A DNA stretch of 64,000 nucleotides from a virus (taxonomy: Duplodnaviria; Caudoviricetes), in IMG/VR virus record IMGVR_UViG_3300014204_000018, positions 1,561 through 65,560 of that record; one strand, 5' to 3'. The notes beneath the pieces are model-generated. The model was not told where the DNA came from. It saw only the letters and a list, made by a program, of their open reading frames with translations, and did not search any database. Within the stretch, counting starts at the first letter, position 1; every line of letters begins with the position of its first letter. Position numbers and translations under genes: made by a program. Below, in pieces: positions 1 to 64,000 of the stretch.

Positions 1-404
1 ATCCATTTGGCTTTAGGAAAAGCTTTATCCCACAAAGGCCAGAACAAACAAGCTTTTGCTCCTTTATAAAACCACTTCTGCCCAGCATATCCTTGCTTAT
101 CAATAACTGAAAATATTTTCTGCTTCCAGTTTTCTCCTTGCCTTTCTGAAAGCCCGAAAAACTTTGTTATATCAGGAAGAGGTTTTTGCCCCAAGGGGTC
201 AACACCTAAAGCCCGAAAATATGGTTTTACTACTCCATTTCTTATTTCCAAATTTTCAAACATTCCCTTCTTGTTGTTATCATTTGGCCCTGCAAGCTGA
301 CCACCCCAAGCACCGCATAGATGAACAATGCCAGCCGTCATGGAAGTGCCAGAACGAGCGCATCCGGTTATAAGAATAGGTTTTTCTTTAAATCCATTTG
401 CCAT
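1..404 (-). CDS. sulfotransferase-family protein (partial, runs off window start; absent from ORF track)
   Basis: Manual translation from ATG at 404: MANGFKEKPILITGCARSGTSMTAGIVHLCGAW...; GxxRSGTS is the 5'-phosphosulfate-binding loop of sulfotransferases; frame open to position 1. Confidence 0.75.
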   Translation of the reverse strand, partial: MANGFKEKPILITGCARSGTSMTAGIVHLCGAWGGQLAGPNDNNKKGMFENLEIRNGVVKPYFRALGVDPLGQKPLPDITKFFGLSERQGENWKQKIFSVIDKQGYAGQKWFYKGAKACLFWPLWDKAFPKAKW

Positions 405-1146
405 CCCAGTCTCCCTTCCTTGTAGCAGGATTTCCAAAATAAACACCAGGTTCTTCAATATCTTTTACTACTACAGAACCCATGCCGATTAAAACATTAT
501 CACAAATTTTTACCCTTCTAATTATGCTACCAACACAAAGGTAGCAGTTTTTTCCGACAATGGCAGAACCCGCTGTCATTGAACAATCAGTAATGATCGT
601 ACCTTCTCCGATAACACTATTATGACCAATCGAACAATGGCAACCGATTTTAACATTGTCTTCTACTATCGTCGAATCAAGCGAACCTCTTGCTATAGCT
701 GAATAAGCGCCGATATCTACGTTATTGCCGAGAACAACATTGCCGATATGCTTTAGCTTTACTACGTCCTTCCCACGCTTTGCATAAGTCATTCCTTCAA
801 TTCCAATTACTGCGGTAGAATGGATAGAACAATTTTCACCAACAATATTATCAACAGGATTTCTTCTCCTGTTTATATAATTATGAAAACGAATAAAGTC
901 ATATTCGGGATTCTCTGAACTAAAAATTGCTTTTATACTTCCTATATTACGCGCCGCCTGAGAATTAATTTCTTTGTCCTTGACATGAGTAAACACAACT
1001 ATTGTTCTACCACAAGACAAAGCCTTCCCAAACCAAAAGGGATTCTTTGCCAAAGCAGCATGATAGTCTTTAGGATTTGAAATAGAGCAAGTACCTTCTA
1101 TTCCCATCCCTTCTAATATTTCAAAAGACAATCCTTTACTTTCCAT
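388..1146 (-). CDS. hexapeptide-repeat (left-handed beta-helix) acyltransferase, LpxD-like
   Basis: Repeats such as VVLGNNVDIG, VKIGCHCSIGHNSVIGEGTII; C-terminal GNPA motif. Confidence 0.8.
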   Translation of the reverse strand: MESKGLSFEILEGMGIEGTCSISNPKDYHAALAKNPFWFGKALSCGRTIVVFTHVKDKEINSQAARNIGSIKAIFSSENPEYDFIRFHNYINRRRNPVDNIVGENCSIHSTAVIGIEGMTYAKRGKDVVKLKHIGNVVLGNNVDIGAYSAIARGSLDSTIVEDNVKIGCHCSIGHNSVIGEGTIITDCSMTAGSAIVGKNCYLCVGSIIRRVKICDNVLIGMGSVVVKDIEEPGVYFGNPATRKGDWDGKWI

Positions 1147-1828
1147 TGCTTACCTCTACTAATTTTTCAAACGGATGATGCCAAATACTTTCTTCGTTCC
1201 ATATCTTCTTTACCCATGCCGCCTTACATTGGTGCGGTCTTGGGTAGCCGTGGAATGCTACTATCTTTGCGTCTTCAGGCATTCCGTTTTTACCCCTGCA
1301 ATCATTTTTAAAAGATTTAAAACCATCAAAATAATCCTGAACCAATCGAACTTTCGTTCTACTTCTCGTAAGCATAGCGGTAGTATAACGCTGTTCTAAA
1401 CGATACTGCCGAGCGTGTTCAGGATATTTAAACTTCTTGTAAATCCATGACCAGTCGCCGTTCCATATCATAATTCCAGAACACCACTTCTCGCCGCGTC
1501 TTAACGCTGGCGGCTGCGGTCTTGTCATATAGAAAGTATCGCGAGGACACGTTATAGCGAGTTCTCCAAGGCGATCTATATTATTTACTATCAAGGTATC
1601 AAGTCCGGTTACAATCGTCGGCCCTGTCAATCTGAATAGCTCAATAACAGACCACCACCCCGGCCATTTCTTCAGTAGCGGTTTATAGCCCGGAACTCCT
1701 TCTATATCGGATAAGCAAACAAAGTCATAATTAATTGTCAAGTTCTTCTTGACCATCCGTTCAAGGCGTTCTACATAAGAAGCATCGTAATCGCCGCCAG
1801 ACCTTAAGACAACCGCGAATTTAACCAT
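1136..1828 (-). CDS. phage glycosyltransferase (GT-A/GT8-like)
   Basis: VLRSGGDYDASYVERL, PGWWSVIELF, LDTLIVNNID, SGIMIW, IVAFHGYPRPH motifs typical of phage GT8-like proteins. Confidence 0.7.
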   Translation of the reverse strand: MVKFAVVLRSGGDYDASYVERLERMVKKNLTINYDFVCLSDIEGVPGYKPLLKKWPGWWSVIELFRLTGPTIVTGLDTLIVNNIDRLGELAITCPRDTFYMTRPQPPALRRGEKWCSGIMIWNGDWSWIYKKFKYPEHARQYRLEQRYTTAMLTRSRTKVRLVQDYFDGFKSFKNDCRGKNGMPEDAKIVAFHGYPRPHQCKAAWVKKIWNEESIWHHPFEKLVEVSNGK

Positions 1829-2472
1829 AGCCCTAACTTCTCCTTTCTGTTCTTCTGCCCTGCATCGACAACAATTTTAAACCCATAAGCAGACATTGTT
1901 TTTTTAAACCAGGCCCAGCCTTTATCAAGAACGTGAGCGGAAGCACCACCTTTCCAGAAATAATCTTCTTCTTTAAGCGGAACCTCTACCAAAAAAGACT
2001 TTGTAAAAGAACTTGCCATCCTGATAATTTTTGATACCTGAGAATAATCAAGATGTTCAAGCGTATGGGAAGAAACAAAAACATCTACTTCATAAGAAAA
2101 ACACAAATTATAAAAATCAGTAGTAAGAGCGACCGGAGCAAATCTTGAATCGTCGCAAACGTTATTATCTATTGCCAAAGAACAAATATCAAAACCTAAC
2201 CAGTTTTCTATTCGTTGATTTTTTGATAGAACTTCTTTAGCAAGATAGCCTTCGCCGCATCCGAGTTCAACAACAGTACCTCTTTGTTTTCTAAGAATCT
2301 TTACAAGACGACTGCTATACCTCTTGACTGTTCTTGTATGACTTGTCACAAATTCATACCAAAGGTTATGGATACAAGCAAGATCATTAAAAGAATATCT
2401 TCCTGCGCGATAATTTTCGCGGTAGAAGTCCCAGTTCCTTTTCTTTACTTCGTCAAAAGTTTTCTGAATCAT
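1804..2472 (-). CDS. class I SAM-dependent methyltransferase
   Basis: VVELGCGEG motif I, GFDIC, SSHTLEHL. Confidence 0.8.
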   Translation of the reverse strand: MIQKTFDEVKKRNWDFYRENYRAGRYSFNDLACIHNLWYEFVTSHTRTVKRYSSRLVKILRKQRGTVVELGCGEGYLAKEVLSKNQRIENWLGFDICSLAIDNNVCDDSRFAPVALTTDFYNLCFSYEVDVFVSSHTLEHLDYSQVSKIIRMASSFTKSFLVEVPLKEEDYFWKGGASAHVLDKGWAWFKKTMSAYGFKIVVDAGQKNRKEKLGLWLNSRLS

Positions 2473-3062
2473 AACCTTTCCTCTTCGGGGACAATTCCTT
2501 TTTTAACAGCACAGCTTCCATACCAAATTTCGTTCTCTCCTACGTTCTTTGTAATCACGCAACCAGCGCCGATAACCGCGTTCTTTCCGACAACTACCCC
2601 AGGTAGAATCAACGCTCTTGCACCGATGCGACAAGCATCACCGATTACCGGGCCTTTTAAAACCTGATCCATAACATTATTTCTGAAGGCACTTATTCTT
2701 TTCTCATTTATAATTGTTACGCATGGCCCAAAGTAGCATCGACTTCCAATTTCAGCATATCCGGTTATATGGCATTGCGATTGAATCGTAGTTGCTTCTC
2801 CAATTTTTGTGAAGGCCTCAATTACTACGTTATGACCAATAACAGAATTTCTCTTGATATGAACATTATTACGAATGACCGTATTATGACCGATGAAAAC
2901 ATTATCTTCTATAACGCAATTTTCGTCAATAACAGAACCGCGACCAAGCGTAATGTTAGCGCCCAGTAAGGAAGCAACATGAACCATTGCAGTTCTATCT
3001 TTATTCCCGATCATACTACCACCAAAAATAAGCGGCGTATCTTCAAAAGAACGATACCTCAT
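2469..3062 (-). CDS. hexapeptide-repeat sugar N-acyltransferase (WbpD/WlbB-like)
   Basis: Long hexapeptide repeat; IGARALILPGVVVGKNAVIGAGCVITK. Confidence 0.8.
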   Translation of the reverse strand: MRYRSFEDTPLIFGGSMIGNKDRTAMVHVASLLGANITLGRGSVIDENCVIEDNVFIGHNTVIRNNVHIKRNSVIGHNVVIEAFTKIGEATTIQSQCHITGYAEIGSRCYFGPCVTIINEKRISAFRNNVMDQVLKGPVIGDACRIGARALILPGVVVGKNAVIGAGCVITKNVGENEIWYGSCAVKKGIVPEEERL

Positions 3063-3769
3063 ATTACTTCCTCCAGTCTTTTTTTTGGATATACATTCAA
3101 CGCACTTTCTAAAGAAGTATTTATTATTTCAACGCCAAGTTTTTGTGCGTCTTCTGCTATCAGTTTATGTACATTGATAAATCGCCTAAACGGGTCATGC
3201 TTAGATTCTTTGTGGGCATCGTGCCAGTTTTTGTCTTCCTTCTCTCCGATAAATTTCATATCAAATCCAAGTAGAACAATTTTCTTGACACCGAATAGTA
3301 CTGCTAAATTGATCGCGCTATTTCCAGAACAGGCGTTCCAGCATACTTGCGCGGGAGTAGTTACAATTCCTTGACTTTTAGGAATCCTTGCCCTTCTTAA
3401 CTTTTTCAGCCAAGGTTCTCCTTTTAGTTCCGCGTTCTCGTTACAAGTCATAACAAGACCGGGAAAATTAAAAAGTTCTTCTTGATGCCAGTTCCACCAT
3501 TTTAAATCACCGAACCAACAAACGTCTACCCAAGAACCAAACTTAAAGGCATTGTTTACGCCGATTACTTTCTTATCAAACAAACGCTCTTTGTAGTACT
3601 CCCCAAGTTCAAGATAAACCCTTTCATTATACCTTTCGTTATTTTCGTCTATTCTTCGGCCTTTTATGTTAGCATTAATTCGGACAGAAGGGCCACCACC
3701 AATTATATAAGCAGTTCCTCCTTCCCAAATTTTAGGTACAAGAAAGGGTCTATCCTGACTCTTTTTCAT
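3059..3769 (-). CDS. Maf/CstII-like (DUF115-type) putative CMP-sugar transferase
   Basis: IIGGGPS, VIGVNNA, SGNSAINLA, IVLLGFDM motifs shared with Maf/MptE-like and GT42-like folds. Confidence 0.55.
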   Translation of the reverse strand: MKKSQDRPFLVPKIWEGGTAYIIGGGPSVRINANIKGRRIDENNERYNERVYLELGEYYKERLFDKKVIGVNNAFKFGSWVDVCWFGDLKWWNWHQEELFNFPGLVMTCNENAELKGEPWLKKLRRARIPKSQGIVTTPAQVCWNACSGNSAINLAVLFGVKKIVLLGFDMKFIGEKEDKNWHDAHKESKHDPFRRFINVHKLIAEDAQKLGVEIINTSLESALNVYPKKRLEEVI

Positions 3770-4071
3770 ATTACATCACCTTCCTTTTCTTTGCCGATAA
3801 TGGCAAGTGCTTCCTTCTTAGAAACAAGTTTATCAGTCAACTTCTTCCCTGACACGGTATTTACAACTTCATACCGACCGCTTCCCTTGTGAACAAGTTT
3901 AAGGGTAGGCGGTTTCCGGCGAGCAATTTTCTTTTCCGGTTCCGTCTTTTCTCCAAGTACTTCAAGAGTAGTTAAAAAAGCTTCGGGAACATTATCTGCT
4001 TCAAATGAATCGCCGGGTACGTACTTCTCACCGTTTATTCTTAAAGTTCCTGTCTTAACGCGATACCGCAT
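3766..4071 (-). CDS. small head-associated hypothetical protein
   Basis: 101 aa ORF directly after the capsid gene with good RBS. Confidence 0.55.
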   Translation of the reverse strand: MRYRVKTGTLRINGEKYVPGDSFEADNVPEAFLTTLEVLGEKTEPEKKIARRKPPTLKLVHKGSGRYEVVNTVSGKKLTDKLVSKKEALAIIGKEKEGDVI

Positions 4072-4144
4072 TTTATCCTCCTTCTGGTTAAATTTTTTTA
4101 AATGAAAATAATATGGTTAATTATTCTTCTACTATTAAAACATA

Positions 4145-5206
4145 CTACTTCGTGCCGTGAATAAGACCGGCGCGGTTATTCTGATCGGCGCGGATTTGCG
4201 GAACCATGATCGTCATTACTTTGAAGTGTGTTCGCATTCCGCCTTCGGTCTGCCATTCTACTACGGAGATCGGCATACCCTGAACCAACCGGACAACATC
4301 GGAAGTCATTTGAACGAGAACCACGTTATCAGCAGTAATGGAATCTGCTACCCGAATATCCTGAATGCCGTCAATTTCGAGAATCCGCTGGCGAATCGTC
4401 TTGTCGCTATAGGACTTGAAGTCCTTATCAATCGCCGTCTCAAAATTGGTAGGAATGTAAAGCACCCACGGCCCGTAGAATCGGTCGTCGATGGACGCCT
4501 GCTTCATTCGGATTACGTCGTCAATGATTCTTTCGCCGGTAGCCCCAGCGGAGGAATCGTCGTCGTCCCAATGCGCGTTTAAGGTTACATTGTTCTTGTG
4601 CGGGAAGTCCAAGTAACCGTAAATCGTACCGCCGCCGAAGGTGTAAGTACCGGAACCGACAAGAAGAAGTTGCTCTGCCATTTCCGCTACCTTCCGTCCG
4701 GCGAGTTCTGCCATCGTGGTATCCAAAGGCGCTCCGGTAGTACGACTCGAAGCAAGAACTCGCGCATTAATGAAGAAGTCCTTATGGATAATCGGCAGGG
4801 GCAAGTAGTTAATATCGAACTCAGGGCGATCATTATTATCGCGAGTAATGCCGTCCATCGTCACGCTTGCCGCTTCCATATCGCTCATGTCCTCATATTC
4901 GAGAACAGTACTTCCCATGCCATTGGGAATGTTATAAACCAAACCACGGGACTGCAAATCGGCAACAGCGCGAAGGCGAGTTCTCGCCGCATTCAAAACC
5001 GCCGTGTCGTAGTGCTTCCATTCGTCTTTACGAAGGGTAGCATTCGCATTAATAGGAACAGCTTTCGGTTTTCCACCTTCGAGAACGGTCATATATGTTC
5101 TCCCGTCCTCTCCGATATAGGGCCGCAAAGCCATCGGGTTCATTCCGTTTGCAAGCAGCCTTTGTGCTACCGAACCACTCGCTTGTCCGTTTAAGATAAA
5201 ATCCAT
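4145..5206 (-). CDS. major capsid protein (HK97 fold, Linocin_M18/encapsulin-like family)
   Basis: 353 aa; position after protease/scaffold and decoration genes; LPLPIIHKDF and YGPWVLYIP motifs typical of this MCP family. Confidence 0.8.
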   Translation of the reverse strand: MDFILNGQASGSVAQRLLANGMNPMALRPYIGEDGRTYMTVLEGGKPKAVPINANATLRKDEWKHYDTAVLNAARTRLRAVADLQSRGLVYNIPNGMGSTVLEYEDMSDMEAASVTMDGITRDNNDRPEFDINYLPLPIIHKDFFINARVLASSRTTGAPLDTTMAELAGRKVAEMAEQLLLVGSGTYTFGGGTIYGYLDFPHKNNVTLNAHWDDDDSSAGATGERIIDDVIRMKQASIDDRFYGPWVLYIPTNFETAIDKDFKSYSDKTIRQRILEIDGIQDIRVADSITADNVVLVQMTSDVVRLVQGMPISVVEWQTEGGMRTHFKVMTIMVPQIRADQNNRAGLIHGTK

Positions 5207-5274
5207 TTTATACCTCCTGTTTTAAAAATTAAAAGTTAAAAAGAAGAACAACTTTCAGTTTTGGTTGTTAGTAG

Positions 5275-5763
5275 TTAAATAATTTCGATCTGAACAAGAC
5301 CATCCGGGTCAGCAGCAGAAGAACCAGTCATGTCAACAGTAGTCAATGCTACCCCGATAATCGGTTCTGCATAAATACTTTGCCGCTTGGCCGAAGAAGA
5401 ATCCAAAGATAAGGATTCCTTATCGGGCGTGTGCTTCTGAACATAACCGGAACCGGCGCTTTCAACAAAATCGCCCATCGTTACCTTCTGCCCATTCAAA
5501 ACCCGCATAAGAACAACATCGCCCCGACGCGGAGCAATGAAGAAAACACGAGTTGTGGTATCATAGGCTTCGGAAATTTCCTTCCCTTGATTCTCGTCTT
5601 CGATTGCTACCAGTTTTTGACAGTTGCCACCAGCCGTCGCATGAACCTTGACGGTCTTGGAAGCAGTCGTCCTTTCAAGAAGCATTCCGGGATAGATAGT
5701 TCCACTTGCAATCCCTTCCTTCTTTAAGGCATCGCTATCAAGAGTAATTGTTTTGTACGCCAT
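5275..5763 (-). CDS. capsid decoration/cement protein
   Basis: 162 aa beta-rich ORF between scaffold and MCP (IYPGMLL, GDFVESAGSG). Confidence 0.6.
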   Translation of the reverse strand: MAYKTITLDSDALKKEGIASGTIYPGMLLERTTASKTVKVHATAGGNCQKLVAIEDENQGKEISEAYDTTTRVFFIAPRRGDVVLMRVLNGQKVTMGDFVESAGSGYVQKHTPDKESLSLDSSSAKRQSIYAEPIIGVALTTVDMTGSSAADPDGLVQIEII

Positions 5764-5836
5764 TGTAAAACCTCCTTTGTTTAAAATTAAAAGTTATTTG
5801 TTTACTTTAAAAATCTCATTCAAGAAGAACTGGTTA

Positions 5837-7378
5837 CTATTTCTTGTCGTAGCTCATTTCGGGAATCGTCAACGGTTCTTCGTTTACTTCTCCGCTGTTA
5901 TCCTGAATGTTGGCTCCGGCGTTCCCGGAAAAGTCCTCCTTCGTACCCGTCAACCTGACGATACCTTCGAGCGCGTTAATATCCATTGCGCGAAGTTGTG
6001 CTTCGGAAAAGGAGTTGTTCTTATTTGCCATAATCGTTTTGACTGCTTCTTCTTTTTTCTTACGATACATGGCAAGGCCATTAGCCAGAACGTCTCGCAT
6101 TTCGCCGGGTGCGGTAGCAATAAATTCTTCGGGCGTTTTCACTTTCGGTTCTTCCTTCTGATTACCTTTCGGTTCCGGGGTCAGTTCTGCCGCGCCTTTC
6201 TCGGCGGCTTTCTGGAGGGCTTCAATCTTTTCTTTTTTCTCACGATTAGCCGATTCCATTTCCTCTACCTTTGCGAGAACTTCCTCTGACAAGCCAAGCA
6301 GCCAGGCTTCGTCCTCTTTTTTAAAAGTTGTTTTCTCGTTCGCAATCAACTCCTTCACCCGATCAGTGCAACATCCTTTTTTCTCCATGTTCTTTACCTC
6401 CTTGTTTTGTTTTGGGTTATAAGTTATCTTTTTCACTACTTCAGAAATTTCATCCGAAACAGAAATTTCTCCATTGTCATTAAAAGAAAAGTTTCTTTTA
6501 TAAAGCTTTGGTTGTCCTGTCGGCATCGGGATTGCTTCATAAATAAAATAGTCTTCATAAATATCCACAAGGTAGTGCATGTAGGAAGAAGAATCCAGTT
6601 TGTCAATCTCAGCCTGAACTTGCGACCGTATTTCGTTATAGCTTAACGATTCACAAATAAAGAACTTCTGAAGCAATGAAATCCCGTTTTCTATTTCTCC
6701 GCTTTCAACAAAAACTTTTCCATTGTTAACTTTGAAACTACTTAAATCAACATTCTTAAACTTCATGGTTTCACCTCCTTCCTTTTTATTTGCTCTGATA
6801 CCGCAGCCATCTGAAAAGCTGCAAGCGCCGATTGAACCAGGAAGTAGGGCCAAATGATCGGGCCGAACTTCAGATATTATCCTTTCATACTCCTCCTCAT
6901 TCCATAATCCATAAACCATTTCATCTTCGGAGAACAATCCCGTTGATACTTCTACTTGTGCTTTGTTTGATAACATAGCATACAGTTCAGGATAATGCAA
7001 CTTAATTTTTTGTTCATCAATCCAAACCTCGCCTTTTAATTTTGAATCAGTAAAGGTCACGTTAAACAAGCGCCCGACTGCTACTTTATGCAAAACATCG
7101 GGAGAATTAGCGCTGATCGGAAAGCCTTCTTCCGTAACCGGATGGCCGACCGTAATAGGAACGCCGTTCCAAGTAAACGGGAACTTCGCGAGTTGATTCG
7201 CCGGATAGTAGGTAGGAATCCCATCCATGCCACAATGAACTCCTTCTTTAAGAAGAACAACAGGAGCAATCAGGTAGTCCTTTCCGTCAAGGTTTCCTCT
7301 ACGCAAGGAATAGTTGTTCATCACCATGTTAACGCAGAACTGTGTTTCCGTCACCTTCTTATTTGATTTTATTTTCAT
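5837..7378 (-). CDS. DUF2213-like prohead protease/scaffold protein
   Basis: WNGVPITVGHP, EVSTG, PDHLALLPGSIGACSFSDGCG; charged helical C-terminal scaffold region. Confidence 0.75.
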   Translation of the reverse strand: MKIKSNKKVTETQFCVNMVMNNYSLRRGNLDGKDYLIAPVVLLKEGVHCGMDGIPTYYPANQLAKFPFTWNGVPITVGHPVTEEGFPISANSPDVLHKVAVGRLFNVTFTDSKLKGEVWIDEQKIKLHYPELYAMLSNKAQVEVSTGLFSEDEMVYGLWNEEEYERIISEVRPDHLALLPGSIGACSFSDGCGIRANKKEGGETMKFKNVDLSSFKVNNGKVFVESGEIENGISLLQKFFICESLSYNEIRSQVQAEIDKLDSSSYMHYLVDIYEDYFIYEAIPMPTGQPKLYKRNFSFNDNGEISVSDEISEVVKKITYNPKQNKEVKNMEKKGCCTDRVKELIANEKTTFKKEDEAWLLGLSEEVLAKVEEMESANREKKEKIEALQKAAEKGAAELTPEPKGNQKEEPKVKTPEEFIATAPGEMRDVLANGLAMYRKKKEEAVKTIMANKNNSFSEAQLRAMDINALEGIVRLTGTKEDFSGNAGANIQDNSGEVNEEPLTIPEMSYDKK

Positions 7379-7506
7379 TCATCCTCTCCTTCCTCGTCCG
7401 GTTCTATTTCGTCGGCAGGAACCGCATTACCTTCTTCGTCAACTAAAGTAATGGATTCAATCCAATCACTAAAATCTTTTTCTTCTTCTTTGGTTAATAT
7501 ACTCAT
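7375..7506 (-). CDS. 43-aa acidic peptide translationally coupled to MuF-TopoIB (absent from ORF track)
   Basis: MSILTKEEEKDFSDWIESITLVDEEGNAVPADEIEPDEEGEDE; ATGA overlaps with both neighbours. Confidence 0.6.
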   Translation of the reverse strand: MSILTKEEEKDFSDWIESITLVDEEGNAVPADEIEPDEEGEDE

Positions 7507-9371
7507 GGTAGCCCTCCAATTATTTCCCATACCATCGGGTCGATATATGCTGACTTTGCGACGGCTGGAGTATTCTTTAAAAAATTACTTACTGTCGTCG
7601 TTACTTCCTTCACAATTTTCTTTCTCTGCTTTTCGTCAAATATTATACCTTTATTATTATACTTTGATAATTCACGCTTGGCAATAGCTGTTCCATAATA
7701 TGTTCTAAAGTCCTTAATCGTGTACTTCTTGCCTGATACCTCTTGTAAGTAGGCATTCAACTTGTCGGAATTAACATCAGGAAAAAGACTATCTTTCTTC
7801 CCTGAATAAGTTTTCTTACGTTCTTCTAAGAACGTAGCTAAAGTTTTATTTCTTATAGTATAGCTGGCCGGAACCCCTTTCTTTGCAACGAAATTTAATT
7901 TTATCTTTTCTCCTTCTACCTTAACATGACGGTTCTGTAATGTTGTCAACCCGTATGCTATCTTCTTCGTTTTTCTTTTTGATACGTTTCCAATTCTTAT
8001 TGCTGTTTCATTTTCAATTCCAAGAAGGTACGCTCTGGGGTCTTTATTCTTAATACCTAAAGCAATCTTCTTCCTTATTTGTTCTATGTCACGATTAAAG
8101 GATTTTAACTTTTCAAATTTACGTTTAGAAGAACCTGCAATCCATTCTGCCGAATATCTATATTGCAGTTCTCCTGCTGCATCTTTTCCTATCGCTTGAA
8201 TCTTTGCTTTTATATCTTTAGAAATTACTACGTCTGTCCATGCTGGAGGAATAGCAAGATTTCTTATCCTTTGTTCTTCTGCTTTTGTTAACTGAACTTT
8301 TTTACCTTTGTAAAGGATTTCTCCTTTTGTATTTCTTACGTAGTCATTACATTCCTGCGGTTTATTTGCTATGATATTTGTTATTAATGAAGTAGTAAAA
8401 CAAGGCGTATAATCAAGCGCCGATTGCATTATACGTTCTTTTTCATATTGCTGCGATTCAGGTAGAATCGGTTCATCCATAATCGCCGGAATATAAGGAA
8501 GTAGAGAACATCTGCAATTTGGTTCTCCTAAAAGTTCTCTTGCTTCTTCCCGTTCATAAACTTTGGCATGTCTTTCTCTATGGGATGCGCGAACCCTTTC
8601 GTCCTGCGCCGTCCACCATTGAACTTGTACTTCGTCGCCGATAATACCTTCTGCCGATTCATACTCATTAAGTGCTGCCTGATTATGAGAATTAATTACT
8701 TCAGTTCTTGCAATTAAAGTTCCTCTTGCTTTTCCTATCTTGTCAATTCTATCAGTAAGGTTCTTCGCTATTTGCCTTGGGTGTTTTCCTTGTGACATAC
8801 CTAAAGCAAGTTCTCTTGACATTTGGGTTGACATAGCAGAAGTAACACCTTTTAAATCAGTAAAGACGCGAGAATAAATAAGTCCTACTCTATCAGCATG
8901 AAACGGTCTATTAAAAACCGCGCTTAGAGAATCACCGCTTGGCCCGAAGGTAGGAATATCTAATCCTGCCCTGCGAAGGTCTGATCTCGCTCGTACCATC
9001 CCTTTCTGGTACGCTGATTGAATATATGTATTACTCCAAGGTTCTGCTCCTGATACCGGGCCATAGGAAGTTTCAAGAACATTTTCATCTATTTGTTCTT
9101 GTAACCAATCCATGAACTGTTCCTTCTTCCTTGTTGACCATCGGTACTCGTAATCCTCTAAAGGAATTATATTCGGCATTTCTACCGATGTCTTTTTAAC
9201 AGGAGCCAGAAAGTTTTCTTCTACTATCTTTTTTCTGACGGCAATACTTATCTTATTGAAACGAGAAATCATATCCTTAGAAAACTGACTTCTAAGGGTA
9301 ATAGTTCTCGTAGGGTCTTTGTCCTTGCCTGTTAATGCAAGGTAGATAATATTTGTTTTTAGATTTTTCAT
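7503..9371 (-). CDS. MuF/SPP1 gp7-like minor head protein fused to a C-terminal DNA topoisomerase IB
   Basis: N-terminal: IARTE...WWTAQDERVRASH...EPNCRC (MuF). C-terminal: IPPAWTDV, QYRY, IRIGN, FVAKKG, KDFRTYYGT, NTPAVAKSAYIDP (bacterial-type TopoIB). Confidence 0.9.
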   Translation of the reverse strand: MKNLKTNIIYLALTGKDKDPTRTITLRSQFSKDMISRFNKISIAVRKKIVEENFLAPVKKTSVEMPNIIPLEDYEYRWSTRKKEQFMDWLQEQIDENVLETSYGPVSGAEPWSNTYIQSAYQKGMVRARSDLRRAGLDIPTFGPSGDSLSAVFNRPFHADRVGLIYSRVFTDLKGVTSAMSTQMSRELALGMSQGKHPRQIAKNLTDRIDKIGKARGTLIARTEVINSHNQAALNEYESAEGIIGDEVQVQWWTAQDERVRASHRERHAKVYEREEARELLGEPNCRCSLLPYIPAIMDEPILPESQQYEKERIMQSALDYTPCFTTSLITNIIANKPQECNDYVRNTKGEILYKGKKVQLTKAEEQRIRNLAIPPAWTDVVISKDIKAKIQAIGKDAAGELQYRYSAEWIAGSSKRKFEKLKSFNRDIEQIRKKIALGIKNKDPRAYLLGIENETAIRIGNVSKRKTKKIAYGLTTLQNRHVKVEGEKIKLNFVAKKGVPASYTIRNKTLATFLEERKKTYSGKKDSLFPDVNSDKLNAYLQEVSGKKYTIKDFRTYYGTAIAKRELSKYNNKGIIFDEKQRKKIVKEVTTTVSNFLKNTPAVAKSAYIDPMVWEIIGGLP

Positions 9372-9373
9372 TT

Positions 9374-10750
9374 TTACACTTCAGAAGAATCAGAATCAAT
9401 ATCGTCGTCAACGTCAAGATCGTTTATATCTTCTACTTCCATTGTTCCGCGTTCATCCTCTATTTGCTCAATTTCATCCTCTGTCAAATCAATAAAATTT
9501 CTTAGGAAGAACTTAGGCGGTATCAGTCGATCAGCGCCAATCGCGTTAACATAGGAAGCAATCGCTTCGGTTTTTACTTTGCTTGTATCGGCGCGTTCTT
9601 TTTCACTTGGGGCAAACAGGTCTTCCCATTCAAAGATAAAATCATTTTTTGCCTCTGGAAGTACTCCAAGAGAAATAAGTCTATTGACAAAAGGATAGAG
9701 AATCATAGGAGTAACGTAGTTTTCCCTTCGCTCTGCTATTTTGTTATTCCAATTTGTTTCGTCTTGACTACTTGCAAGTTCTCCCCGTTCAGAACCTAAA
9801 AGAATCCTTTGCGGTATCTCGGTAGCACCAGAAATTAAACTGACAATAACTTTAAAGTGACCTTCTGGACTTGCTACCTGTTGCGCTAAGTTCTCTATTG
9901 TCATTCCTTGCGCCCGAATATACCTTCTCAATCCGTGAATATATTCTTCAATTTCTGTTTCTAAAGCAGATAGTGTTTGTGCCGTTACGTTTGCTTCCTT
10001 GTCAAGCATAAAACCATATCCCGGAAAAGCACCGCGCCAGAACATTTCAGCGCCGCCTCCAGAAATCAGTTCTATATCGTTAAGACGATTGAGAACACAC
10101 TTTAAACGAGGCGTACCGTAAATATCATTTTCTTCTAAGTCCTCTGCTATATGAAGTACTCTTGAATAATGAACGGATAATTGTCGATTAATCTTAGAAC
10201 TCGTTTTAGTAGAAGACACACTTATCTTATATGTTAAAGGAAGTCCGAACCTTTCATTTTTCGTATCTTCTTCATAGGTTTCTATATCAGCATTACTTTC
10301 GGTATAGGGCCGAACATAAAGAAGTTTTCTATTACTACCCATGACCGGCTTTGATAGGTCGCCGCCATCGTCAAATCCCATGAGTAGAACGCCGTAGCTG
10401 CCGATTCCAGACAGTTTATCAATACGGGATAGGTAATGATAGATATTGTACTTTACAACAAAACTATTCCACTCCTTCTCCAGTTCTGTTTCTTCTGCGT
10501 CGTTCTCAACAAGAATTGGAAATTTTCTCCAAGTAGCAGAAACAGGAGCAGAAACAATTCTTTTAGCAATATCTTGACGAGAATACTTCGCGTAGTAGTC
10601 GTCAAACGTCGGCGTCTTTGTATATCCAAGTGCTTCATATAAATCGCGAACCGTTCCAAAGCTTTTACCCATCTTTGCCATTGCTGCCGCCCGTTCAATA
10701 AGAACGCTGGCAAGGTTCCGTAGTTGAAGCATTTCGCTTTTTTCTTCCAT
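9374..10750 (-). CDS. portal protein (DUF1073-like)
   Basis: 458 aa between terminase and MuF; IPQRILLGSERGELASSQD motif. Confidence 0.8.
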   Translation of the reverse strand: MEEKSEMLQLRNLASVLIERAAAMAKMGKSFGTVRDLYEALGYTKTPTFDDYYAKYSRQDIAKRIVSAPVSATWRKFPILVENDAEETELEKEWNSFVVKYNIYHYLSRIDKLSGIGSYGVLLMGFDDGGDLSKPVMGSNRKLLYVRPYTESNADIETYEEDTKNERFGLPLTYKISVSSTKTSSKINRQLSVHYSRVLHIAEDLEENDIYGTPRLKCVLNRLNDIELISGGGAEMFWRGAFPGYGFMLDKEANVTAQTLSALETEIEEYIHGLRRYIRAQGMTIENLAQQVASPEGHFKVIVSLISGATEIPQRILLGSERGELASSQDETNWNNKIAERRENYVTPMILYPFVNRLISLGVLPEAKNDFIFEWEDLFAPSEKERADTSKVKTEAIASYVNAIGADRLIPPKFFLRNFIDLTEDEIEQIEDERGTMEVEDINDLDVDDDIDSDSSEV

Positions 10751-10765
10751 TGCTTTCTCCTATGT

Positions 10766-11566
10766 TTACAATCTTTGATTCTCTTTAAGTTTTCTGGCCC
10801 TGAATAATGACCGTTGATTATCAATAGCAAAGGGCGAAGAACAAATATAATTTGCAAATATTTTTCTACCCATAGCAAATATTCTTAGTTGCTCTAAAGA
10901 TATTTTTCGCTCTTCCTTTGTGCGTCCGTATTTAAAATATTCTTTAAGCATCGCTGGCAGGTAGGTGTAAATGCCGATATGCTTAAATATAAATTTGTTG
11001 CCGTTTATCTCTTGCCTTCCATTACGAAAAAAACCGATTGCTTCTATCGGCTCTCCTTCGCTATTTATATTTCTATTTATAATAACCTTGACAGTATCAA
11101 CATCTGAAAATTCGTCAACGCAAACAGGGCAAAACAAAGTTCCTATTCCTTCCCTTAATAATTTTCTATTAAAGTCAACAGAACTTCTTAAATGAAAAGG
11201 AGAAAGTCCTACCATATCTCCTTGTACGTTTACAATTAAGTTATCGTCATTGTCTAAAAGCCCTAAGTACTTTGCTGCTTCGTAAACCCTTTCTGTTCCG
11301 TTACCTACCTCTTTTGAAATTACAATCCAAGAAGTAACAGGAAAGTAGTCGTCAACAATCCCATATTCAGAAGAACAAATCCGGCAGTACTCCTTAAACA
11401 TCCTAAATGTCCATTGGTCTGAAACAATATAAACACGATCAAAAACACCGGACGCTTTCACTTCTTCATAAGTATGAAGGATAAGCGGTTTTGTTCCGAT
11501 TATTTTCATCGGCTTATTTGGAAGCCTTCTACTATTTAATCTTGTCGGAATAATTGCTACTTTCAT
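10766..11566 (-). CDS. kdsB: CMP-KDO synthetase-like cytidylyltransferase
   Basis: IIPTRLNSRRLPNKP, GTERV, VNVQGD, KHIGIY, LEQLR motifs of KdsB. Confidence 0.8.
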   Translation of the reverse strand: MKVAIIPTRLNSRRLPNKPMKIIGTKPLILHTYEEVKASGVFDRVYIVSDQWTFRMFKEYCRICSSEYGIVDDYFPVTSWIVISKEVGNGTERVYEAAKYLGLLDNDDNLIVNVQGDMVGLSPFHLRSSVDFNRKLLREGIGTLFCPVCVDEFSDVDTVKVIINRNINSEGEPIEAIGFFRNGRQEINGNKFIFKHIGIYTYLPAMLKEYFKYGRTKEERKISLEQLRIFAMGRKIFANYICSSPFAIDNQRSLFRARKLKENQRL

Positions 11567-11599
11567 TTCTTTCTCCTCCTATGGTTAAAGAGTTAATAA

Positions 11600-11689
11600 C
11601 TAACAGCCGCCTTTTTTCCCGCCTATCTTCCTACCTTGCGGTTTCGATGTTCCTCTACCCTTCGGGCCTTTTCCATCTTTGTTTGGCAT
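11600..11689 (-). CDS. 29-aa Gly/Lys-rich micropeptide
   Basis: MPNKDGKGPKGRGTSKPQGRKIGGKKGGC with AGGAGG RBS upstream; absent from ORF track. Confidence 0.5.
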   Translation of the reverse strand: MPNKDGKGPKGRGTSKPQGRKIGGKKGGC

Positions 11690-11703
11690 TATTCTTCCTC
11701 CTT

Positions 11704-13260
11704 TTAATTTTGCGAACCCCAAATTCCTGCCTTCGCCTTTGTTCTAAAAAGCCAATTATAAGCGCCCGAAGCAGCATCCCATTGATCTTTAAATTCTCCT
11801 CTGGGCGCACGTTCATGTTCATCAATAAATTCTTGTGTCCAGGCTGAAGGAAGTAGTTCTACCATACCGTTCTCCACTGCCGACTGATACGGTTCACTTC
11901 TTATTTCTTTGTCGCCGGTAGGTCTATCAGTATGAACAACATGACCGCCTAAATTCCTAACCGTATATTCAGCAGATTCCTTCCCTCCAGACCCAGGTTC
12001 TTGTTCTACTACTATTGGTATATTTAATCCGGGCCATCGTTTACTATCAATATCCGCGCATTGTCGGATTCTTTTTTCTCTTGTAGCAGCAGACCATTGC
12101 CCCTTCTGTACGTCGATTATTCGTACCTTCCCACTTTTCATTAAGAGCATAAGGACGCCAGCACTTCTTTTCCCGCCGTCCTCTGTCGCCGCTTTATCCC
12201 AGTATCTAACTGCTTCTTGAATCATATTACTACCAGGAATATTTATTCCTTCCGTTATAAATTCTTCTACCTTAAAGATACCACCACCGCGCGGCGAAGG
12301 TCTTTGCTGAAGTTGTCCTGCTCTGGAGTACTCCGTCATTCGTGTTTCTAATTTTTTAAGGCGAGAATGGGGGTAGCGCAAACAGTCAAGCGGTTCACCT
12401 TCTTGACTCCTTGGGTCTTGAAAAACCAAAGGAGTTGCCGTCTTTAAAGAAAGTTCTCGCTCCTTCTCAAACCTTGCGGGTAGGATAAGCTTAACTAAAT
12501 TGTCTATCTCCCCATTCTCTGCCTTCTTAATGATATGACCACAAAGGTCGGCGTAATGAGTTCTCTGTGCTATTACTACATAAGAACCATTCTCTTCATC
12601 ATTAAGACGAGTTGACATTGTTTCATCCCACCAAGTAAGTGTTTCACTTCTTATGGCATCTGATTCTGCCATCCTTACATTATGCGGGTCGTCGCAAACT
12701 ATTCTATCGCCACCTTCTCCGGTTCCCATACCTCTTACTGACGTAGCAATACGGTATCCAGTCTTATCATTATCATATCTTGTTTTCTGATTCTGATCAG
12801 AAGTAATTTTAAAGTTATCGCCCCAGCACTTCTGATACCAATCAGATTGAATTATTCTTCTTGACTTTAAAGCATCACGTGTTGAAAGTCCTTGATCATA
12901 AGAAGAATAAATATAACGTAGGTATGCAAGATTCTTTGGCCCCCATTCCCAGGTAGGCCAAAGAACAGAAACAAGTAAACTTTTAGTATGCCGAGGAGGA
13001 ATATTTATTATAAGGTAGTGAATTTGATTTGCTGTTACTGCTTCAAGATGTTCGCATATAGCATCATGGTGCCAGTTCCAGAAAAGTTCTCGCTTTGGTT
13101 CTAATAAAGGCCAACATTGCTTCGCATATATCCGAAGACTTTTTTCTGCCTTTATCGTTTCTATCAATTCAAGGGAAGGAAGTTCATTCCTAAAAAAATC
13201 AAGAAAAGGAAAAGGCATTTTAGTCGTTGACTTTTTGGAGTATGTCTGCAAGTCGATCAA
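11704..13260 (-). CDS. terL: terminase large subunit
   Basis: INIPPRHTKS Walker A, IVCDDPH Walker B, LQQRP, WDKA and DQWDA nuclease motifs. Confidence 0.92.
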   Translation of the reverse strand: MIDLQTYSKKSTTKMPFPFLDFFRNELPSLELIETIKAEKSLRIYAKQCWPLLEPKRELFWNWHHDAICEHLEAVTANQIHYLIINIPPRHTKSLLVSVLWPTWEWGPKNLAYLRYIYSSYDQGLSTRDALKSRRIIQSDWYQKCWGDNFKITSDQNQKTRYDNDKTGYRIATSVRGMGTGEGGDRIVCDDPHNVRMAESDAIRSETLTWWDETMSTRLNDEENGSYVVIAQRTHYADLCGHIIKKAENGEIDNLVKLILPARFEKERELSLKTATPLVFQDPRSQEGEPLDCLRYPHSRLKKLETRMTEYSRAGQLQQRPSPRGGGIFKVEEFITEGINIPGSNMIQEAVRYWDKAATEDGGKRSAGVLMLLMKSGKVRIIDVQKGQWSAATREKRIRQCADIDSKRWPGLNIPIVVEQEPGSGGKESAEYTVRNLGGHVVHTDRPTGDKEIRSEPYQSAVENGMVELLPSAWTQEFIDEHERAPRGEFKDQWDAASGAYNWLFRTKAKAGIWGSQN

Positions 13261-13795
13261 GGTCTTCTACCTCCAGTTTTCTTAAAGCATCTGCCATTGA
13301 CTTTTTCTTTACTTCGATGCCGCCCGTTAAATCAAGCTGTCGTTTATCTGTCATTTGTTCTTCTTCGTGAATAGGATAGTCTGCTTTCTGGCCGTATATT
13401 TCTCTTGCTATTATTTCAAGGTATCTTGAAGCCGCTTGCCAAGATGAATTTGTTTTTTTCTTTACTGTCGTTATTTCTCTTCCTCTTGGCCCCCTTGTTA
13501 TTCTTTTTTCAATTATCGGTTCTCCACCGATTGCTCCCTTCCTGATTACTGATATTGCTTCACGTTCACGGTCTGCCATTAACCGTTTGACCATTATCCT
13601 AAATTGCCAATATCTTCTTTCCTTTTTATCCAGCCCTCTTTTCATCCAGTTAGCATAAGTAAGATAAGAAATACCTGCAAGTTCTACGGCACGAGTAAGA
13701 GGCAATTTATCTTTTATTGCCATAGCAATAATGCTTTTTACTCTTCTGGTCAATTTTGAATTTGTACTATATTTACGTCTTTTAATTTTTCTCAT
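13220..13795 (-). CDS. terminase small subunit-like protein
   Basis: HTH-like N-terminus (AVELAGISYLTYANW), WQAASRYLE motif, directly upstream of terL. Confidence 0.65.
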   Translation of the reverse strand: MRKIKRRKYSTNSKLTRRVKSIIAMAIKDKLPLTRAVELAGISYLTYANWMKRGLDKKERRYWQFRIMVKRLMADREREAISVIRKGAIGGEPIIEKRITRGPRGREITTVKKKTNSSWQAASRYLEIIAREIYGQKADYPIHEEEQMTDKRQLDLTGGIEVKKKSMADALRKLEVEDLDRLADILQKVND

Positions 13796-13826
13796 TTTGG
13801 TTATATCCCTTTTTTCATTTTTTCAT

Positions 13827-13855
13827 ATTATCAAGTACTCTATTTTTTATGTCAA
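13827..13855 (-). promoter_or_regulatory. sigma70-type promoter for the late/packaging operon
   Basis: Minus strand TTGACA-17 bp-GATAAT about 30 bp upstream of the terS start. Confidence 0.65.
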
Positions 13856-14030
13856 GTACTTTTTTATTACTTTATATTTTTTATTCAAATAGTAGTTTTA
13901 TCGACGAAAATTTATTATACCTATAAAATATATTTTTTTAAGTACCTTATTACTTTTTTTATTACTTGGAAGGTACTTTAGAAGGCATTCAGGTAGTAAT
14001 CATGGAAGAGTACCACAATGTATCACTTTT

Positions 14031-14072
14031 AGGTTATTTTTGACTTTTTGTTATACAGTCCATTTTTGACCT
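14031..14072. promoter_or_regulatory. pair of operator-like 6-4-6 inverted repeats (AGGTCA-W4-TGACCT-like)
   Basis: aggtta-tttt-tgactt at 14031 and agtcca-tttt-tgacct at 14057; same motif pair at 30717/30742. Confidence 0.4.
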
Positions 14073-14584
14073 ATTTTGACGTTTTTTAAGGTCTTTTTAT
14101 AAAGTCTTTACTGGTGCGGCTTTAGAAGGGATTTTTTCCTTCTAAAACCTTATGTATAGCGCCTTCGGAATTATCAGGAATTATTCCTATTAATATGACA
14201 TTTTTTTCGTTTTTTTATTGTTTTTTTGCATTTTTTTGATTATATAATAATATCAATAACTTATAAAAAACGATACATTGTGGTATCCCTGCGAACCCGT
14301 ACTGGTGGCGGATTTACAGCTATATATATTCCTGTTAGTTTTATATCTTTTAAAAATTATAACATATCGTTTTTTTATTGCATTTATTACCCTATTTGAT
14401 ATGATGAATCAGTTCTTTTACATTATGAATATGGTTTTTTAAACGGCTGGCGCGTCTTGGGTGCATCCCTGCTATTTGATGGATTTCAAAGGCAAAAGGA
14501 CGTTCTTCCTTATAGATTAAAAAAGGCCGTTATAAAAAAATCACTATTCAATATCTGATTTAGCCCGCAAAGTTTTCTTGCTAT

Positions 14585-14960
14585 CTTTGGCTTGTTCTTC
14601 CTTCCCGTAAGGAAAGCCAAAAATCGTTTGGTACTTCGATCAAACAGTCAAGCTAATTGATTCATGTAAGGAGGTTGAGAACTCATAAGTGACATGCAGC
14701 AAAACTGCGAAGACCTTAACTGAAAAAAGTAAGGCGATAATTGATAGCGATAAAGGGGTTCTTCTGTGAACCAAAGAAAACAAATACTCTATCGAATAAA
14801 GTAAATAGACAGGGCGATCTCCTCCTCCTTAATCAGTTGTTAGGATAAGCGATATAGTAGAACGCATTGCCAATAAGTCGTCGAAGTGCTTATCCTACCT
14901 TTTAAGAGCATAAAGGAATATAATTTATATAAAACTTCCTTTATGCTTTTAAAAGGTAGA
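14585..14960 (+). ncRNA. candidate structured non-coding RNA / hairpin-rich leader
   Basis: No ORF; several stems (gtttg..ttcg..caaac, gcag/ctgc, cctta/taagg, ggttc/gaacc, taggataagc/gcttatccta, long 14895-14959 hairpin); strand assumed. Confidence 0.3.
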
Positions 14961-15107
14961 AATAATAACTGATAGGAGTTCTTCTATGCTTTAAGCGTAT
15001 AAATGTATAAAGAAGAAAGTGAGATTAATATGCAAGAGATTCTAATAGAAAATATAAAAAAAGTTAAAGTCCTTGACGATAATCAAGTGGAAGTAGTAAC
15101 GTTTTAT

Positions 15108-15291
15108 TAAGTTAGTTCCCTTTTAGAAAGTATGAGAGATTAAAAACTTTCATACTTTCAATAAATGGAATTAATTTTTTTAAGTCCATTTTAAGTCAAC
15201 CGTGTTATAATTTTAACAAACAACTAAGCGAGAACGTATGGCGAATTAAACTTGTCTGCTGCCATACGTGATCATATTTTTGAAAAGTTTA
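15108..15291 (+). repeat. 184-bp circularly permuted copy (A-B order) of 15950-16133 (B-A order)
   Basis: Block A 15108-15227 = 16014-16133; block B 15228-15291 = 15950-16013. Confidence 0.85.
15196..15211 (+). promoter_or_regulatory. extended -10 promoter motif TCAAsCGTkwTATAAT (also 16102-16117, 30787-30802, 39663-39678)
   Basis: Shared 16-bp motif ending in TATAAT upstream of four plus-strand gene starts. Confidence 0.55.
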
Positions 15292-15446
15292 AACGATATA
15301 GAAATTCACGAAGGCACAATTTCTGAAATATTTATGAATGATGACGACTTCTCTATTGTATTAGAAAAATAAAACCTTAAACTTTCCTTTGCATTTATAC
15401 GCTTAAAAGATAGAAGAACAATAACCCTAACCAAAGGAGGAAGAAA

Positions 15447-15764
15447 ATGAAAATTATTACCGATCATAAGTGGAAAGCTTTCTGTTCTTGTGATAAAGTT
15501 CCGAAAAAAGTTCTACATGATTATTTTTCGCATGTTAAAGATGATTACGGTTTTTTCAAGTATAAAAAAAACTGGTATCATGTATCTGATTTTATGCGAA
15601 TAGAAAAAAACAGTCCTCTTGCTGGCCTTGGATTTGATGGTTATTCTTCAGATTCATTTTTTTCTGGTGTGTTAATTAAACTTGATCATTATGAAGAAAG
15701 TTATCAAGTAGGAACTTATATCTCTTTCTATCGTATGATCATTATGAAGAAAGTTATCAAGTAG
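15447..15764 (+). CDS. hypothetical early protein
   Basis: AAGGAGG RBS; 3' end affected by a 40-bp duplication. Confidence 0.65.
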   Translation: MKIITDHKWKAFCSCDKVPKKVLHDYFSHVKDDYGFFKYKKNWYHVSDFMRIEKNSPLAGLGFDGYSSDSFFSGVLIKLDHYEESYQVGTYISFYRMIIMKKVIK

Positions 15765-15775
15765 GAACTTATATC
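15683..15775 (+). repeat. 40-bp direct repeat (15683-15722, 15736-15775)
   Basis: tgatcattatgaagaaagttatcaagtaggaacttatatc occurs twice. Confidence 0.9.
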
Positions 15776-15805
15776 GCATAACATAACAGAAAGGAAAAAA
15801 AACTT

Positions 15806-16021
15806 ATGAAAACTTTTAAGGCAATAAAAGAAAAAGAAATTGTCTATCATCTTATGACAATTAATAAGCATAGCCCCGACAATAGAAGGTTCCTTTTCAA
15901 AAGAATTAAAAATCTCAAAAATAAAAGTCTCGTAGCGTATTATCAAGCAGCGAGAACGTATGGCGAATTAAACTTGTCTGCTGCCATACGTGATCATATT
16001 TTTGAAAAGTTTATAAGTTAG
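15806..16021 (+). CDS. hypothetical protein
   Basis: 71 aa ORF with RBS; its 3' end is block B of the permuted repeat. Confidence 0.55.
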   Translation: MKTFKAIKEKEIVYHLMTINKHSPDNRRFLFKRIKNLKNKSLVAYYQAARTYGELNLSAAIRDHIFEKFIS

Positions 16022-16145
16022 TTCCCTTTTAGAAAGTATGAGAGATTAAAAACTTTCATACTTTCAATAAATGGAATTAATTTTTTTAAGTCCATTTTAA
16101 GTCAACCGTGTTATAATTTTAACAAACAACTAAAGGAGGAGAAAA

Positions 16146-16490
16146 ATGTCAATTACATTAGAACAGGCGAAAAATCTTCGGTATGGTCAAATTATTTATT
16201 ATAAGCATCACAAAAATTCCGATGGTTCTTTGCAAAAATGGAAGGTAAACGGAAAAGTCAAAACTTGGAAGAAAGACGAATCAAAAGTCAAGGTTCCTTT
16301 AAAGCATGGACTTAGAAGTTATGGATATGTTACCGAATCAAATCTTGACTGTTTCTTCAGTTTTGAGGATGCTAAATTTGAAGTCACAAATTGTCTTTTC
16401 AATAGAAATAATAATCCTCATTTAATTGGAAAAGTTTATAACAGTCCACCTTCCTATTTAAAATTGAGAGTTTTTTTCGTCTATTCGTAA
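16146..16490 (+). CDS. hypothetical early protein
   Basis: AAGGAGGAG RBS, 114 aa. Confidence 0.7.
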   Translation: MSITLEQAKNLRYGQIIYYKHHKNSDGSLQKWKVNGKVKTWKKDESKVKVPLKHGLRSYGYVTESNLDCFFSFEDAKFEVTNCLFNRNNNPHLIGKVYNSPPSYLKLRVFFVYS

Positions 16491-16495
16491 TATGC

Positions 16496-16577
16496 AATCC
16501 CGTTAAGTCTTGTGCGTGTAGAACGTCCCAGGGACGTTCTACAGTCGGGTTTTTCGGTTGACGGCAAGAGGTCAACC
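16496..16577 (+). ncRNA. circularly permuted pistol ribozyme candidate, copy 1 (predicted cleavage G16544/U16545)
   Basis: CCCG-UUAAG-UCUUGU-GCG-[P3]-GU-CGGG, then hairpin GGUUGAC-gGCAAGAg-GUCAACC. Confidence 0.75.
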
Positions 16578-16603
16578 ATAACAAACAACATAAGGAGGAG
16601 AAA

Positions 16604-16816
16604 ATGAAAGAAGTAATGAAAAGAAAAATTGACTACCGTGACGACATTCTTTGGCGGCTATCGAAAACTTATAAGGAAGATAGCATGACGCATCAGTATG
16701 TCAAAAAAGGACTTATGAAATTGACAGAAAGTGAAATGTCTTCTTTATATGCGATGGTTCTGACTTCTACAACATTAGGAGAAGTGGTCATAAAAGAAAA
16801 GGCAAGGAAGAAATAA
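16604..16816 (+). CDS. hypothetical protein
   Basis: RBS within the repeat element, 70 aa. Confidence 0.7.
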   Translation: MKEVMKRKIDYRDDILWRLSKTYKEDSMTHQYVKKGLMKLTESEMSSLYAMVLTSTTLGEVVIKEKARKK

Positions 16817-16886
16817 ATCCCTTTAGGTCTTGTGCGGGGGCGCGAAAGCGCCCTGTAGGGAGTTCAGTCAAGAGCAAGAACTTGAC
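16814..16886 (+). ncRNA. permuted pistol ribozyme candidate, copy 2 (G16855/U16856)
   Basis: UAAAU-CCCU-UUAGG-UCUUGU-GCG-GGGGCGCgaaaGCGCCCU-GU-AGGG...GUCAAG-aGCAAGAa-CUUGAC. Confidence 0.75.
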
Positions 16887-16918
16887 AAAACTAAACAACT
16901 TAACAAAAGGAGGAGAAA

Positions 16919-17134
16919 ATGAAAAAGATTGTTATTACTCTTGGTAGAAATGGTTCTGTGAAAGCAGAAGCAGTTGGCTTTGTCGGCCCTGCCTGTCAAG
17001 ATGCAACTAAATTTCTTGATGGTATTTTCAAGGGAAAGAAGGAAGACCTTCTTAAACCTGAATACTATGAAGAAAATAAAAGTACATCTTTTGAAATTGA
17101 CGGCTTGCCGGGCGGAGGGAGGTTCTGTGGATAA
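16919..17134 (+). CDS. DUF2997-like protein
   Basis: GSVKAEAVGFVGPACQDATKFL...LKPEYY pattern; linked to DUF1257 and AAA genes. Confidence 0.7.
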   Translation: MKKIVITLGRNGSVKAEAVGFVGPACQDATKFLDGIFKGKKEDLLKPEYYEENKSTSFEIDGLPGGGRFCG

Positions 17135-17333
17135 ACTAATCTTTGGCAGAACATGGGAAGAGATACAAACAATGCAGCAAAAAAAGTATAAACCAAAAAT
17201 AATTGACACAAAAAAAGAAGGTGATTACGGCTGCGACCCACTTGGAAACGGAAAATTTAAAATGGTTCCAAGTGGAGACATTGTATCTCTTGAAGAAATG
17301 AAAAAAAGATTAAACAAAGGAGAACAAAAATGA
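17127..17333 (+). CDS. hypothetical protein (GTG start)
   Basis: MDKLIFGRTWEEIQ...; GGAGGG RBS. Confidence 0.55.
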   Translation: MDKLIFGRTWEEIQTMQQKKYKPKIIDTKKEGDYGCDPLGNGKFKMVPSGDIVSLEEMKKRLNKGEQK

Positions 17334-17695
17334 GTCACGTTTCTACCTATGAGGCAAGAATCAGTTACCTTGAACTTTTTAAACAAGCGGCAATTTCTAA
17401 GGGATATACTACCAAAGAAAAAACAACAGTAAATCTTTTTGGTAGAAATAACGTTGAAGCAGAACTGGCAATTCAGTTGCCCGGCTGGCGTTATGATGTT
17501 GCCGTGACCAAAGAAGGTGAAATTAAATATGACTTTTTTGGTTCTCAAAAAGGCGAAGGTATTTTTGAGCAACTCGGAGAACTAATTCAGGATTATAACT
17601 ACTTCGAGTTGATGGATAAGACACCTTGGGAATATCAAAAAAATGAATATACTGAGAAGAACGGCGACAAGGTAATTGAGATATTTCTTGATTGA
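17330..17695 (+). CDS. DUF1257 (Ycf35-like) protein
   Basis: MSHVSTYEARI N-terminus typical of DUF1257. Confidence 0.7.
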   Translation: MSHVSTYEARISYLELFKQAAISKGYTTKEKTTVNLFGRNNVEAELAIQLPGWRYDVAVTKEGEIKYDFFGSQKGEGIFEQLGELIQDYNYFELMDKTPWEYQKNEYTEKNGDKVIEIFLD

Positions 17696-17892
17696 ATAAC
17701 AAACAGAAAGGAAAAAAGATGCCAAGAGCAATTATCATTTCAAAAAAAGGGTCGGACGAAGAAATTAGAACTACGTTTGATATTAACTGGTACAAAGAAA
17801 AATCAATTCCTATTCGTTATAATGAATATGCCGATCATGTAGAAATTCGGCATCAAGAAAAAGAAAAAATGATTTATGAACTTTTCAAATAA
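17692..17892 (+). CDS. hypothetical protein
   Basis: ORF between DUF1257 gene and repeat copy 3. Confidence 0.5.
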   Translation: MNNKQKGKKMPRAIIISKKGSDEEIRTTFDINWYKEKSIPIRYNEYADHVEIRHQEKEKMIYELFK

Positions 17893-17962
17893 ATCCCTTT
17901 AAGTCTTGTGCGGGGGCGCGAAAGCGCCCCGTAGGGAGTTCCGCTTGAAGCAAGAATCAAGC
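17890..17962 (+). ncRNA. permuted pistol ribozyme candidate, copy 3 (G17931/U17932)
   Basis: UAAAU-CCCU-UUAAG-UCUUGU-GCG-GGGGCGCgaaaGCGCCCC-GU-AGGG...GCUUGA-aGCAAGAa-UCAAGC. Confidence 0.8.
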
Positions 17963-17993
17963 AAAACTAAACAACTTAACCAAAGGAGGAGAA

Positions 17994-19433
17994 ATGAAAA
18001 ACGACGCGAAGAACATTGTCAATTATTTGAGAGCAGGCTTTTCTTGTTTTTGGGTAGTAACACAAGAACCGCATCGGGTTGACAAAGAAGTAATGGAATT
18101 GATTACTTCATATCAACCGAAAAATGGCGAACAATGGAAAGTACTTCCTTGGCGCTGTTCTACACAAGACAGAGATATGCAAGACCCTGCTAAAGTCTTG
18201 CATCGTCTTGAATCAGAAGAACAAAGGACAGTTTATTTTCTACATAACTTTAACTGGTTTGTGGAAAAAAATAAACTTCTCGTTCAGATAGTTCAAGATT
18301 CTTTTTCTGTCTGGGCCAATCAAGGAAAAGCGATTGTAGTCATTTCGATGTCAGCTACGATTCCGATAGAGTTGCAAAAATATTTCACTTTATTGGAATT
18401 ACCTCTTCCCGACGACGATGCGTTAAAAAGTTGCTATGATAAAGCGACCGGAAACGCGCCGAAGGAAATGCTTCCAAAGACTGAATGCGAAAAGAAAAAA
18501 ATCGTTCAGGCAGCAAGAGGGTTGACAGCGAACGAAGCAGAAAATTGTTTTTCCCTGTCTCTTATAGAACATGGGAATTTGTCTGCTTCTACTATAAATG
18601 ATTACAAAGCGCAAACAATCCAAAAAAGTGGGTTCTTGGAAGTAATATATCCAAACAAAACTTTCCAAAATATTATTGGTTATAACGAGTTCAAGCAATC
18701 AATAAAAGAAAGTTTTAATGACCCGAGAACTAAAGGAAGTCTGTTAATAGGTGGCCCTGGGACTGGTAAAACGTCTTTGCTTTATTGTCTCGCTGGCGAG
18801 TTCAAACATACTTTGGTTCTGAAGGTAGTAATTGGAAAATTATTTTCAAAGTATGTAGGCGAGACGGATGCGAACGTTGACTATGTAATTCAACTTATCA
18901 GCCGTTTGGGTTCTAATGTTACTTTGATAATTGACGAGTTCGAGAAGCAGTTCGCAGGTGTCGGTTCTTCAGGAGAACATGACAGCGGTGTTAGTAAACG
19001 AGCAAATTCCCGCTGGCTTGAATTTTTTCAAGATAGACCGGAAGGTATTAAAGTATATGGTACGGCAAATTCTTTTAAAGGAATACCGCCCGAATATTTA
19101 AGAGCAGGAAGGTGGGATACAGCGCCGTATTATGTAGGTCTTCCAAACGTCGAAACGAAAAATGCAATCTTGCATTACTATCTTGATAAAAATGGAATTA
19201 AAAAACAAAGTAAAAAAGTTCCTGCTATGAACCGATGGACGGGGGCTGATATAGAAGCAATGGTTAATATCGCATCTATTAGAAATTTAAGTTTAACTGA
19301 TGCGGCAACTTTTATCAGACCCCAAGCAATAACTCATAAGGAAGAAATTGACGCGCTTGAAAAGTGGGCAGAAAGTAATTGCATTCCGGCTGAAAAGGCG
19401 ATCACTACTTCCAATAGAAAACTTGACGTTTAA
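17994..19433 (+). CDS. AAA+ ATPase, Ycf46/SpoVK-like
   Basis: GGPGTGKT Walker A, IIDEFEK Walker B, LFSKYVGETD, LRAGRWD, WTGADIE. Confidence 0.88.
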   Translation: MKNDAKNIVNYLRAGFSCFWVVTQEPHRVDKEVMELITSYQPKNGEQWKVLPWRCSTQDRDMQDPAKVLHRLESEEQRTVYFLHNFNWFVEKNKLLVQIVQDSFSVWANQGKAIVVISMSATIPIELQKYFTLLELPLPDDDALKSCYDKATGNAPKEMLPKTECEKKKIVQAARGLTANEAENCFSLSLIEHGNLSASTINDYKAQTIQKSGFLEVIYPNKTFQNIIGYNEFKQSIKESFNDPRTKGSLLIGGPGTGKTSLLYCLAGEFKHTLVLKVVIGKLFSKYVGETDANVDYVIQLISRLGSNVTLIIDEFEKQFAGVGSSGEHDSGVSKRANSRWLEFFQDRPEGIKVYGTANSFKGIPPEYLRAGRWDTAPYYVGLPNVETKNAILHYYLDKNGIKKQSKKVPAMNRWTGADIEAMVNIASIRNLSLTDAATFIRPQAITHKEEIDALEKWAESNCIPAEKAITTSNRKLDV

Positions 19434-19503
19434 ATCCCTTTAAGTCTTGTGCGGGGGCGCGAAAGCGCCCCGTAGGGAGTTCCGCTTGAAGCAAGAATCA
19501 AGC
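19431..19503 (+). ncRNA. permuted pistol ribozyme candidate, copy 4 (G19472/U19473)
   Basis: Identical to copy 3 over the structured region. Confidence 0.8.
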
Positions 19504-19535
19504 AAAACTAATAACCACTAATAAGGAGGAGAAAA

Positions 19536-20513
19536 ATGAAAGTAATCGGCGTAGGTAGTTCTTTTAAAGGTAAAAGCGTTCATTTGGTTTTAGGTCAACG
19601 AGAAGGCGTTAAAAAGAATCAATGCTTCTGTGACAAGAGAACCAAAAACTTGATTGTGCTACCAAAGTTAACTGTAGCAGACGTTACTTGTGCAAAATGC
19701 AAAAGGTCGAAGACATATAAAGAAATGCTGGATGCAATGAATGCAAGTAAACCAGTAAGGCCCGAACCTATAAAAGAACTACCAAAAAAAGTAGAAGAGA
19801 AACAGCAAGATTTACCTCTTGAAATAAAGAAGGAAAAAGAACTTAAAGAGCTAAACGAGTTCAAGCTTTATCAACAAACCGATGAAAAATTTTCTATCAG
19901 GCATGTTCCTTCTGATAAAATATTTTTCAAATCTCTTGATGAAGCACTCGCGATTGCTATTGTCGAAAAGCTAAACCGTTTAACGGTTGGCTGGGACGGC
20001 AAAGGTTCTATTCCGAAAGCCTTCCTTTCTTTGTGTCTTGATATTTTCAAGAAAGCGCATCAAGAATTATCTTTAGCACTTCCTGTTAAATATCAAGAAC
20101 GCGAAAAAGAATATGAAAAAAAAGATGAAGAACAAAAAGAGAAGGAAGAAAAAGCCGGACGTAAATTGACTCGGCGTGGTGTCAAGAAAGGCAAGGAAAA
20201 ATCGGAAATAAAAATTTCAAGAAGGGAAAAATATCTTGCGCGTTCTACGTCTCAAATAACAATAGCAAGACCGATTAAAAGAAGAACAAAAAATCCGACA
20301 CAACTAATTCGGTCACAACTTGTTAAAGGTAACACCTTCAGCGAACTTGTTTACAGTTTAATAAATGAGTTCGGGCTTTCTGAAATAAGAGCCAGAGCAA
20401 GGTTTAAGGCAATTATAAGAAAGCTATCAAGAGTTCAAGGAAGACGTATTGAACATACCTTTGGAAAAAATCACCTTGACGACTTCTACAAGTTTAAAAT
20501 TGAAAAAGAATAA
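19536..20513 (+). CDS. hypothetical protein with N-terminal Cys motif and charged coiled region
   Basis: H..C.C..C..C pattern (VTCAKC); RBS in the repeat element. Confidence 0.65.
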   Translation: MKVIGVGSSFKGKSVHLVLGQREGVKKNQCFCDKRTKNLIVLPKLTVADVTCAKCKRSKTYKEMLDAMNASKPVRPEPIKELPKKVEEKQQDLPLEIKKEKELKELNEFKLYQQTDEKFSIRHVPSDKIFFKSLDEALAIAIVEKLNRLTVGWDGKGSIPKAFLSLCLDIFKKAHQELSLALPVKYQEREKEYEKKDEEQKEKEEKAGRKLTRRGVKKGKEKSEIKISRREKYLARSTSQITIARPIKRRTKNPTQLIRSQLVKGNTFSELVYSLINEFGLSEIRARARFKAIIRKLSRVQGRRIEHTFGKNHLDDFYKFKIEKE

Positions 20514-20592
20514 ATCCCTTTAAGTCTTGTGCTGGAAGGTAGTAGAAATACTACCTTCCGTAGGGAGAACGGTTGACGGCAAGAGGTCAACC
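20511..20592 (+). ncRNA. permuted pistol ribozyme candidate, copy 5 (G20560/U20561; GCU instead of GCG)
   Basis: CCCU-UUAAG-UCUUGU-GCU-GGAAGGUAGUAgaaaUACUACCUUCC-GU-AGGG...GGUUGAC-gGCAAGAg-GUCAACC. Confidence 0.7.
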
Positions 20593-20618
20593 ATAACAAA
20601 CAACATAAGGAGGAGAAA

Positions 20619-20918
20619 ATGAAATTGCATGAAAAAATGAGGAAGTTTTCTGACGACGATTTTAAAGAATTTTCCGGGTGCCTGTCAAAAAGTCCTATGC
20701 TATGTAGAGAAGGTCTTGTCATTATAGATAATGGCAAGAAAATAACTGCTTCTATAATCCTTGACTTTGCAGAAATACAAATAGAAGCAGATGAATTTAC
20801 TCTATATAGAAAAATGATTCATAAGATAGCAGCTAAAGAACTAATAAATATGCTGCTTTCTTATCCTCCACTTAAAAAAAGTTATTATCTATCAGTCCTT
20901 AACTTTTCAGAAGTATAA
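20619..20918 (+). CDS. hypothetical protein
   Basis: RBS in the repeat element, 99 aa. Confidence 0.65.
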   Translation: MKLHEKMRKFSDDDFKEFSGCLSKSPMLCREGLVIIDNGKKITASIILDFAEIQIEADEFTLYRKMIHKIAAKELINMLLSYPPLKKSYYLSVLNFSEV

Positions 20919-20962
20919 AAGTAGATGTCAAATACAAAATCAACTTACGATAAGGAAAAAAC

Positions 20963-21124
20963 ATGCAACATATCTGTGATACTTGCAATAAGAAAAAAGA
21001 TGAAAAGAGAATGAAACGGTGTCCAAAGTGTAAAAAGTGGCATTGCAAAAATCATTACGGGAACGAAGAAGAATGTCATGTTTGTATATACTCGGAATTG
21101 TGCAATGCAATTAGAAGAAGTTGA
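20963..21124 (+). CDS. 53-aa Cys/His-rich zinc-finger-like protein (absent from ORF track)
   Basis: MQHICDTCN...CPKCKKWHCKNH...CHVC. Confidence 0.55.
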   Translation: MQHICDTCNKKKDEKRMKRCPKCKKWHCKNHYGNEEECHVCIYSELCNAIRRS

Positions 21125-21248
21125 AATAACCATTTAGAAGAAAGCAGTGAGTAGTAAATGAAATATCATACTGCCCTTCTCCTGTGAAAGGAGGAGGGCG
21201 GATATGGTGGTTCATTTAATACAACAACGACAACAAAAGGAGGAGTTG

Positions 21249-21458
21249 ATGAAGAAGAAGACAGGCTTGGATAAAGACCAAAAGGACTTTATAAAAAACA
21301 AGGTAAAAGAAATCGGCAGCCAGAAGGGAGTTAACAAGTTTTATTTTTCAGACGACGCCGTTTCAAAGTACGCAAAGTCAATTTCTGAAAAATTAAAACT
21401 GCCCGAAGGTATAGAAATAAAACGAAGAAAAAAGAAATGGAAAAATAAATCCCTTTAG
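21249..21458 (+). CDS. small basic hypothetical protein
   Basis: AAGGAGGAG RBS before ATG at 21249. Confidence 0.55.
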   Translation: MKKKTGLDKDQKDFIKNKVKEIGSQKGVNKFYFSDDAVSKYAKSISEKLKLPEGIEIKRRKKKWKNKSL

Positions 21459-21526
21459 GTCTTGTGCGGGGAAGCAGTAGTAATACTGCTTCTCGTAGGG
21501 AGTTCAGTCAAGAGCAAGAACTTGAC
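21446..21526 (+). ncRNA. permuted pistol ribozyme candidate, copy 6 (G21495/U21496)
   Basis: CCCU-UUAGG-UCUUGU-GCG-GGGAAGCAGUAguaaUACUGCUUCUC-GU-AGGG...GUCAAG-aGCAAGAa-CUUGAC. Confidence 0.75.
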
Positions 21527-21560
21527 AAAACTAATAAACAACTTAACCAAAGGAGGAGAA

Positions 21561-22430
21561 ATGAAAAAAGTTGATTTGAGAGAAGACGGCGTTTTGTGCT
21601 TATTGAGAATCGGTGTATGGCAGGCAAGGCATAATCTTGACGTTAAAAGAATTAACAAAGATGCGCCGCGAGAAATTCTACGCGCATCACAAAGTCTTTT
21701 AACTGATAGAAATGTTATCAAAGAATTTACTTCGGTAGCAAAAGAAGCTAAAAACTTTGTTATGCTTAATTCCGTACCGCATCCGATTCCGGGCATGACT
21801 TGGATACCTAAAGAAGATATTGTTAGGATAGACAAAAAACTTTCAGAAATTTCTGAGAGATATTCTTCTTTAGCTATGGAATTATCAAAAGGCATTGACA
21901 AAGAACGGGAAAAATATAAAAAGAAGTATCCCGAATATTATGATGCCAGTAGGTATCCATCGGAAAAAGAAATAATGAATAAGTTTTATATCCGCTGGCA
22001 ATTCTTTGAAGTTGATTTGCCTGGAAAATTAAAACTGGGTAACGCAAAAATCTATCAGAAGGAAAAGGAAAAGGCCGATAAGATAAAAAATGAAATAGAA
22101 GAAATGACCTTAAACCTTTTCGGGAATATGATCATTGCAAGACTAAATAAGCTAAATAGTCAATGCGATTCAGGCAAGACGAATCAAGGTACTATAAACG
22201 CCATAAACAAACTTCTCGAAAAATGGGAAAAACTTTGGTCGCCGCATATAGAAGAACAGAAATTTCGCATGGCAATGTTAAGGATAAAACGAGACATGAA
22301 AAGAATTTCTGCCGAACAATTAAAAACAAACGACGATCTAAGAAGTGAAATTCAAAAAAGAACAGAGGGGGTAATCAATAAAATTAAGAACGTACCTAAC
22401 TTTAGCTTGTATAGGTCATTAGATATTTAA
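21561..22430 (+). CDS. DUF3150-like helical protein
   Basis: True start likely 21561 (RBS in the repeat element); helical pattern recalled from DUF3150-type proteins that accompany phage AAA modules. Confidence 0.5.
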   Translation: MKKVDLREDGVLCLLRIGVWQARHNLDVKRINKDAPREILRASQSLLTDRNVIKEFTSVAKEAKNFVMLNSVPHPIPGMTWIPKEDIVRIDKKLSEISERYSSLAMELSKGIDKEREKYKKKYPEYYDASRYPSEKEIMNKFYIRWQFFEVDLPGKLKLGNAKIYQKEKEKADKIKNEIEEMTLNLFGNMIIARLNKLNSQCDSGKTNQGTINAINKLLEKWEKLWSPHIEEQKFRMAMLRIKRDMKRISAEQLKTNDDLRSEIQKRTEGVINKIKNVPNFSLYRSLDI

Positions 22431-22459
22431 ACGGTTGATATTACTTGCCATAAAAAATG

Positions 22460-22505
22460 TTGACAATACAAGGGATTGTATAATACAATCCCTTGTATTT
22501 GTCAA
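22460..22505. repeat. near-perfect 21-bp-arm palindrome
   Basis: ttgacaatacaagggattgta-taa-tacaatcccttgtatttgtcaa. Confidence 0.85.
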
Positions 22506-22534
22506 AAATAAAAAGTTTTGCGAATGGAGGAGAA

Positions 22535-22951
22535 ATGGAAGACGGATTGATAAGCTGCACCTATTGTGCTTTCTGTCCACCACTACCAAAAGACGAAAAA
22601 AGAATAGCATGTAGGCAAGCGGGAAAAAAGATAAGCAATGCAAGCTTAAACTGTGAACACTTTTCACCAAAGAAATATTTCTTTTGTAGAAAAAATAATC
22701 AATATTTAAATCAGGCAGTTTGTATTTCAAGAAGGTTGAACGTTGATTTAAATTCAACGTTCGATACTTGCAAAAAATGTAGACAATTTCCAGAAGTTTT
22801 TCATATCCTAAAAGCATTTGCTATTGATATTGAAAAGCGAGAAGAACCAAAAAGAAAAATTAAACGTAGGCACAAAAAAGTCCAAGTAAAAATTGAAAAG
22901 AAAATAACAAGAAGGAATAAACAAACGAGAAAAATCAAAAGGAGGAAGTAA
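22535..22951 (+). CDS. Cys-rich hypothetical protein with basic tail
   Basis: CTYCAFC, C..C motifs; GGAGG RBS before 22535. Confidence 0.6.
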   Translation: MEDGLISCTYCAFCPPLPKDEKRIACRQAGKKISNASLNCEHFSPKKYFFCRKNNQYLNQAVCISRRLNVDLNSTFDTCKKCRQFPEVFHILKAFAIDIEKREEPKRKIKRRHKKVQVKIEKKITRRNKQTRKIKRRK

Positions 22952-23320
22952 ATGTCAGGGAGAATTACAGAAAGTGATCTGTTTAATGCTGTAGCAGTTC
23001 TGTACGGGGAGTGGCTTTCAATCAATTCAACCGAAACGCGAGAAATTGACTCATCGGTTATACTACCGACAAAAATTCCCGACCCTGAAACAATCTATTT
23101 AAAAAAAGAGGCATTTGAAAATTTAAGCGACGAAGCAAAAGAAATAATTGACACCATATTAAACGGCCCCGAAGAAGTTTTACAATATTTTGCCAGTCCT
23201 ATTGAAAAGAAAATAAACAAGAGGAGAATTTTGGAGTATTATAAAGAAAAATGGTTCTCCCCATTGTTTGCAAAAGAAGCAGTAAAGGAAATTTCAAAGT
23301 GGGCAAAACATTTAAAATAA
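22952..23320 (+). CDS. hypothetical, possible sigma region-4-like regulator
   Basis: PDPETIYLKKEAFENLSDEAKEII resembles the segment preceding sigma70 region 4. Confidence 0.4.
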   Translation: MSGRITESDLFNAVAVLYGEWLSINSTETREIDSSVILPTKIPDPETIYLKKEAFENLSDEAKEIIDTILNGPEEVLQYFASPIEKKINKRRILEYYKEKWFSPLFAKEAVKEISKWAKHLK

Positions 23321-24693
23321 AAATTCTTGATTCAGTCCATTGCCAAGCAGACAGTCAAGCAAGGCAACTAATACTACCTTGCTTGACTGTTTCAACCGAA
23401 ACAAGAATAAGAACAGAAGAAGGTTTAAGGCCGGGCGTTAAACAGGAATATTTAATTTCTGGCTTTAAAAATACAAGTGGTTTATTCTTTACTGGACTAC
23501 TTCCAAGAGTAAAGAAATATATAAAAGCCAAAAAATTGCCGATAGTTATTAAAGGGAGGGAGGAGAAAATAAAGCCAAAACAAAAAATGCCGGTTCTTAC
23601 TGGTATAAAGTTTTGGACTCCCCAACTAAAAGCAATTAAAAAAGCTTGTCGAAAAGGCCGGGGGCAGATTGTTCTTCCAACAGGTAGCGGAAAAACAGTC
23701 ATTGCCCTCGGCCTTTTTTTTTGCTTTTCTTCCTGCGTCCGACTTTTCCTATGCCATACCAAAGATTTATATTATCAAACGATTGAAGAACTAAAAAAAT
23801 ATAAGTTTAAAAACGTAATAGAAATAAAGACAAACACAAATTGGAATGAAGTAAAGAAAGTTAAAAATCCAATTCTTATATCGCTGGTTCAGTCCTTTGC
23901 AAAAATAGATATTGACAACTACATTGATTTTCTTGACATGATAATTGTCGATGAAGTACATCATGTTAACAGCGAAAGAAGTCAATACGGAAAAATATTA
24001 CAATCCACTTTGGCCCCGCTAAGATTCGGTCTTACTGCTACACCAGACCCTAACACAAAAAAAGCAATGCTATCTGAAGGACTACTCGGCCCTGTTATTT
24101 ATAGGCTAACAACTGAAGAAGGCGTAAAAAACGGCATGATAGCAAAACCGAAAATCAACCTTGAGGTAGTACCATACGACGTAGAAATAAATAAGATATG
24201 CGCTTTCAAATATAAGAACTTTTACGATTATGGCATAATAAACAATCTGTATCGCAACAAAAAAATAATTGAAATCGCCCGTAAATGCTATAATGAAAAA
24301 GGAGCGTCTTTAATTCTAATAGAAAGGACTGAACACGGAGAGGTTCTTCAGAAATTATTTTTGAAAGCTGGAATAAAAGTTCCTTTTGTATTTGGAAAAA
24401 CGTCAAGCGTAGAACGGGCAAAGGTAAAAGAAGATTTACTATCAGGAAAAATCAGAATAGCTATCGCATCAAGAATATGGAAGGAAGGATTAAATATCCC
24501 AAACCTGACAAGCGTTATAAATGCTCATGGATATAAAGATGAAAAAGGAGTCATTCAAGTTTTAGGGCGCGGTCTTAGAAGAACCAAAACTAAAAAAGAA
24601 ATAGTACTAACAGACTTTCTTGACCCCTATAAATATCTGGCCGAACATACAGTTAGTAGAATACAAACATATCGGAGGGAAGGATGGATTTAA
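23299..24693 (+). CDS. superfamily 2 (DEAD/UvsW-like) helicase
   Basis: LPTGSGKT, IVDEVHH, GLTATP, EGLNIP, QVLGRGLR. Confidence 0.9.
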   Translation: MGKTFKIKILDSVHCQADSQARQLILPCLTVSTETRIRTEEGLRPGVKQEYLISGFKNTSGLFFTGLLPRVKKYIKAKKLPIVIKGREEKIKPKQKMPVLTGIKFWTPQLKAIKKACRKGRGQIVLPTGSGKTVIALGLFFCFSSCVRLFLCHTKDLYYQTIEELKKYKFKNVIEIKTNTNWNEVKKVKNPILISLVQSFAKIDIDNYIDFLDMIIVDEVHHVNSERSQYGKILQSTLAPLRFGLTATPDPNTKKAMLSEGLLGPVIYRLTTEEGVKNGMIAKPKINLEVVPYDVEINKICAFKYKNFYDYGIINNLYRNKKIIEIARKCYNEKGASLILIERTEHGEVLQKLFLKAGIKVPFVFGKTSSVERAKVKEDLLSGKIRIAIASRIWKEGLNIPNLTSVINAHGYKDEKGVIQVLGRGLRRTKTKKEIVLTDFLDPYKYLAEHTVSRIQTYRREGWI

Positions 24694-25469
24694 AAAAATA
24701 CGAGTACTTTAAAACAGAGTACGGAACTTTATACAATGGCGATTGCTTAGATTTACTTCCTTACATAAAACCCGTTGATTTAACCATTACCTCTCCACCT
24801 TATAACATGCAAGTAAAGTACAACCATATAAAAAAAAGATATGAAAGAAGGCATGAGCGAAAAGAGTTCTCCAAAAAATATGAATATTTTTATGACTGTG
24901 TTCTTCCAATAAAAAAATATTACTCCTTTCATAGAAAAGTTTTAAGCCTTCTAATAAACCTATCCAATACGGTTTTCTGGAACGTGCAATTAGTATCAGG
25001 AAATAAAGAAGCCGTTTTTAAAATCTTTGGTCATTTTTGTAAGAACATAAAAGAAGTAATTTTTTGGGATAAGATGATTTCAGAACCGGCGATGTTTCCT
25101 GGAGTAATAAATAAACAAGGAGAAATAATTACAGTCTTTGAAAAAGAAGGAAGGGGTAGAAAACTTAATTACCATAAGTTCAACAAAGGTACGCTTTCGG
25201 ATACTTGGAAAATTAAAGCGGATAGACAAAACAAAAAAATAAGAGCCTGTTTCCCAAAAGAACTGATAGTTAAAATTTTAAGTAATTGGAAGGCGCAAAC
25301 AGTACTTGACCCCTTCTCCGGTTCTGGACAAACTGGAGCAGTCTGTGAATACTATAAAATAAATTGGATAGCAATAGAAAAAGCAGAAAAGGCTTGTGAA
25401 ATAGCAAAAAGAAATATTTTTCTATCTTCAAGAAAAAGAAAATCAACTTTAACAAGAAGGACAATATAA
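24684..25469 (+). CDS. DNA amino-methyltransferase (beta class, N4-C/N6-A)
   Basis: TSPPY motif IV precedes VLDPFSGSG motif I. Confidence 0.88.
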   Translation: MDLKKYEYFKTEYGTLYNGDCLDLLPYIKPVDLTITSPPYNMQVKYNHIKKRYERRHERKEFSKKYEYFYDCVLPIKKYYSFHRKVLSLLINLSNTVFWNVQLVSGNKEAVFKIFGHFCKNIKEVIFWDKMISEPAMFPGVINKQGEIITVFEKEGRGRKLNYHKFNKGTLSDTWKIKADRQNKKIRACFPKELIVKILSNWKAQTVLDPFSGSGQTGAVCEYYKINWIAIEKAEKACEIAKRNIFLSSRKRKSTLTRRTI

Positions 25470-26383
25470 TGGAACTAAAAGACTTTTTATTAGAGTATGG
25501 CGTTGACTTTAGAGACAAGGGGAAGAACGTCAAACACGGATGGATTAATATTCAATGCACCTACTGTATGGATAAAAGTTTTCATCTTGGAATGAACCCC
25601 TTCTCCTTCCGCTGTAAATGCTGGCGCTGCGGCGATCATAATATATATCGGGCATTAGCTCTTGCTACCGATTTGACCGGAAAACAAATAAGAGAACTGA
25701 TACAAAAAAAAGATTCTCCAAATATAAAAAAGAGTAGAAGAAAAAAAGACAATGATATAATAACAATTTTGCCGCCCGAAGCGTCAAAGCGATTCTACCC
25801 TTGTCATTGGAATTTTCTAAAAGAAAAGGGGTTCGGAATTATGAGAGCAAGAAAAATCAAAAGGAAGTACAACTTACATGCTGTTCTTGCAGAAGGAATT
25901 TTCAGATATAGAATAATCATTCCAATTTACATGAATAAACGCCTTGTAGCATATACTGGAAGGTCTGTTATAAAAGATGAAAATGAACGTTATAAATTAT
26001 GTAGCACTCAAGATTGTGCTATTCATCCCAGTAAGCTGATATATAACTATGATTCGATAGTCGAAGAACGCAATGCAATCGCTGTAGAGGGGCCATCCGA
26101 CGTTTGGGCGGTCGGTGACCAGTCCTTTGCTGTTTTAGGTGTCGGAACGACGGCTGAGCAAGTTCTCATGTTAATGAAGAAAAAGATTAATAAGCTATTT
26201 ATATTTTTTGATAATGACCCACCCGGAAGACGTAATGCTTATTTCTTTTCAAGAGATATGGCACCAGTATGTAAGAAAGTAATTAAAATCAGATTTGAGG
26301 ATATTAAAAAAAATGACCCCGGAGAACTAACACAAATTGAAGTAGAAAAAATAAAGAAGGAGATTGGATTCTATGAAAACTAA
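25469..26383 (+). CDS. DNA primase (Zn finger + TOPRIM)
   Basis: CTYC..CWRC Zn finger; VEGPSD and FDND TOPRIM motifs. Confidence 0.85.
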   Translation: MELKDFLLEYGVDFRDKGKNVKHGWINIQCTYCMDKSFHLGMNPFSFRCKCWRCGDHNIYRALALATDLTGKQIRELIQKKDSPNIKKSRRKKDNDIITILPPEASKRFYPCHWNFLKEKGFGIMRARKIKRKYNLHAVLAEGIFRYRIIIPIYMNKRLVAYTGRSVIKDENERYKLCSTQDCAIHPSKLIYNYDSIVEERNAIAVEGPSDVWAVGDQSFAVLGVGTTAEQVLMLMKKKINKLFIFFDNDPPGRRNAYFFSRDMAPVCKKVIKIRFEDIKKNDPGELTQIEVEKIKKEIGFYEN

Positions 26384-26774
26384 AAAACTAAAAACAGCAC
26401 CAAAAAATAATTTACTGGAGAAAAAGCCAAGACCTTCTTTAATACCGCTTGACGTTTTAATTAAGCACTTATGCCCAGCTTATGAAGAAGGAATAATAAA
26501 ATATTCAAGAGAATCATGGCGAGAAGGTTTTTATGTTTCCGTTATGATTGATGCCGCATTACGTCATATATCTAAATTCTTTTATGAAGGCGAAGAATTA
26601 GACAAAGACGCTTTAAAGTTAGGAATTAAAAAACACCACCTTGGAGGCGCATTGTTTAGCATACTTTCAATTCTACATACTTTAGACACAAGGCCAGAAC
26701 TTGACGACAGGAGGATTATTTCTAATGATAAAAGAAATCGTAAAACTAATCGAAGAAATAGCAAAAGGACTTGA
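26373..26774 (+). CDS. dATP/dGTP diphosphohydrolase-like (DUF5664)
   Basis: GIIKYSRESWREG...AALRH...D...HHLGGA pattern. Confidence 0.7.
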   Translation: MKTKKLKTAPKNNLLEKKPRPSLIPLDVLIKHLCPAYEEGIIKYSRESWREGFYVSVMIDAALRHISKFFYEGEELDKDALKLGIKKHHLGGALFSILSILHTLDTRPELDDRRIISNDKRNRKTNRRNSKRT

Positions 26775-26895
26775 CGACGGTAGCGGTGATATTGTTCGGG
26801 ATATGTATTCTGTCAAAAGACAATTAGACCTTGCCATCGGTAGCAGGATAAATAAAATTTTAGAAGAAAGGAGAAATTGTGCTGACAAGACTTGA
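26701..26895 (+). CDS. hypothetical protein
   Basis: Short helical ORF, start uncertain. Confidence 0.4.
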   Translation: MTTGGLFLMIKEIVKLIEEIAKGLDDGSGDIVRDMYSVKRQLDLAIGSRINKILEERRNCADKT

Positions 26896-27235
26896 TACAT
26901 ACTACTTCGATATTTTAGGAATAAAGGCAACTATTCTTTGGCAGTATCTCATATTTAAAATAGACGAAATAGAAATTGAAGAGGACGCCATAGAACACTA
27001 TAAAGCAACAAACGGAATATCTAAACCGAATATGGACTTTTATGAACCTGAAAAAAGAAGGTCTAACAAGAACGGATACTGGCAAATCAATCAAGAAGAA
27101 ATACAAAAAGAAACTACCTTAAACAAAACAGAACAAAGAAACGCAACAAAAATACTAAAAGAAAAAAGACTAATCAAAGTTAAACGAAAAGGCATTCCTT
27201 CTTCAAACCATTATAAAATTATCAGGAAAGGATAA
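26879..27235 (+). CDS. winged-helix protein resembling a replication-initiator N-domain
   Basis: IQKETTLNKTEQRNATKILKEKRLIKVKRKGIPSSNHYKI. Confidence 0.6.
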   Translation: MLTRLDTYYFDILGIKATILWQYLIFKIDEIEIEEDAIEHYKATNGISKPNMDFYEPEKRRSNKNGYWQINQEEIQKETTLNKTEQRNATKILKEKRLIKVKRKGIPSSNHYKIIRKG

Positions 27236-27238
27236 AGC

Positions 27239-28408
27239 ATGAAAATTTTTGGTATAATCCTTGGAATGAAATTGCCTTTCTTCCCGCATTATAAAATATT
27301 ACTAAAACTATACGGGCCAATTACTTCTTCGCTCTTATGCTATTTGATAAACTACGAAACGTATGCTAAACTTACAAAGGGATATTTTTACAGAACAAGA
27401 GAAAGTATTGAGAAGGACACAAAAATAAGACCGCATCAGCAAAGAAAGGCATTCAAAGAATTAGTGGCCGAAGGCATCTTAGAAATGAAAAAAGTAACTG
27501 GTGGAAGTGACCAAAAGAATTACTACAAAATAAACGAGATGAACTTAGCAAAAATTATTTTAGGCAATACCCATGTTAAAATTTTTAACACGCACCATGT
27601 TAAAAATTTTAACCTAAATAATAATATAAACAATAAATCTTTTACTAAAGTAAAAGATAAGAACGAAAATAAATTTTCGTTCTCTAAAAGAATTATTAAG
27701 AGAAGGAAGAAAGAACCAAATTTAACAAATCCTCTTAAAACAAAAAAACCACTTAGCACCTTTGAAGATATAGTTATTAATTTCTGGAATAAAAAAATGC
27801 CTCCTTACTTTTCAAGAGCAAAAATAAATTCTGCTTCTTATAAACAAACACAAAAGTACTTTGATCGGTTTTATAGAAGGGATAGAAATAAAGTTTATGA
27901 TGTATTTGAAAAGGCATTGCATCACAAGAGACAAAGTTCTTTTATATTTAAAAATAAAATTTCCCTTAGCGAATTTTTCCGTATTACTCCAGACATAAAA
28001 AAATATTCTCCTTTCTATGTTTCTTTTAAATATTCTTCTTGGTATGATGTATTTAAAAAACTGACCGACGAAGAAATATATTCTCAATTTCATAAGAACA
28101 ATAAAAAAGACAAGAACCCTGATATAACAAAACAGCTTGAAGAGATATTTATTCCTTACGGCTTTAGAAAAAGTAATTTCACCCCGTTTGAACAAAAGCA
28201 GATTATTCTTGCTTCTGAATTTGCAAAGTCCTTTTGCGAAAAGAATGACTTGAAAGTTGCTACCGTCATAAAGGCAATAGATAAAATTCTTGAAAACAAG
28301 TTAGACAGATCGCCGTCAAAAATTGGATATGAGGACTTCTGGAAAAGTACGATTCCTGCAAAACTTATTGACATTGGAATTTTTCGTTCAAGGAAGGAAA
28401 TAAAATGA
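27239..28408 (+). CDS. replication initiator-like protein (N-terminal wHTH)
   Basis: IEKDTKIRPHQQRKAFKELVAEGILE...KNYYKIN; low-complexity linker containing DNA repeats. Confidence 0.55.
   Translation: MKIFGIILGMKLPFFPHYKILLKLYGPITSSLLCYLINYETYAKLTKGYFYRTRESIEKDTKIRPHQQRKAFKELVAEGILEMKKVTGGSDQKNYYKINEMNLAKIILGNTHVKIFNTHHVKNFNLNNNINNKSFTKVKDKNENKFSFSKRIIKRRKKEPNLTNPLKTKKPLSTFEDIVINFWNKKMPPYFSRAKINSASYKQTQKYFDRFYRRDRNKVYDVFEKALHHKRQSSFIFKNKISLSEFFRITPDIKKYSPFYVSFKYSSWYDVFKKLTDEEIYSQFHKNNKKDKNPDITKQLEEIFIPYGFRKSNFTPFEQKQIILASEFAKSFCEKNDLKVATVIKAIDKILENKLDRSPSKIGYEDFWKSTIPAKLIDIGIFRSRKEIK
27571..27613. repeat. two 19-bp iteron-like repeats inside the initiator gene (candidate origin)
   Basis: ccatgttaaaatttttaac and ccatgttaaaaattttaac, 24-bp period, followed by an AT-rich tract. 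Confidence 0.45.
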
Positions 28409-29121
28409 CAACAAGAAGAAAACCAAAGCCGTTTTACAAAACAGAACTTGGAGAAATTTATTGTAACGATTGTTTTAAAATACTTCATCACTTTGAATAT
28501 GCAAGCCTTCTATTGACAGATGTTCCTTATGGTTTAAATAAAAAAATGACCGGAGGAACATGGGGTATAAAATATCACAACAAAAATTATGAAGGAAGTA
28601 ATTGCAACAAAGATACAAAAAGAAGAATTGACAATATGATAAAGTTAGCAGAATGGGATTATATACTTTCAGAAGATGAAATGAAATTTATTCTGTCATT
28701 AAAAATAAAAAATAAAATTATATGGGGTGGGAATTACTATCCAATGCCTGCCAGTCAATGCTGGCTTGGATGGGTAAAGCCAAAACTTCCTACACTATCT
28801 GACCTTGAACTTGCATGGACGACTTTTGAAAAACCGGCAAAATATCTTGAGCATAGAAGACTAAACGATTCTGAAAAAATTCATCCGACACAAAAGCCAC
28901 CAGCACTAATTAATTTCTGTCTTGATTTTTCAAAACTAAATGAGGAAGATGTTGTCGTTGATTCGTTTGCAGGAAGTTGTCAAGTCGGCGCATGTTGCGA
29001 AGAAAAAGGGATTCGCTGGGTCTGTATTGAAAAAGAAAAAGAATATTGTCTTGCTGCGATAAAAAAGATTGATACTGCTACCAAAATTAGAAAAAGCAAA
29101 CTTCAAAACAGGAGAAAATAA
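28405..29121 (+). CDS. DNA amino-methyltransferase (beta class)
   Basis: TDVPY, HPTQKP, VVDSFAGS. Confidence 0.85.
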   Translation: MTTRRKPKPFYKTELGEIYCNDCFKILHHFEYASLLLTDVPYGLNKKMTGGTWGIKYHNKNYEGSNCNKDTKRRIDNMIKLAEWDYILSEDEMKFILSLKIKNKIIWGGNYYPMPASQCWLGWVKPKLPTLSDLELAWTTFEKPAKYLEHRRLNDSEKIHPTQKPPALINFCLDFSKLNEEDVVVDSFAGSCQVGACCEEKGIRWVCIEKEKEYCLAAIKKIDTATKIRKSKLQNRRK

Positions 29122-29122
29122 A

Positions 29123-30718
29123 ATGCTTGTAAAAAAAGAGGAAGTAAGTTCAGAGGAAGAAATGACGATTCTTGCTTTTATGATAATGAACGAGAACGTC
29201 ATTAATTCAGCTTATGCAAGGTACAAGATGGGTGAATTGAAAACAAGGCATTTCACGCCATTCTACCGCCCTTTATTCAGGTCTTTAATATCTTATTTCG
29301 GCCAGTATAATCGACCGCCCAAATATACGATTGAGCAGATAGTAAGAAAATTCAATCCGAAGGATGAAACAAGAGAACTTTTTGAAAGTTATGTTGATCG
29401 CGTAGCAGAAGAATATGAACGACTTAAAGACGATACTTCTGCCGATGAGGAATATATTATAAAAGAAATCATTCCTGATTTTATTCGAGAACAAGAAGGC
29501 CGGTTCTTAATAGAAAGTATAAACAACGCGCTTGACGCAGGAAAGCCGCAACGAATTGACGAAGCAATAGAAAAATTTGCAAAGGTATCTGATTATGACG
29601 AAGACGAAAGTCTTGGAACTGCTACGCCATATTCTGAAGATGCGATTCGTGACTTCTACCTATCAGACCCAAAGGACAGAGTTCTTCTAAAACTTGATGG
29701 TGCTATCGGTCAACTCATTCCTCCGATAAGAGTCAAAACTTTGACGGCAATAACCGGCGTTGAGAAATCAGGCAAGACTACTACCGTAGGTGATATTGTC
29801 TATCAGGCAGTTAAGAAGGAAAACCTAAGTACGCTTTGGATAAATTGTGAAATGGACGAAGACGATTTAAACGAGTACTTCTGGCGACGCCTTACTATGA
29901 CGGCATCAGACAGAGAACATGGCGGCATTGTAACCTACCCTGTTTTCGATTGCCTTAATAATCAACTTGACCGATGCGAGATTAAAAAAAGCAAGAACGG
30001 AAATTGTCTTTATGAACCAAACCAAACAGCAACATTTGAGAAGAACAAAAACTGGAAGATTTGTACCCTATGTAGAGGACAAAAAAGATTTACTAAAATA
30101 ACAAAACAATTTGTGCCTGCTATTTGGTTCGACCAGCAAAAGATAAGAGTACTTAGAAGAAAAATAATTCAACGAGCAATCGAACAAAACAAATTTGTCA
30201 AGCTTGATAAGATAAGAATAAAAACCTTCCCGCGACTTTCTGTTAAGTTCGGTGACGTTGAAAACTATATAAAGCAATACATAAAGAAAAACGACTTCCA
30301 TCCAAAAATACTTGTCATTGACTATCCCGATATTATCGCGCCAGAAGAAGGAAAACTTTTAGATAGACAGAACGTTGATTTTATATGGAAGAAGATCGCC
30401 GGTCTTACTCACGAATTAAATTGCGGAACTTTAGTTCCTGACCAAGCAGTTAAGACAGCAAGAGATAAGAAGTCAATTTCAAGGGGCGACACAAGCGAAA
30501 GCAAAACAAAGGACGCGCATCTTGATACAAGAATAACTTTAAATATGACAGAGGACGAAGAAGAAATCGGAGTGGTACGGTATGGACTGTTATATCGGCG
30601 CAAAGGAAGGACTACAAGAAATCAAGTCATGGCATTGCAAAGAAGAGAAACAGGAGAAATGATGCTGGATTCTGAGTGGTGGGAACAGAAGGACATCTCC
30701 TTTTCGGTTAAAAAATAG
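29123..30718 (+). CDS. DnaB-like replicative helicase
   Basis: GVEKSGKT Walker A, LVIDYPDII Walker B, DQA motif; contains a Cys-rich insertion. Confidence 0.8.
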   Translation: MLVKKEEVSSEEEMTILAFMIMNENVINSAYARYKMGELKTRHFTPFYRPLFRSLISYFGQYNRPPKYTIEQIVRKFNPKDETRELFESYVDRVAEEYERLKDDTSADEEYIIKEIIPDFIREQEGRFLIESINNALDAGKPQRIDEAIEKFAKVSDYDEDESLGTATPYSEDAIRDFYLSDPKDRVLLKLDGAIGQLIPPIRVKTLTAITGVEKSGKTTTVGDIVYQAVKKENLSTLWINCEMDEDDLNEYFWRRLTMTASDREHGGIVTYPVFDCLNNQLDRCEIKKSKNGNCLYEPNQTATFEKNKNWKICTLCRGQKRFTKITKQFVPAIWFDQQKIRVLRRKIIQRAIEQNKFVKLDKIRIKTFPRLSVKFGDVENYIKQYIKKNDFHPKILVIDYPDIIAPEEGKLLDRQNVDFIWKKIAGLTHELNCGTLVPDQAVKTARDKKSISRGDTSESKTKDAHLDTRITLNMTEDEEEIGVVRYGLLYRRKGRTTRNQVMALQRRETGEMMLDSEWWEQKDISFSVKK

Positions 30719-30757
30719 GTCAAAAATGACCTTAAAAAAATAGGTTAAAAATGACCT
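30717..30757. promoter_or_regulatory. tandem operator-like inverted repeats AGGTCA-AAAA-TGACCT
   Basis: 30717-30732 and 30742-30757, 25-bp period, upstream of the 30787 promoter motif. Confidence 0.5.
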
Positions 30758-30883
30758 TAAAAAAACCAAATAAATGAAAAAATTTTTCAACCGTTTTATA
30801 ATCAAATAGACAAAGATTGTTTGTTAGCTTTCTCAAACAATCCCTTTATTAACCTTATTTATTTTTCTTGAAAGGAGAAAAAA

Positions 30884-31927
<1,044 letters not shown>

Positions 31928-31964
31928 AACTTATAAGCTTATAAGCTGCTAAACTGTTGAACAT

Positions 31965-31993
31965 AGGGGGCCAAACAATTTGGCCCCCTTTTT
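31965..31993 (+). terminator. intrinsic terminator
   Basis: agggggccaaa-caa-tttggccccct followed by a T-run. Confidence 0.8.
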
Positions 31994-32044
31994 ATTTTTA
32001 TTCTTAAAATTCCATAAAAGAATAATGTCTTCAGGAAAATAAAA

Positions 32045-32740
32045 ATGAAACCTTTCTTTGAAACAGAACTGGGAAAACTATATTGCGGAAACGCTCTTGA
32101 TATACTACCTTGTTTACCTAAAGTAAATCTTATATTAACCGACCCGCCTTATGATACTTATGTCAAATATGATTCATATATAGACGAAGGCGAGAACTGG
32201 TATCTGCTTATGGAAGTACTAATTCCTTTAATGTTAGACAATGCTGACATGATAATTTTTCCAGCTACCAAAGTTAAAAAATTACAATGGTTCTACAACA
32301 ATTTCCCGCCCGATTGGATTATTAGCTGGTATAAAGGCGCGGGTTCTTATGTAATACCTATCGGCTTTAATGACTGGGAACCGATTCTCGTATATGGCAA
32401 GACAAGAAATAATTTAGGACTACATGATTATTTTTATTTGCCGGGCGCGCATAAAGCAGCAAGATGGCATCCATGCCCCAAACCTATTGCTTGGAGCAGA
32501 TGGTTCTTAGAAAGAATTTTAACACGCGACGAAGTAGTTCTTGACCCTTTGGCCGGTTCTGGAACGACACCAGCAGCAGCAGAAGAACTTGGCATTCGTT
32601 GGCTTGCAATAGAACTTTCTAAAAACTATTGCTACAGAATCGTTGACCGATTAAAAAAGATAAGGAGAAAGCCGAGTCTCAAAAAATTCAGAAAGGACAA
32701 AACAAATGAAAAAAATTTTACTCGTCTTCCCGCCAGTTAA
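32045..32740 (+). CDS. DNA amino-methyltransferase (beta class)
   Basis: TDPPY, HPCPKP, VLDPLAGSGTT. Confidence 0.88.
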   Translation: MKPFFETELGKLYCGNALDILPCLPKVNLILTDPPYDTYVKYDSYIDEGENWYLLMEVLIPLMLDNADMIIFPATKVKKLQWFYNNFPPDWIISWYKGAGSYVIPIGFNDWEPILVYGKTRNNLGLHDYFYLPGAHKAARWHPCPKPIAWSRWFLERILTRDEVVLDPLAGSGTTPAAAEELGIRWLAIELSKNYCYRIVDRLKKIRRKPSLKKFRKDKTNEKNFTRLPAS

Positions 32741-33914
32741 GGGATATTTATATCTACCGACTTCTTTACAAAAAATTGCAACCTATCATTTACAGAAAGG
32801 CGACAAGGTAATTTATAAAAACAGCAATCCAAGTCCAAAGATAATAAAGACAAAGTTCTATCCTGACATTATATATGTTTCTTCTGTATTTACTTATTAT
32901 GGCAGGGAAACTTGCAACACAATTAATCTTTATAAGAAGCAATACCCTGATTCTGAAATAAAAGTAGGAGGAATATTTCCAACACTTATGCCGGACTATG
33001 TAGAACAAAGGACAGGAATAAAACCGCACCTTGGAACATGGGATGAAATTGATAAGTTAAGTCTCAATTATTCCCTATTCCCTGATACAATGCAAGCCCA
33101 AGTCATAACAACAAGAGGCTGCATCAGGAAGTGTAAGTTTTGTGCTGTCAAAACTTTAGAACCAAAGTTTAAAATTTTAGAAGGTTGGAAATCTGAATTT
33201 TTAGAGATACCAAAGAAGATAAAAAACTTTAGTAAAAAAAATTTCCGCGTTCTTATATCTGATAATAATTTTCTGGCCTCTCCTTTTGACCACCAAACAG
33301 AAGTAATTAATCTTGCAGCAAAACTAAAGTTTGATCTTATTTTTCAACAGGCACTTGACTTTAGATTATTTAACAAGAATGAAGCAAAGCTACTTTCAAA
33401 ACTTGGGAAAACGTCTGTTATTATTTTTGCTTATGACGGCCCACAACAAAACGAGTACTTCCAGAAAGGAATGAAACTGGTTCGCAAATATAAACTCGCT
33501 CAACATACAAGATTATATATGCTTTATAACTTTGAAGACAAGCCCGAATGTATTTGGAACCGAATGCAAGTAGTAATGAATGAAAAGTCAAGAATCTTTA
33601 TGCTACCAATTAGATTTGAACCGCTTGACACCCTGACAAGAAATAACTACGTCAATAAATATTGGACTGCTTCAATGCTAAAAAATTTCAAGGCAATCAT
33701 TAGTCATTGGGCCTACTCTCCGAAAGGTTCTCTTGTAAGAAATAATATTCCTAAAGATGCCTTTGGTAGAAATGCCGATGAATTTTATGAACTACTAAAC
33801 ACGCCTTTTCAAGATCATAAGATTTTCAAAATGTATAAAGACAGCGAACGAGTAAGGAAAAGCGGTTTTAACTTTTATCAAAAAGAGAAGGGAGAAAATT
33901 ATGCAAAAGAGTAA
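32706..33914 (+). CDS. radical SAM protein with B12-binding-like N-terminal domain
   Basis: TRGCIRKCKFC (CxxxCxxC), DNNFL; N-terminal YVSSVFTY..VGGIFPTL. Confidence 0.85.
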   Translation: MKKILLVFPPVKGYLYLPTSLQKIATYHLQKGDKVIYKNSNPSPKIIKTKFYPDIIYVSSVFTYYGRETCNTINLYKKQYPDSEIKVGGIFPTLMPDYVEQRTGIKPHLGTWDEIDKLSLNYSLFPDTMQAQVITTRGCIRKCKFCAVKTLEPKFKILEGWKSEFLEIPKKIKNFSKKNFRVLISDNNFLASPFDHQTEVINLAAKLKFDLIFQQALDFRLFNKNEAKLLSKLGKTSVIIFAYDGPQQNEYFQKGMKLVRKYKLAQHTRLYMLYNFEDKPECIWNRMQVVMNEKSRIFMLPIRFEPLDTLTRNNYVNKYWTASMLKNFKAIISHWAYSPKGSLVRNNIPKDAFGRNADEFYELLNTPFQDHKIFKMYKDSERVRKSGFNFYQKEKGENYAKE

Positions 33915-34929
33915 GGTTGACAGAAAAGAATTTTTGGAACTCGTAGAGGTACTTATGCTGGCGGCAGGCCGAAACAAGGAAGTATTTATTGTTTTCCAAA
34001 ACAATAAGGCCATTGCAATATCAGAACTATTCACGATTCACAAAACAATAGAGCAAGACATCGAAGGTATTTTTCCTGCTATGGAAATAAAAAATATTCT
34101 ATCAAATTTAAAAAACGAAACGATAGAAGTATTTTCCGACAAAGGACTTTTAAAAATACAGACCCCGACCGTAAAGGCAAAGATAAAGACGATTAAAGAA
34201 ATAGAAGAATTTGAATCTGAAATAAAAAACAGGGAACAACTTGAACAGGAAGAATTTTCAAAATTACCAAAGAACTTTTCATCAGGTTTAAAGTTCTGTA
34301 TCTTTGCTGCTAACAAAGACAAAAGCGACGTTGCTACAAACGGCGTCTTGTGTACCGGCGATAAAATAATTGCTACCAATGAAATGATGCTAAGTCAATA
34401 TGAACTTGACAAAAAACTAAAAGACAAGTTCTTCATTGTTCTAAGTAATGCGATTGATATTTCTAAAAGGAACGTCATAAAATTTTATCAAGATTCTACC
34501 TGGACAAATTTTATTGACGACAAAAATTTTTATTTCAGCACAAGAAGGATTGACGAAAGTAAACTTTTAGATATTGCGGAAAGCGATGTTTTCGATACCA
34601 AAGGAGAAGAAATAAAATTTCCAGAAAAGCTAATCAAAATGATTGATACTTCTTCCGTTTTGGCTGACGGCGATATTGACTTTGAAAAAGAAATAAAAAT
34701 AAATATAGAAGGTAAAAAAATATTTTGCTCCGGCCAAAATGAACTTGGAGAAATAACTGTAAAAGGCAAGATGCAAAAAAACAAAAGTAAAACTACTATC
34801 ATAATAAATCCGTTCTTCCTTAAAGAAATCCTGACACAATTTAAAATATTCAAGGCGACTGTTAATTCTGAAGTAGTTATTTTTGAAGCGGATAATTTCA
34901 AAACCGCAATCGCACAATGGAAGAAATAA
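33901..34929 (+). CDS. DNA polymerase III beta-like sliding clamp
   Basis: 342 aa, three-domain pattern, ATNEMML, INPFFLKEIL; adjacent to clamp loader. Confidence 0.7.
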   Translation: MQKSKVDRKEFLELVEVLMLAAGRNKEVFIVFQNNKAIAISELFTIHKTIEQDIEGIFPAMEIKNILSNLKNETIEVFSDKGLLKIQTPTVKAKIKTIKEIEEFESEIKNREQLEQEEFSKLPKNFSSGLKFCIFAANKDKSDVATNGVLCTGDKIIATNEMMLSQYELDKKLKDKFFIVLSNAIDISKRNVIKFYQDSTWTNFIDDKNFYFSTRRIDESKLLDIAESDVFDTKGEEIKFPEKLIKMIDTSSVLADGDIDFEKEIKINIEGKKIFCSGQNELGEITVKGKMQKNKSKTTIIINPFFLKEILTQFKIFKATVNSEVVIFEADNFKTAIAQWKK

Positions 34930-34948
34930 AAACTAAAAGGGGGCGGCC

Positions 34949-35875
34949 ATGTCAAAGCTACATATAAAGCACCGGCAAAGAAAACTTTCTCATATTGTCG
35001 GAAATGAAGAACTAATCGAAACGATACAAGAACTAATGAAACAGGAAGACCGACCACAAACCTATTTACTATCAGGCCCAAGAGGATGTGGCAAAACTAC
35101 TATTGCAAAAATTATGGCAAAAGAATTTGGCAGTAAAGGAAGAGATATAAAACTTTTAAATATAGGTAATACCGGCGGCGTAGAAGAAGCAAGACGTATT
35201 GACCAAGAATGTCATTACGCGCCACAAGGCAAGGCAAAGACTTATATCCTTGACGAATGCCAGCGCGGTTCTGCTCAGTTCTTCGATGCTCTATTGCGAG
35301 TAACAGAGGAACCACCGGCGAACGTTTACTTTGTCTTTGCTACTACACAAAAAGAAAAACTGCCTGCACCACTTCAAAGCCGATGCTCATTAAAGAACCT
35401 ACCTGTCAAATTACTTAAAGACACGGAAATGGAAATCCTTGTTAAAATGATTCTCAAAAAAGAAGGCAAAGACTTTTCAAGTAAGACTGTTAAAATGATA
35501 ATTGAAAGCGCCGAAGGTTCTCCAAGAGAAGCACTTGTTTGCTTGAATGAAATTATAAACCTTTCGGATAAACAGGCACAAAAAATACTTCTTAAATATT
35601 CTTATGAAGAAGATAAAAACGTTGCCCTGCTATGTAGGGAAATGATAAAAGCAAATTGGAAGGAGTGTTCTCGTTTAATTCCCATAATAGAAAAAAGCGG
35701 TCTTGATAGTGAAAGCGTAAGGCGAATTATTCTTCGCTACTTTCAAAAAGCATTACTTGGAAGTGGTAAAGAACAGTTCGCAGAAATATTAGATTGCTTT
35801 ACAGAGAATACTTGGAATTGTGGCTGGCCCGGTTTATCTTTATGGATTTATGAAGCCTGCCAAAACTATAAATAA
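34949..35875 (+). CDS. clamp loader ATPase (DnaX gamma/tau-like)
   Basis: GPRGCGKTT, ILDECQ, FATT, SRC, GSPREAL. Confidence 0.88.
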   Translation: MSKLHIKHRQRKLSHIVGNEELIETIQELMKQEDRPQTYLLSGPRGCGKTTIAKIMAKEFGSKGRDIKLLNIGNTGGVEEARRIDQECHYAPQGKAKTYILDECQRGSAQFFDALLRVTEEPPANVYFVFATTQKEKLPAPLQSRCSLKNLPVKLLKDTEMEILVKMILKKEGKDFSSKTVKMIIESAEGSPREALVCLNEIINLSDKQAQKILLKYSYEEDKNVALLCREMIKANWKECSRLIPIIEKSGLDSESVRRIILRYFQKALLGSGKEQFAEILDCFTENTWNCGWPGLSLWIYEACQNYK

Positions 35876-35897
35876 AATAATGAAAGGAGAAATTCTC

Positions 35898-36173
35898 ATG
35901 CACTCAGGCAAAGCAAAAAAAGTAAGAAGATTAATTCGATCACTAATCCCGGCAAATACAAAAAACAGGCATGAAGTTTATATGCAAAATTATAAAGAAT
36001 ACTTGTCTTTAGAAAAACGAAAAAAGATAATTGCTTTACTTCCCAAAAGTCCTGTTGCTCTTGGAAAAAGACATCACGGAGAATCGCTTGATGATTTTAA
36101 GGCAAGAAGAAAAAAGGCAAATTACACAAGACGAAGAATAGAAAAGACGAAGAATAGACAAGACGAAGAATAG
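35898..36173 (+). CDS. small basic hypothetical protein
   Basis: AAAGGAG RBS before 35898. Confidence 0.5.
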   Translation: MHSGKAKKVRRLIRSLIPANTKNRHEVYMQNYKEYLSLEKRKKIIALLPKSPVALGKRHHGESLDDFKARRKKANYTRRRIEKTKNRQDEE

Positions 36174-36175
36174 AA
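36128..36175 (+). repeat. 3 x 16-bp tandem repeat
   Basis: aagacgaagaatagam repeated three times just upstream of the dnaE RBS. Confidence 0.85.
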
Positions 36176-36194
36176 AGGAAAAGGAGATATTGAT

Positions 36195-39100
36195 ATGAAT
36201 TTCTGTCACCTTCATGTTCACGATGAATATTCACAACTTGACGGGATGGGAACCGCCAAAGAATATGCAAAGGTAGCAAAGAGAAGGGGATTCAAATATC
36301 TTGCTTTAACTAATCATGGCAATATTGACGGACTGATTAAGTTCCAAAAGGAATGCGAAGTAGAAGGAATAATTCCAATACTGGGTTGTGAATTATACAT
36401 AGTAGAAGATATAAAAAACAAAAAAGAAAAAAGGCATCATGTATGCGTCTTTGTTAAAAATAAAAAGGGGTGGAAGAACCTTACAGATATTCTTACTTTC
36501 GCAAATCTCGAAGGCTTCTACTACCGACCCATTGTTAATTTCTCATTCTTTTTATCTCACTTAGAAGGCCTTGTTGTTTCAACGGCCTGCGTTGCCAGTT
36601 TTATAAACCATGCAAAAGGAGTTGATCTTTTCAAAAAGATAAAAGAAAAAATTGGCGACGACTTATATTTGGAAGTAATGCCGCATGATATAAAAGAGCA
36701 AATCGAAACAAACCAGCTTTGCATAAAGTTAAACAAGAAGTTCGGCAATAAAATAATTGCTACTAATGACTGTCACTATGTAAAGAAAGCAGACTATAAA
36801 ATTCAGGAAGTTCTTCTTGCAATTCAACGGGGCGCAAAGTGGACTGACAAGAACCGTTTCAAGTTCAGCCTAAAAGGTCTTCATCTTAAACGTCAAGTAG
36901 AAATGGAAAAGGGATTCGCCAAACACCATAAGAAAAAAGACTATCAGCAATGGTTAAACAATACGATTGAGGTAGCAGAAAAATGTTCTCACTTTAGAAT
37001 AAAGAAAAGAAAAGTTTTCCTTCCTAAGCCACCTATCGAAAAGGGATTTACAGAAGACGATTTTTTGTGGTCATTGGTTTTAAAAGGATACGATTCAAAA
37101 ATACTTCCTACCGAAAGCAAGATATATATTGAAAGGGCCAAGTATGAATTTAATATGATAAAAGAAAAAAGACTAACACGATATTTTCTTATCGTTTGGG
37201 AACTTGTTAACTGGTGCAGAAAAAATGATATTCTTATAGGCCCAGGTAGAGGTAGTGTTGGCGGTTCTCTTGTTTCGTACCTGATAGGAATAACACTTGT
37301 TGACCCGATTAAATATGGTCTTCATTTTGAACGATTTATTTCAGCCGATAGAATAGACCTACCTGATATTGATATTGACTTTGAAAAGAGTAAACGCGAT
37401 CTTGTCAAGGCCCATCTTGAAGAACTTTATGGAAAAGACAATGTTGCTTCTGTTAGTTCTTTTTCTCGTATGAAAAGCCGGGCGATAATTAGAGAAGTAG
37501 GAAAGGTGTTCGACGTACCATATTCAGAAATAGACGAGTTTGCGAAGTTGATTGAATATAAAGATGAAAGTACTTTAGCAGAAGCAATAGAGAACCATAG
37601 GGAAGGACAGGAACTAAAAGAAAAATATCCCTTTGTTGTCAAGGCAGCTTTGCGATTAGAAGGGCAAGTAAAGAACTATGGTAAACACGCGGCAGCAGTA
37701 GTTGTTTCAAAAAACCCTATTAAGTATGGGGGGCGATGCAATCTTCATGTAAGAAATAATGACGTATTAATAAACTGGGAAAAAGAGGACACCGAATTTG
37801 TCGGTCTTATGAAATTGGATATTCTAAGTTTAAACCTTCTTGATATTTTTAGCCATACAATCAAGAGTATTAAATCCAATACGGGCAAAGACATTAATTT
37901 GGAAGACATTCCGCTTAACGATAAAAAGATACTAAAAGAAATAAGCGAAGGAAGTAATACCGGAATTTTCCAGTTAGGTTCTTGGGCTACTAACAGGCTT
38001 GTTAAAGATATACATGGAGTAAGTTCTTTTGAAGAAATCGCTGCGGTTATTGCGCTGGTTCGCCCCGGCCCTGCTACTATGGCAGACGATTATATCAGCA
38101 GAAAAAAAAGAAAAAGTTGGACAAAGAAGCATGAAATATATGAACGTATAACGGCTGAAACATACGGCATTCCTATATATCAGGAGCAAATCATGGCTTG
38201 CATAAGTGAACTGGCAGGCCTTCCATTTTCGACCGCTGATAATATCAGAAAAATAATCGGTAAAAAAAGAGATAGAAGTGAATTTGAAAAATATGAAAAA
38301 CTTTTTATTGAAGGCTGCATAAAAAATAAAACGTTAAGTAAGAAGGAAGCAGAAAAATTTTGGGTTGACTTGCAAGAGTGGGCCAACTATGGATTCAACA
38401 AAGCGCATTCTATTGAATATGCTCTTCTTGGATACTGGTGCGCTTGGTTGAAATACTACTACCCGACAGAATTTATTTGTGCTAATCTCACTTGTGGTGC
38501 TGATCTTAAAAAGGAAGACCTTGTTAAAGAAGCATACAATATGGGATTAAAAATATATTTACCGAAGGTAGGAATAAGTCATGCGACCGAATGGACTGTA
38601 AAAGAAAATAAACTATACATTCCATTTATTGAAGTAAAAGGATTCGGGAAATCAAAAGCAGAAATGGTAACGGCAAATCAAGAAAGTAAAAAGAAAGCGC
38701 GACGGTTTTATACAAAAAAGGAAGACAAGAAAAAATATAATTTTTCAGGACAAATAAAAAAGATATTGGAAGCAATCGGAGCCTTTGAAGAACAAAACCC
38801 AACCATTACACCAGAAATTAAAAAGTACTTCTCGTTTGATATAATAGGAACCCCAAGCGAAACCTATCCAAAGCTATATAAAATTTTCAAAAAAGCAGCT
38901 AAGCGAAAAGGCATTCCTATTATCAATCCTGATCAAATGGTTAGAGAAAATGATCTAAAGAATATTCTTGAAGGTAGTAAACGTTATTTAGCAGAACTGG
39001 CCCCGGAAATACTAAAAGAAAAATCAATCAAAAGAGACAGAAAACTTTCTACTTGTGACGCTTGTGATTTAAGAAAACAATGTATTGCTCCAGTTCATCC

Positions 39101-39644
39101 GTCTTTTGGGAAATATAATATTCTTGTAATTGGCGAAGCACCCGGCAAACAAGAAGATGAAAAGAGTACTGGCTTTATTGGAAGGTCTGGCGAGACTATT
39201 TGGAAAGCAATGAAAAATTTTGATCGGTCATTTTTTCATGTTACGAATGCCGTCAAGTGCTACCCAAAGGAAACGAGAACTCCAACCGTTGATCAAATTA
39301 AGACTTGCTCAAAATGGATAAAAAAAGAAATAAGAAGAACCAAAACTAAATTCGTTCTTGCCTTTGGTAATACGAATGTAAAGTTATTCACAAAGAACCA
39401 AAGCGGAATAACAGACCTATCAGGAACTTGTGAATGGAATGAAGAATTTGGTATATTTATTTTTTGGTGTATCCATCCTGCGGCAGCACTACATGACCCA
39501 AAGAATAAACCACTATTTGAAAAGAGTATAAAAGAATTTTGCAGCTACGTTGATTTATTAATTTCTTCAAAAGAAAAAAAACCAATACAATCAATTCAGG
39601 AAGAGAGAAAAAATCAAGACGATTACAAAGATATACCATTTTAA
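36195..39644 (+). CDS. dnaE: DNA polymerase III alpha (DnaE) with C-terminal family-4 uracil-DNA glycosylase domain
   Basis: PHP HLHVHDEYSQLDG, GRGSVGGS, PDIDIDF, GLMKLDIL, YGFNKAHS; then CDACDL..C, GEAPG, NAVKCYP, HPAA. Confidence 0.92.
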   Translation: MNFCHLHVHDEYSQLDGMGTAKEYAKVAKRRGFKYLALTNHGNIDGLIKFQKECEVEGIIPILGCELYIVEDIKNKKEKRHHVCVFVKNKKGWKNLTDILTFANLEGFYYRPIVNFSFFLSHLEGLVVSTACVASFINHAKGVDLFKKIKEKIGDDLYLEVMPHDIKEQIETNQLCIKLNKKFGNKIIATNDCHYVKKADYKIQEVLLAIQRGAKWTDKNRFKFSLKGLHLKRQVEMEKGFAKHHKKKDYQQWLNNTIEVAEKCSHFRIKKRKVFLPKPPIEKGFTEDDFLWSLVLKGYDSKILPTESKIYIERAKYEFNMIKEKRLTRYFLIVWELVNWCRKNDILIGPGRGSVGGSLVSYLIGITLVDPIKYGLHFERFISADRIDLPDIDIDFEKSKRDLVKAHLEELYGKDNVASVSSFSRMKSRAIIREVGKVFDVPYSEIDEFAKLIEYKDESTLAEAIENHREGQELKEKYPFVVKAALRLEGQVKNYGKHAAAVVVSKNPIKYGGRCNLHVRNNDVLINWEKEDTEFVGLMKLDILSLNLLDIFSHTIKSIKSNTGKDINLEDIPLNDKKILKEISEGSNTGIFQLGSWATNRLVKDIHGVSSFEEIAAVIALVRPGPATMADDYISRKKRKSWTKKHEIYERITAETYGIPIYQEQIMACISELAGLPFSTADNIRKIIGKKRDRSEFEKYEKLFIEGCIKNKTLSKKEAEKFWVDLQEWANYGFNKAHSIEYALLGYWCAWLKYYYPTEFICANLTCGADLKKEDLVKEAYNMGLKIYLPKVGISHATEWTVKENKLYIPFIEVKGFGKSKAEMVTANQESKKKARRFYTKKEDKKKYNFSGQIKKILEAIGAFEEQNPTITPEIKKYFSFDIIGTPSETYPKLYKIFKKAAKRKGIPIINPDQMVRENDLKNILEGSKRYLAELAPEILKEKSIKRDRKLSTCDACDLRKQCIAPVHPSFGKYNILVIGEAPGKQEDEKSTGFIGRSGETIWKAMKNFDRSFFHVTNAVKCYPKETRTPTVDQIKTCSKWIKKEIRRTKTKFVLAFGNTNVKLFTKNQSGITDLSGTCEWNEEFGIFIFWCIHPAAALHDPKNKPLFEKSIKEFCSYVDLLISSKEKKPIQSIQEERKNQDDYKDIPF

Positions 39645-39683
39645 TTTTTCGCCTAAAATATTTCAAGCGTGATATAATAGTTA

Positions 39684-40214
39684 TTGAAAGGGGGCAAAGG
39701 TGAAATCATGGGATATAGAGAAGACATAAAAATCGACAAATATAATCTTGACGAAGAACTAATAAGGCAGCCGCAAAAATTTCTGGACTTTGCCTTGCTA
39801 TGGAATGAAGCGGCAGACCAAAAAGAAAAAATGCGAACGCGGTTAGACCTTGAAAAAGCAAAGGCAGAACTTAGAATCAGAAAGGAGCTATCAGAATCAG
39901 AAGAAAAAATAACTGAAAAAGTAATTACTGCAACTGTTTTAAAAGACAAGAAAGTTAAGCGAGCAAATAAAAAATATTTATCTGCTTTGAAATATGAAAG
40001 GACTTTATCAGATGTTAAAACAGCATTCAGGCAAAGAAAGTCAATGCTTGAAAAACTGGTAGACTTAAATTTAATGTTAAGGTTCTCGGAACCAAAAGAA
40101 TCAAGACTTCCCAAAGACCAACAAGAAGCAGTTTATCAAATGAGAAAAAGAAATATTGTCAATGGTCTGAAAGGAAAAATAACAAGGAAGGAGGAGCAAG
40201 AAGATGTTTATTGA
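39684..40214 (+). CDS. UvsY-like recombination mediator / coiled-coil protein
   Basis: DIKIDKYNLDEELIRQP pattern; upstream of SSB and RecA. Confidence 0.5.
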   Translation: MKGGKGEIMGYREDIKIDKYNLDEELIRQPQKFLDFALLWNEAADQKEKMRTRLDLEKAKAELRIRKELSESEEKITEKVITATVLKDKKVKRANKKYLSALKYERTLSDVKTAFRQRKSMLEKLVDLNLMLRFSEPKESRLPKDQQEAVYQMRKRNIVNGLKGKITRKEEQEDVY

Positions 40215-40369
40215 CCTTTTACAATATATCTTTTTGGCGATAGGTATTTTTTTTGCTATCGTCCTGTTCTTCTTTCTGTTATATATATCAGCAAGAATTT
40301 TTGGCAAAGGCGTGATACGAAGTATTATTGAAACAGTAGAACAAAACAAAAAGAAGAAAGGAGTTTAAA

Positions 40370-41527
40370 ATGGCAAAAAGAGACAAGAAAAGCAAACGCC
40401 GGTTCAACAGCAAAAAGCTGAAGGAGAGAACCAAGAAGTCACAACAGAATGCAAGGACTGGCAAAACGGTTATTGACGCGAGTAAGAATGTTCCAATTAT
40501 TCAGTTAGGAGAAGGCAAACATTCGATTGATATTATCCCTTATATTGCCGGAAAAAATGACGTTGACCCTGGTAGTGAAGCATATACTTTCGAGTACTAC
40601 CAACATCGAAATGTTGGGCCTAATCCGATTATTTGTCCACAAGCTACCTTTGACAAGCCCTGCCCTATTTGTGAACGGCAACAGAAATTAAGAGATAAGG
40701 GCGACGAGAAGTACAAGGAGTACTGGCCGAAAAGAAGGAACCTTTACAATGTTGTTTGCTATGATCGGTCACAAAGAGATAAAGGTGTTCAGGTTCTTGA
40801 CGTAAGCTGGCACTACCTTGAAAAATTCCTTGCCAAAATATCCGAAAAGACAAACAGAAGAACTGGCGAAATTGAAACGATTGTTTTTTCAAGTCCCGAC
40901 AAGGAAGAAGGACGTTCGATTGACTTTACAATCGAAGCACCAAAAAGCGAGAACGATTGGCCCGAGTGGATAGGCCACCAGCTTGACAGAAGGGATTATG
41001 ATATTGACGATAAAATTCTTGACGATGCCTTCGTCTTGGATGAAATCGTTACTATCCTGTCATACGATGAAATAAAAGAAATCCTTTATGAGAACCCGAA
41101 TCCTACTTCTTTCAAGAAAGGAAAAAAGAATAAGGACGAAGAAAAAGACGATGCCGATACAGACGATGATATTACTTCTGATATTGACGACATCGAATCT
41201 TATGACGACATGAAAAAGTATCTTGAAGAAAATGAAATAAACTATAAGCTGAATAAGAAAAAATGGAGACTGGACGCCGACAATATTAAAGAGGAAGTAA
41301 AAGAACTTATGAGTTCTACCGGCGACGACGATGAGGACGATGGCGACGACGACGATGCGCCAAAATATTCAAAGGATGAAATTGAAGAAATGAGTTACAA
41401 AAAACTGAAAAAATTAATCAAGGAGGAAGACCTTGACGTTGACATCGACGACTTTGACGACGACGATGAGGACGACCTCGAAGACCTAAGAGGAGAAGTC
41501 ATTGAAGAACTCGGCCTTGATGAATAA
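40370..41527 (+). CDS. single-stranded DNA-binding protein (gp32-like) with long acidic tail
   Basis: H..C..CPIC Zn motif, RRNLYNV, acidic C-terminus. Confidence 0.75.
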   Translation: MAKRDKKSKRRFNSKKLKERTKKSQQNARTGKTVIDASKNVPIIQLGEGKHSIDIIPYIAGKNDVDPGSEAYTFEYYQHRNVGPNPIICPQATFDKPCPICERQQKLRDKGDEKYKEYWPKRRNLYNVVCYDRSQRDKGVQVLDVSWHYLEKFLAKISEKTNRRTGEIETIVFSSPDKEEGRSIDFTIEAPKSENDWPEWIGHQLDRRDYDIDDKILDDAFVLDEIVTILSYDEIKEILYENPNPTSFKKGKKNKDEEKDDADTDDDITSDIDDIESYDDMKKYLEENEINYKLNKKKWRLDADNIKEEVKELMSSTGDDDEDDGDDDDAPKYSKDEIEEMSYKKLKKLIKEEDLDVDIDDFDDDDEDDLEDLRGEVIEELGLDE

Positions 41528-41903
41528 CCATCTTTTAACTATTGCTATGCAGACAGCAGTTCCCTTATGGATTATATCTATAAGGGAACGCGGCCTATCA
41601 AACCAAGACTTTATAGAAGCAAAAGAAATTTGCGACCGTCTTGGTGTTATGGGCGACCGTCTTATTCACGGCAGGGCAAAAGGAGACAAAGAAGGTCTTG
41701 TTGCAGACCTGTTTAATAAAACAGCAAAGGCAATCGCTGTTTTATCTTTTTGCCCCGGGGGTATTACGATTTTTAATACTACCTTCAAAAGTGATTTTTT
41801 ATCGCCACAAAGAATCAAGCTTGATTCACTAAAAGAATTAAGAGAGCGAGTTTTAAATCTTTTCAAAAAACCTAAACGAAAAATTAAAAGGAGAAGAAAA
41901 TGA
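41520..41903 (+). CDS. hypothetical protein
   Basis: AKAIAVLSFCPGGITIF motif, coupled start. Confidence 0.6.
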   Translation: MNNHLLTIAMQTAVPLWIISIRERGLSNQDFIEAKEICDRLGVMGDRLIHGRAKGDKEGLVADLFNKTAKAIAVLSFCPGGITIFNTTFKSDFLSPQRIKLDSLKELRERVLNLFKKPKRKIKRRRK

Positions 41904-42106
41904 ACAAAGAAATTATTTCTGGACTAAAAAACATTATCAAATCGCTTGACAGTATCAGTTCAACCATTAACAAATTACTTGCAAAGGAAGAACCGAAAGC
42001 GACGAATGAAAAGAAAGTTATTAAGAAAAAGAATCAGGCAAAGGTAGCCAAAAAGAAAATCAAAACAAACAAGAAATATCAACCGGCGAAAAGGAGCAAG
42101 AAGTAA
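41900..42106 (+). CDS. small basic hypothetical protein
   Basis: 68 aa, Lys-rich tail. Confidence 0.5.
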   Translation: MNKEIISGLKNIIKSLDSISSTINKLLAKEEPKATNEKKVIKKKNQAKVAKKKIKTNKKYQPAKRSKK

Positions 42107-43200
42107 TGAAAATAAAAAGGCGCAGCAAGTATAAAAAAATTGCCGATGAATATGTAGAGGAGACAAAAAAAGAAATAGAAAATCCTCGCGTTGAATTTAT
42201 CGGTACTGGTAGTACTTGTCTGAACCTTGCCCTGTCTGGCCTGCCCGATGGCGGGTGGGCCAGAGGAAGAATCCATAATATTGTTGGCGATAAGTCGTCC
42301 GGCAAAACACTACTTGCTCTTGAAGAAGCATTTTGGTTTTTCAAAAATATACAAAACAGTAAATCAAAAATTTTTCCAAAAGTAAAAGAACCAATTATCT
42401 GCTTCGACAAGGGCGAAGGTGTCATGGATTTTCCAGTAGAAAAAATGTACGGGCAAGAGTTCTACAATGCAGTTGACTGGGAACGCAGCCCCCATTTTGA
42501 GGCGATGTGTAGAAGGTTTTTCCGAAAAGTAAATACACTAAAGAAAGGACAATCACTTCTCTACATTATCGACTCATGGGATTCTTTTAAATCCGCAAAG
42601 AGCATGGAAGCCTTCCTGAAAAGCGTAAAAGACGACGTTGAGATTAAAGGCGACTATGACATGGCATTGCAAAAATATGCAAGTAGCAAGTTCTTCCCGA
42701 ACGTATGCAGCATAATGGATAATAACGGGGCCGATGCTACCTTGTGTATCATTTCTCAAATACGCGACAAGATAGGTGTTCTGTTTGGAAGGAAGCAATA
42801 TAGAGCAGGCGGAAAGGCACTTGACTTCTACACGCATCAGGTTATTTGGATTCGAGAACTTGAAAAGCTTGATAAAATAAAGCTTAAAGAAAAGCGCGTA
42901 TATGGGATAAAGTCCGAAGCACTTGTTGACAGGAGCAAGGTAGCAAAGCCTTTTAGAACCGCGCAATTTACAATCCTTTTTGATTACGGTCTTGACGATA
43001 TTTCTTCCTGTCTCGATTATTTATATGGTAGTCAAAAAATAAAATTCAATGGGAAAGAATTTCAAACAAAAAACGAAGTGACAAAATATATTGAGGATAA
43101 AAACCTTGAATCATTACTTGTAAGTGAGACGGCAAAAAAATGGAACAAGGTAGAAAAGGCTTTTGAAAAAGAGGTAGAATCAAGGAAACGGAGGTTCTAA
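42106..43200 (+). CDS. RecA/UvsX-like recombinase
   Basis: GDKSSGKT, IIDSWD, ISQIRDKIG, GGKALDFY, SKVAKPF. Confidence 0.9.
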   Translation: MKIKRRSKYKKIADEYVEETKKEIENPRVEFIGTGSTCLNLALSGLPDGGWARGRIHNIVGDKSSGKTLLALEEAFWFFKNIQNSKSKIFPKVKEPIICFDKGEGVMDFPVEKMYGQEFYNAVDWERSPHFEAMCRRFFRKVNTLKKGQSLLYIIDSWDSFKSAKSMEAFLKSVKDDVEIKGDYDMALQKYASSKFFPNVCSIMDNNGADATLCIISQIRDKIGVLFGRKQYRAGGKALDFYTHQVIWIRELEKLDKIKLKEKRVYGIKSEALVDRSKVAKPFRTAQFTILFDYGLDDISSCLDYLYGSQKIKFNGKEFQTKNEVTKYIEDKNLESLLVSETAKKWNKVEKAFEKEVESRKRRF

Positions 43201-44054
43201 TGAAACACCTTCTAATTGATTGCCCGGCGATCTGCTACGCGGCCATGTACCGTTTCGGTTCATTCTCTAACAATGGTCTTCAAACAGGCATCATATATGG
43301 TTTTTTTAAACAGATACTTTCCTTTTCAAAAATCTTTAATACTTCTAAAATGATTTTTTGTTGGGACTCTCCGGTTAGTGTAAGAAAAAAAGAGTATCCA
43401 ATTTACAAAGAAGGAAGGCATAAGTTTTTAAAACCTGAAGATGAAAAGCAATACTATTCAATGCTTAAACAAAAGGACTTGCTACAAAAATATATACTTC
43501 AAGAAATTGGATTTAGAAATAATTTTTGCGTAGAAGGTTTTGAGGCAGACGATATAATTGCATACTTTGTCGATAAGATAAAAGCAATTTTTATTTCTTC
43601 TGATAATGACCTCTACCAATTACTTGATCGTGCTGAAATGTATCACTTGTCAAGAAAGAAATTTTTTAGACAGGAAGACTTTGAAAAAGAATATAATATC
43701 AAACCGAACCAATGGGCGCTGGCAAAGGCAATCGGCGGATGCGCTGGCGACAATATTAAAGGAGTAGAAGGTTTTTCAGACCCCAAGGTTAAAACGTCAA
43801 AAGCACTTAAGCTAATAAGGAAAGAAATTACTTCTGGCAAATTATATGATCGCTTTATTGAAAAAGATAATTGCGGAGAAATAAAAAAGTTCTACTCACT
43901 TGTAAAAATTCCGCATGAAAAATTTCAAAAGACCTTGATAGTAAGGCGCAACAAAGTAGAAGAAAAAAATCTTATCAAGGTCTTTTTAAGATATAACTTT
44001 CGTTCCTTCCTTGAGGAAAACTTCGATCAATGGCGATACTTTATAAGGAGTTAA
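43200..44054 (+). CDS. 5'-3' exonuclease / flap endonuclease (T4 RNase H-like)
   Basis: LLIDC, WDS, EADDIIA, SSDNDLYQL, GCAGDNIKGV. Confidence 0.88.
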   Translation: MKHLLIDCPAICYAAMYRFGSFSNNGLQTGIIYGFFKQILSFSKIFNTSKMIFCWDSPVSVRKKEYPIYKEGRHKFLKPEDEKQYYSMLKQKDLLQKYILQEIGFRNNFCVEGFEADDIIAYFVDKIKAIFISSDNDLYQLLDRAEMYHLSRKKFFRQEDFEKEYNIKPNQWALAKAIGGCAGDNIKGVEGFSDPKVKTSKALKLIRKEITSGKLYDRFIEKDNCGEIKKFYSLVKIPHEKFQKTLIVRRNKVEEKNLIKVFLRYNFRSFLEENFDQWRYFIRS

Positions 44055-44056
44055 AC

Positions 44057-44314
44057 ATGAAAAAAGAACTTGAAGAAGTCCTTGACGAAATAATTCTAAT
44101 CGCTGAAGATTCAAAGCTTGACGCGATGCGAATGAAATATGGTAACGTCACGGCAGGGAAACGAGTAAGAAAAAAGATGCAAAGAATAAGAAGCAAAGCA
44201 AAAAACGTTCGCGCTGAAATTCAAAAAATACGGGCGTTTTATAAGGTAGAAAAACTAAAAAAGAAAATGAAGGAGTCAACCAATGTCAACAAAGAGAAGA
44301 ATATTTCCGTTTGA
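44057..44314 (+). CDS. histone H1-like Hc1-family protein
   Basis: GNVTAGKRVRKKMQ matches the GNxxAGxRxRK motif of Hc1-like proteins. Confidence 0.55.
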   Translation: MKKELEEVLDEIILIAEDSKLDAMRMKYGNVTAGKRVRKKMQRIRSKAKNVRAEIQKIRAFYKVEKLKKKMKESTNVNKEKNISV

Positions 44315-44582
44315 ATGTTGCCGTTGTGGTTTTTGCTGTTTAAGTATTACTTGTGCTATCGGTATGAAATTTTATGGTATTGAGAAGAAAGACCGATGCC
44401 CCGGACTTTCTTTTAATAAAAAAGGAATTGCTTCTTGTGCGCTCGCTGGCATCGTGCCGATTAATGACGGATGCTGTATCAAGGCAAGATGCTTTAAGGA
44501 CTACGTTGAATATGACTTCGCATCATTACCTAAAGAAATGAAGTACAAGATTGTTAAAAGTATAATGGCAAAAAATAATTAA
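44283..44582 (+). CDS. Cys-rich putative Fe-S/Zn protein (YkgJ-like)
   Basis: FECCRCGFCC..C..CP..C. Confidence 0.55.
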   Translation: MSTKRRIFPFECCRCGFCCLSITCAIGMKFYGIEKKDRCPGLSFNKKGIASCALAGIVPINDGCCIKARCFKDYVEYDFASLPKEMKYKIVKSIMAKNN

Positions 44583-44590
44583 AGGAGAAA

Positions 44591-45124
44591 ATGATGAAAA
44601 TACTTGCTCTTGATACTGGAACAAAAACAGGTTGGGCGACAGAAGGACTTTCTGGCGTTCAAAACTTTGCAGCAAAACGGGGCGATTCACCCGGATTGAA
44701 GTTCTTAAACTTTCGTTCTTGGTTAGCAGAAATAATTAGACTTACTTCTCCTGATTTAATTGTCTATGAACAAGCGCATCACCGGGGCGGCTTTGCTACC
44801 GAATCCTGTCTTGGATTCGTGACAGAAGTAAAAACCGCCGCAGCACTAAACAATATAGAATTAACTACTGTTCATTCTGGAACCTTGAAGAAGTGGGCTT
44901 GTGGTCACGGCAAGGCAAGCAAAAAAGATATGATTGATCAGGCTTGCCATAGAATGAAAACAGGCAAGATAGAAGACGACAACGAAGCAGACGCCGTTCT
45001 CATGTATCTTTATGCGGCTGAAAACTATTCGACAAATCCCATAAAGAAAAGAACTATCAGGAGAAGAAAAAATGGATTACGAAAAAATAAGACCAGCACT
45101 AAAAAAACTAATAAGAGAAATTAA
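44591..45124 (+). CDS. RuvC-like Holliday junction resolvase
   Basis: ILALDTG, VYEQ, LKKWACGHGKASK, DNEADA. Confidence 0.85.
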   Translation: MMKILALDTGTKTGWATEGLSGVQNFAAKRGDSPGLKFLNFRSWLAEIIRLTSPDLIVYEQAHHRGGFATESCLGFVTEVKTAAALNNIELTTVHSGTLKKWACGHGKASKKDMIDQACHRMKTGKIEDDNEADAVLMYLYAAENYSTNPIKKRTIRRRKNGLRKNKTSTKKTNKRN

Positions 45125-45356
45125 TGAGATTGAAGGCGTAGAATTTCAACCTCCTACTGATATTTGTCCGGGCCTTCTACGTCAAGATAACTGGGTCAAG
45201 TTAGAGGATGGCACTACCGTAAGAATTTGTATAATTGACAATATTCTGGAGAATCAACAACTCAAAAAAGTACTTAAACCGGAAAGTAAAAAAATAAAAA
45301 GAAGAGGAGTTTTCGATATAAAACCAAAACGAAAAATAAGAAGGAGAAGGAAATGA
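45072..45356 (+). CDS. hypothetical protein
   Basis: 94 aa, basic tail. Confidence 0.5.
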   Translation: MDYEKIRPALKKLIREINEIEGVEFQPPTDICPGLLRQDNWVKLEDGTTVRICIIDNILENQQLKKVLKPESKKIKRRGVFDIKPKRKIRRRRK

Positions 45357-45595
45357 CGAAATGGAATACCAGAACAGCACTTGAAGAACAAGAAAAACAA
45401 ATTGAGAAATACGAAAAATACTGGCCGGTAGGAAAAGTACATAAAGGGAAACGAATTACGGAAGTACCAAACAAATATTTAAAATGGGTATCTGAATCTT
45501 TTACAGAAGACAATATCTTTTCAAGAGCCTTATGTATTGCCGCCGACAGAGAACTTCAATATCGAATTAAACATGACATTACAATAGAGGAATAA
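45353..45595 (+). CDS. DUF3820-like small protein
   Basis: WPVGKVHKGKRITEVPNKYLKWV (GK-HKG..I..VP..YL.W motif). Confidence 0.6.
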   Translation: MTKWNTRTALEEQEKQIEKYEKYWPVGKVHKGKRITEVPNKYLKWVSESFTEDNIFSRALCIAADRELQYRIKHDITIEE

Positions 45596-45596
45596 A

Positions 45597-45752
45597 ATGA
45601 TTATAGTAGACGATATTCAAAGTAAAGAACCGGCCTTGTCTGAAGAACAAAAAAAGAAATTAATTCAATGGTGGGAGAGGGTAAATGAAATTAAAAGAAA
45701 TAAGACTAAAGAATTTCCAGTCATATCGGAAAGCAAGAATAAAACTGCATAA
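45597..45752 (+). CDS. 51-aa ORF resembling a terminase Walker-B segment
   Basis: MIIVDDIQSKEPALSEEQKKKLIQWW; GAGG RBS; overlaps next gene. Confidence 0.35.
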   Translation: MIIVDDIQSKEPALSEEQKKKLIQWWERVNEIKRNKTKEFPVISESKNKTA

Positions 45753-46617
45753 AGGAGTAAACGTTATTCATGGTTTAAGTATGGCCGGAAAGTCTGCTAT
45801 CATTCGTGCTGTCAAGAAGGTAACATTTAATCGGCCCGGCGGGTATGATAAGAAGTATCATTCTGACTTTGCCAAAAATAAAACTTCTTCTTGTAAGCTT
45901 ATATTCGACGACGGCTTTATTGAAATGGCAAACACAAAGAAAGGACTGACATATAATTTAAACGGAGAAGTATATCGAAAGTTCGGAACAAAAATCCCAA
46001 ACGAGATAAAAGAATTTATTGCTCTTGACGAAAACAACTTCTCCTTCCAGTCGTCAAATCCTTTTGATATTCACAAAACATCAAACCTGACAAGAGAAAT
46101 AAATTCACAAACAAAACTTGACGTAGTAACCGTATGGATAAAAACAGCAAACAAAAAAATATCAGATAGTAGAAAAAGAATATCTTTTTTAGCAGAAGAA
46201 ATTAACAAAAAAAGAAAAGACTTAAACCGTTTTAAAGACCTTCCACGAATGCGTTTTATACTGGATAGGATAAAGAGATATGAAAAACAAATAAGTTCAA
46301 CACAAGCGATTCTACAGCGGTATAAACAGGCAAAAACAGACGTTGACAGTCTTAAAATAAGGATAAATAAAACCAAAAAACAAATAGAAGTATTAGAAAA
46401 ATATGAACACAAAATAATAATGATAAATGCTGAATATGAAAAGTACTCAGACCTTCTTGATATGGTATCAAGACTTTCTGATTTAAAAATAGAAATGAAG
46501 GAAACAACAAAAAAGATTAAGAAAGTAAAGGAAAAATATATTTCAGAACTGGGCGATACCTGCGAGTATTGCTTCTCACCAATCAAGAACAAACAAAAGA
46601 TAAGGAGAACAATATGA
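45685..46617 (+). CDS. SbcC/Rad50-like ATPase, N-terminal half (Walker A, coiled coil, CxxC hook)
   Basis: IRLKNFQSY, GLSMAGKSAIIRA, terminal CEYC. Confidence 0.82.
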   Translation: MKLKEIRLKNFQSYRKARIKLHKGVNVIHGLSMAGKSAIIRAVKKVTFNRPGGYDKKYHSDFAKNKTSSCKLIFDDGFIEMANTKKGLTYNLNGEVYRKFGTKIPNEIKEFIALDENNFSFQSSNPFDIHKTSNLTREINSQTKLDVVTVWIKTANKKISDSRKRISFLAEEINKKRKDLNRFKDLPRMRFILDRIKRYEKQISSTQAILQRYKQAKTDVDSLKIRINKTKKQIEVLEKYEHKIIMINAEYEKYSDLLDMVSRLSDLKIEMKETTKKIKKVKEKYISELGDTCEYCFSPIKNKQKIRRTI

Positions 46618-47501
46618 AATATGTACTACTATCTGACGTTCACTTTTCATCGTCACAAACAAGAAGTAGAAAAGAAAATATGTTAAGCGTAGGTGTATCA
46701 AAACTTTTCAATATATTTAATCAAGGTCTGCCAGTTCTCCAGGCCGGAGATTTATTTGACAAGCCGCGAGACTTTGAAGCACTTTTTGAAATGACAGAAA
46801 TACTCAGGAAGTTCAAACAAGAATTTTATTTTGTAGCAGGTCAACACGATAGCTATTTCAGAACGGGCAAAGCTTCTTCTGCTTATTTTTTATCTCGTTT
46901 CGGTTACGGTCACCTTCTTTATAATGACAAAAAAGAAAAATATAAACGATGCGGATTAGATAAAATTTACGGTTCCGGCTGGGGAGAAGAAATTCCAATA
47001 GTAAAAAAGAACGATCAAGGAAAAAATATCCTTATCTGCCATGCGCCCATATCTGACGCGCCGTTATGGCCCGGACACCACTTTACAAAAGCAGAAGATT
47101 TTTTGAGCAAACATAATTCTTTTGATTTAATTCTTTGTGGAGACGTTCACAAGTACTTCGTAAGAGAACAAGAAGGAAGGTATTGCATAAATACTGGGCC
47201 TTTAATCAGAAGAAGTATAATTGAAAAGAAACACGCCCCAAGGTTTATTGTTTATGATTCGACAAAGAACACAATAGAAGAAAAGAAAATAAAACATGAC
47301 AATAAACATTGGGATAGACAACAAGCAGAACAAGACAATAAAATAAAAAAGATAGCAGAAGAATTTATTGACATGATTAGGAATGACAATATTTTAGAAA
47401 TAGATGCTGTATTCATTTTAGAAAAAATACTTCTTAAAAACAAACATAAAATTGAAGAAGGTGTCATTAAAATAATTGAAGAAATAAAGGGGGCAAAATG
47501 A
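46614..47501 (+). CDS. SbcD/Mre11-like metallophosphoesterase nuclease
   Basis: SDVH, AGDLFD, GQHD, CHAP, GDVH, NTG. Confidence 0.88.
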   Translation: MKYVLLSDVHFSSSQTRSRKENMLSVGVSKLFNIFNQGLPVLQAGDLFDKPRDFEALFEMTEILRKFKQEFYFVAGQHDSYFRTGKASSAYFLSRFGYGHLLYNDKKEKYKRCGLDKIYGSGWGEEIPIVKKNDQGKNILICHAPISDAPLWPGHHFTKAEDFLSKHNSFDLILCGDVHKYFVREQEGRYCINTGPLIRRSIIEKKHAPRFIVYDSTKNTIEEKKIKHDNKHWDRQQAEQDNKIKKIAEEFIDMIRNDNILEIDAVFILEKILLKNKHKIEEGVIKIIEEIKGAK

Positions 47502-47710
47502 ATAGACTAAATGATATAAAAGAACAACTACTTTCACTTCGGGTAAAACAAAAAAACCAATTAAACGAATTAAGTAAACTTGAAAAGGAAATTGAAGAAC
47601 TTGACATCGACGAAAAGACAGAAGAATCAATTCAGAAAAAACTAAAGAAAATAATCAATCTTAGAAACGCAGCGGTTAAAGAAGTAGAAAATCTTCTGGA
47701 GGAGTTCTAA
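47498..47710 (+). CDS. coiled-coil protein (possible SbcC fragment)
   Basis: Heptad pattern; sits between SbcD and the SbcC C-terminal half. Confidence 0.55.
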   Translation: MNRLNDIKEQLLSLRVKQKNQLNELSKLEKEIEELDIDEKTEESIQKKLKKIINLRNAAVKEVENLLEEF

Positions 47711-48303
47711 TGGACTTATCAGAAATCGAAATTGAAATCCGGTCACTTGAACGAGAATTTAATTCACTTACTACCAGTCTAATAAACGACAAGAAAAAAA
47801 GAGGAAAAGAAAAACAAGTACTCCTTTCGCTTATAAAGGCAAGAGAAATTTTTAAGAAAATATCAGATACCATTAAAAAGAAGGTAAAGCACCAAATAGA
47901 ACCACTAATAACAATGGCAATCCAAACCGTATATGACAGGCCGTTTGAGTACGTCTTAAACTATAAGGAAACGGAAAACAATGTATTATGGGAATCACAA
48001 ATTAAGGAAGGCAATAAAATCTATGAGGACGTAGAGGAAGAACTCGGCGGCGGCATAACAGATATAATCGCCTTTGCCAGAAAAATAATATTCAGGAAGA
48101 ACACAAGACCGATCTTATTCTTTGATGAACCATTTAAAAACCTTGGAGAACTTTCTAAAGTTGCAGCAAGTATGGTAAATACATTATCTAAAGAATTAGA
48201 CCTTCAATTTCTAATCGTTACCCATGATGAAAATTTAAAAGAAGGAGATAAAGTATTTTTGGTAGAAAATAAAAACAAAAAATCAAAAATAAAGGAGGAG
48301 TAA
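47710..48303 (+). CDS. SbcC/Rad50-like ATPase, C-terminal half
   Basis: LGGG signature, LFFDEPF Walker B/D-loop, IVTHD H-loop. Confidence 0.82.
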   Translation: MDLSEIEIEIRSLEREFNSLTTSLINDKKKRGKEKQVLLSLIKAREIFKKISDTIKKKVKHQIEPLITMAIQTVYDRPFEYVLNYKETENNVLWESQIKEGNKIYEDVEEELGGGITDIIAFARKIIFRKNTRPILFFDEPFKNLGELSKVAASMVNTLSKELDLQFLIVTHDENLKEGDKVFLVENKNKKSKIKEE

Positions 48304-48335
48304 ACATGAGAATCAAAAACAAAGGAGGAATAAAA

Positions 48336-48713
48336 ATGGAATCTGAAAGAAAACGATACGCTCAATTAATAACAATAACGCAAGACGATATTAATACTTT
48401 TTGTGTACTGTCAAAAGATACTAATCCAATACACAAAAGCAACAGCGAACGCATTGCCCCCGGTCTTCTCGTTTCAAGTCTATTTGCCGGTCAAGTTGCT
48501 TCTATGTATCCGGGCTGTTTATTAGTAGAAATTGCCTTCACTTTTATAAGTCCAATTTTTGCAGATGAAGCAATATATTATCAAACAGAAGAAATTGAGG
48601 ATACCGGCAAGCTTGTTTATTTAAAGCATATTGCTAAAAGATTGCTTTGTGAAAAAGAAACTGTACTGCTCCTTGGCAATAGTATTATAAAAAAAAGGAA
48701 AGGAAGAAAATGA
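48336..48713 (+). CDS. MaoC-like hotdog-fold dehydratase
   Basis: FCVLSKDTNPIH...IAPGLLVSSL...F.SPIF. Confidence 0.8.
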   Translation: MESERKRYAQLITITQDDINTFCVLSKDTNPIHKSNSERIAPGLLVSSLFAGQVASMYPGCLLVEIAFTFISPIFADEAIYYQTEEIEDTGKLVYLKHIAKRLLCEKETVLLLGNSIIKKRKGRK

Positions 48714-48946
48714 ATAACCTTAAAAAAGAAATTTTAAAAGAAGTAAAGATTCTAATTATTATTTTCTTCTTTATCATTCAACCTTTAATTTTATTCTTTA
48801 TCTTATGCGACTTGTATAAAAAAGTAGAAGACATTAATTATCTAAGAGCAAGAATCAATACTTTAGAACTTGCAATCCGCTGGGGCAGTAACGCAAATAA
48901 GAAAGGAGAAGAACAATGCGTGAAAAAACAAAAAGAGATATTTTAG
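48710..48946 (+). CDS. small membrane protein
   Basis: One hydrophobic segment followed by a coiled region. Confidence 0.55.
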   Translation: MNNLKKEILKEVKILIIIFFFIIQPLILFFILCDLYKKVEDINYLRARINTLELAIRWGSNANKKGEEQCVKKQKEIF

Positions 48947-49596
48947 TAATCATTGTTTTAATCGAAGCACTTTTTTTATTGTTAGCTTATATTCCAGAAT
49001 CGGAAGGTGTAGAACTCGGAGTTCAATATAACAGGACACTACCTGAAAGTGAGAACTTTGCTGCTTCTGACGGAATAAAAATAAGTATTGCTCCTTCTGA
49101 TTCGTTATGGTATTTATGGGGTTCCGCTGACATTGGAGAAATGAAATTAGTATCGCAGCCTTTTGGTGATCTTCTTCTCTTAGGTGGTGGCGTAGGAATA
49201 AAAAAAGAAATAGTAAATGGGTTCTCATTCTTTATTGAACTTGGCTACTACTATCCAAATGGAAGTGAAGCAGACAAGTGGCATGAACACAATGACGGAA
49301 TGTATGACAAAATATATTTGCACCTAAACGAGAAGTACTCACAGATATATGGTATCAAAAAATTCGATATTTATAAAATGACTTTACGAGAAGCAATCGG
49401 AGGCAGCATCGGGGTAAATCTTGTTCTTAACAAAGGCAGTTCAATGGAAGTAAATCTTTTCGCGGGATATAGACTTCTTACTATACGAATGAAAACTGAG
49501 GCCCATTGGTTAGACCCCACTATTAACGGTTACTGGAATAGAGTTGAATATGAAGAACTTTCTGGACTTTTTGTTGGAGCGAGTATTGCTTTCTAA
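48916..49596 (+). CDS. outer-membrane beta-barrel-like protein
   Basis: N-terminal signal-like segment, alternating beta pattern, C-terminal GLFVGASIAF ending in Phe. Confidence 0.65.
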   Translation: MREKTKRDILVIIVLIEALFLLLAYIPESEGVELGVQYNRTLPESENFAASDGIKISIAPSDSLWYLWGSADIGEMKLVSQPFGDLLLLGGGVGIKKEIVNGFSFFIELGYYYPNGSEADKWHEHNDGMYDKIYLHLNEKYSQIYGIKKFDIYKMTLREAIGGSIGVNLVLNKGSSMEVNLFAGYRLLTIRMKTEAHWLDPTINGYWNRVEYEELSGLFVGASIAF

Positions 49597-49600
49597 AACA

Positions 49601-49623
49601 TAGGGAGGATTAAATCCTCCCTA
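49601..49623. terminator. hairpin between the convergent early and late operons
   Basis: tagggaggat-taa-atcctcccta. Confidence 0.65.
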
Positions 49624-49626
49624 TTA

Positions 49627-50292
49627 TTATTTTTGTTCTCCCCATCCTAACTTTGCTGCTACGAATTTTGAAACATTCCTATCACAAAACCACCATGAGA
49701 AGGAAGTAACGGCCAAATATAAAACAGTATGAACTGCGAGAAGAAGAATTTGAAATGCCTGTTCTCCGCTTATCTCAACACCAGCCCTGCTTGATATATC
49801 ATAGGCAATCACCGTGATATAGGTAGCAAGCCCCATTGTATAGTAAGTCAAGAACGGACGCGCACTTCCCTTTATCATATCAATAAAAGCAAAGCCTAAA
49901 GTAATCAAGTAGACAGTAAACCCTGCCAGAAAAGAATACCACTTCTTCCCTTTTGCAATATCGACAAGGTACTTCATGTAATCTTGATAAAATAAAGCAG
50001 TATCAGCCTTCTCCTGCGATGCCTTATATGCTGCGGCATCAAGTTGAGCAATCACACCCGCCGTTTGTTCTCTTGCAATTTGAATCTTTGCGTCTGCTTC
50101 TGCTTGAATCTCCTTCAAATCAAGATCGCGCATAGCACGATCATGGATTCTCTCCTGCGCCTTTATTTCAGCATCCAACTTCTTCATTTTATAATTCGTA
50201 AAGAACGTAATGACACTTCCCAAAAGACCGGACAAAATACCAGCGATGCCTGTTGAAGCCCCGCTTGTAAAAAAACTTATAATTGCATCCAT
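49627..50292 (-). CDS. multi-pass membrane protein, holin-like
   Basis: N-terminal TM, coiled coil, three C-terminal TMs, RPFLTY and WWFCDR motifs; in lysis cassette. Confidence 0.55.
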   Translation of the reverse strand: MDAIISFFTSGASTGIAGILSGLLGSVITFFTNYKMKKLDAEIKAQERIHDRAMRDLDLKEIQAEADAKIQIAREQTAGVIAQLDAAAYKASQEKADTALFYQDYMKYLVDIAKGKKWYSFLAGFTVYLITLGFAFIDMIKGSARPFLTYYTMGLATYITVIAYDISSRAGVEISGEQAFQILLLAVHTVLYLAVTSFSWWFCDRNVSKFVAAKLGWGEQK

Positions 50293-50301
50293 ATCTACCT
50301 C

Positions 50302-50622
50302 CTACTTATAAATTCTAAGTACTTTTTTGTTATTGACGGCAATGATAACATTCAAAACAAGTAGAACAATTAAAGCGATTGTTAGAATAAGAGAAGTAGC
50401 AAACAGGCTAAGTGCTATCGTACCGCAAATAACAAACCAGAAGTGGCTTAAAAAAACAGAAGGTACAATCCCGAAATGCTCCGTCAAGAAGTTCATAATG
50501 GGATTTAATTCTCTTCCTCCTTTTTTAAGAATTATAATCGTTGAGTACATATCAAAACCCTGAACAAGAACAAGTAGAAATAGTAAGAATGAATTTAGAA
50601 TTTGCATCGTTACTCCTTTCAA
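50302..50622 (-). CDS. DUF5658-like membrane protein
   Basis: D..ST..IL..GG.ELNP motif, three TMs. Confidence 0.6.
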   Translation of the reverse strand: MKGVTMQILNSFLLFLLVLVQGFDMYSTIIILKKGGRELNPIMNFLTEHFGIVPSVFLSHFWFVICGTIALSLFATSLILTIALIVLLVLNVIIAVNNKKVLRIYK

Positions 50623-51039
50623 TTAAATATTTTCAATGATTAATTTAAACTGCTCCCCGGCCATATACTTAATGAAAGCGTTAAGGGTACTTCTTGATAC
50701 AAGAACTGCTTCTTGTCCATAAAGCCTTCCTCTTATTTTTCCTAAAATAATACAACCAAGAGAATGCGTTTTGAATCCAGCCGAAACATCACCAGCAACA
50801 TTACCATAATGAGTGAGAATCCAACTTCTTCTTGGAACTTCCTTCACCCAGTAAACCCATCCGAACCTTGGTGACTTTCTCATTTCTACTTCATATTCGC
50901 CAGTCGGGATGCAAGAAATGTTTGGTTCATTCTGCTTCCACGGCAGCTCAATAGTTCTACAAGAAAAGCCAGGAGTAGTTAATACTCCTATTGTTCCTTG
51001 TACGCTTGACGGCATTCTAAATAATGTAGCAGTTTTCAT
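50623..51039 (-). CDS. DUF5675-family putative endolysin
   Basis: TIELPW..N....SCIPTGEY, ILTHYGN, SLGCIILG. Confidence 0.75.
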   Translation of the reverse strand: MKTATLFRMPSSVQGTIGVLTTPGFSCRTIELPWKQNEPNISCIPTGEYEVEMRKSPRFGWVYWVKEVPRRSWILTHYGNVAGDVSAGFKTHSLGCIILGKIRGRLYGQEAVLVSRSTLNAFIKYMAGEQFKLIIENI

Positions 51040-51048
51040 AATTACTAC

Positions 51049-51510
51049 CTATAGCATTAAATCAGGTCGTCCATTATTTGCCTTTAAAATTTTTTTCAGT
51101 TCAATTATTTCTTCCGTATGCTGATTAATCTTTTCCAATAGTGGTTTTTGCAAGTCGTCCATTTTTTTAAGGAGAACATCTTGAAATAAATCAAACGTAA
51201 TTCTGAAATTCTCCTTCATTTCAAAAGAAGCAATCTTGCAAAACGTTTCATGTTCTTCATCTGTTATAAATCTTTTCATGGATTCTTCTACCCCTCTTAA
51301 TTTACAGTAGATTTGATCGTGCTGCGCTTTAGCAGAAGCAGCAGGAACGTAAATAAGAGTTCCATCGTCTCGGAATAAGTACCGCTTCATATCCTTTATG
51401 CTACTTGCATTTTCTCCGATTCGATAAAAGGAAATTGCAATCATAGCTACTACCGGCAGAAGCCAAATAATAACAGGCCAGAATTTTAGAAATTCGTCGA
51501 AGTGATTCAT
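51049..51510 (-). CDS. membrane-anchored hypothetical protein
   Basis: N-terminal TM followed by a coiled region. Confidence 0.55.
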   Translation of the reverse strand: MNHFDEFLKFWPVIIWLLPVVAMIAISFYRIGENASSIKDMKRYLFRDDGTLIYVPAASAKAQHDQIYCKLRGVEESMKRFITDEEHETFCKIASFEMKENFRITFDLFQDVLLKKMDDLQKPLLEKINQHTEEIIELKKILKANNGRPDLML

Positions 51511-51512
51511 AA

Positions 51513-51797
51513 CTATAATTCCTTTATTATTTCTTCTATCGGTTCTTCAACCGGCTTTAGCAATGCCTCCTTCACCCCATAATCAGCAAGGAAAGCGTCT
51601 ATATCTTTTAATTCTTCTACCAACTCAGCTCTCCTTGCTTCGATAGCACTTTTATTTACAATATCAACCCTTGATTGAAGTACATTTCCTGTCACCTTAT
51701 TAAAAATAGGACGATGGAACTCAATCTCTTTCTTCTCATTCACAATAAAATCAGTCACCTTCTTTAACTTCAATACACGATAACTTGTTGATAGCAT
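51513..51797 (-). CDS. hypothetical protein
   Basis: 94 aa ORF with RBS. Confidence 0.5.
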   Translation of the reverse strand: MLSTSYRVLKLKKVTDFIVNEKKEIEFHRPIFNKVTGNVLQSRVDIVNKSAIEARRAELVEELKDIDAFLADYGVKEALLKPVEEPIEEIIKEL

Positions 51798-52131
51798 TTT
51801 CTCCTCCTTCCAATTCTTTAATTATTTTTGTCATATTGTTAATTTGGTTAACAGAAAACATAAGAGCGCGGGCCATTTTAGAAAATTCTTTTCCCATGTT
51901 AAGTACTTCGCTTTTATTTTCTATCGCCCGATTCCTTGCTTCATTTGTTGCTTCTTGCATTCCGTCAATGCAACTCATAAAGTAGTGCTGCGAATTTGCG
52001 ATTACTTGTATCATGCAATCGGTTCGCATCTGCTTGACACCAGTAGGATGCCCGTTTTCTACTATCTCTACTTCATGCGCCCTGAACAATCGGCAATCCT
52101 CACAATTCTTACAAATACATTTCTTCTTCAT
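51751..52131 (-). CDS. hypothetical Cys-containing protein
   Basis: CICKNCEDC N-terminus, RBS. Confidence 0.55.
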   Translation of the reverse strand: MKKKCICKNCEDCRLFRAHEVEIVENGHPTGVKQMRTDCMIQVIANSQHYFMSCIDGMQEATNEARNRAIENKSEVLNMGKEFSKMARALMFSVNQINNMTKIIKELEGGENAINKLSCIEVKEGD

Positions 52132-52159
52132 TTTTAATTCTCCTTATGGTTAAGTATTA

Positions 52160-53005
52160 TTAAGCAGTATCTAATTGATAAAGTTTTCCAATAGAAGCAG
52201 ACGGTCGCCATGTAGCACCATGACTATGCGCGTCACCGGCAAGACCGACACCAGAAGAAGACAAGGCGATATTTGGTTCTGCTGTAGTATCTCTTCCTTG
52301 AAATGTATAATCACCAAAAGAAGAAGTTGATCGTGACGTAGCAAGTGGTCTGGCATCAGTCAACGCTGAATCACCACCAATGTCTCTTACAACTAAATGC
52401 TTATGCAATGCTAATTCTGCTGCTGTTAATGCGTGTCCTTCCTGCGTCCACGTCCCTGCCGCCGTACCACCATTGACATTATAATCTTCCGTACCACCTG
52501 AAACACCAAGAACTGTATCTGCTCCAGTAGCAAGTACTTTCCACCCCGGAGGCGCTGCGTTCATATACATCCAAATAATAGTAGAAGAATTACCTGTCAT
52601 AAACTTTGGCGAAGCACCCATACCATTAGTAGGAATTGCTACATCATAAGTACCATCGTTTATGCCTAAGAAATTCGGATAAACAGCACCTTCCTGAACA
52701 AAGTCTGCGGCATCATAAGTAACAATGTCACCAAACAAATTCCCGTCTTGGTAGAAGTTTATCGTACCATCGTCAGTATTGATAGTACATATTTCTACCC
52801 ATCCAGAAGTGACTGTATATCGTTTTAAAATTTCATCAGGACTTCCACTTGAATCCCACCAAAACATTCCTTCAAACGGATTGTCGGGAGCAGTTGATCC
52901 TCTATTCGCATCACCAATCGCGTCGAAAATGCTTTCCAATGCAGACTTTAAGCCTGCCATTGTAAGTGGAGAAGAAGGGACGTTATAATTAGTTACTTGA
53001 CTCAT
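52160..53005 (-). CDS. tail fibre protein
   Basis: GSTAPDNPFEGMFWWD anchor, AAPPGWK collar-like motif, GHALTAAELALHKH. Confidence 0.75.
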   Translation of the reverse strand: MSQVTNYNVPSSPLTMAGLKSALESIFDAIGDANRGSTAPDNPFEGMFWWDSSGSPDEILKRYTVTSGWVEICTINTDDGTINFYQDGNLFGDIVTYDAADFVQEGAVYPNFLGINDGTYDVAIPTNGMGASPKFMTGNSSTIIWMYMNAAPPGWKVLATGADTVLGVSGGTEDYNVNGGTAAGTWTQEGHALTAAELALHKHLVVRDIGGDSALTDARPLATSRSTSSFGDYTFQGRDTTAEPNIALSSSGVGLAGDAHSHGATWRPSASIGKLYQLDTA

Positions 53006-53014
53006 TGCTTCCTC

Positions 53015-56000
53015 CTATTCTATTGAACCGTAAGCTTTAGCAACTCCGGTAATTTCTCTTGATACCGAAGAACCACCATTAGTAAAGGCTATATCAAAGC
53101 CAGTAGAATCAAGATTCGATATAGTATATTTATCTCCTTCCTGTCCGTCAACAACTGCAATTCCAATTTCTGGCGTTACATAAAAAGCAGGAGAAAAAGT
53201 AATTCGTGAACCGGACGAATCAACAGTAGAATTGAAGCCTACTACCCTGTCCGGCATATCAAGAATAACATTAACTGAATATACAATCGGAGTAATGCCA
53301 GGAGCAGTTCCTTTTAATCTAAGCCTGCATTGAAAAGCGCGGCCAGTATAGTCTCCCATCAGGAACGGCTTCCAATCACTCCAAGTTGTAATACCCGAAG
53401 AACTATCAGCAGCAGAAGAACTATCCAACCCAGGTTCATCATTAGTAGTTCTTATTTCAAAGTCAACTGAATATAAGCTATCAACAGAAGCATATAAATT
53501 CGTTACTTCATATAAGTTCGGAATATCGTATAGATCAGAATATAAATCTGTTCCTGCTACTGATAAAGTCGCGTAAACCCTAACTTGAAATACGCTTCCA
53601 AGATCGACAATATCACTTAAAATATAAGTTCCTTCTTCATAAATTTCATCCGTAACAGGATTGACGGAAAGCCTTAACCCGCCAAGGCCCGCGTCGTATT
53701 CTACATTGTCTGCTACGCCAGACCAAACGGATGAATCAGGTTGCGCTATTTCTTCTACGTAATTCAAACCAAGAATTTGCGAAACGCTTGTAGGCGCAAC
53801 GGCAGCAGTTTCGGATTCGTTTCCAGAGAAGTCAATCGCCTTTATTAAATAAGAACCAATCATAAGCGGTACTTCTACTGACGTAGCTGGTTTTCCAACT
53901 TTTAATATTACGTCAACAGATTCATTCCAAGCCGCCCCAACCGTTTTCTCCGACCATCTTATTCTATAATGCGACAAGTCTATATCTGTAACCGCATCCC
54001 ATTGAAGATGAACGTTAGAACCGATTACATTACAGGAGAAATTCGTTACGTCTTCTGGTGGGTCTTGCTGTCCGGTTACTGTTTCAACCGTAGTATCTGA
54101 CCAATCAGAGGCCATACCATAGATAGAAATTGCTTGTAGCTGTATATCGTATGATTCGCCGTCTTCTACGTCTGAAATAATTATCAGGTTATTTTCAGCG
54201 GGGGCCTCTACTACCACCCATTCAACATTTTCCGTTATGCGGTATCTCGCACGATAAGTAGCAATTCTTAAATTACTTGAAGGGGGTTTAATATAAACAA
54301 AAATTCTCGAAGTAATACCGAACGGTTTAACATCAAGTGCAAGCGTGCCTGATTCTATATTTTCAACAGAAGGAGCATTTGGTTTTACCCTTGTAATATC
54401 AAGAGGAGAAACAATATTCGTCTCGAAATCCGGTATCGTACCTTGATCTGCATTATATATTTCTTCTGCAAGATCAACAAGAGTAAGTTTTGCTACAAAA
54501 CCATTTTGCCTTTCTATTGACTTCACAAGACATTCTACTGTTTCCCTATCTGCTTCGCCGAACATAGCTAAGTCCCCTACTTCTGGCCCTGAATCCTGCG
54601 GAACTTGTGCTGCTAATGTTAGCTGATTTGTCGTGCCTGGAGAAGTCACAATAGATAGAACCTGACTTGTGTTATTAGTGTCGGCCCTTCTAAAACGACA
54701 AGCATAAATTTCTCCTTCTTCCATTAAAACTTCTTCATCAAGAACAAGGCCGGTAATTCTGTTCGGGTCGTCAAGGTCTATAAGTACTTCATACGTAAAG
54801 TTATCAGGATCATTCGGATTAAAGCCTGAATCTTCTTCTTGCCACTCAACGAAAACGCCAGTAGCAGAAGGAGTAAGAACTTGCTCAACTTTATTTGAAG
54901 CGTCACACGTTTCTGTGCCTTCGCTTGTGAAGTACAGGTCAACATTTGCCGTTGAGCCCGCTGCGGGGTAGGCGGCATCAAGATTATTGGTAGAGGCATC
55001 CCACCATTTATCTAGTCGGATCGTTTTAGGCGTCCAGCAGCCGGTAGCGCCGATTTGATAAGTATTTACCGCTTTGACATAATAAATTGTGCCGGTTGCT
55101 ATGACTGTCCACGGTACTCCATTAGCATCACAGGGAAAAATGTAAAGAGCCGTTTCCATTTCCTGTGCAGTAAACGGAAGTTTAATTCCCGTTACTTCCG
55201 TGCCCGGAGGCACAGCCAAGGCTTTACTCATGTTCCCATACAGACCTTCTCCGATTCCATCTCCAGTGGCGCCAGTGCGCACCTGAAAATACTGGATAAC
55301 GCTAGCAGCATCGTTATAGATTGTTAGCGTTACTCCGTTGTTTTTCCCTGCGGCAAGTACTGCCGTCTTACTTATATCAAGACGACCTGTTGCTCCCGTC
55401 CTTTCAACCTTTAGCCAATCGTCGCTGCCGTTTATTCCGTCTGTGTTCCCCGTTAAAGTCGCGCCTGCTGCATTCCCACTCCACCCATCAACTCCCACGC
55501 TAAAATCACTCTCATAGATCGGCGTCTGACTCCCCCACTGATCCGCCTCGTCCACATCGTCATCCGGCAGTGCGGCGACTTGGTCGGAAGTGAGGGCGCG
55601 GTTGTAGAAGACATCTAATCTGGATGTTATGTTTGACGTGACTAATTGAAGTAAAGACCCATTATATAAGTTGCTAGACGGTTCAATCGACACTGGACTG
55701 GCAGCAGTAATAACCTGTGATCCCGCAAGAGTTTTGTTTACATATATACTGATCATTCCATCGGAAGATTCTGTTTCTCGTTCCACAGCTACTATAAGAT
55801 CAAATTCTTCATTATTCGCGATATCAAGAGCTGAAGTTGTTACTGAGATTCCCGCGTCATTGCGGTACAATACGAACCGTATATCATAGGTAGATCGCTT
55901 CCAGCAGACAAATCCAGTATAAATCCCTGCACCCGCTGAAGACCTTTCTGAAAACAGATATGAGGCAATGGCTTCGTCCCAATCCTGGAGTGATATTTTT

Positions 56001-58657
56001 TTGCGAATTGTGAAATTACCGGTGCCTGGAACTATATTTGTGTCATTCTCGATTGATATGCCCTCTGTCGCAACAGCCCCATCTATTGTAACGCTCTGCC
56101 CTGCCTTGTCGGTAGGGAAAACGCTCGTTTTGTCTTCGGCTGTGACCTTGTAGAGCAGTCCAGAAGTAAGAGTTCCGCTGTTTATTTCTGCGCCAGTCGT
56201 CTCAGCCCAACCACTACTACTTTCTTTAACGTCAACAATAATCCCCGACTTCGCATTTGAACTGCTATCTGTGATCCTAACATATCTATCAATATGATCT
56301 GTCAGAACATCAGCAACACCAAAATCAACAAAGGAATAACTACTTCCTCCATCGCTTATTCTTATTTCTTCTTTATCAACTGCTCCTGATTCTAAGTCCT
56401 CCTGATAAGTAGTAATTAATTTTTTCACCCTACCCCAACCACTACCCCACCGTGGAACATCATGCGAAACGCGAACTAAAGAACCTCTTCTACAAACAAG
56501 GTGTTCAAAGTCCATATATAAAGAATATACTTCGGGACGTAACCGCGCTTGTGCTATGTTATAGCGGCCATGCTTCCATACAAGATCAGGGTTTGTTATT
56601 CCGGGAGGAAAGGAAACAGATTCAAAGTCAGTAGCATTAGCAGAAGTATAACCGTCGTCATAAACGATACGTTCATCAGGTAGAAAGTCATTGTCCTCAT
56701 TTACAAATGAAATTCTAAAACCATGCGGTCGATAGTAAAGAGCCTTCTCCGAAGAAAAACCCCATGAATTTCTGGGCGTGATATGCTGCGAAATTTCTTT
56801 ACCTTCATAATCGTATATAACGCTCCACTTCCCGTCAACGATTGTCGGTGCTGCCCGACCAGAAGAAGCAATATCGCATAAAGTATCCCAAACCGAAGTT
56901 CTAAAATCACGAATCATATTAAACTCAAAACCATTTTCTACGCAGTAATCATACCATTCTCCAAGAGTATCATTATCTATTTGAGAAGAAGTTTTCGGTC
57001 TTGGGTTCGCTGGGTGCATAAGAACAAAACGAAATAAAGCAGCAGGGTTTTGAGTAGGAGATTCTTCAGTCGTCCATCCACCGGACTCCCATATCGGAGC
57101 GTAAGAAGTAGCAATAACATTGTAAGTATCAATTAAACCTTGTAGCTGTTCGGAAGCCCGTATCCGCAAAGCATCCATAGCAATAGGAGAAGGAAAGTCA
57201 ACAGGATGAACATTTATAATAGACTTTAAACTTGTCCAATAAACTTCATCCACAATAAACGTTGAATTAGAATCAGTAGTAATTCTTGTTAATGCTACGT
57301 CATAACGTTTTGTAGAATCAACCGTCCATCGAATGCCGAATCGAAGAGCAGAATAACGTTTTCTCCTTACATAGAAGGCGTTTGCATCCTCATATAAAAT
57401 TGTACCATTACTTATACTGATTGAAGTTCCAGTAGCGCCCCAACTAACAGTATCAAAACCTGTTACTCCGGTAGGGTTAAGTTTTGTTATACTTTCAATG
57501 CTAAGAGAAGAATCAATTACTACTTCTACCACACGATATTTACCTGCCTTCGCTGCAACGCCATCATCATAGGAAATAGTAGGAGATTCAGAATCTATAT
57601 CAACATATATACTGTATGTATCCGCTGTTTGCGGCAAAGTAATAGAAGTACCTGAAACGTAAATTGTCTTATCTCGATATACTTCTGTCCACCCTGCACC
57701 AGAAGAATCGTCGTGGTCGCGATATTCTACCTTAACGTTTACTACTTTATGTTGCAATGTACCACTTGTTGAATCGCCAAGACCTCTTGGAAATGATATA
57801 TCAAGAGATAATTCATTTGCCCCTGCTCGCGCCGTTCTTACTATCGCACCGCCCGTAGCAGTCAATAACACACCTACCGAATCCTGATAAACAGTTCTTG
57901 GAATCAGCGTTATATCAGTATCAGACACGACTCCTTCTTTTGATTCTATCTCATAATCCTCAAACGCTGTAAGGTTTGTTTCTCCTATTTTTCTATCTTC
58001 AATTAATAATCGTCCATAACCAAAAACAAATAGTAGTCGTAAGAACTCCTCCTGCCCGACTATTTCTGTATAAGGCTTTGTGCCAAACAGCGGATAGACC
58101 CTATGCCTTCCGAGAATAACTGGAATTACGCCAAACGGCGACTCCTGATTTCTCGCGCCGGTTATAGAATAGGCTTGTGATGTTTTGTTTGCTTCTGGAG
58201 CATTAAGTCCACTTGTTCTCATCGGTACGAGCGCATTAATAAGAAGGGTCGATGCCGTCATAAGTGCAGAAGTAATAAGCCCTGTTACAGCCATCGTAGC
58301 ATTAGCACTAAGCGAAAACGCCTCCCCAACCGCCGCGCCCAGCGCCCCACCATAATAAGCAGAAGCAACTACGGCAACAAGCGTAAGAATCGTTCTTAAA
58401 GGATTCTTACCGTCGCCGCCGTGAAGTGCTACATGAATCATAACATGAGAATCAGCGGGAGGTACTTTGTTCCATGAAAGCCGCCTTAATACCATACCGT
58501 CAACTTCTACTACCATATCATAATCATGTAAATATACTGGAACGTCTCGATAGCAGAAGTCAACTATTTCCTTTACGGTCATACCTTGCGGAACAAGTAC
58601 TACCTTTGCTTTTTTTATAACCGAAGGACTGACTATTATTTCTCTATTTTTTTGCAT
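53015..58657 (-). CDS. tail tip / host-specificity protein J with internal lectin-like insertion
   Basis: Ubiquitin-like N-terminus, IPVILGRHRVYP, FnIII repeats; start reassigned to MQKNRE at 58657. Confidence 0.85.
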   Translation of the reverse strand: MQKNREIIVSPSVIKKAKVVLVPQGMTVKEIVDFCYRDVPVYLHDYDMVVEVDGMVLRRLSWNKVPPADSHVMIHVALHGGDGKNPLRTILTLVAVVASAYYGGALGAAVGEAFSLSANATMAVTGLITSALMTASTLLINALVPMRTSGLNAPEANKTSQAYSITGARNQESPFGVIPVILGRHRVYPLFGTKPYTEIVGQEEFLRLLFVFGYGRLLIEDRKIGETNLTAFEDYEIESKEGVVSDTDITLIPRTVYQDSVGVLLTATGGAIVRTARAGANELSLDISFPRGLGDSTSGTLQHKVVNVKVEYRDHDDSSGAGWTEVYRDKTIYVSGTSITLPQTADTYSIYVDIDSESPTISYDDGVAAKAGKYRVVEVVIDSSLSIESITKLNPTGVTGFDTVSWGATGTSISISNGTILYEDANAFYVRRKRYSALRFGIRWTVDSTKRYDVALTRITTDSNSTFIVDEVYWTSLKSIINVHPVDFPSPIAMDALRIRASEQLQGLIDTYNVIATSYAPIWESGGWTTEESPTQNPAALFRFVLMHPANPRPKTSSQIDNDTLGEWYDYCVENGFEFNMIRDFRTSVWDTLCDIASSGRAAPTIVDGKWSVIYDYEGKEISQHITPRNSWGFSSEKALYYRPHGFRISFVNEDNDFLPDERIVYDDGYTSANATDFESVSFPPGITNPDLVWKHGRYNIAQARLRPEVYSLYMDFEHLVCRRGSLVRVSHDVPRWGSGWGRVKKLITTYQEDLESGAVDKEEIRISDGGSSYSFVDFGVADVLTDHIDRYVRITDSSSNAKSGIIVDVKESSSGWAETTGAEINSGTLTSGLLYKVTAEDKTSVFPTDKAGQSVTIDGAVATEGISIENDTNIVPGTGNFTIRKKISLQDWDEAIASYLFSERSSAGAGIYTGFVCWKRSTYDIRFVLYRNDAGISVTTSALDIANNEEFDLIVAVERETESSDGMISIYVNKTLAGSQVITAASPVSIEPSSNLYNGSLLQLVTSNITSRLDVFYNRALTSDQVAALPDDDVDEADQWGSQTPIYESDFSVGVDGWSGNAAGATLTGNTDGINGSDDWLKVERTGATGRLDISKTAVLAAGKNNGVTLTIYNDAASVIQYFQVRTGATGDGIGEGLYGNMSKALAVPPGTEVTGIKLPFTAQEMETALYIFPCDANGVPWTVIATGTIYYVKAVNTYQIGATGCWTPKTIRLDKWWDASTNNLDAAYPAAGSTANVDLYFTSEGTETCDASNKVEQVLTPSATGVFVEWQEEDSGFNPNDPDNFTYEVLIDLDDPNRITGLVLDEEVLMEEGEIYACRFRRADTNNTSQVLSIVTSPGTTNQLTLAAQVPQDSGPEVGDLAMFGEADRETVECLVKSIERQNGFVAKLTLVDLAEEIYNADQGTIPDFETNIVSPLDITRVKPNAPSVENIESGTLALDVKPFGITSRIFVYIKPPSSNLRIATYRARYRITENVEWVVVEAPAENNLIIISDVEDGESYDIQLQAISIYGMASDWSDTTVETVTGQQDPPEDVTNFSCNVIGSNVHLQWDAVTDIDLSHYRIRWSEKTVGAAWNESVDVILKVGKPATSVEVPLMIGSYLIKAIDFSGNESETAAVAPTSVSQILGLNYVEEIAQPDSSVWSGVADNVEYDAGLGGLRLSVNPVTDEIYEEGTYILSDIVDLGSVFQVRVYATLSVAGTDLYSDLYDIPNLYEVTNLYASVDSLYSVDFEIRTTNDEPGLDSSSAADSSSGITTWSDWKPFLMGDYTGRAFQCRLRLKGTAPGITPIVYSVNVILDMPDRVVGFNSTVDSSGSRITFSPAFYVTPEIGIAVVDGQEGDKYTISNLDSTGFDIAFTNGGSSVSREITGVAKAYGSIE

Positions 58658-59045
58658 AGCGATAAAATCCTTCCACTTTGTTCTTCCATATAATATTATC
58701 AAAACTTTCAATTACAGAAAAGAAACCTACGTCAACATGGAGCATTGTTCTATTACTAACAGCAACGCCACAATGATAAAGCATTCGCCCAGTTCTTAGA
58801 AGAACAAGGGCAAATTTTTCAGGTCTTTTTATCGGCGTCCACTTCTCCTTTTCTGACTTCATAAGTTTTGTAACAGAAAGCAAAGAGTTCTCTGTCTTTT
58901 CAACGTATATACCATCAAATAAAGGAAGTGAAATTCCAAGTACTTCCTTATAAACGAGAACGACCAATCGCCAACAGTCAATTCCTAAGCGATCATTCCC
59001 GTTCTTCTTGAACGGGATTCCAATATAAGTATCAGTCCAAACCAT
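58644..59045 (-). CDS. NlpC/P60 tail-tip protein (gpK-like)
   Basis: GIDCWRLV...HCGV...MLH. Confidence 0.85.
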   Translation of the reverse strand: MVWTDTYIGIPFKKNGNDRLGIDCWRLVVLVYKEVLGISLPLFDGIYVEKTENSLLSVTKLMKSEKEKWTPIKRPEKFALVLLRTGRMLYHCGVAVSNRTMLHVDVGFFSVIESFDNIIWKNKVEGFYRYAKK

Positions 59046-59557
59046 TAGAAAAGCCCCGGAAAGTAAGAAGGTGTAAAGTGACCTCTTGGAAAAGGTTCAC
59101 GTTCAAGCGTTTCAAGTTTAAGAGAACCAGTAATCACGGCTGAATTATAGTTTATGTTCGATAGAACGAAGTCAGGCCACGATGCTTCGATAGTATCAAG
59201 ATCGTCCGATAGCACCAAGTCTACCGAAAAGATAGCAGGAGAAGTAAGTTCTCTAATCGTTTCAATATACGTTTTGTGAACGTTATCAATTTCAATCTGC
59301 ATTTCTCCAGGGCCATCGTCCGTATCGTCTGGCAAACGTATCCGCATAGGTAGAAAAATATAATCGTCACCGTTAGAAGTAGTTCCGTAAACTATTTCAG
59401 AATCGGTTGTATAAGCAGTAAGCCTTTGCGTAGGGTCTGACGATAATAATATATCAGAAGCAAGGTCGTCATGCGTAATAGTAACAAGCGCAATTAGAAC
59501 TTTCTCAGTCTCTTGCGCGTATGCTGCCTGTCTAAAATTTAAAGATAGTACTGTCAT
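59045..59557 (-). CDS. DUF1833 minor tail protein
   Basis: LVTITH, IEIDNV, REPFP motifs. Confidence 0.75.
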   Translation of the reverse strand: MTVLSLNFRQAAYAQETEKVLIALVTITHDDLASDILLSSDPTQRLTAYTTDSEIVYGTTSNGDDYIFLPMRIRLPDDTDDGPGEMQIEIDNVHKTYIETIRELTSPAIFSVDLVLSDDLDTIEASWPDFVLSNINYNSAVITGSLKLETLEREPFPRGHFTPSYFPGLF

Positions 59558-59925
59558 GGTAGAATCTCCAATGATAACTGTACTCGAAACAATGGCCCTT
59601 CTGCTCTTGCCGCAGGAGGAGCAGTAAAACGCATTTCGACGTAATAAGAAGAAGAAGATTCCTCATCGCTTGTTGGGTCTATCCATTCAAAGCGTAAAGA
59701 ACCACCGAGTAGTTCAGTATTAAAAAAATCTTTTAATGCGTTTAATTGTGTTCTTGTAACGACAATATAACCACCCACTTGCCTTACAGCAGAAGAAGTT
59801 CTTTTCCTTACTTTATCAGGCCCGTATTCCATAGAACTTCTTTCTGTCATATCCGCAAACTGTTCTTCCTGTCCCTCATAAATTAAATTCTGTGGTAGGG
59901 AAGTAGGCCAAACTGGAACTGTCAT
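59554..59925 (-). CDS. distal tail (gpM-like) protein
   Basis: WPTSLPQ, GPDKVRKR, GSLRFEWIDP. Confidence 0.75.
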   Translation of the reverse strand: MTVPVWPTSLPQNLIYEGQEEQFADMTERSSMEYGPDKVRKRTSSAVRQVGGYIVVTRTQLNALKDFFNTELLGGSLRFEWIDPTSDEESSSSYYVEMRFTAPPAARAEGPLFRVQLSLEILP

Positions 59926-62312
59926 CTTGACACCAGCCTTTCTTGCGCTCCAAAATTCTGTCTTAACATTTTATTTGTACCTGAACCTCTTTTTGCCATT
60001 TGCTTCGCAACTGCTTTGTCTATAAGAACATCTATTTCTACGCCGTTATTTGTTTGTCTCGTTTCGCCGACCGAAACGTTTGCTCCAGCATTATTTATAA
60101 CGTTTACATTTACTCTTGGGCCGATGCCTTGTGCGATAACACCCAAGTCACCAGCCGCAGTTCTTTTGAGAGGAAGAACTCCTTCGTCGCCCTTTTCACC
60201 GGCAAGTATCGGGTCGCCGCCTCCTAAAAAAGTGGGGCGGCGTAGAACTCCACCTTTAGCAAAAGCAGTCATTCTTCTTCCATTAAGAACAGCCCCATGC
60301 GCTACCATATATTCCGGGGCCATTGTTCCAAGACCAATGTTATATTGAGAAACGCCGGTAGCGGTTGACATAGTAGCATTATTTCCACCTACCGTCCCCA
60401 ATCCCATTGCTTGAAGTAGAGAACCGACTACTCCGGTATCCTTATCATTAGTTCCGAAAAGCCCCTTAATAAGTGGTTCTACTACCTTTATTTGGATTGC
60501 CATCTGCGTAATCATTTTGGCAAAGTTTTCTCCAATTTGCGAGAATGAAAAATCAGAAGACCATACAAGGTCATTAAGTTCAGAACCAAAGTCTGCCGCC
60601 CATCCTGACATCGCGTTCTTCATAGTATCAAAAATTTCTTTGGTATTCTTGTTCTGATTATTTATCATTCGTATAAAAGCTTCTTGCTCTTTATTTCTTA
60701 ATGCAGCTATCGCGTCAAGCCGCCGTTTTTCTATCTCTATCAGGCCATCCTTTCGTTCTTCAGCCCATTCTTTTTCCTGTTCCATCAGTCTAAGTTTTAT
60801 TTCGCGTTCTCGTTCATTCAGTTGTGCTACTGCTTCTAAACGACGTTTTTCAAGACCGAGCAAACCTTCTTCCCGTTCCTTTGCTTCCTCTATAAGCTGC
60901 AATCCCATTTGGGTTTTTAGTTCGAGAATTTCAATGTCAATTTTTTCGCGTTCCTTTTGTGCTTCTTCTTGTTGCTTGGTAATTTCCTTTTCAGTCAAGT
61001 ACTCCATTTGAATTGTTTTTTTAGAATCTGCTTCTTTCTGTTTTTGTGCTGCCGTAATTTCATCATTCATCGCCGCCCAGTCTGATTGTGTAGACTCAGC
61101 AGATTTTTTCGATGTCTCAATCAACATTTTATATGTTTCAATTTCTTCTTTAATTTTCTTTATCTGTGCATAGTCCTCGCGCGTCTTTGGCTTTACTTGT
61201 ACTCCGTAAACAAAGCCCTTCCTTTCAAGAGATTCTAATTCCATCTGCTTTTCTTTTAACGCTTTCTCAAAACGAAAAGTCTCTGTTTCTGGAGCAAGAC
61301 CTAAAGGAATTAAAATTTTATTTTCTTTTATATGAGTATATACTTCAGAAAATTTTGCCAACCAACCGGCCATTGCTTCGGCAGAATTAATCAACGCAGT
61401 TGCTACCGTAGCAAACGCCATTCCAACATCGGTTATTGCCTTCCTGACACCTTCTTTTTTTACCATTTCATGTATATTTTTAATCGACTCTGTTATTGTA
61501 TCAATTATTTTTCCATAAGCAGGGTCGAAGGCTTTTCCTAAAGACACAAACAAGTTCTCAATATATCGCGACAGAGTGTTAGCTCTTTTTCCGGTCGTTT
61601 GCATAGCTGCTTCATAAGTACCCGCGATATTTGCTCCTGCTTCCATAACAACATTCATACGCGCTTGCATTTTTTCTGCTTCTGATAGCTCGTTCTGCGT
61701 CTTCCCTAATTGCTTTGCAAGCTTGGCATAAGACCGTTCAAAGTTAACATTCAAGCCGATTGTTTTTAGTACTTCTATTTGCGCCGTTTGGATACCATAA
61801 ATCATTTGCTCAAACGCTTGGGAAGAATTTATATTACCAATAACCGCCGCGTCTTGGGCTATTCTTGCAAGCTGAGAAGACTTGCTCAAATCAAAATTCG
61901 CCTGCATCATTCTTATGATTGATTGCCGCGCCGAAATTTGACTGATACCTGTTTTCTCTAATGACTTCGTATAGGCATCAAGTTGTGTCCTTGATACGTT
62001 TACATTTTTTCCAACGCTGGTCATTACTACGCCAAGAGTTGCAAAGCGAGAAGAAAGTAAGGTTGATTCTTTTACAAAATTCACCATGCCGGAAATTGCT
62101 CTTCTTGATAAAGCGTATGCCTGAAAAGCAATAAACCCGGCAACTGCTACCTTTACTGTTTTAGCAAGGGAAGCAAAACCGGATTCAATTTTGCCAACAG
62201 AAGAACCAATTTTCTTACTTGAATTTTCAATTTCTCTGGTGGCTTTATCAAGACCGGAAATTAAATTTCCAGTATCAACTTTTATTTGCGCTACAAGTTC
62301 GCCAATATTCAT
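59922..62312 (-). CDS. tape measure protein
   Basis: 796 aa helical; AKGGV...AGEKGDEGVLPL C-terminal motif. Confidence 0.88.
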   Translation of the reverse strand: MNIGELVAQIKVDTGNLISGLDKATREIENSSKKIGSSVGKIESGFASLAKTVKVAVAGFIAFQAYALSRRAISGMVNFVKESTLLSSRFATLGVVMTSVGKNVNVSRTQLDAYTKSLEKTGISQISARQSIIRMMQANFDLSKSSQLARIAQDAAVIGNINSSQAFEQMIYGIQTAQIEVLKTIGLNVNFERSYAKLAKQLGKTQNELSEAEKMQARMNVVMEAGANIAGTYEAAMQTTGKRANTLSRYIENLFVSLGKAFDPAYGKIIDTITESIKNIHEMVKKEGVRKAITDVGMAFATVATALINSAEAMAGWLAKFSEVYTHIKENKILIPLGLAPETETFRFEKALKEKQMELESLERKGFVYGVQVKPKTREDYAQIKKIKEEIETYKMLIETSKKSAESTQSDWAAMNDEITAAQKQKEADSKKTIQMEYLTEKEITKQQEEAQKEREKIDIEILELKTQMGLQLIEEAKEREEGLLGLEKRRLEAVAQLNEREREIKLRLMEQEKEWAEERKDGLIEIEKRRLDAIAALRNKEQEAFIRMINNQNKNTKEIFDTMKNAMSGWAADFGSELNDLVWSSDFSFSQIGENFAKMITQMAIQIKVVEPLIKGLFGTNDKDTGVVGSLLQAMGLGTVGGNNATMSTATGVSQYNIGLGTMAPEYMVAHGAVLNGRRMTAFAKGGVLRRPTFLGGGDPILAGEKGDEGVLPLKRTAAGDLGVIAQGIGPRVNVNVINNAGANVSVGETRQTNNGVEIDVLIDKAVAKQMAKRGSGTNKMLRQNFGAQERLVSR

Positions 62313-62632
62313 TTTTTATTCCTTTTCTTCTTGCGTTTTTTCTTGACTTTTTTAGCGCCCATTGAAACAAAAAAATCTTTTATTGCTTCCGGTTTTTTCG
62401 ATTTCTTCTCGCCAATAAAATACTCATAATCAGAAAGCATTAAGTTGCGAAAAGGCATCGTCAAGGAGTGCTTGCCCCGCATAGAATTATACACGAAGGC
62501 AAGCAATCTTGATTGATAAAAGTCATTAACAACTGCTCCGAACGGTTCTAACTTTTCAAATTCCTGCCATTCAGAAATTTCTTTACTATCTAAGTCCCGT
62601 AGCAGTTCTCTAACAGTTTTACCCAAGGCCAA
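62309..62632 (-). CDS. tail assembly chaperone T-part (-1 frameshift extension)
   Basis: Reads RPERRFYFRLALALGKTVRELL in the -1 frame of the upstream gene. Confidence 0.75.
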   Translation of the reverse strand: MALGKTVRELLRDLDSKEISEWQEFEKLEPFGAVVNDFYQSRLLAFVYNSMRGKHSLTMPFRNLMLSDYEYFIGEKKSKKPEAIKDFFVSMGAKKVKKKRKKKRNKK

Positions 62633-62634
62633 AG

Positions 62635-63012
62635 CTAACCGGAAGTAGAATCTTCGCTCTGGCCTTCCTTTAAATTTGACTGTTCTCCTGTTTCATTAAG
62701 ACCACTTATCGCCCTGATTTTATCTGCTATCCGATCAAGCGGGGCCGCGTTTTTACTGCCGAGAACAGAAATATGTTCTTCTGTAAATAACCTCTTCCCG
62801 TCCTCACCAACACACCCCAAGCAAACAAGAAGACCGCGAACATTTCTTGCCGTTTTATTCTGGCTTGCCTCATAAATTTTAATATCAAATTCGTCTCGTT
62901 CTACCCCAGTCAACGGGCGAACAAAAACGACACCGCCCCATTCAGGAACTTCTACCTTTTCCAGTTTTACATCGTCAGCCGAAAGAATATCTTCTCTTGA
63001 TAGTACTTTCAT
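62635..63012 (-). CDS. tail assembly chaperone G
   Basis: LSREDIL..VEVPEWGG.VFVRPL. Confidence 0.8.
   Translation of the reverse strand: MKVLSREDILSADDVKLEKVEVPEWGGVVFVRPLTGVERDEFDIKIYEASQNKTARNVRGLLVCLGCVGEDGKRLFTEEHISVLGSKNAAPLDRIADKIRAISGLNETGEQSNLKEGQSEDSTSG
62671..62677 (-). other. -1 ribosomal frameshift slippery site A AAT TTA
   Basis: In-frame X XXY YYZ heptamer near the end of G that opens into the T frame. Confidence 0.75.
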
Positions 63013-63059
63013 TTTTAATTTCCTCCTTTTGGTTAAGGAATATCCTTAACGATTAAAAG

Positions 63060-63509
63060 TTAAATGCCAGAAGAATCACCAGTAATAGTTATTTCGCCGG
63101 AAATTTTAATAGTGAAATCAGCCGACACCTTATCCGTCAACGGATTTGACATTCCAAGAGAAGTAACAGTCCCACTAAAGGAAATTTCCGTGTTATCCGT
63201 ATCAGGTAGAACAATAATCCATGTTTCTAAAATATCCATCATGTAGGACTGTTTGACATGAAGGAAGGCGTCCTTTACAAAATTACAAGTAACCGTAATT
63301 TCTCCACCGTCACGAAGACCACTTAAAAATTCCCTGAAACGATTGACAGAATCTTTATTTGTAACATCAATCGTTTCCTTCGTCATGTTCGGGCCGGTAA
63401 TGTCAATCAGTTCTCCGATAAGAGAATATTGAGCAGAACTCGAATCGCTTGACACACCTACTACCCTCTTTAATTTAGTTCCATGTCCACTAAAAGCTTC
63501 GCTTGCCAT
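63060..63509 (-). CDS. tail tube protein
   Basis: GPNMTKETIDVT..EFLSGLRDGGEITV. Confidence 0.85.
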   Translation of the reverse strand: MASEAFSGHGTKLKRVVGVSSDSSSAQYSLIGELIDITGPNMTKETIDVTNKDSVNRFREFLSGLRDGGEITVTCNFVKDAFLHVKQSYMMDILETWIIVLPDTDNTEISFSGTVTSLGMSNPLTDKVSADFTIKISGEITITGDSSGI

Positions 63510-63539
63510 GTTTACCTCCTTCTATTAAATAATTAGTAG

Positions 63540-63941
63540 TTATTCCGTTCTCTCTGCATTAAAGTTAACAGAAAAAATCGGCCTTCTGTTATCGTCCCAG
63601 TAAACGAAACCTACATCGCCTTGACAAAAAATAGAAATATAACGAGTAGTACTTAAACTACCACGATAACCATTTAAAAGATTCTGTATTTCTTTTGCCT
63701 TCGCCCATGTATCAAGGTACTTCCCTCTGGCCCCGCGAACAAGAACTTGAAACGAAGCAATATCATCTGAAAAATTTGGGTTCGGAGGAAGGCCAGGCGA
63801 ATCAGTTATTGATATGCAAGTATCAGGAGAAGAAGCAAGTCCTCCGATATGAATTGACCAGCCTGATGCCGCCGCATATTCTCCAACTTCATTACTACTT
63901 TCAATAAAAATATCTTTTATGTCTTCGCTTGCAGGTTTCAT
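63540..63941 (-). CDS. tail terminator / minor capsid-like protein
   Basis: FQVLVRG..Y...KAKEI; position upstream of tail tube. Confidence 0.7.
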   Translation of the reverse strand: MKPASEDIKDIFIESSNEVGEYAAASGWSIHIGGLASSPDTCISITDSPGLPPNPNFSDDIASFQVLVRGARGKYLDTWAKAKEIQNLLNGYRGSLSTTRYISIFCQGDVGFVYWDDNRRPIFSVNFNAERTE

Positions 63942-64000
63942 TTCTACCCCTTTATCGTTGCATATTGTCTGATAATATCTAAGACCTTTTTTGAATTATC

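Follow-up and report, generated by a model that had tools for sequence, protein, structure and literature searches.

Maf is a flagellin Ser/Thr O-glycosyltransferase, and A64R of the chlorovirus PBCV-1 is an enzyme that glycosylates the viral capsid. Experiments have shown that Maf enzymes accept CMP-Kdo, with Ser/Thr-O-Kdo as the product, and the Maf of Clostridium botulinum uses this donor (PMC11339370). In mycobacteriophages, the phages' own glycosyl- and methyltransferases are reported to modify capsid and tail tube proteins (Freeman 2023, via PMC11600133, PMC12619734). We count that virion glycosylation as a precedent for the locus reported here, a six-gene island behind the capsid gene of an uncultured tailed phage of ~65 kb. 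Judging from the encoded families, the most likely role of its enzymes is to give the virion an acidic sugar coat. No published description of such an island was found.

Results

Six overlapping enzyme genes connect the capsid gene to the neck genes

The window analyzed is a 64,000-nucleotide stretch (positions 1,561 to 65,560) of IMG/VR record IMGVR_UViG_3300014204_000018. The record is circular, with a 123-bp terminal repeat, and the phage lineage has no cultured member. ORF, profile, fold, and motif tests confirmed six enzymes on the minus strand, in the order given by an earlier sequence-only reading (Table 1). The overlapping chain described there was also borne out: from the small ORF through the sulfotransferase gene, successive overlaps are 4, 4, 4, 25, 11, and 17 nt (4-25 nt), and a GGAGG-like ribosome-binding site for every ATG is located within the preceding gene. 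No convincing terminator was found inside the chain. The gene set assigned to positions 1 to 3,769 was correct, but the island does not end at window base 1. The sulfotransferase gene, with its ATG at 404, has its first 134 codons inside the window and continues for 294 nt into the record's first 1,560 bases (full protein 232 aa, L001:1206-1904:-). Because the record is circular, the chain runs on, and the island genes lead directly into three head-tail connector genes and then the tail terminator and tail tube genes. The gene-to-gene overlaps, the internal ribosome-binding sites, and the lack of a convincing terminator count for co-expression with the virion genes.

The 101-aa ORF that separates the island from the capsid gene matched no family. 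Since its homologues follow the capsid gene in island-less relatives as well, we assign it to the backbone and not to the island. The placement after the capsid gene and this ORF, within the virion operon, is real and is kept in hundreds of relatives.

Table 1. Coordinates of the island genes and of neighboring virion genes in the window.
Feature	Position	Strand	Support
PAPS-type sulfotransferase, conserved last island gene	1..404 in window	-	Pfam Sulfotransfer_3 E 6.6e-6
LpxD-like hexapeptide acyltransferase	388..1146	-	best solved relatives LpxD, E 5e-28
GT8-like retaining GT-A glycosyltransferase	1136..1828	-	PHROG 1962 E 2.5e-30
Class I SAM-dependent methyltransferase	1804..2472	-	Pfam Methyltransf_23 E 1.3e-7 (above cut-off), Methyltransf_11
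Left-handed beta-helix sugar N-acetyltransferase (QdtC/WxcM/NeuD-like)	2469..3062	-	Pfam Hexapep E 7e-29
Maf/CstII-fold (sialyltransferase-like) glycosyltransferase, conserved first island gene	3059..3769	-	PHROG 4603 E 3.8e-32
Small backbone ORF, 101 aa, between capsid gene and island	3766..4071	-	no family
Major capsid protein (HK97-like), upstream island anchor	4145..5206	-	Pfam DUF6260 E 7.6e-28, Linocin_M18; PHROG 771, 264
KdsB-like CMP-ulosonate (CMP-Kdo) synthetase, between large terminase and portal	10766..11566	-	Pfam CTP_transf_3 E 1.5e-25 (above cut-off)
Tail tube protein, operon continuation downstream	63060-63509	-	Pfam Phage_TTP_12; PHROG 158 (terminator/tube pair)
Tail terminator, operon continuation downstream	63540-63941	-	Pfam Phage_tail_terminator_6

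The complete genome has no integrase, which rules against lysogenic conversion, and no ThyA or ThyX homologue, which rules against glycosylation of DNA through hydroxymethyl pyrimidines. No DNA substrate is known for Maf-fold enzymes or sulfotransferases, and the island is part of the virion module rather than the replication region. Thus, although some phage glycosyltransferases do hypermodify DNA (Pyle 2024, cited in PMC12619734), it is very improbable that these transferases glycosylate or decorate the phage's DNA bases.

The lead enzyme and the GT8-like enzyme resemble protein glycosyltransferases

The enzyme assignments all held in profile, fold, or motif tests. For the Maf-like protein (model pLDDT 92), VIA-align gave Maf 5MU5 as the best match (Z 14.2, 191 aa, rmsd 3.8), followed by CstII (Z 11.7) and Cst-I (Z 11.6), with the next matches falling to Z 4. 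The IIGGGPS motif and H183 are invariant across 32 sequences. In relatives, the domain is fused to an acetyltransferase (P0014, P0018; L009:2920-4089) or to GT2 and GT1 domains; these fusions imply functional coupling and count for virion decoration. Two results count against it: the window protein scores under the Pfam threshold for PF01973, and MptE, a pyrophosphokinase, shares the fold (Z 10.4).

The GT8-like model (pLDDT 93) was closest in a wide VIA-align comparison to LgtC (Z 16.6), GlyE (16.1), glycogenin (15.9), Skp1 alpha-GalT (15.7), and PBCV-1 A64R (13.5), while Foldseek placed glycogenin and LgtC on top and the profile matched Skp1 GalT at E 1e-4. It conserves D77 at the DxD position and an FHGxPRP motif. 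The substrate of LgtC is lipooligosaccharide; GlyE, glycogenin, and Skp1 GalT are protein-directed. Together with the protein-directed Maf, these three as nearest folds, which act on proteins in the cytoplasm, and the capsid-glycosylating A64R count for virion decoration.

The two hexapeptide proteins each fall under the cut-off of the nearest NCBIfam model. The N-acetyltransferase scored E 1.2e-24 against NeuD_NnaD, and among solved structures it comes closest to QdtC (E 5e-18) and WxcM-like proteins. The LpxD-like protein scored E 3e-37 against LpxD and aligns an IGHN to LpxD's IAHN motif. It stops ~14 residues past its alignment to the LpxD beta-helix and so lacks an equivalent of the LpxD C-terminal domain. 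Its structural neighbors in the Atlas, taken as a lead only, are ~300-aa LpxD-family proteins.

The Sulfotransfer_3 score of the last enzyme falls exactly at the Pfam cut-off, and a GxxRSG(T/S) loop and a VRRxxxDIxxSC motif are invariant or nearly so in 26 sequences. Viral Sulfotransfer_3 clusters are its neighbors in the Atlas.

The island has conserved ends and a fast-changing middle

The island is not unique to the window phage. It is present in all 51 complete capsid-to-connector slots of the closest IMG/VR relatives, which were picked by capsid protein alone, and it is absent in more distant relatives. The capsid protein itself is 49-64% identical across 22 relatives. In 45 of the 51 slots, the island opens with the Maf-like gene and closes with the sulfotransferase gene, and fast-changing glycan genes fill the 1-9.6 kb in the middle. 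Two contigs with identical capsid proteins have only 3 families in common, out of 6 and 5 island families. The island is therefore accessory and fast-changing, as expected for an exposed surface product, which counts for virion decoration. One relative, L159, matches the island gene for gene, with all six in unchanged order and 37-52% identical, while its backbone proteins are 36-55% identical to those of the window except for a divergent large terminase (29%). The set was thus kept as a unit, which we also count for virion decoration. Modification of some other soluble target, such as a host or phage nonvirion protein or a small molecule, to blunt a defense system or make a signaling compound, would suit generic tailoring families like these; however, it leaves unexplained both the strict capsid-neck placement in hundreds of genomes and the hypervariable content, and we regard it as improbable.

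The slots also bear on whether the two terminal enzymes act together. Three of the 51 have only the sulfotransferase and three only the Maf-like gene. In the former three, and in the genome L105, the slot holds neither a Maf-like gene nor a glycosyltransferase, so a glycan built by the phage is not a prerequisite for sulfation. Among solved proteins, the sulfotransferase family profile best matches TPST1 and TPST2, both protein tyrosine sulfotransferases (E about 1e-3). A variant of virion decoration is therefore conceivable, though rather unlikely, in which Maf-led glycosylation and direct Tyr or Ser/Thr sulfation of a virion protein are independent. The TPST similarity, however, is weak and mostly reflects the PAPS-binding core common to Sulfotransfer_3, a family that also includes carbohydrate sulfotransferases; both enzymes occur together in 45 of 51 slots, and the sulfotransferase-alone genomes could carry glycosyltransferases elsewhere.

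Soluble enzymes, a KdsB-like gene, and the host envelope

Proteins with three or more hydrophobic segments are absent, both from the six enzymes of the window and from 389 island ORFs in 62 relatives. The island census (88 Pfam families) includes GDP-mannose dehydratase, RmlD, GT2, GT9, and Caps_synth, and its 25 commonest families contain no flippase, polymerase, or polyprenyl-phosphate transferase.

A KdsB-like gene at the terminase-portal junction adds to the earlier observation. All 13 best solved relatives of its product are KdsB over the full length, and the motifs RLPxKP, GTER, VNVQGD, HIGIY, and LEQLR are retained; matches to NeuA reach E 5e-4 at best. The gene occupies this slot in 5 of 35 relatives, and in L016, while a NeuB-type synthase occurs in none of 40 relatives' records. 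Since the KdsB-like gene recurs, NeuB is absent, and Maf enzymes use Kdo (PMC11339370), we propose that CMP-Kdo, supplied via the KdsB-like enzyme, is the donor for the Maf-like enzyme. The gene is not required, because most relatives lack it, including L159 with its identical six-gene island.

KdsB and LpxD belong to the lipid A-Kdo pathway of lipopolysaccharide synthesis, which could point to the host envelope and counts against virion decoration. The main rival, an alternative that the sequence-only reading had also raised, is that the soluble enzymes work late in infection on precursors of lipopolysaccharide or capsule in the cytoplasm (nucleotide sugars, lipid A-Kdo, or lipid-linked intermediates), so that infected cells and debris no longer bind progeny or competing phages. 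The census of island families is reminiscent of an O-antigen or capsule locus, and QdtC, nearest to the N-acetyltransferase, acts on nucleotide sugars. Furthermore, neither Kdo nor PAPS synthesis by the phage itself was found, so the phage is plugged into host pathways. On the other side, no polytopic membrane protein, whether flippase, polymerase, Gtr-type, or other, occurs among the 389 island ORFs; the island is fixed between capsid and neck genes and not in an early or lysogeny region; and without an integrase, classical seroconversion does not apply. As noted above, the LpxD-like protein has no equivalent of the C-terminal domain and falls under its family cut-off, and the lead enzyme most closely matches a protein glycosyltransferase. 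We consider envelope remodeling unlikely, though the strongest of the alternatives.

Candidate acceptors

One candidate acceptor is the tail tube protein, whose N-terminal loop is rich in Ser and which ends in a GDSSGI tail. Ser/Thr content is 0.28 in that C-terminal tail (protein average 0.21) and 0.22 in a capsid loop (protein average 0.13), while other decoration, capsid, and tail tube loops are not above their protein averages. Variable Ser/Thr loops in these proteins are typical of any surface loop, which counts against identifying the acceptor this way.

Discussion

Soluble enzymes, no export machinery, a Maf-fold lead enzyme, and a fixed capsid-neck position make virion decoration the best-supported reading. 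We put at slightly better than even (about 0.55) the probability that the six genes form a late cytoplasmic module that glycosylates and sulfates a virion protein. The proposed targets are the decoration protein, the capsid protein, or the tail tube, before or during assembly. The sequence-only reading had posited an acylated, methylated, and sulfated virion glycan; that reading is partly supported, in that its enzyme families stand and the glycan is what those families would predict.

We infer each step of the following scheme from the enzyme families. The module would be made alongside the head and neck proteins, late in infection. The KdsB-like enzyme would convert host Kdo or a close analogue to the CMP-activated sugar, and the Maf-fold transferase would pass this acidic sugar to a target Ser/Thr or a growing glycan. 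The GT8-like enzyme may then add an alpha-linked hexose from a UDP-sugar donor, the two hexapeptide acyltransferases and the methyltransferase would tailor the sugars, and the sulfotransferase would take sulfate from host PAPS and place it on the glycan, or perhaps on the protein itself.

Analogous cassettes occur in cultured phages with unrelated backbones, whose Maf-like proteins are 25-31% identical to the window's. In Pseudomonas Detrevirus phages (e.g. PP083311.1), a Maf-like gene directly follows the major head gene, with a methyltransferase; in Pseudomonas phage BK061477.1, a GT9 gene stands ahead of the tail genes in a Maf-like cassette; and 'Tetraselmis viridis virus' S20 has two Maf-like, three glycosyltransferase, and one methyltransferase genes between capsid-region and head-closure genes. 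Caulobacter jumbo phages also belong to this list. No sulfotransferase is annotated in the stretches of these phages that we viewed, and we found no literature report on their virion chemistry.

PBCV-1 likewise encodes the soluble glycosyltransferases that modify its major capsid protein, and its A64R (2P6W) is a structural neighbor of the GT8-like enzyme. It is, however, a eukaryotic giant virus with no gene-order relationship to the window phage, and its capsid glycosylation is N-linked.

As with the window phage, the mycobacteriophages (cluster O Corndog type, Che8) encode glycosyltransferases and an O-methyltransferase in an accessory module, according to the papers cited above; the enzyme set is a different one. 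The 52 phage records for the Maf-like query include no Mycobacterium phage. The window phage goes further, with two acyltransferases, a sulfotransferase, and a CMP-ulosonate synthetase, and its island has conserved first and last genes around a hypervariable middle.

The lipooligosaccharide sialyltransferases CstII and Cst-I (CAZy GT42; 1RO7, 1RO8, 2P2V) share the fold of the Maf-like enzyme (Z 11.5-11.7) and are of similar size, with no detectable sequence similarity. CstII caps a glycolipid, whereas the phage enzyme would start a protein glycan.

The flagellin Maf islands (DUF115, PF01973; Magnetospirillum 5MU5) contain the lead enzyme's best structural match. The phage protein corresponds to the central catalytic domain only (236 aa, matching residues 257-510 in a Maf chain of 632 residues), and the phage lineage, unlike these islands, has no nonulosonate synthesis genes. 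Variable methyl- and acyltransferase tailoring genes surround the Maf gene in both, and a CMP-activated acidic sugar is the donor in flagellin systems and the predicted donor in the phage. The target is flagellin in bacteria and would be a virion protein in the phage; in either case, the modification would take place in the cytoplasm, on a structural protein that polymerizes later.

A glycan enzyme island in the late operon

The virus record spans 65,560 bp, of which the window covers bases 1561-65560, has a 123-bp direct terminal repeat, and is rated complete. Because the record is circular, the minus-strand late operon, which starts near 13,800, passes base 1 and re-enters at the far end of the window, crossing the 1,560 record bases outside it. 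The operon is headed by a possible small terminase, the large terminase, a KdsB-like gene, and the portal, followed by a MuF-topoisomerase IB fusion, a 513-aa protein, the head decoration protein, and the major capsid protein. After the capsid gene come a 101-aa ORF, six enzyme genes (the island), and three connector genes, while tail terminator, tail tube, chaperones, and tape measure close the operon. From the small ORF on, successive genes overlap by 4, 4, 4, 25, 11, and 17 nt, with a GGAGG-like site inside the upstream gene for every start in the enzyme chain. The sulfotransferase gene overlaps the first connector gene, and a consensus scan revealed no persuasive terminator inside the enzyme chain. 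Taken together, the overlaps, the internal GGAGG-like sites, and the lack of a persuasive terminator indicate that the enzymes are made with the head and neck proteins. The sequence-only reading had described an overlapping, translationally coupled gene chain, which these overlaps and sites bear out, and all six of its enzyme names were correct, with profile, fold, or motif evidence for each.

The family of the small ORF is bipartite: its N-terminal part and its C-terminal part, which has a G-x-G-aromatic motif, are kept on either side of a variable acidic or proline-rich linker. Homologues also follow the capsid gene in relatives that lack the island.

Features of the late operon, in transcription order
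Feature	Coordinates in the window	Strand	Evidence
KdsB-like CMP-Kdo synthetase	10766-11566	-	Pfam CTP_transf_3, E 1.5e-25, above cut-off
MuF head-protein domain fused to type IB topoisomerase	7503-9371	-	Pfam Phage_Mu_F, Top1B_N_bact, Topoisom_I
Major capsid protein	4145-5206	-	Pfam DUF6260
Small backbone ORF, 101 aa	3766-4071	-	directly after capsid gene
Maf/CstII-fold transferase, 236 aa	3059-3769	-	structure model and motifs
Hexapeptide-repeat N-acetyltransferase	2469-3062	-	nearest QdtC and WxcM (nucleotide-sugar N-acetyltransferases), NeuD subfamily
Class I SAM methyltransferase	1804-2472	-	Pfam
GT8-like glycosyltransferase	1136-1828	-	structure model
LpxD-like acyltransferase	388-1146	-	LpxD beta-helix match
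PAPS-type sulfotransferase, 232 aa	start 404, past base 1	-	Pfam Sulfotransfer_3 and PAPS-binding motifs

The lead enzyme has a predicted Maf/sialyltransferase-like fold

Sequence searches of solved structures with the Maf-like protein, singly or as a profile, gave no meaningful match. An alignment-based structure model (pLDDT 92) was compared using VIA-align and resembled the central domain of the flagellin glycosyltransferase Maf (5MU5) most closely (Z 14.2 over 191 aa, rmsd 3.8), followed by the sialyltransferases CstII and Cst-I (Z 11.5-11.7; 1RO8, CstII, Z 11.7), the kinase MptE (Z 10.4), and eukaryotic sialyltransferases (Z 8-9), after which the scores dropped sharply to Z 4. Foldseek gave the Maf/sialyltransferase-like fold a probability of 1.0. 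The model thus places the enzyme in this fold (PF01973 MptE-like, with CAZy GT42 neighbors). Its PF01973 score of 20.3 bits lies below the gathering threshold of 34.6, and a precomputed PF01973 match is present in many homologues of 40 to 48% identity.

Among 32 Maf-like sequences, G24, G25, and G26 of the nucleotide-binding motif IIGGGPS (G-x-G-P-S type), which aligns with GAGPS of MptE, are invariant, and WFGD and GFDM are also kept. H183 in NWHxxH is likewise invariant and is a candidate counterpart of the catalytic general base His188 of CstII. The three-domain Maf architecture, in which N- and C-terminal domains flank the catalytic one, is absent, as the 236-aa protein aligns only to residues 257 to 510 of the 632-residue Maf chain.

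The other island enzymes

The GT8-like protein had no Pfam match, PF01501 included, at E 0.01 or better, and alone it gave only a spurious match to solved structures, while its profile matched GT8 structures at E 1e-4 to 0.1. Its model (pLDDT 93) has a GT-A fold, and VIA-align returned LgtC (Z 16.6), GlyE (Z 16.1), glycogenin (Z 15.9), and Skp1 GalT (Z 15.7). The top Foldseek ranks were all GT8, so that the predicted fold is closest to the CAZy GT8 retaining glycosyltransferases. D77 is invariant at the DxD position, where the window protein has LDT and many relatives have DLD.

For the acyltransferase, the sequence IGHN aligned to IAHN of LpxD, keeping the His motif. The LpxD family score was 128.6 bits against a cut-off of 207, and the protein stops about 14 residues past the part aligned to the LpxD beta-helix, leaving no counterpart of the C-terminal helical domain; we therefore call it LpxD-like and not LpxD.

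The last enzyme scored 27.0 for Sulfotransfer_3, exactly at the Pfam cut-off of 27. Its 5'-phosphosulfate loop and 3'-phosphate motif hold G14, R17, S18, G19, R139, and C148, invariant in 26 sequences in which R138 and S147 are nearly so, and by these motifs it fits the PAPS-dependent sulfotransferases. No APS kinase in the phage's own genome scores above cut-off, and a PAPS reductase/CysD-type protein (PF01507) is absent from it. The best solved matches of the family, with weak E-values, are tyrosine sulfotransferases, and the gene is kept alone in the capsid-to-connector slot of some relatives; the sulfate acceptor may be a sugar or a protein. The slot of one relative (L105:10103-11242) holds just the small backbone ORF and the sulfotransferase, without a glycosyltransferase, and the tail tube protein of this relative has a long C-terminal extension.

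A KdsB-like gene and the candidate sugar donor

The KdsB-like protein aligned over its full length to 13 KdsB structures and keeps RLPxKP, GTER, VNVQGD, HIGIY, and LEQLR, while NeuA was barely matched. It missed the NCBIfam cut-offs (126.5 versus 193 bits for the subfamily model and 83.1 versus 155.2 for TIGR00466), so the sugar could be a Kdo analogue. Kdo is the signature sugar of the lipopolysaccharide core, and as far as is known CMP-Kdo is the only CMP-activated ulosonic acid available from every Kdo-making diderm host. A Maf-like enzyme using this host-supplied donor would not require a dedicated sugar pathway, and an additional KdsB from the phage would raise the supply. No KdsA is encoded in the phage's own genome.

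Maf enzymes of Clostridium botulinum and Geobacillus accept CMP-Kdo and, in E. coli, modify flagellin with Ser/Thr-O-Kdo (PMC11339370). By analogy, CMP-Kdo may be the donor for the Maf-like enzyme, and the putative transfer of a CMP-activated ulosonic acid to protein Ser/Thr is supported by context, namely the presence of the KdsB-like gene and this published use of CMP-Kdo.

In the relatives, the terminase-portal slot holds a KdsB-like gene in 5 of 35 found from the capsid protein; it also does so in relative L016, whose copy is only 28% identical to that of the window and is even more KdsB-like. Of 40 records sampled separately from the Maf-anchored scan, only two contained a cytidylyltransferase and none a NeuB-type nonulosonate synthase.

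The island is fixed in position and variable in content

To survey the relatives, IMG/VR was scanned with the single Maf-like protein, which found nothing, and with an alignment-based query for the Maf-like family. The latter returned at least 552 contigs, the best 80 of which belong to one lineage with common portal, MuF, decoration, capsid, connector, and tail tube genes. At the 49 loci with both anchors, the distance from capsid to connector was 1.8 to 10.7 kb; the Maf-like gene was first in all 49, and the sulfotransferase abutted the connector in 44.

A second scan, anchored on the capsid protein, was blind to the island. A synteny survey beside capsid genes had been proposed as a check of the sequence-only reading, and here, in the closest IMG/VR relatives, every complete slot (51 of 51) contained an island. 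Both the Maf-like gene and the sulfotransferase were found in 45 of these, and only one or only the other in three each. Among 24 complete slots on GTDB MAG contigs, the Maf-like gene was present in 13, two held a partial island, and nine were empty. Six of the empty slots accompany a capsid protein of at most 45% identity, including a prophage in cultured Natroniella, while three belong to closer relatives (48-54%). In the closest cultured relative, a Brevundimonas phage, the small neck genes directly follow the capsid gene without an island, and megablast of bases 1 to 9400 against cultured phage records gave no match.

The 389 island ORFs from 62 loci fell into 136 families, 87 of them singletons, and the family representatives matched 88 Pfam families. 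The commonest were GT2, methyltransferases, GDP-mannose dehydratase and epimerases, RmlD, radical SAM, GT9, and capsule-synthesis families. The IMG/VR contigs L025 and L049 encode 100% identical capsid proteins, and their islands (4,163 and 4,564 nt) have three families in common of six and five, respectively; identical capsids with unlike islands point to a very recent cassette exchange. The set can also stay together: contig L159 carries the same six genes in the same order as the window at 37 to 52% identity, and its backbone is equally diverged except for the large terminase (29%). In one relative, a 648-aa island protein (L046:11812-13758) joins an NAD-dependent epimerase/dehydratase to a LAGLIDADG_3 domain that lies in the first half of the protein; an intein or the insertion of a homing endonuclease into a sugar enzyme is a possible explanation.

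Occurrence and host

This phage is found in a landfill metagenome, which is probably where the record comes from, and in a groundwater metagenome of another study. The island pieces are identical, and the listed contig pieces over window positions 1 to 14000, the island included, showed no differences between the two. The runs listed as containing the sequence were all DNA, with no RNA run.

Relatives of the capsid protein lie in MAG bins of many phyla, most commonly Bacteroidota. Bin assignments of phage contigs are unreliable, and every late gene start examined (window 1-5206) is preceded by a strong GGAGG-type ribosome-binding site, a feature that fits Bacteroidota poorly. The host is probably a Kdo-making diderm. 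A lineage member with Maf-like and GT8-like genes (L103, CP070742.1:3149653-3168588) lies in a 3.74-Mb "chromosome" of a Zixibacteria MAG; integration could explain this, as could an error of assembly or scaffolding, and the placement is a possible clue to the host. With one homologue from a Heimdallarchaeaceae MAG, we considered whether the lineage is the Asgard archaeal Guangzhivirus and rejected this, because that virus is 36 kb with a prohead protease.

Discussion

The results reported above reveal a large, environmentally widespread lineage that keeps a dedicated slot for glycan enzymes between capsid and neck genes, with a Maf-fold transferase at one end of its ever-changing content and a sulfotransferase at the other. 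In IMG/VR, more than 550 contigs encode a relative of the lead enzyme or of the capsid protein, and we found no published description of the island in the literature.

What the enzymes modify can be read in more than one way. They may act on the host envelope, an explanation that is live because KdsB-like and LpxD-like genes are present and because the island census is O-antigen-like. We favor the virion as the target, since the island has a fixed position in the head-to-neck gene block and its genes are translationally coupled. All enzymes are soluble, which argues in the same direction: all of the 389 island ORFs have fewer than three hydrophobic segments, and the commonest island Pfam families include none for export or polymerization. 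The nearest folds include cytoplasmic protein-glycosylating enzymes, and relatives encode fusions of the Maf-like domain with acetyltransferase, GT2, and GT1 domains, an arrangement that looks like an assembly line; both favor the virion, as does the accessory and diversifying nature of the island. The same holds for the absence from the phage genome of an integrase and of a thymidylate-synthase-family enzyme that could prepare DNA bases for glycosylation. Finally, there are precedents in chloroviruses, in archaeal viruses (PMC13700489), and in mycobacteriophages (PMC11600133, PMC12619734).

Variable loops occupy residues 111-130 of the decoration protein, 211-220 of the capsid protein, and 17-30 of the tail tube protein, whose C-terminal tail is variable as well. 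The decoration hypervariable loop, the capsid loop, the Ser-rich N-terminal loop of the tail tube protein, and its Ser/Gly-rich C-terminal tail are weak candidates for the acceptor. Among 35 relatives with an island, the tail tube protein of 27 has a Ser/Gly/Thr-rich C-terminal tail, against none among the two or three observed without an island; these cases are too few and lack phylogenetic independence. Complex prediction for the Maf-like enzyme and the tail tube protein scored 0.00, a "no answer" that speaks neither for nor against binding. In an island-less relative (L112, tail tube gene from 2682), about 100 aa are inserted into the N-terminal loop of the tail tube protein, which corresponds to the Ser-rich loop of the window protein.

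We hypothesize, with a probability of roughly one in five, that the particle carries a Ser/Thr-O-linked, Kdo-based glycan that is further acylated, methylated, and sulfated, and that the island is a lineage-wide virion serotype locus. If true, this would be a first both for natural protein-O-Kdo glycosylation and for sulfation of a phage virion, and the hypervariable serotype locus would span a large uncultured phage lineage. What the window contributes is a specific donor hypothesis, CMP-Kdo, that is open to test, and the idea can be tested at the bench in cultured Pseudomonas phages with an analogous Maf-like gene, which in a Detrevirus phage follows the major head gene. If the product is on the particle, it would matter for how virions adsorb to surfaces other than the host, for their stability, for recognition by grazers or the immune system, and for competition between phages. 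The phage sulfotransferases, whose role was called unclear in a paper on OM43 phages (PMC10580990), would then gain one.

Virus-encoded capsid glycosylation has a precedent in chlorovirus A64R, which matches the window GT8-like model with Z 13.5. The C-terminal tail of the window tail tube protein echoes the C-terminal glycans of mycobacteriophages. For phages, to our knowledge, virion glycosylation has been documented experimentally only for a few actinobacteriophages; should the predicted chemistry hold, the island would extend phage virion glycosylation to a different enzymology, one that is more elaborate and hypervariable. On the particle, its product would be a phage-owned surface chemistry that diversifies rapidly and compares with O-antigens and flagellin glycans.

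Follow-up and report, generated by a model that had tools for sequence, protein, structure and literature searches.

Pistol-type elements with a 3' P1 hairpin in six early-gene gaps of an uncultured phage: probable natural circular permutations of the pistol ribozyme

Pistol-type elements are located in six gaps between the early genes of an uncultured phage with a genome of 65,560 bp (~65 kb), which we have studied over a window, i.e. the whole stretch of DNA that was analysed, of 64,000 nucleotides. The elements are 74-85 nt long and every one is on the + strand, at the six intergenic places where a sequence-only reading of this DNA had put them; their P2a strands start at positions 16499, 16819, 17895, 19436, 20516 and 21451, and the six copies divide 5.4 kb into units of one to four genes. 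The features of the array are the following:

16109..16117, + strand: extended -10 promoter-like site TGTTATAAT, within a conserved repeat
16493..16577, + strand: copy 1, the most diverged, with a shortened linker remnant, CAAU
16813..16886, + strand: copy 2, whose AUAAAU includes the stop codon of the ORF at 16604-16816
17889..17962, + strand: copy 3, the exemplar, directly upstream of the AAA-ATPase gene at 17994-19433
19430..19503, + strand: copy 4, which begins at the stop codon of the ATPase gene
20510..20592, + strand: copy 5, with P2a at 20516-20519 and GCU for GCG (U at the G42 position, 20534)
21445..21526, + strand: copy 6, upstream of the DUF3150 gene at 21561-22430

The window contains the exact 13-mer TTARGTCTTGTGC six times, a count that does not rise over the full 65,560-bp genome; all six are on the + strand, and the reversed-pattern control has no occurrences. 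Promoter-like and terminator-like sites show no excess inside the array and are absent from the elements, and no extended -10 site is found on the + strand from 16117 to 24286. Since the site at 16109..16117 is the last of its kind on this strand before 24286, it is the probable transcript start, and all six elements are probably carried on the transcript that begins there; a related phage (L152) also has CCGTGTTATAAT. No RNA run has been found to contain the sequence. Coding-strand copies that flank genes or short gene blocks, with neither promoters nor terminators between them, are also what characterises the ribozyme arrays of Perreault et al. (2011).

Each element consists, from 5' to 3', of (A)UAAAU, P2a, UUARG, UCUUGU, GCG, P3, GU, P2b, a linker and a hairpin, with a leader behind it; the layout given by the sequence-only reading thus stands in all its elements and their order, except that copy 5 has GCU rather than GCG. 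The A-rich stretch after the hairpin, which had been counted as part of the element, is instead the usual translation leader: it is A/C-rich, is followed by GGAGGAG and then by ATG, and is also present after the hammerheads of related phages. The AUAAAU, which corresponds to the J1/2 consensus, still precedes P2a, and it encloses the upstream gene's stop codon. Helix P2 is CCCU/AGGG in five copies, extendable to UCCCU/AGGGA, and CCCG/CGGG in copy 1 (96.7% of its alignment cells are paired, with one compensatory pair). The UUARG junction reads UUAAG in four copies and UUAGG in two, so that position 32 is A in four and G in two, as in the natural A/G alternation of the purine at position 32 of pistols (review PMC6154101); G33 and C41, which form the alignment pair G15-C23, are present in all six copies, as is G40, and G42 is present in five of the six. 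P3 is a hairpin of 7 or 11 bp with four unrelated sequences among the six copies, and is separated from P2b in every copy by the two nucleotides GU; in pistols, the P3-P2b junction has a strictly conserved 2-nt length, is usually GU and is the cleavage site (Harris 2015, PMC4604425). The 3' hairpin, which we refer to as P1, follows P2b after a linker of 4-6 nt and has 6-7 bp, three unrelated stem sequences and the loop R-GCAAGA-R, whose pairing hexamer has an additional purine at both ends (A..A or G..G); these flanking purines are absent from the loops of the canonical pistols examined, and could disturb the stacking of P1 on the pseudoknot.

The exemplar, copy 3, has J1/2 at 17889-17894, P2a at 17895-17898, UUAAG at 17899-17903 (with the equivalents of A32 and G33 at 17902 and 17903), the pseudoknot strand at 17904-17909, the equivalents of G40-C41-G42 at 17910-17912, P3 at 17913-17930, the predicted cut at G17931/U17932, P2b at 17933-17936, the linker at 17937-17942, and P1 formed by 17943-17948 with 17957-17962 around the loop AGCAAGAA (17949-17956); copy 4 is identical to it over the core and P1, with its predicted cut at G19472/U19473. 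In copy 1, P2a (CCCG, 16499-16502), UUAAG, UCUUGU (16508-16513) and GCG (16514-16516) are followed by an 11-bp P3, the predicted cut at G16544/U16545, P2b (CGGG, 16546-16549), the linker UUUUUC, and P1 (GGUUGAC/GUCAACC, 16556-16577) with the loop G-GCAAGA-G. Copy 2 has P2a at 16819-16822, UUAGG (G at position 32), GCG, a 7-bp P3 that includes one G-U pair, the predicted cut at G16855/U16856, P2b at 16857-16860, and P1 (GUCAAG/CUUGAC, 16867-16886) with the loop A-GCAAGA-A. Copy 5 has an 11-bp P3, a predicted cut at G20560/U20561 and a 7-bp P1 (20571-20592), which together with the leader (55 nt, repeat family D8) is identical to that of copy 1; its activity may be weakened by the U at the G42 position, because mutation of G42 lowers the activity of the env25 pistol (review PMC6154101). 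Copy 6 has P2a at 21451-21454, UUAGG, an 11-bp P3 and a predicted cut at G21495/U21496, and its P1 (21507-21526) shares the stem of copy 2.

The compensatory changes that had been claimed for P2, the central hairpin and the last hairpin are found in all three helices. Standard pairs fill 99.2% of the pair cells of the fitted alignment, a share that falls to 40-52% if the partner columns are shifted by 1-3 positions, and two-sided changes occur at five of the six pairs of P1, three of the four outer pairs of P3 and one of the five pairs of P2. When folded by RNAfold with no constraints, all six copies form P2, P3 and P1, with z-scores of -2.4 to -5.7, and neither strand of the pseudoknot is engaged in pairing. 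If copy 1 is held out and a covariance model is trained on copies 2-6, the model detects it at 48 bits (E about 5e-8), with no other match above 13 bits in the window; the covariance-model scores of copies 3 and 5 are 102.5 and 84 bits.

The canonical pistol is represented by Rfam family RF02679 and by the env25 structure 5K7C (Weinberg 2015). At its gathering score (34.5 bits) the Rfam model has no matches in the window, as had been anticipated for a model of canonical order. In a permissive run, the core from J1/2 through P2b is aligned, with the P1 segment deleted, in copies 2, 3, 4 and 6 (21.5, 27.1, 29.1 and 24.0 bits), while copies 1 and 5 remain without a match at E up to 10; for the four matched copies, Pistol is the top Rfam family, and the alignment spans the full core. 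The copies fall below the threshold because the 5' P1 hairpin is absent, and the deficit is about the contribution of P1, since canonical pistols of related phages score 38.6-62.6 bits with the same model (38.6-57 bits for those of one related phage).

The place of the missing hairpin is indicated by the pseudoknot strand. In all six copies UCUUGU is complementary to the GCAAGA of the 3' hairpin loop, as previously proposed (six pairs, the last being G-U), and this loop, 13-14 nt past P2b, is the sole complement of the strand that is common to the six copies; no partner within a hairpin is found up to 70 nt on the 5' side of any of them, and copy 2 alone has a weak upstream GCAAGG at -17. The pairs are constant across the copies, with zero covariation; because the pairing never varies, it is complementarity and position (a single 8-nt loop would match by chance roughly once in 100) that suggest the formation of a pseudoknot. 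Rotating the canonical order P1, J1/2, core gives the order J1/2, core, linker, P1 of the elements, and no copy shows the canonical arrangement with a 5' P1. Together with the alignment of the core to RF02679, the complement in the 3' loop supports the proposal that a pistol core is here circularly permuted, with P1 on the 3' side of P2. The break had been placed within J1/2; since AUAAAU is retained 5' of P2a, it instead separates J1/2 from the 3' strand of P1. The fold would be locally canonical, with P1 closing a loop that pairs with the junction strand, and would differ in connectivity alone: P2b would lead into the 5' strand of P1, while canonically the 3' strand of P1 leads through J1/2 into P2a.

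The elements share with the canonical pistol the P2-enclosed core, the UUARG junction with purine 32 and G33, the 6-nt pseudoknot strand, G40-C41-G42, P3, the 2-nt GU junction as the predicted cleavage site, a hairpin loop with the putative pseudoknot partner, the A-rich AUAAAU before P2a and the phage intergenic context. They differ from it in that P1 comes after P2b and not before J1/2, in a P1 loop of 8 nt (R-GCAAGA-R) instead of 6, in a J1/2 that is 1 nt shorter and untethered from P1, and in scores under the gathering threshold of the family. Natural permutations of small ribozymes include the hammerhead types I-III and the P1, P3 and P5 forms of twister; hammerhead permutations have long been known, and the type II hammerhead is itself one. 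For the pistol, the searchable literature has yielded a synthetic permuted form and no natural one, in agreement with what the sequence-only reading had supposed. As described in PMC10103173 and PMC10353319, this engineered CPP (Mustafina et al. 2021, ACS Synth Biol) is active, with the P2b end joined to the P1 end by a flexible linker; in these accounts it shares with our elements the connection of the two native termini, that of P2b (3') and that of P1 (5'), but is synthetic with its new ends in loop 3, whereas the elements here are natural, have a closed P3 and have their ends between P1 and J1/2.

In related phages, which form a family defined by the neighbouring AAA ATPase, the corresponding gaps of ~100 nt are occupied by recognised ribozymes. 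Thirty type II hammerheads above the Rfam threshold are found in the gaps of eight of ten loci, with further ones in L151 and L154; the relatives with hammerhead arrays are L151, L154, L157, L160, L163, L164, L167 and L169, and in seven loci a type II hammerhead lies directly upstream of the ATPase gene, in the slot of copy 3. Prophage hammerhead arrays that flank single genes cut polycistronic transcripts of ~2 kb in vitro (Perreault et al. 2011, PMC3088659); although of another ribozyme class, these arrays and those of the relatives resemble ours in lying on the coding strand, in gaps of ~100 nt, in beginning with a stop codon or shortly behind one, in being followed by a leader and a Shine-Dalgarno sequence, in having products that begin and end, or here would begin and end, with a hairpin and, in the relatives, in occupying the same slots, e.g. 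upstream of the ATPase gene. Locus L180 has five canonical pistols, each with a different pseudoknot, and in other phages the canonical pistols of L129 and L150, for example, have a near-identical core, CCCUUUAGG-N6-GCG...GGUAGGG. Pistols that lack P1 occur in L152, L153 and L190; these share the core and the operon context, but have no P1 stem, and their partner strand immediately precedes P2a, one spacer nucleotide apart, in a compact H-type pseudoknot, instead of in a 3' hairpin. The one in L190 pairs an identical AGCAAGAA with UCUUGU and the one in L152 pairs GCAGAU with AUCUGU, so that among relatives with other topologies the pseudoknot pairs differ and yet match. One ribozyme class has therefore been replaced by another at the same slots among related phages, and a self-cleaving RNA is to be expected in the present gaps, because the same slots of the relatives hold hammerheads or canonical or P1-less pistols.

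The permuted form itself is very rare in the collections searched. No second complete permuted pistol has been found in pattern scans of IMG/VR, of JGI metagenomes and of the genomes of 185,579 species, or in 1.8 Mb of relatives; on 1.8 Mb of other viral DNA, our descriptor finds 15 pistols with an upstream partner, three P1-less ones, and a downstream hairpin partner, weak, in one of 25 cores. In L188, a 63%-identical relative, the counterpart of copy 4 begins as TTTAAAT-CCCA-TTAAG-TCTTGT-GCG behind the stop codon of the ATPase gene, with the first 35 nt present before the contig ends.

We consider it probable that the elements are natural circularly permuted pistols, which divide a polycistronic early transcript by self-cleavage into hairpin-flanked messages. 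That they descend from pistols but no longer cleave, and are kept as structured intergenic punctuation (e.g. stabilising hairpins, sites for a nuclease of host or phage, for instance RNase III, or protein-binding sites), is in our view unlikely: such a loss would be in keeping with the scores of all copies below the Rfam threshold, two of them without a match, with the lack of covariation in the pseudoknot, the G42U of copy 5, the additional purines around the loop hexamer and the rarity of the permuted form in the collections searched, but the unpaired catalytic nucleotides of UUARG, GCG and GU are invariant or vary in the permitted manner, as A/G at position 32, while the stems have drifted with compensation, which argues for selection on the active site and not on hairpins alone, and relatives keep intact ribozymes at the same slots.

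Less probable still, and rather doubtful, is that the cores are active with another partner, either as P1-less pistols, which do occur in relatives, or by pairing, over the intervening gene, with the P1 loop of the copy before; the latter would amount to the canonical order interrupted by a gene-sized insert, and the 3' hairpin would mainly stabilise the 5' end of the next message. Any loop can pair with any core, because the pseudoknot is the same and P2 nearly the same in all copies; however, P1-less relatives have their partner directly 5' of P2a, where apart from the weak GCAAGG of copy 2 none is found here, copies 1 and 6 are both locally complete with no upstream copy and no downstream core, respectively, and a partner 13 nt away would outcompete, during transcription, one at 200-1500 nt. 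Finally, the resemblance to pistols is very improbable as a coincidence of a repeated intergenic promoter or terminator cassette: the six copies are homologous repeats and thus amount to roughly one observation for their invariant parts, but Pistol is the top family with full-length core alignments for four of them, promoter and terminator signals are absent from the elements, three helices covary, and nearly the same core is found in the canonical pistols of L129 and L150.

As permuted pistols, the six elements would belong to a single early polycistronic transcript, for which the extended -10 site at 16109 is the probable promoter, and each would cleave itself within the GU junction, between the two nucleotides. 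The message on the 5' side of a cut would have the P3 hairpin as its 3' terminus, ~45-55 nt past its stop codon, and would bear a 2',3'-cyclic phosphate; the message on the 3' side would have a 5'-OH at its start, then P2b and P1, and would continue through the A/C-rich leader to a strong Shine-Dalgarno sequence. Six such cuts would therefore leave seven pieces of the transcript, each comprising one to four genes between two hairpins, the same product layout as from the type II hammerheads of the sister phages, with a presumed effect on mRNA stability. P2 and the pseudoknot (10-11 bp) could hold the cleaved products together, and release would perhaps be slowed.

A permuted pistol order would be missed by standard annotation, and we have found no description of such a natural rearrangement for the pistol class. 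A further, speculative consequence, to which we assign a low probability, concerns the messages themselves: because all copies share P2 and the pseudoknot, each RNA between two cuts carries ends that can pair, the 5'-OH end with P2b and the P1 loop and the cyclic-phosphate end with P2a, the pseudoknot strand and P3, and these ends might pair (10-11 bp) and rebuild the pistol site at the nick, giving closed-loop or, by the reverse reaction, covalently circular mRNAs. If this were true, both the permuted order and the sameness of the pseudoknot would have evolved for end-joining, in contrast to the five pistols of L180, whose pseudoknots are all different.

Six intergenic elements with one common layout are located on the + strand at 16493-21526, with P2a at 16499, 16819, 17895, 19436, 20516 and 21451 in copies 1 to 6, respectively; the source record is 65,560 bp long with direct terminal repeats, and the window covers its bases 1561-65560. 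Named after the parts of the pistol ribozyme, the components are, from 5' to 3':

Part 1: (A)UAAAU linker, 5' of P2a
Part 2: P2a, CCCU (CCCG in copy 1)
Part 3: UUARG, after P2a
Part 4: UCUUGU, the pseudoknot strand
Part 5: GCG (GCU in copy 5)
Part 6: central hairpin (P3), 7 or 11 bp
Part 7: GU junction
Part 8: P2b, AGGG (CGGG in copy 1)
Part 9: linker, 4-6 nt
Part 10: 3' hairpin (P1), 6-7 bp, with the loop R-GCAAGA-R
Part 11: A/C-rich leader, then GGAGGAG, then ATG

A diagnostic 13-mer occurs six times genome-wide, always on the + strand, and when copies 2-6 are used to build a covariance model, copy 1, left out of the training set, is recovered at 48 bits, with no additional element found in the window; the six-copy layout with a 3' hairpin, described in the sequence-only reading, has been found where it had been placed. 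The copies are mosaics of modules: copies 1 and 5 agree at every position of P1 and the leader (100% identity; window 16555-16609 = 20570-20624) but differ in P2 and P3, copies 2 and 6 have P1 in common but not P3, and copies 3 and 4 are identical, a pattern suggestive of module exchange by recombination or gene conversion. The same six copies are present in L198, another assembly of this phage (99.98% identical). Contigs from landfill runs, landfill being the probable source, and from groundwater runs are identical to the phage wherever they cover the region, adding no variation, and public short-read assemblies of the phage break exactly at the element repeats; among the sequencing runs listed as containing the sequence, none is of RNA.

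The pairing of the proposed stems has been examined in the model-fitted alignment, where standard pairs occupy 99.2% of the pair cells, versus 40-52% after the partners have been shifted by 1-3 columns. Two-sided changes are seen at five of the six pairs of the 3' hairpin, at three of the four outer P3 pairs and at one of the five P2 pairs; the six loop-to-junction pairs of the pseudoknot can form in every copy but are invariant throughout. The covariation formerly cited for P2 and the two hairpins is thus retained, and the pseudoknot shows none. In each of the six copies, unconstrained RNAfold predicts P2, P3 and the 3' hairpin and leaves both pseudoknot strands single-stranded (z-scores -2.4 to -5.7).

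To our knowledge, the pistol class of small self-cleaving ribozymes has a single natural order of parts on record. At the Rfam gathering thresholds there are no matches in the window; in a permissive run, four copies have the Pistol model as their best-scoring family, with 21.5-29.1 bits where the threshold is 34.5, so that the elements do escape a model of canonical order, as had been anticipated. In the alignment to this model, each column of the AUAAAU linker, P2a, UUAgG, the pseudoknot strand, GCG, P3, GU and P2b has its counterpart, with only the P1 segment deleted, and since canonical pistols of other phages reach 38.6-62.6 bits with it, the score deficit of the copies fits a missing 5' P1. 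Position 32 is A or G, matching the natural alternation (PMC6154101); the G33-C41 pair and G40 are present, as is G42, except in copy 5, which differs from the canonical pistol by G42U (residues per PMC6154101), and the GCG once ascribed to all copies therefore holds for five of them. The two-nucleotide GU junction, named as important in the literature (PMC4604425), is in place; relative to solved pistol structures, the copies depart by extra loop purines and an untethered linker.

The pseudoknot partner has been searched for with a descriptor that is blind to the pseudoknot sequence. In all six copies, the complement of the junction strand is located at +13/+14 after P2b, within the loop of the 6-7 bp hairpin, and in none does the descriptor find an upstream hairpin-borne partner; in 1.8 Mb of other viral DNA, it has returned 15 pistols with an upstream partner, three without P1 and seven cores with no partner, the sole downstream hairpin match being one core, weak, at +50. 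Because the partner lies in a hairpin 3' of P2b and none lies upstream, the order of elements reads as J1/2, core, linker, P1, corresponding to the canonical P1, J1/2, core after rotation, which upholds the earlier placement of P1 behind the pistol core. The point of opening, formerly assigned to J1/2, has had to be revised: the linker consensus stays 5' of P2a, where, in copies 2-6, it includes the stop codon that ends the upstream gene. An A-rich tail representing a remnant of J1/2 has been rejected, as the hammerheads of related phages have the same leader behind them, and this tract, previously counted as part of the element, is simply the leader; a P1 inside the preceding coding sequence has been rejected because no hairpin partner occurs within 70 nt. 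Judging from sequence and comparison, we consider it likely that the six elements are active permuted pistols.

The strongest indirect argument for their activity is the occupancy of the same slots in related phages. The adjacent AAA ATPase gene (17994-19433) has more than 1300 homologues; related loci have been obtained through an ATPase alignment, with none retrieved through the ATPase sequence alone. Loci of the phage family keep an early-gene region of DUF2997, ATPase, DUF3150, helicase and primase with gaps of ~100 nt. Type II hammerheads above the Rfam threshold number 30 in eight of ten loci, with further ones in L151 and L154, and in seven loci a hammerhead is located directly upstream of the ATPase gene, i.e. 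in the slot of copy 3; locus L180 has five canonical pistols. Pistol cores with the partner strand directly 5' of P2a and no P1 stem occur in L152, L153 and L190; the pair in L190 (AGCAAGAA/UCUUGU) is identical to that of the copies, whereas that in L152 differs (GCAGAU/AUCUGU). In the closest relative, L188 (a 1.5-kb contig, ATPase 63% identical), a hammerhead end precedes the ATPase gene, and the ATPase stop is followed by TTTAAAT-CCCA-TTAAG-TCTTGT-GCG, a start like that of copy 4, where the contig ends. In protein searches, the DUF3150 gene has, besides the second assembly L198, one relative at 40% identity, L197, in which no pistols occur, and the gene of 325 aa that separates copies 4 and 5 matches only itself. 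Because the same gaps hold recognised ribozymes in relatives, a self-cleaving RNA is their expected occupant, and the ribozyme class is interchangeable.

Additional structures have been observed in these and other loci. The pseudoknots of the readable canonical pistols in L180 (3661-9768) are all different (UCCAGA, UCAUGA, CUCAAA, CUAUGA), in contrast to the pseudoknot sequence of the six permuted copies, which is uniform, as it also is in L152 between the two copies that lack P1. L152, a 56%-identical relative, contains a third intergenic structure in repeated form, at 1500-1570, 2530-2598, 2925-2985 and 3362-3425; it begins at stop codons, has the usual leader behind it, and combines a long outer stem with a small asymmetric internal loop, in which AACGC or UCG faces UCAUGA or UCAU, and with a covarying hairpin of 10-12 bp. 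It matches no Rfam family at E up to 0.5 and may represent a further class or variant of ribozyme. Type II hammerhead-like elements below the Rfam thresholds occur at L152:3690-3775, at L152:4225-4305 and in L153 upstream of 933, with cores that read UUGAUAAG in place of CUGAUGAG; since hammerheads have a C3-G8 pair at just the two altered positions, the UUGAUAAG core may be a covarying U3-A8 variant. In an unrelated phage (L129, IMG/VR 3300029389_000052, 6116-12236, minus strand), a canonical pistol of 62.6 bits, a hammerhead-like match and five twister-P1-like matches (24-64 bits, all below the 67.2 threshold) constitute another operon densely punctuated by ribozymes.

Further permuted copies have been sought in several collections. 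Scanning IMG/VR with ATAAAT-N4-5-TTAAG-N6-GCG has given, among the matches listed, mostly chance matches and a few canonical pistols; a pattern with a set P2 and any pseudoknot has given 26 stretches, among them about ten canonical pistols and no permuted one, and the converse pattern, with a set pseudoknot and any P2, has given five, one being the P1-less pistol of L190 and the others chance matches. The J1/2-CCC prefix with a free pseudoknot has two chance matches in JGI metagenomes and two in the genomes of 185,579 species. Model R1 has no match in ~1.3 Mb of fetched loci and only weak partial ones in close relatives, pointing to the P1-less pistols of L152, and neither one copy nor the 8-kb region has a relevant BLAST match among 50,697 phage records. 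As no further complete permuted copy has emerged from these scans, the permuted form looks rare.

An extended -10 site, TGTTATAAT, is located at 15203 and repeated at 16109, in a conserved upstream repeat; the + strand has no other such site before 24286, and the array shows no enrichment of promoter-like or terminator-like sites, the simplest reading being that all six elements would lie on one polycistronic RNA. A unit of ~190 nt occurs in two copies that are 96-98% identical (window 15108-15298 and 15949-16138), composed of two blocks whose order is swapped; in one block, a 10-bp hairpin (GAAAGTATGA...TCATACTTTC) is combined with an AT-rich tract and with CCGTGTTATAAT, the extended -10 site; its promoter-like string is also present in L152, and the units are probably early promoters. 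An exact 40-nt tandem duplication (window 15683-15722 and 15736-15775, spacing 53 nt) lies at the end of ORF 15447-15764. Cutting at all six elements would release seven units:

Unit 1: 16146-16490
Unit 2: 16604-16816
Unit 3: 16919-17892, four genes
Unit 4: ATPase
Unit 5: 19536-20513
Unit 6: 20619-21458, three genes
Unit 7: DUF3150 onward

At window 21173-21200, a hairpin (CUGCCCUUCUCC-UGUGAA-AGGAGGAGGGCGG) sequesters the Shine-Dalgarno-like AGGAGGAGGG just before ATG 21204, and the in-frame ATG 21249 is preceded by a second, unstructured Shine-Dalgarno site; the hairpin may be a translational control element or mark an alternative start.

A cut between G and U would leave an upstream RNA that terminates in P3 with a cyclic phosphate and a downstream RNA that has P2b and the P1 hairpin at its 5'-OH end. 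In the canonical pistol P1 is left on the upstream product, whereas in the permuted order it would pass to the downstream message, giving products of the same architecture as those of the type II hammerheads of sister phages; we hypothesise that such hairpin ends stabilise the messages. The cut products would still be joined by P2 and the pseudoknot (10-11 bp), and because these sequences are common to all copies, the two ends of each released message would be mutually complementary, so that closed-loop or circularised messages can be envisaged, though speculatively; Perreault et al. have raised the same idea for hammerhead arrays, where such products were not detected (PMC3088659).

A 2023 survey of RNA permutation names the hammerhead and the twister as the only natural circular permutations (PMC10085705). 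Our search of full texts available without subscription has found no natural permuted pistol, in agreement with the view that this permutation is undescribed, but only unrelated work and the engineered circularly permuted pistol scaffold, CPP (PMC10103173, PMC10353319), in which the native ends are joined and loop 3 is opened. If the permuted reading is true, the pistol fold withstands being opened between P1 and its linker, the under-count of phage pistols by homology models is explained, and engineers gain a naturally optimised alternative to the synthetic scaffold. The phage family swaps type II hammerheads and canonical, P1-less and permuted pistols at the same gene junctions, and because these four forms interchange there, it is a good system for addressing the long-open role of ribozyme punctuation in phage mRNAs.
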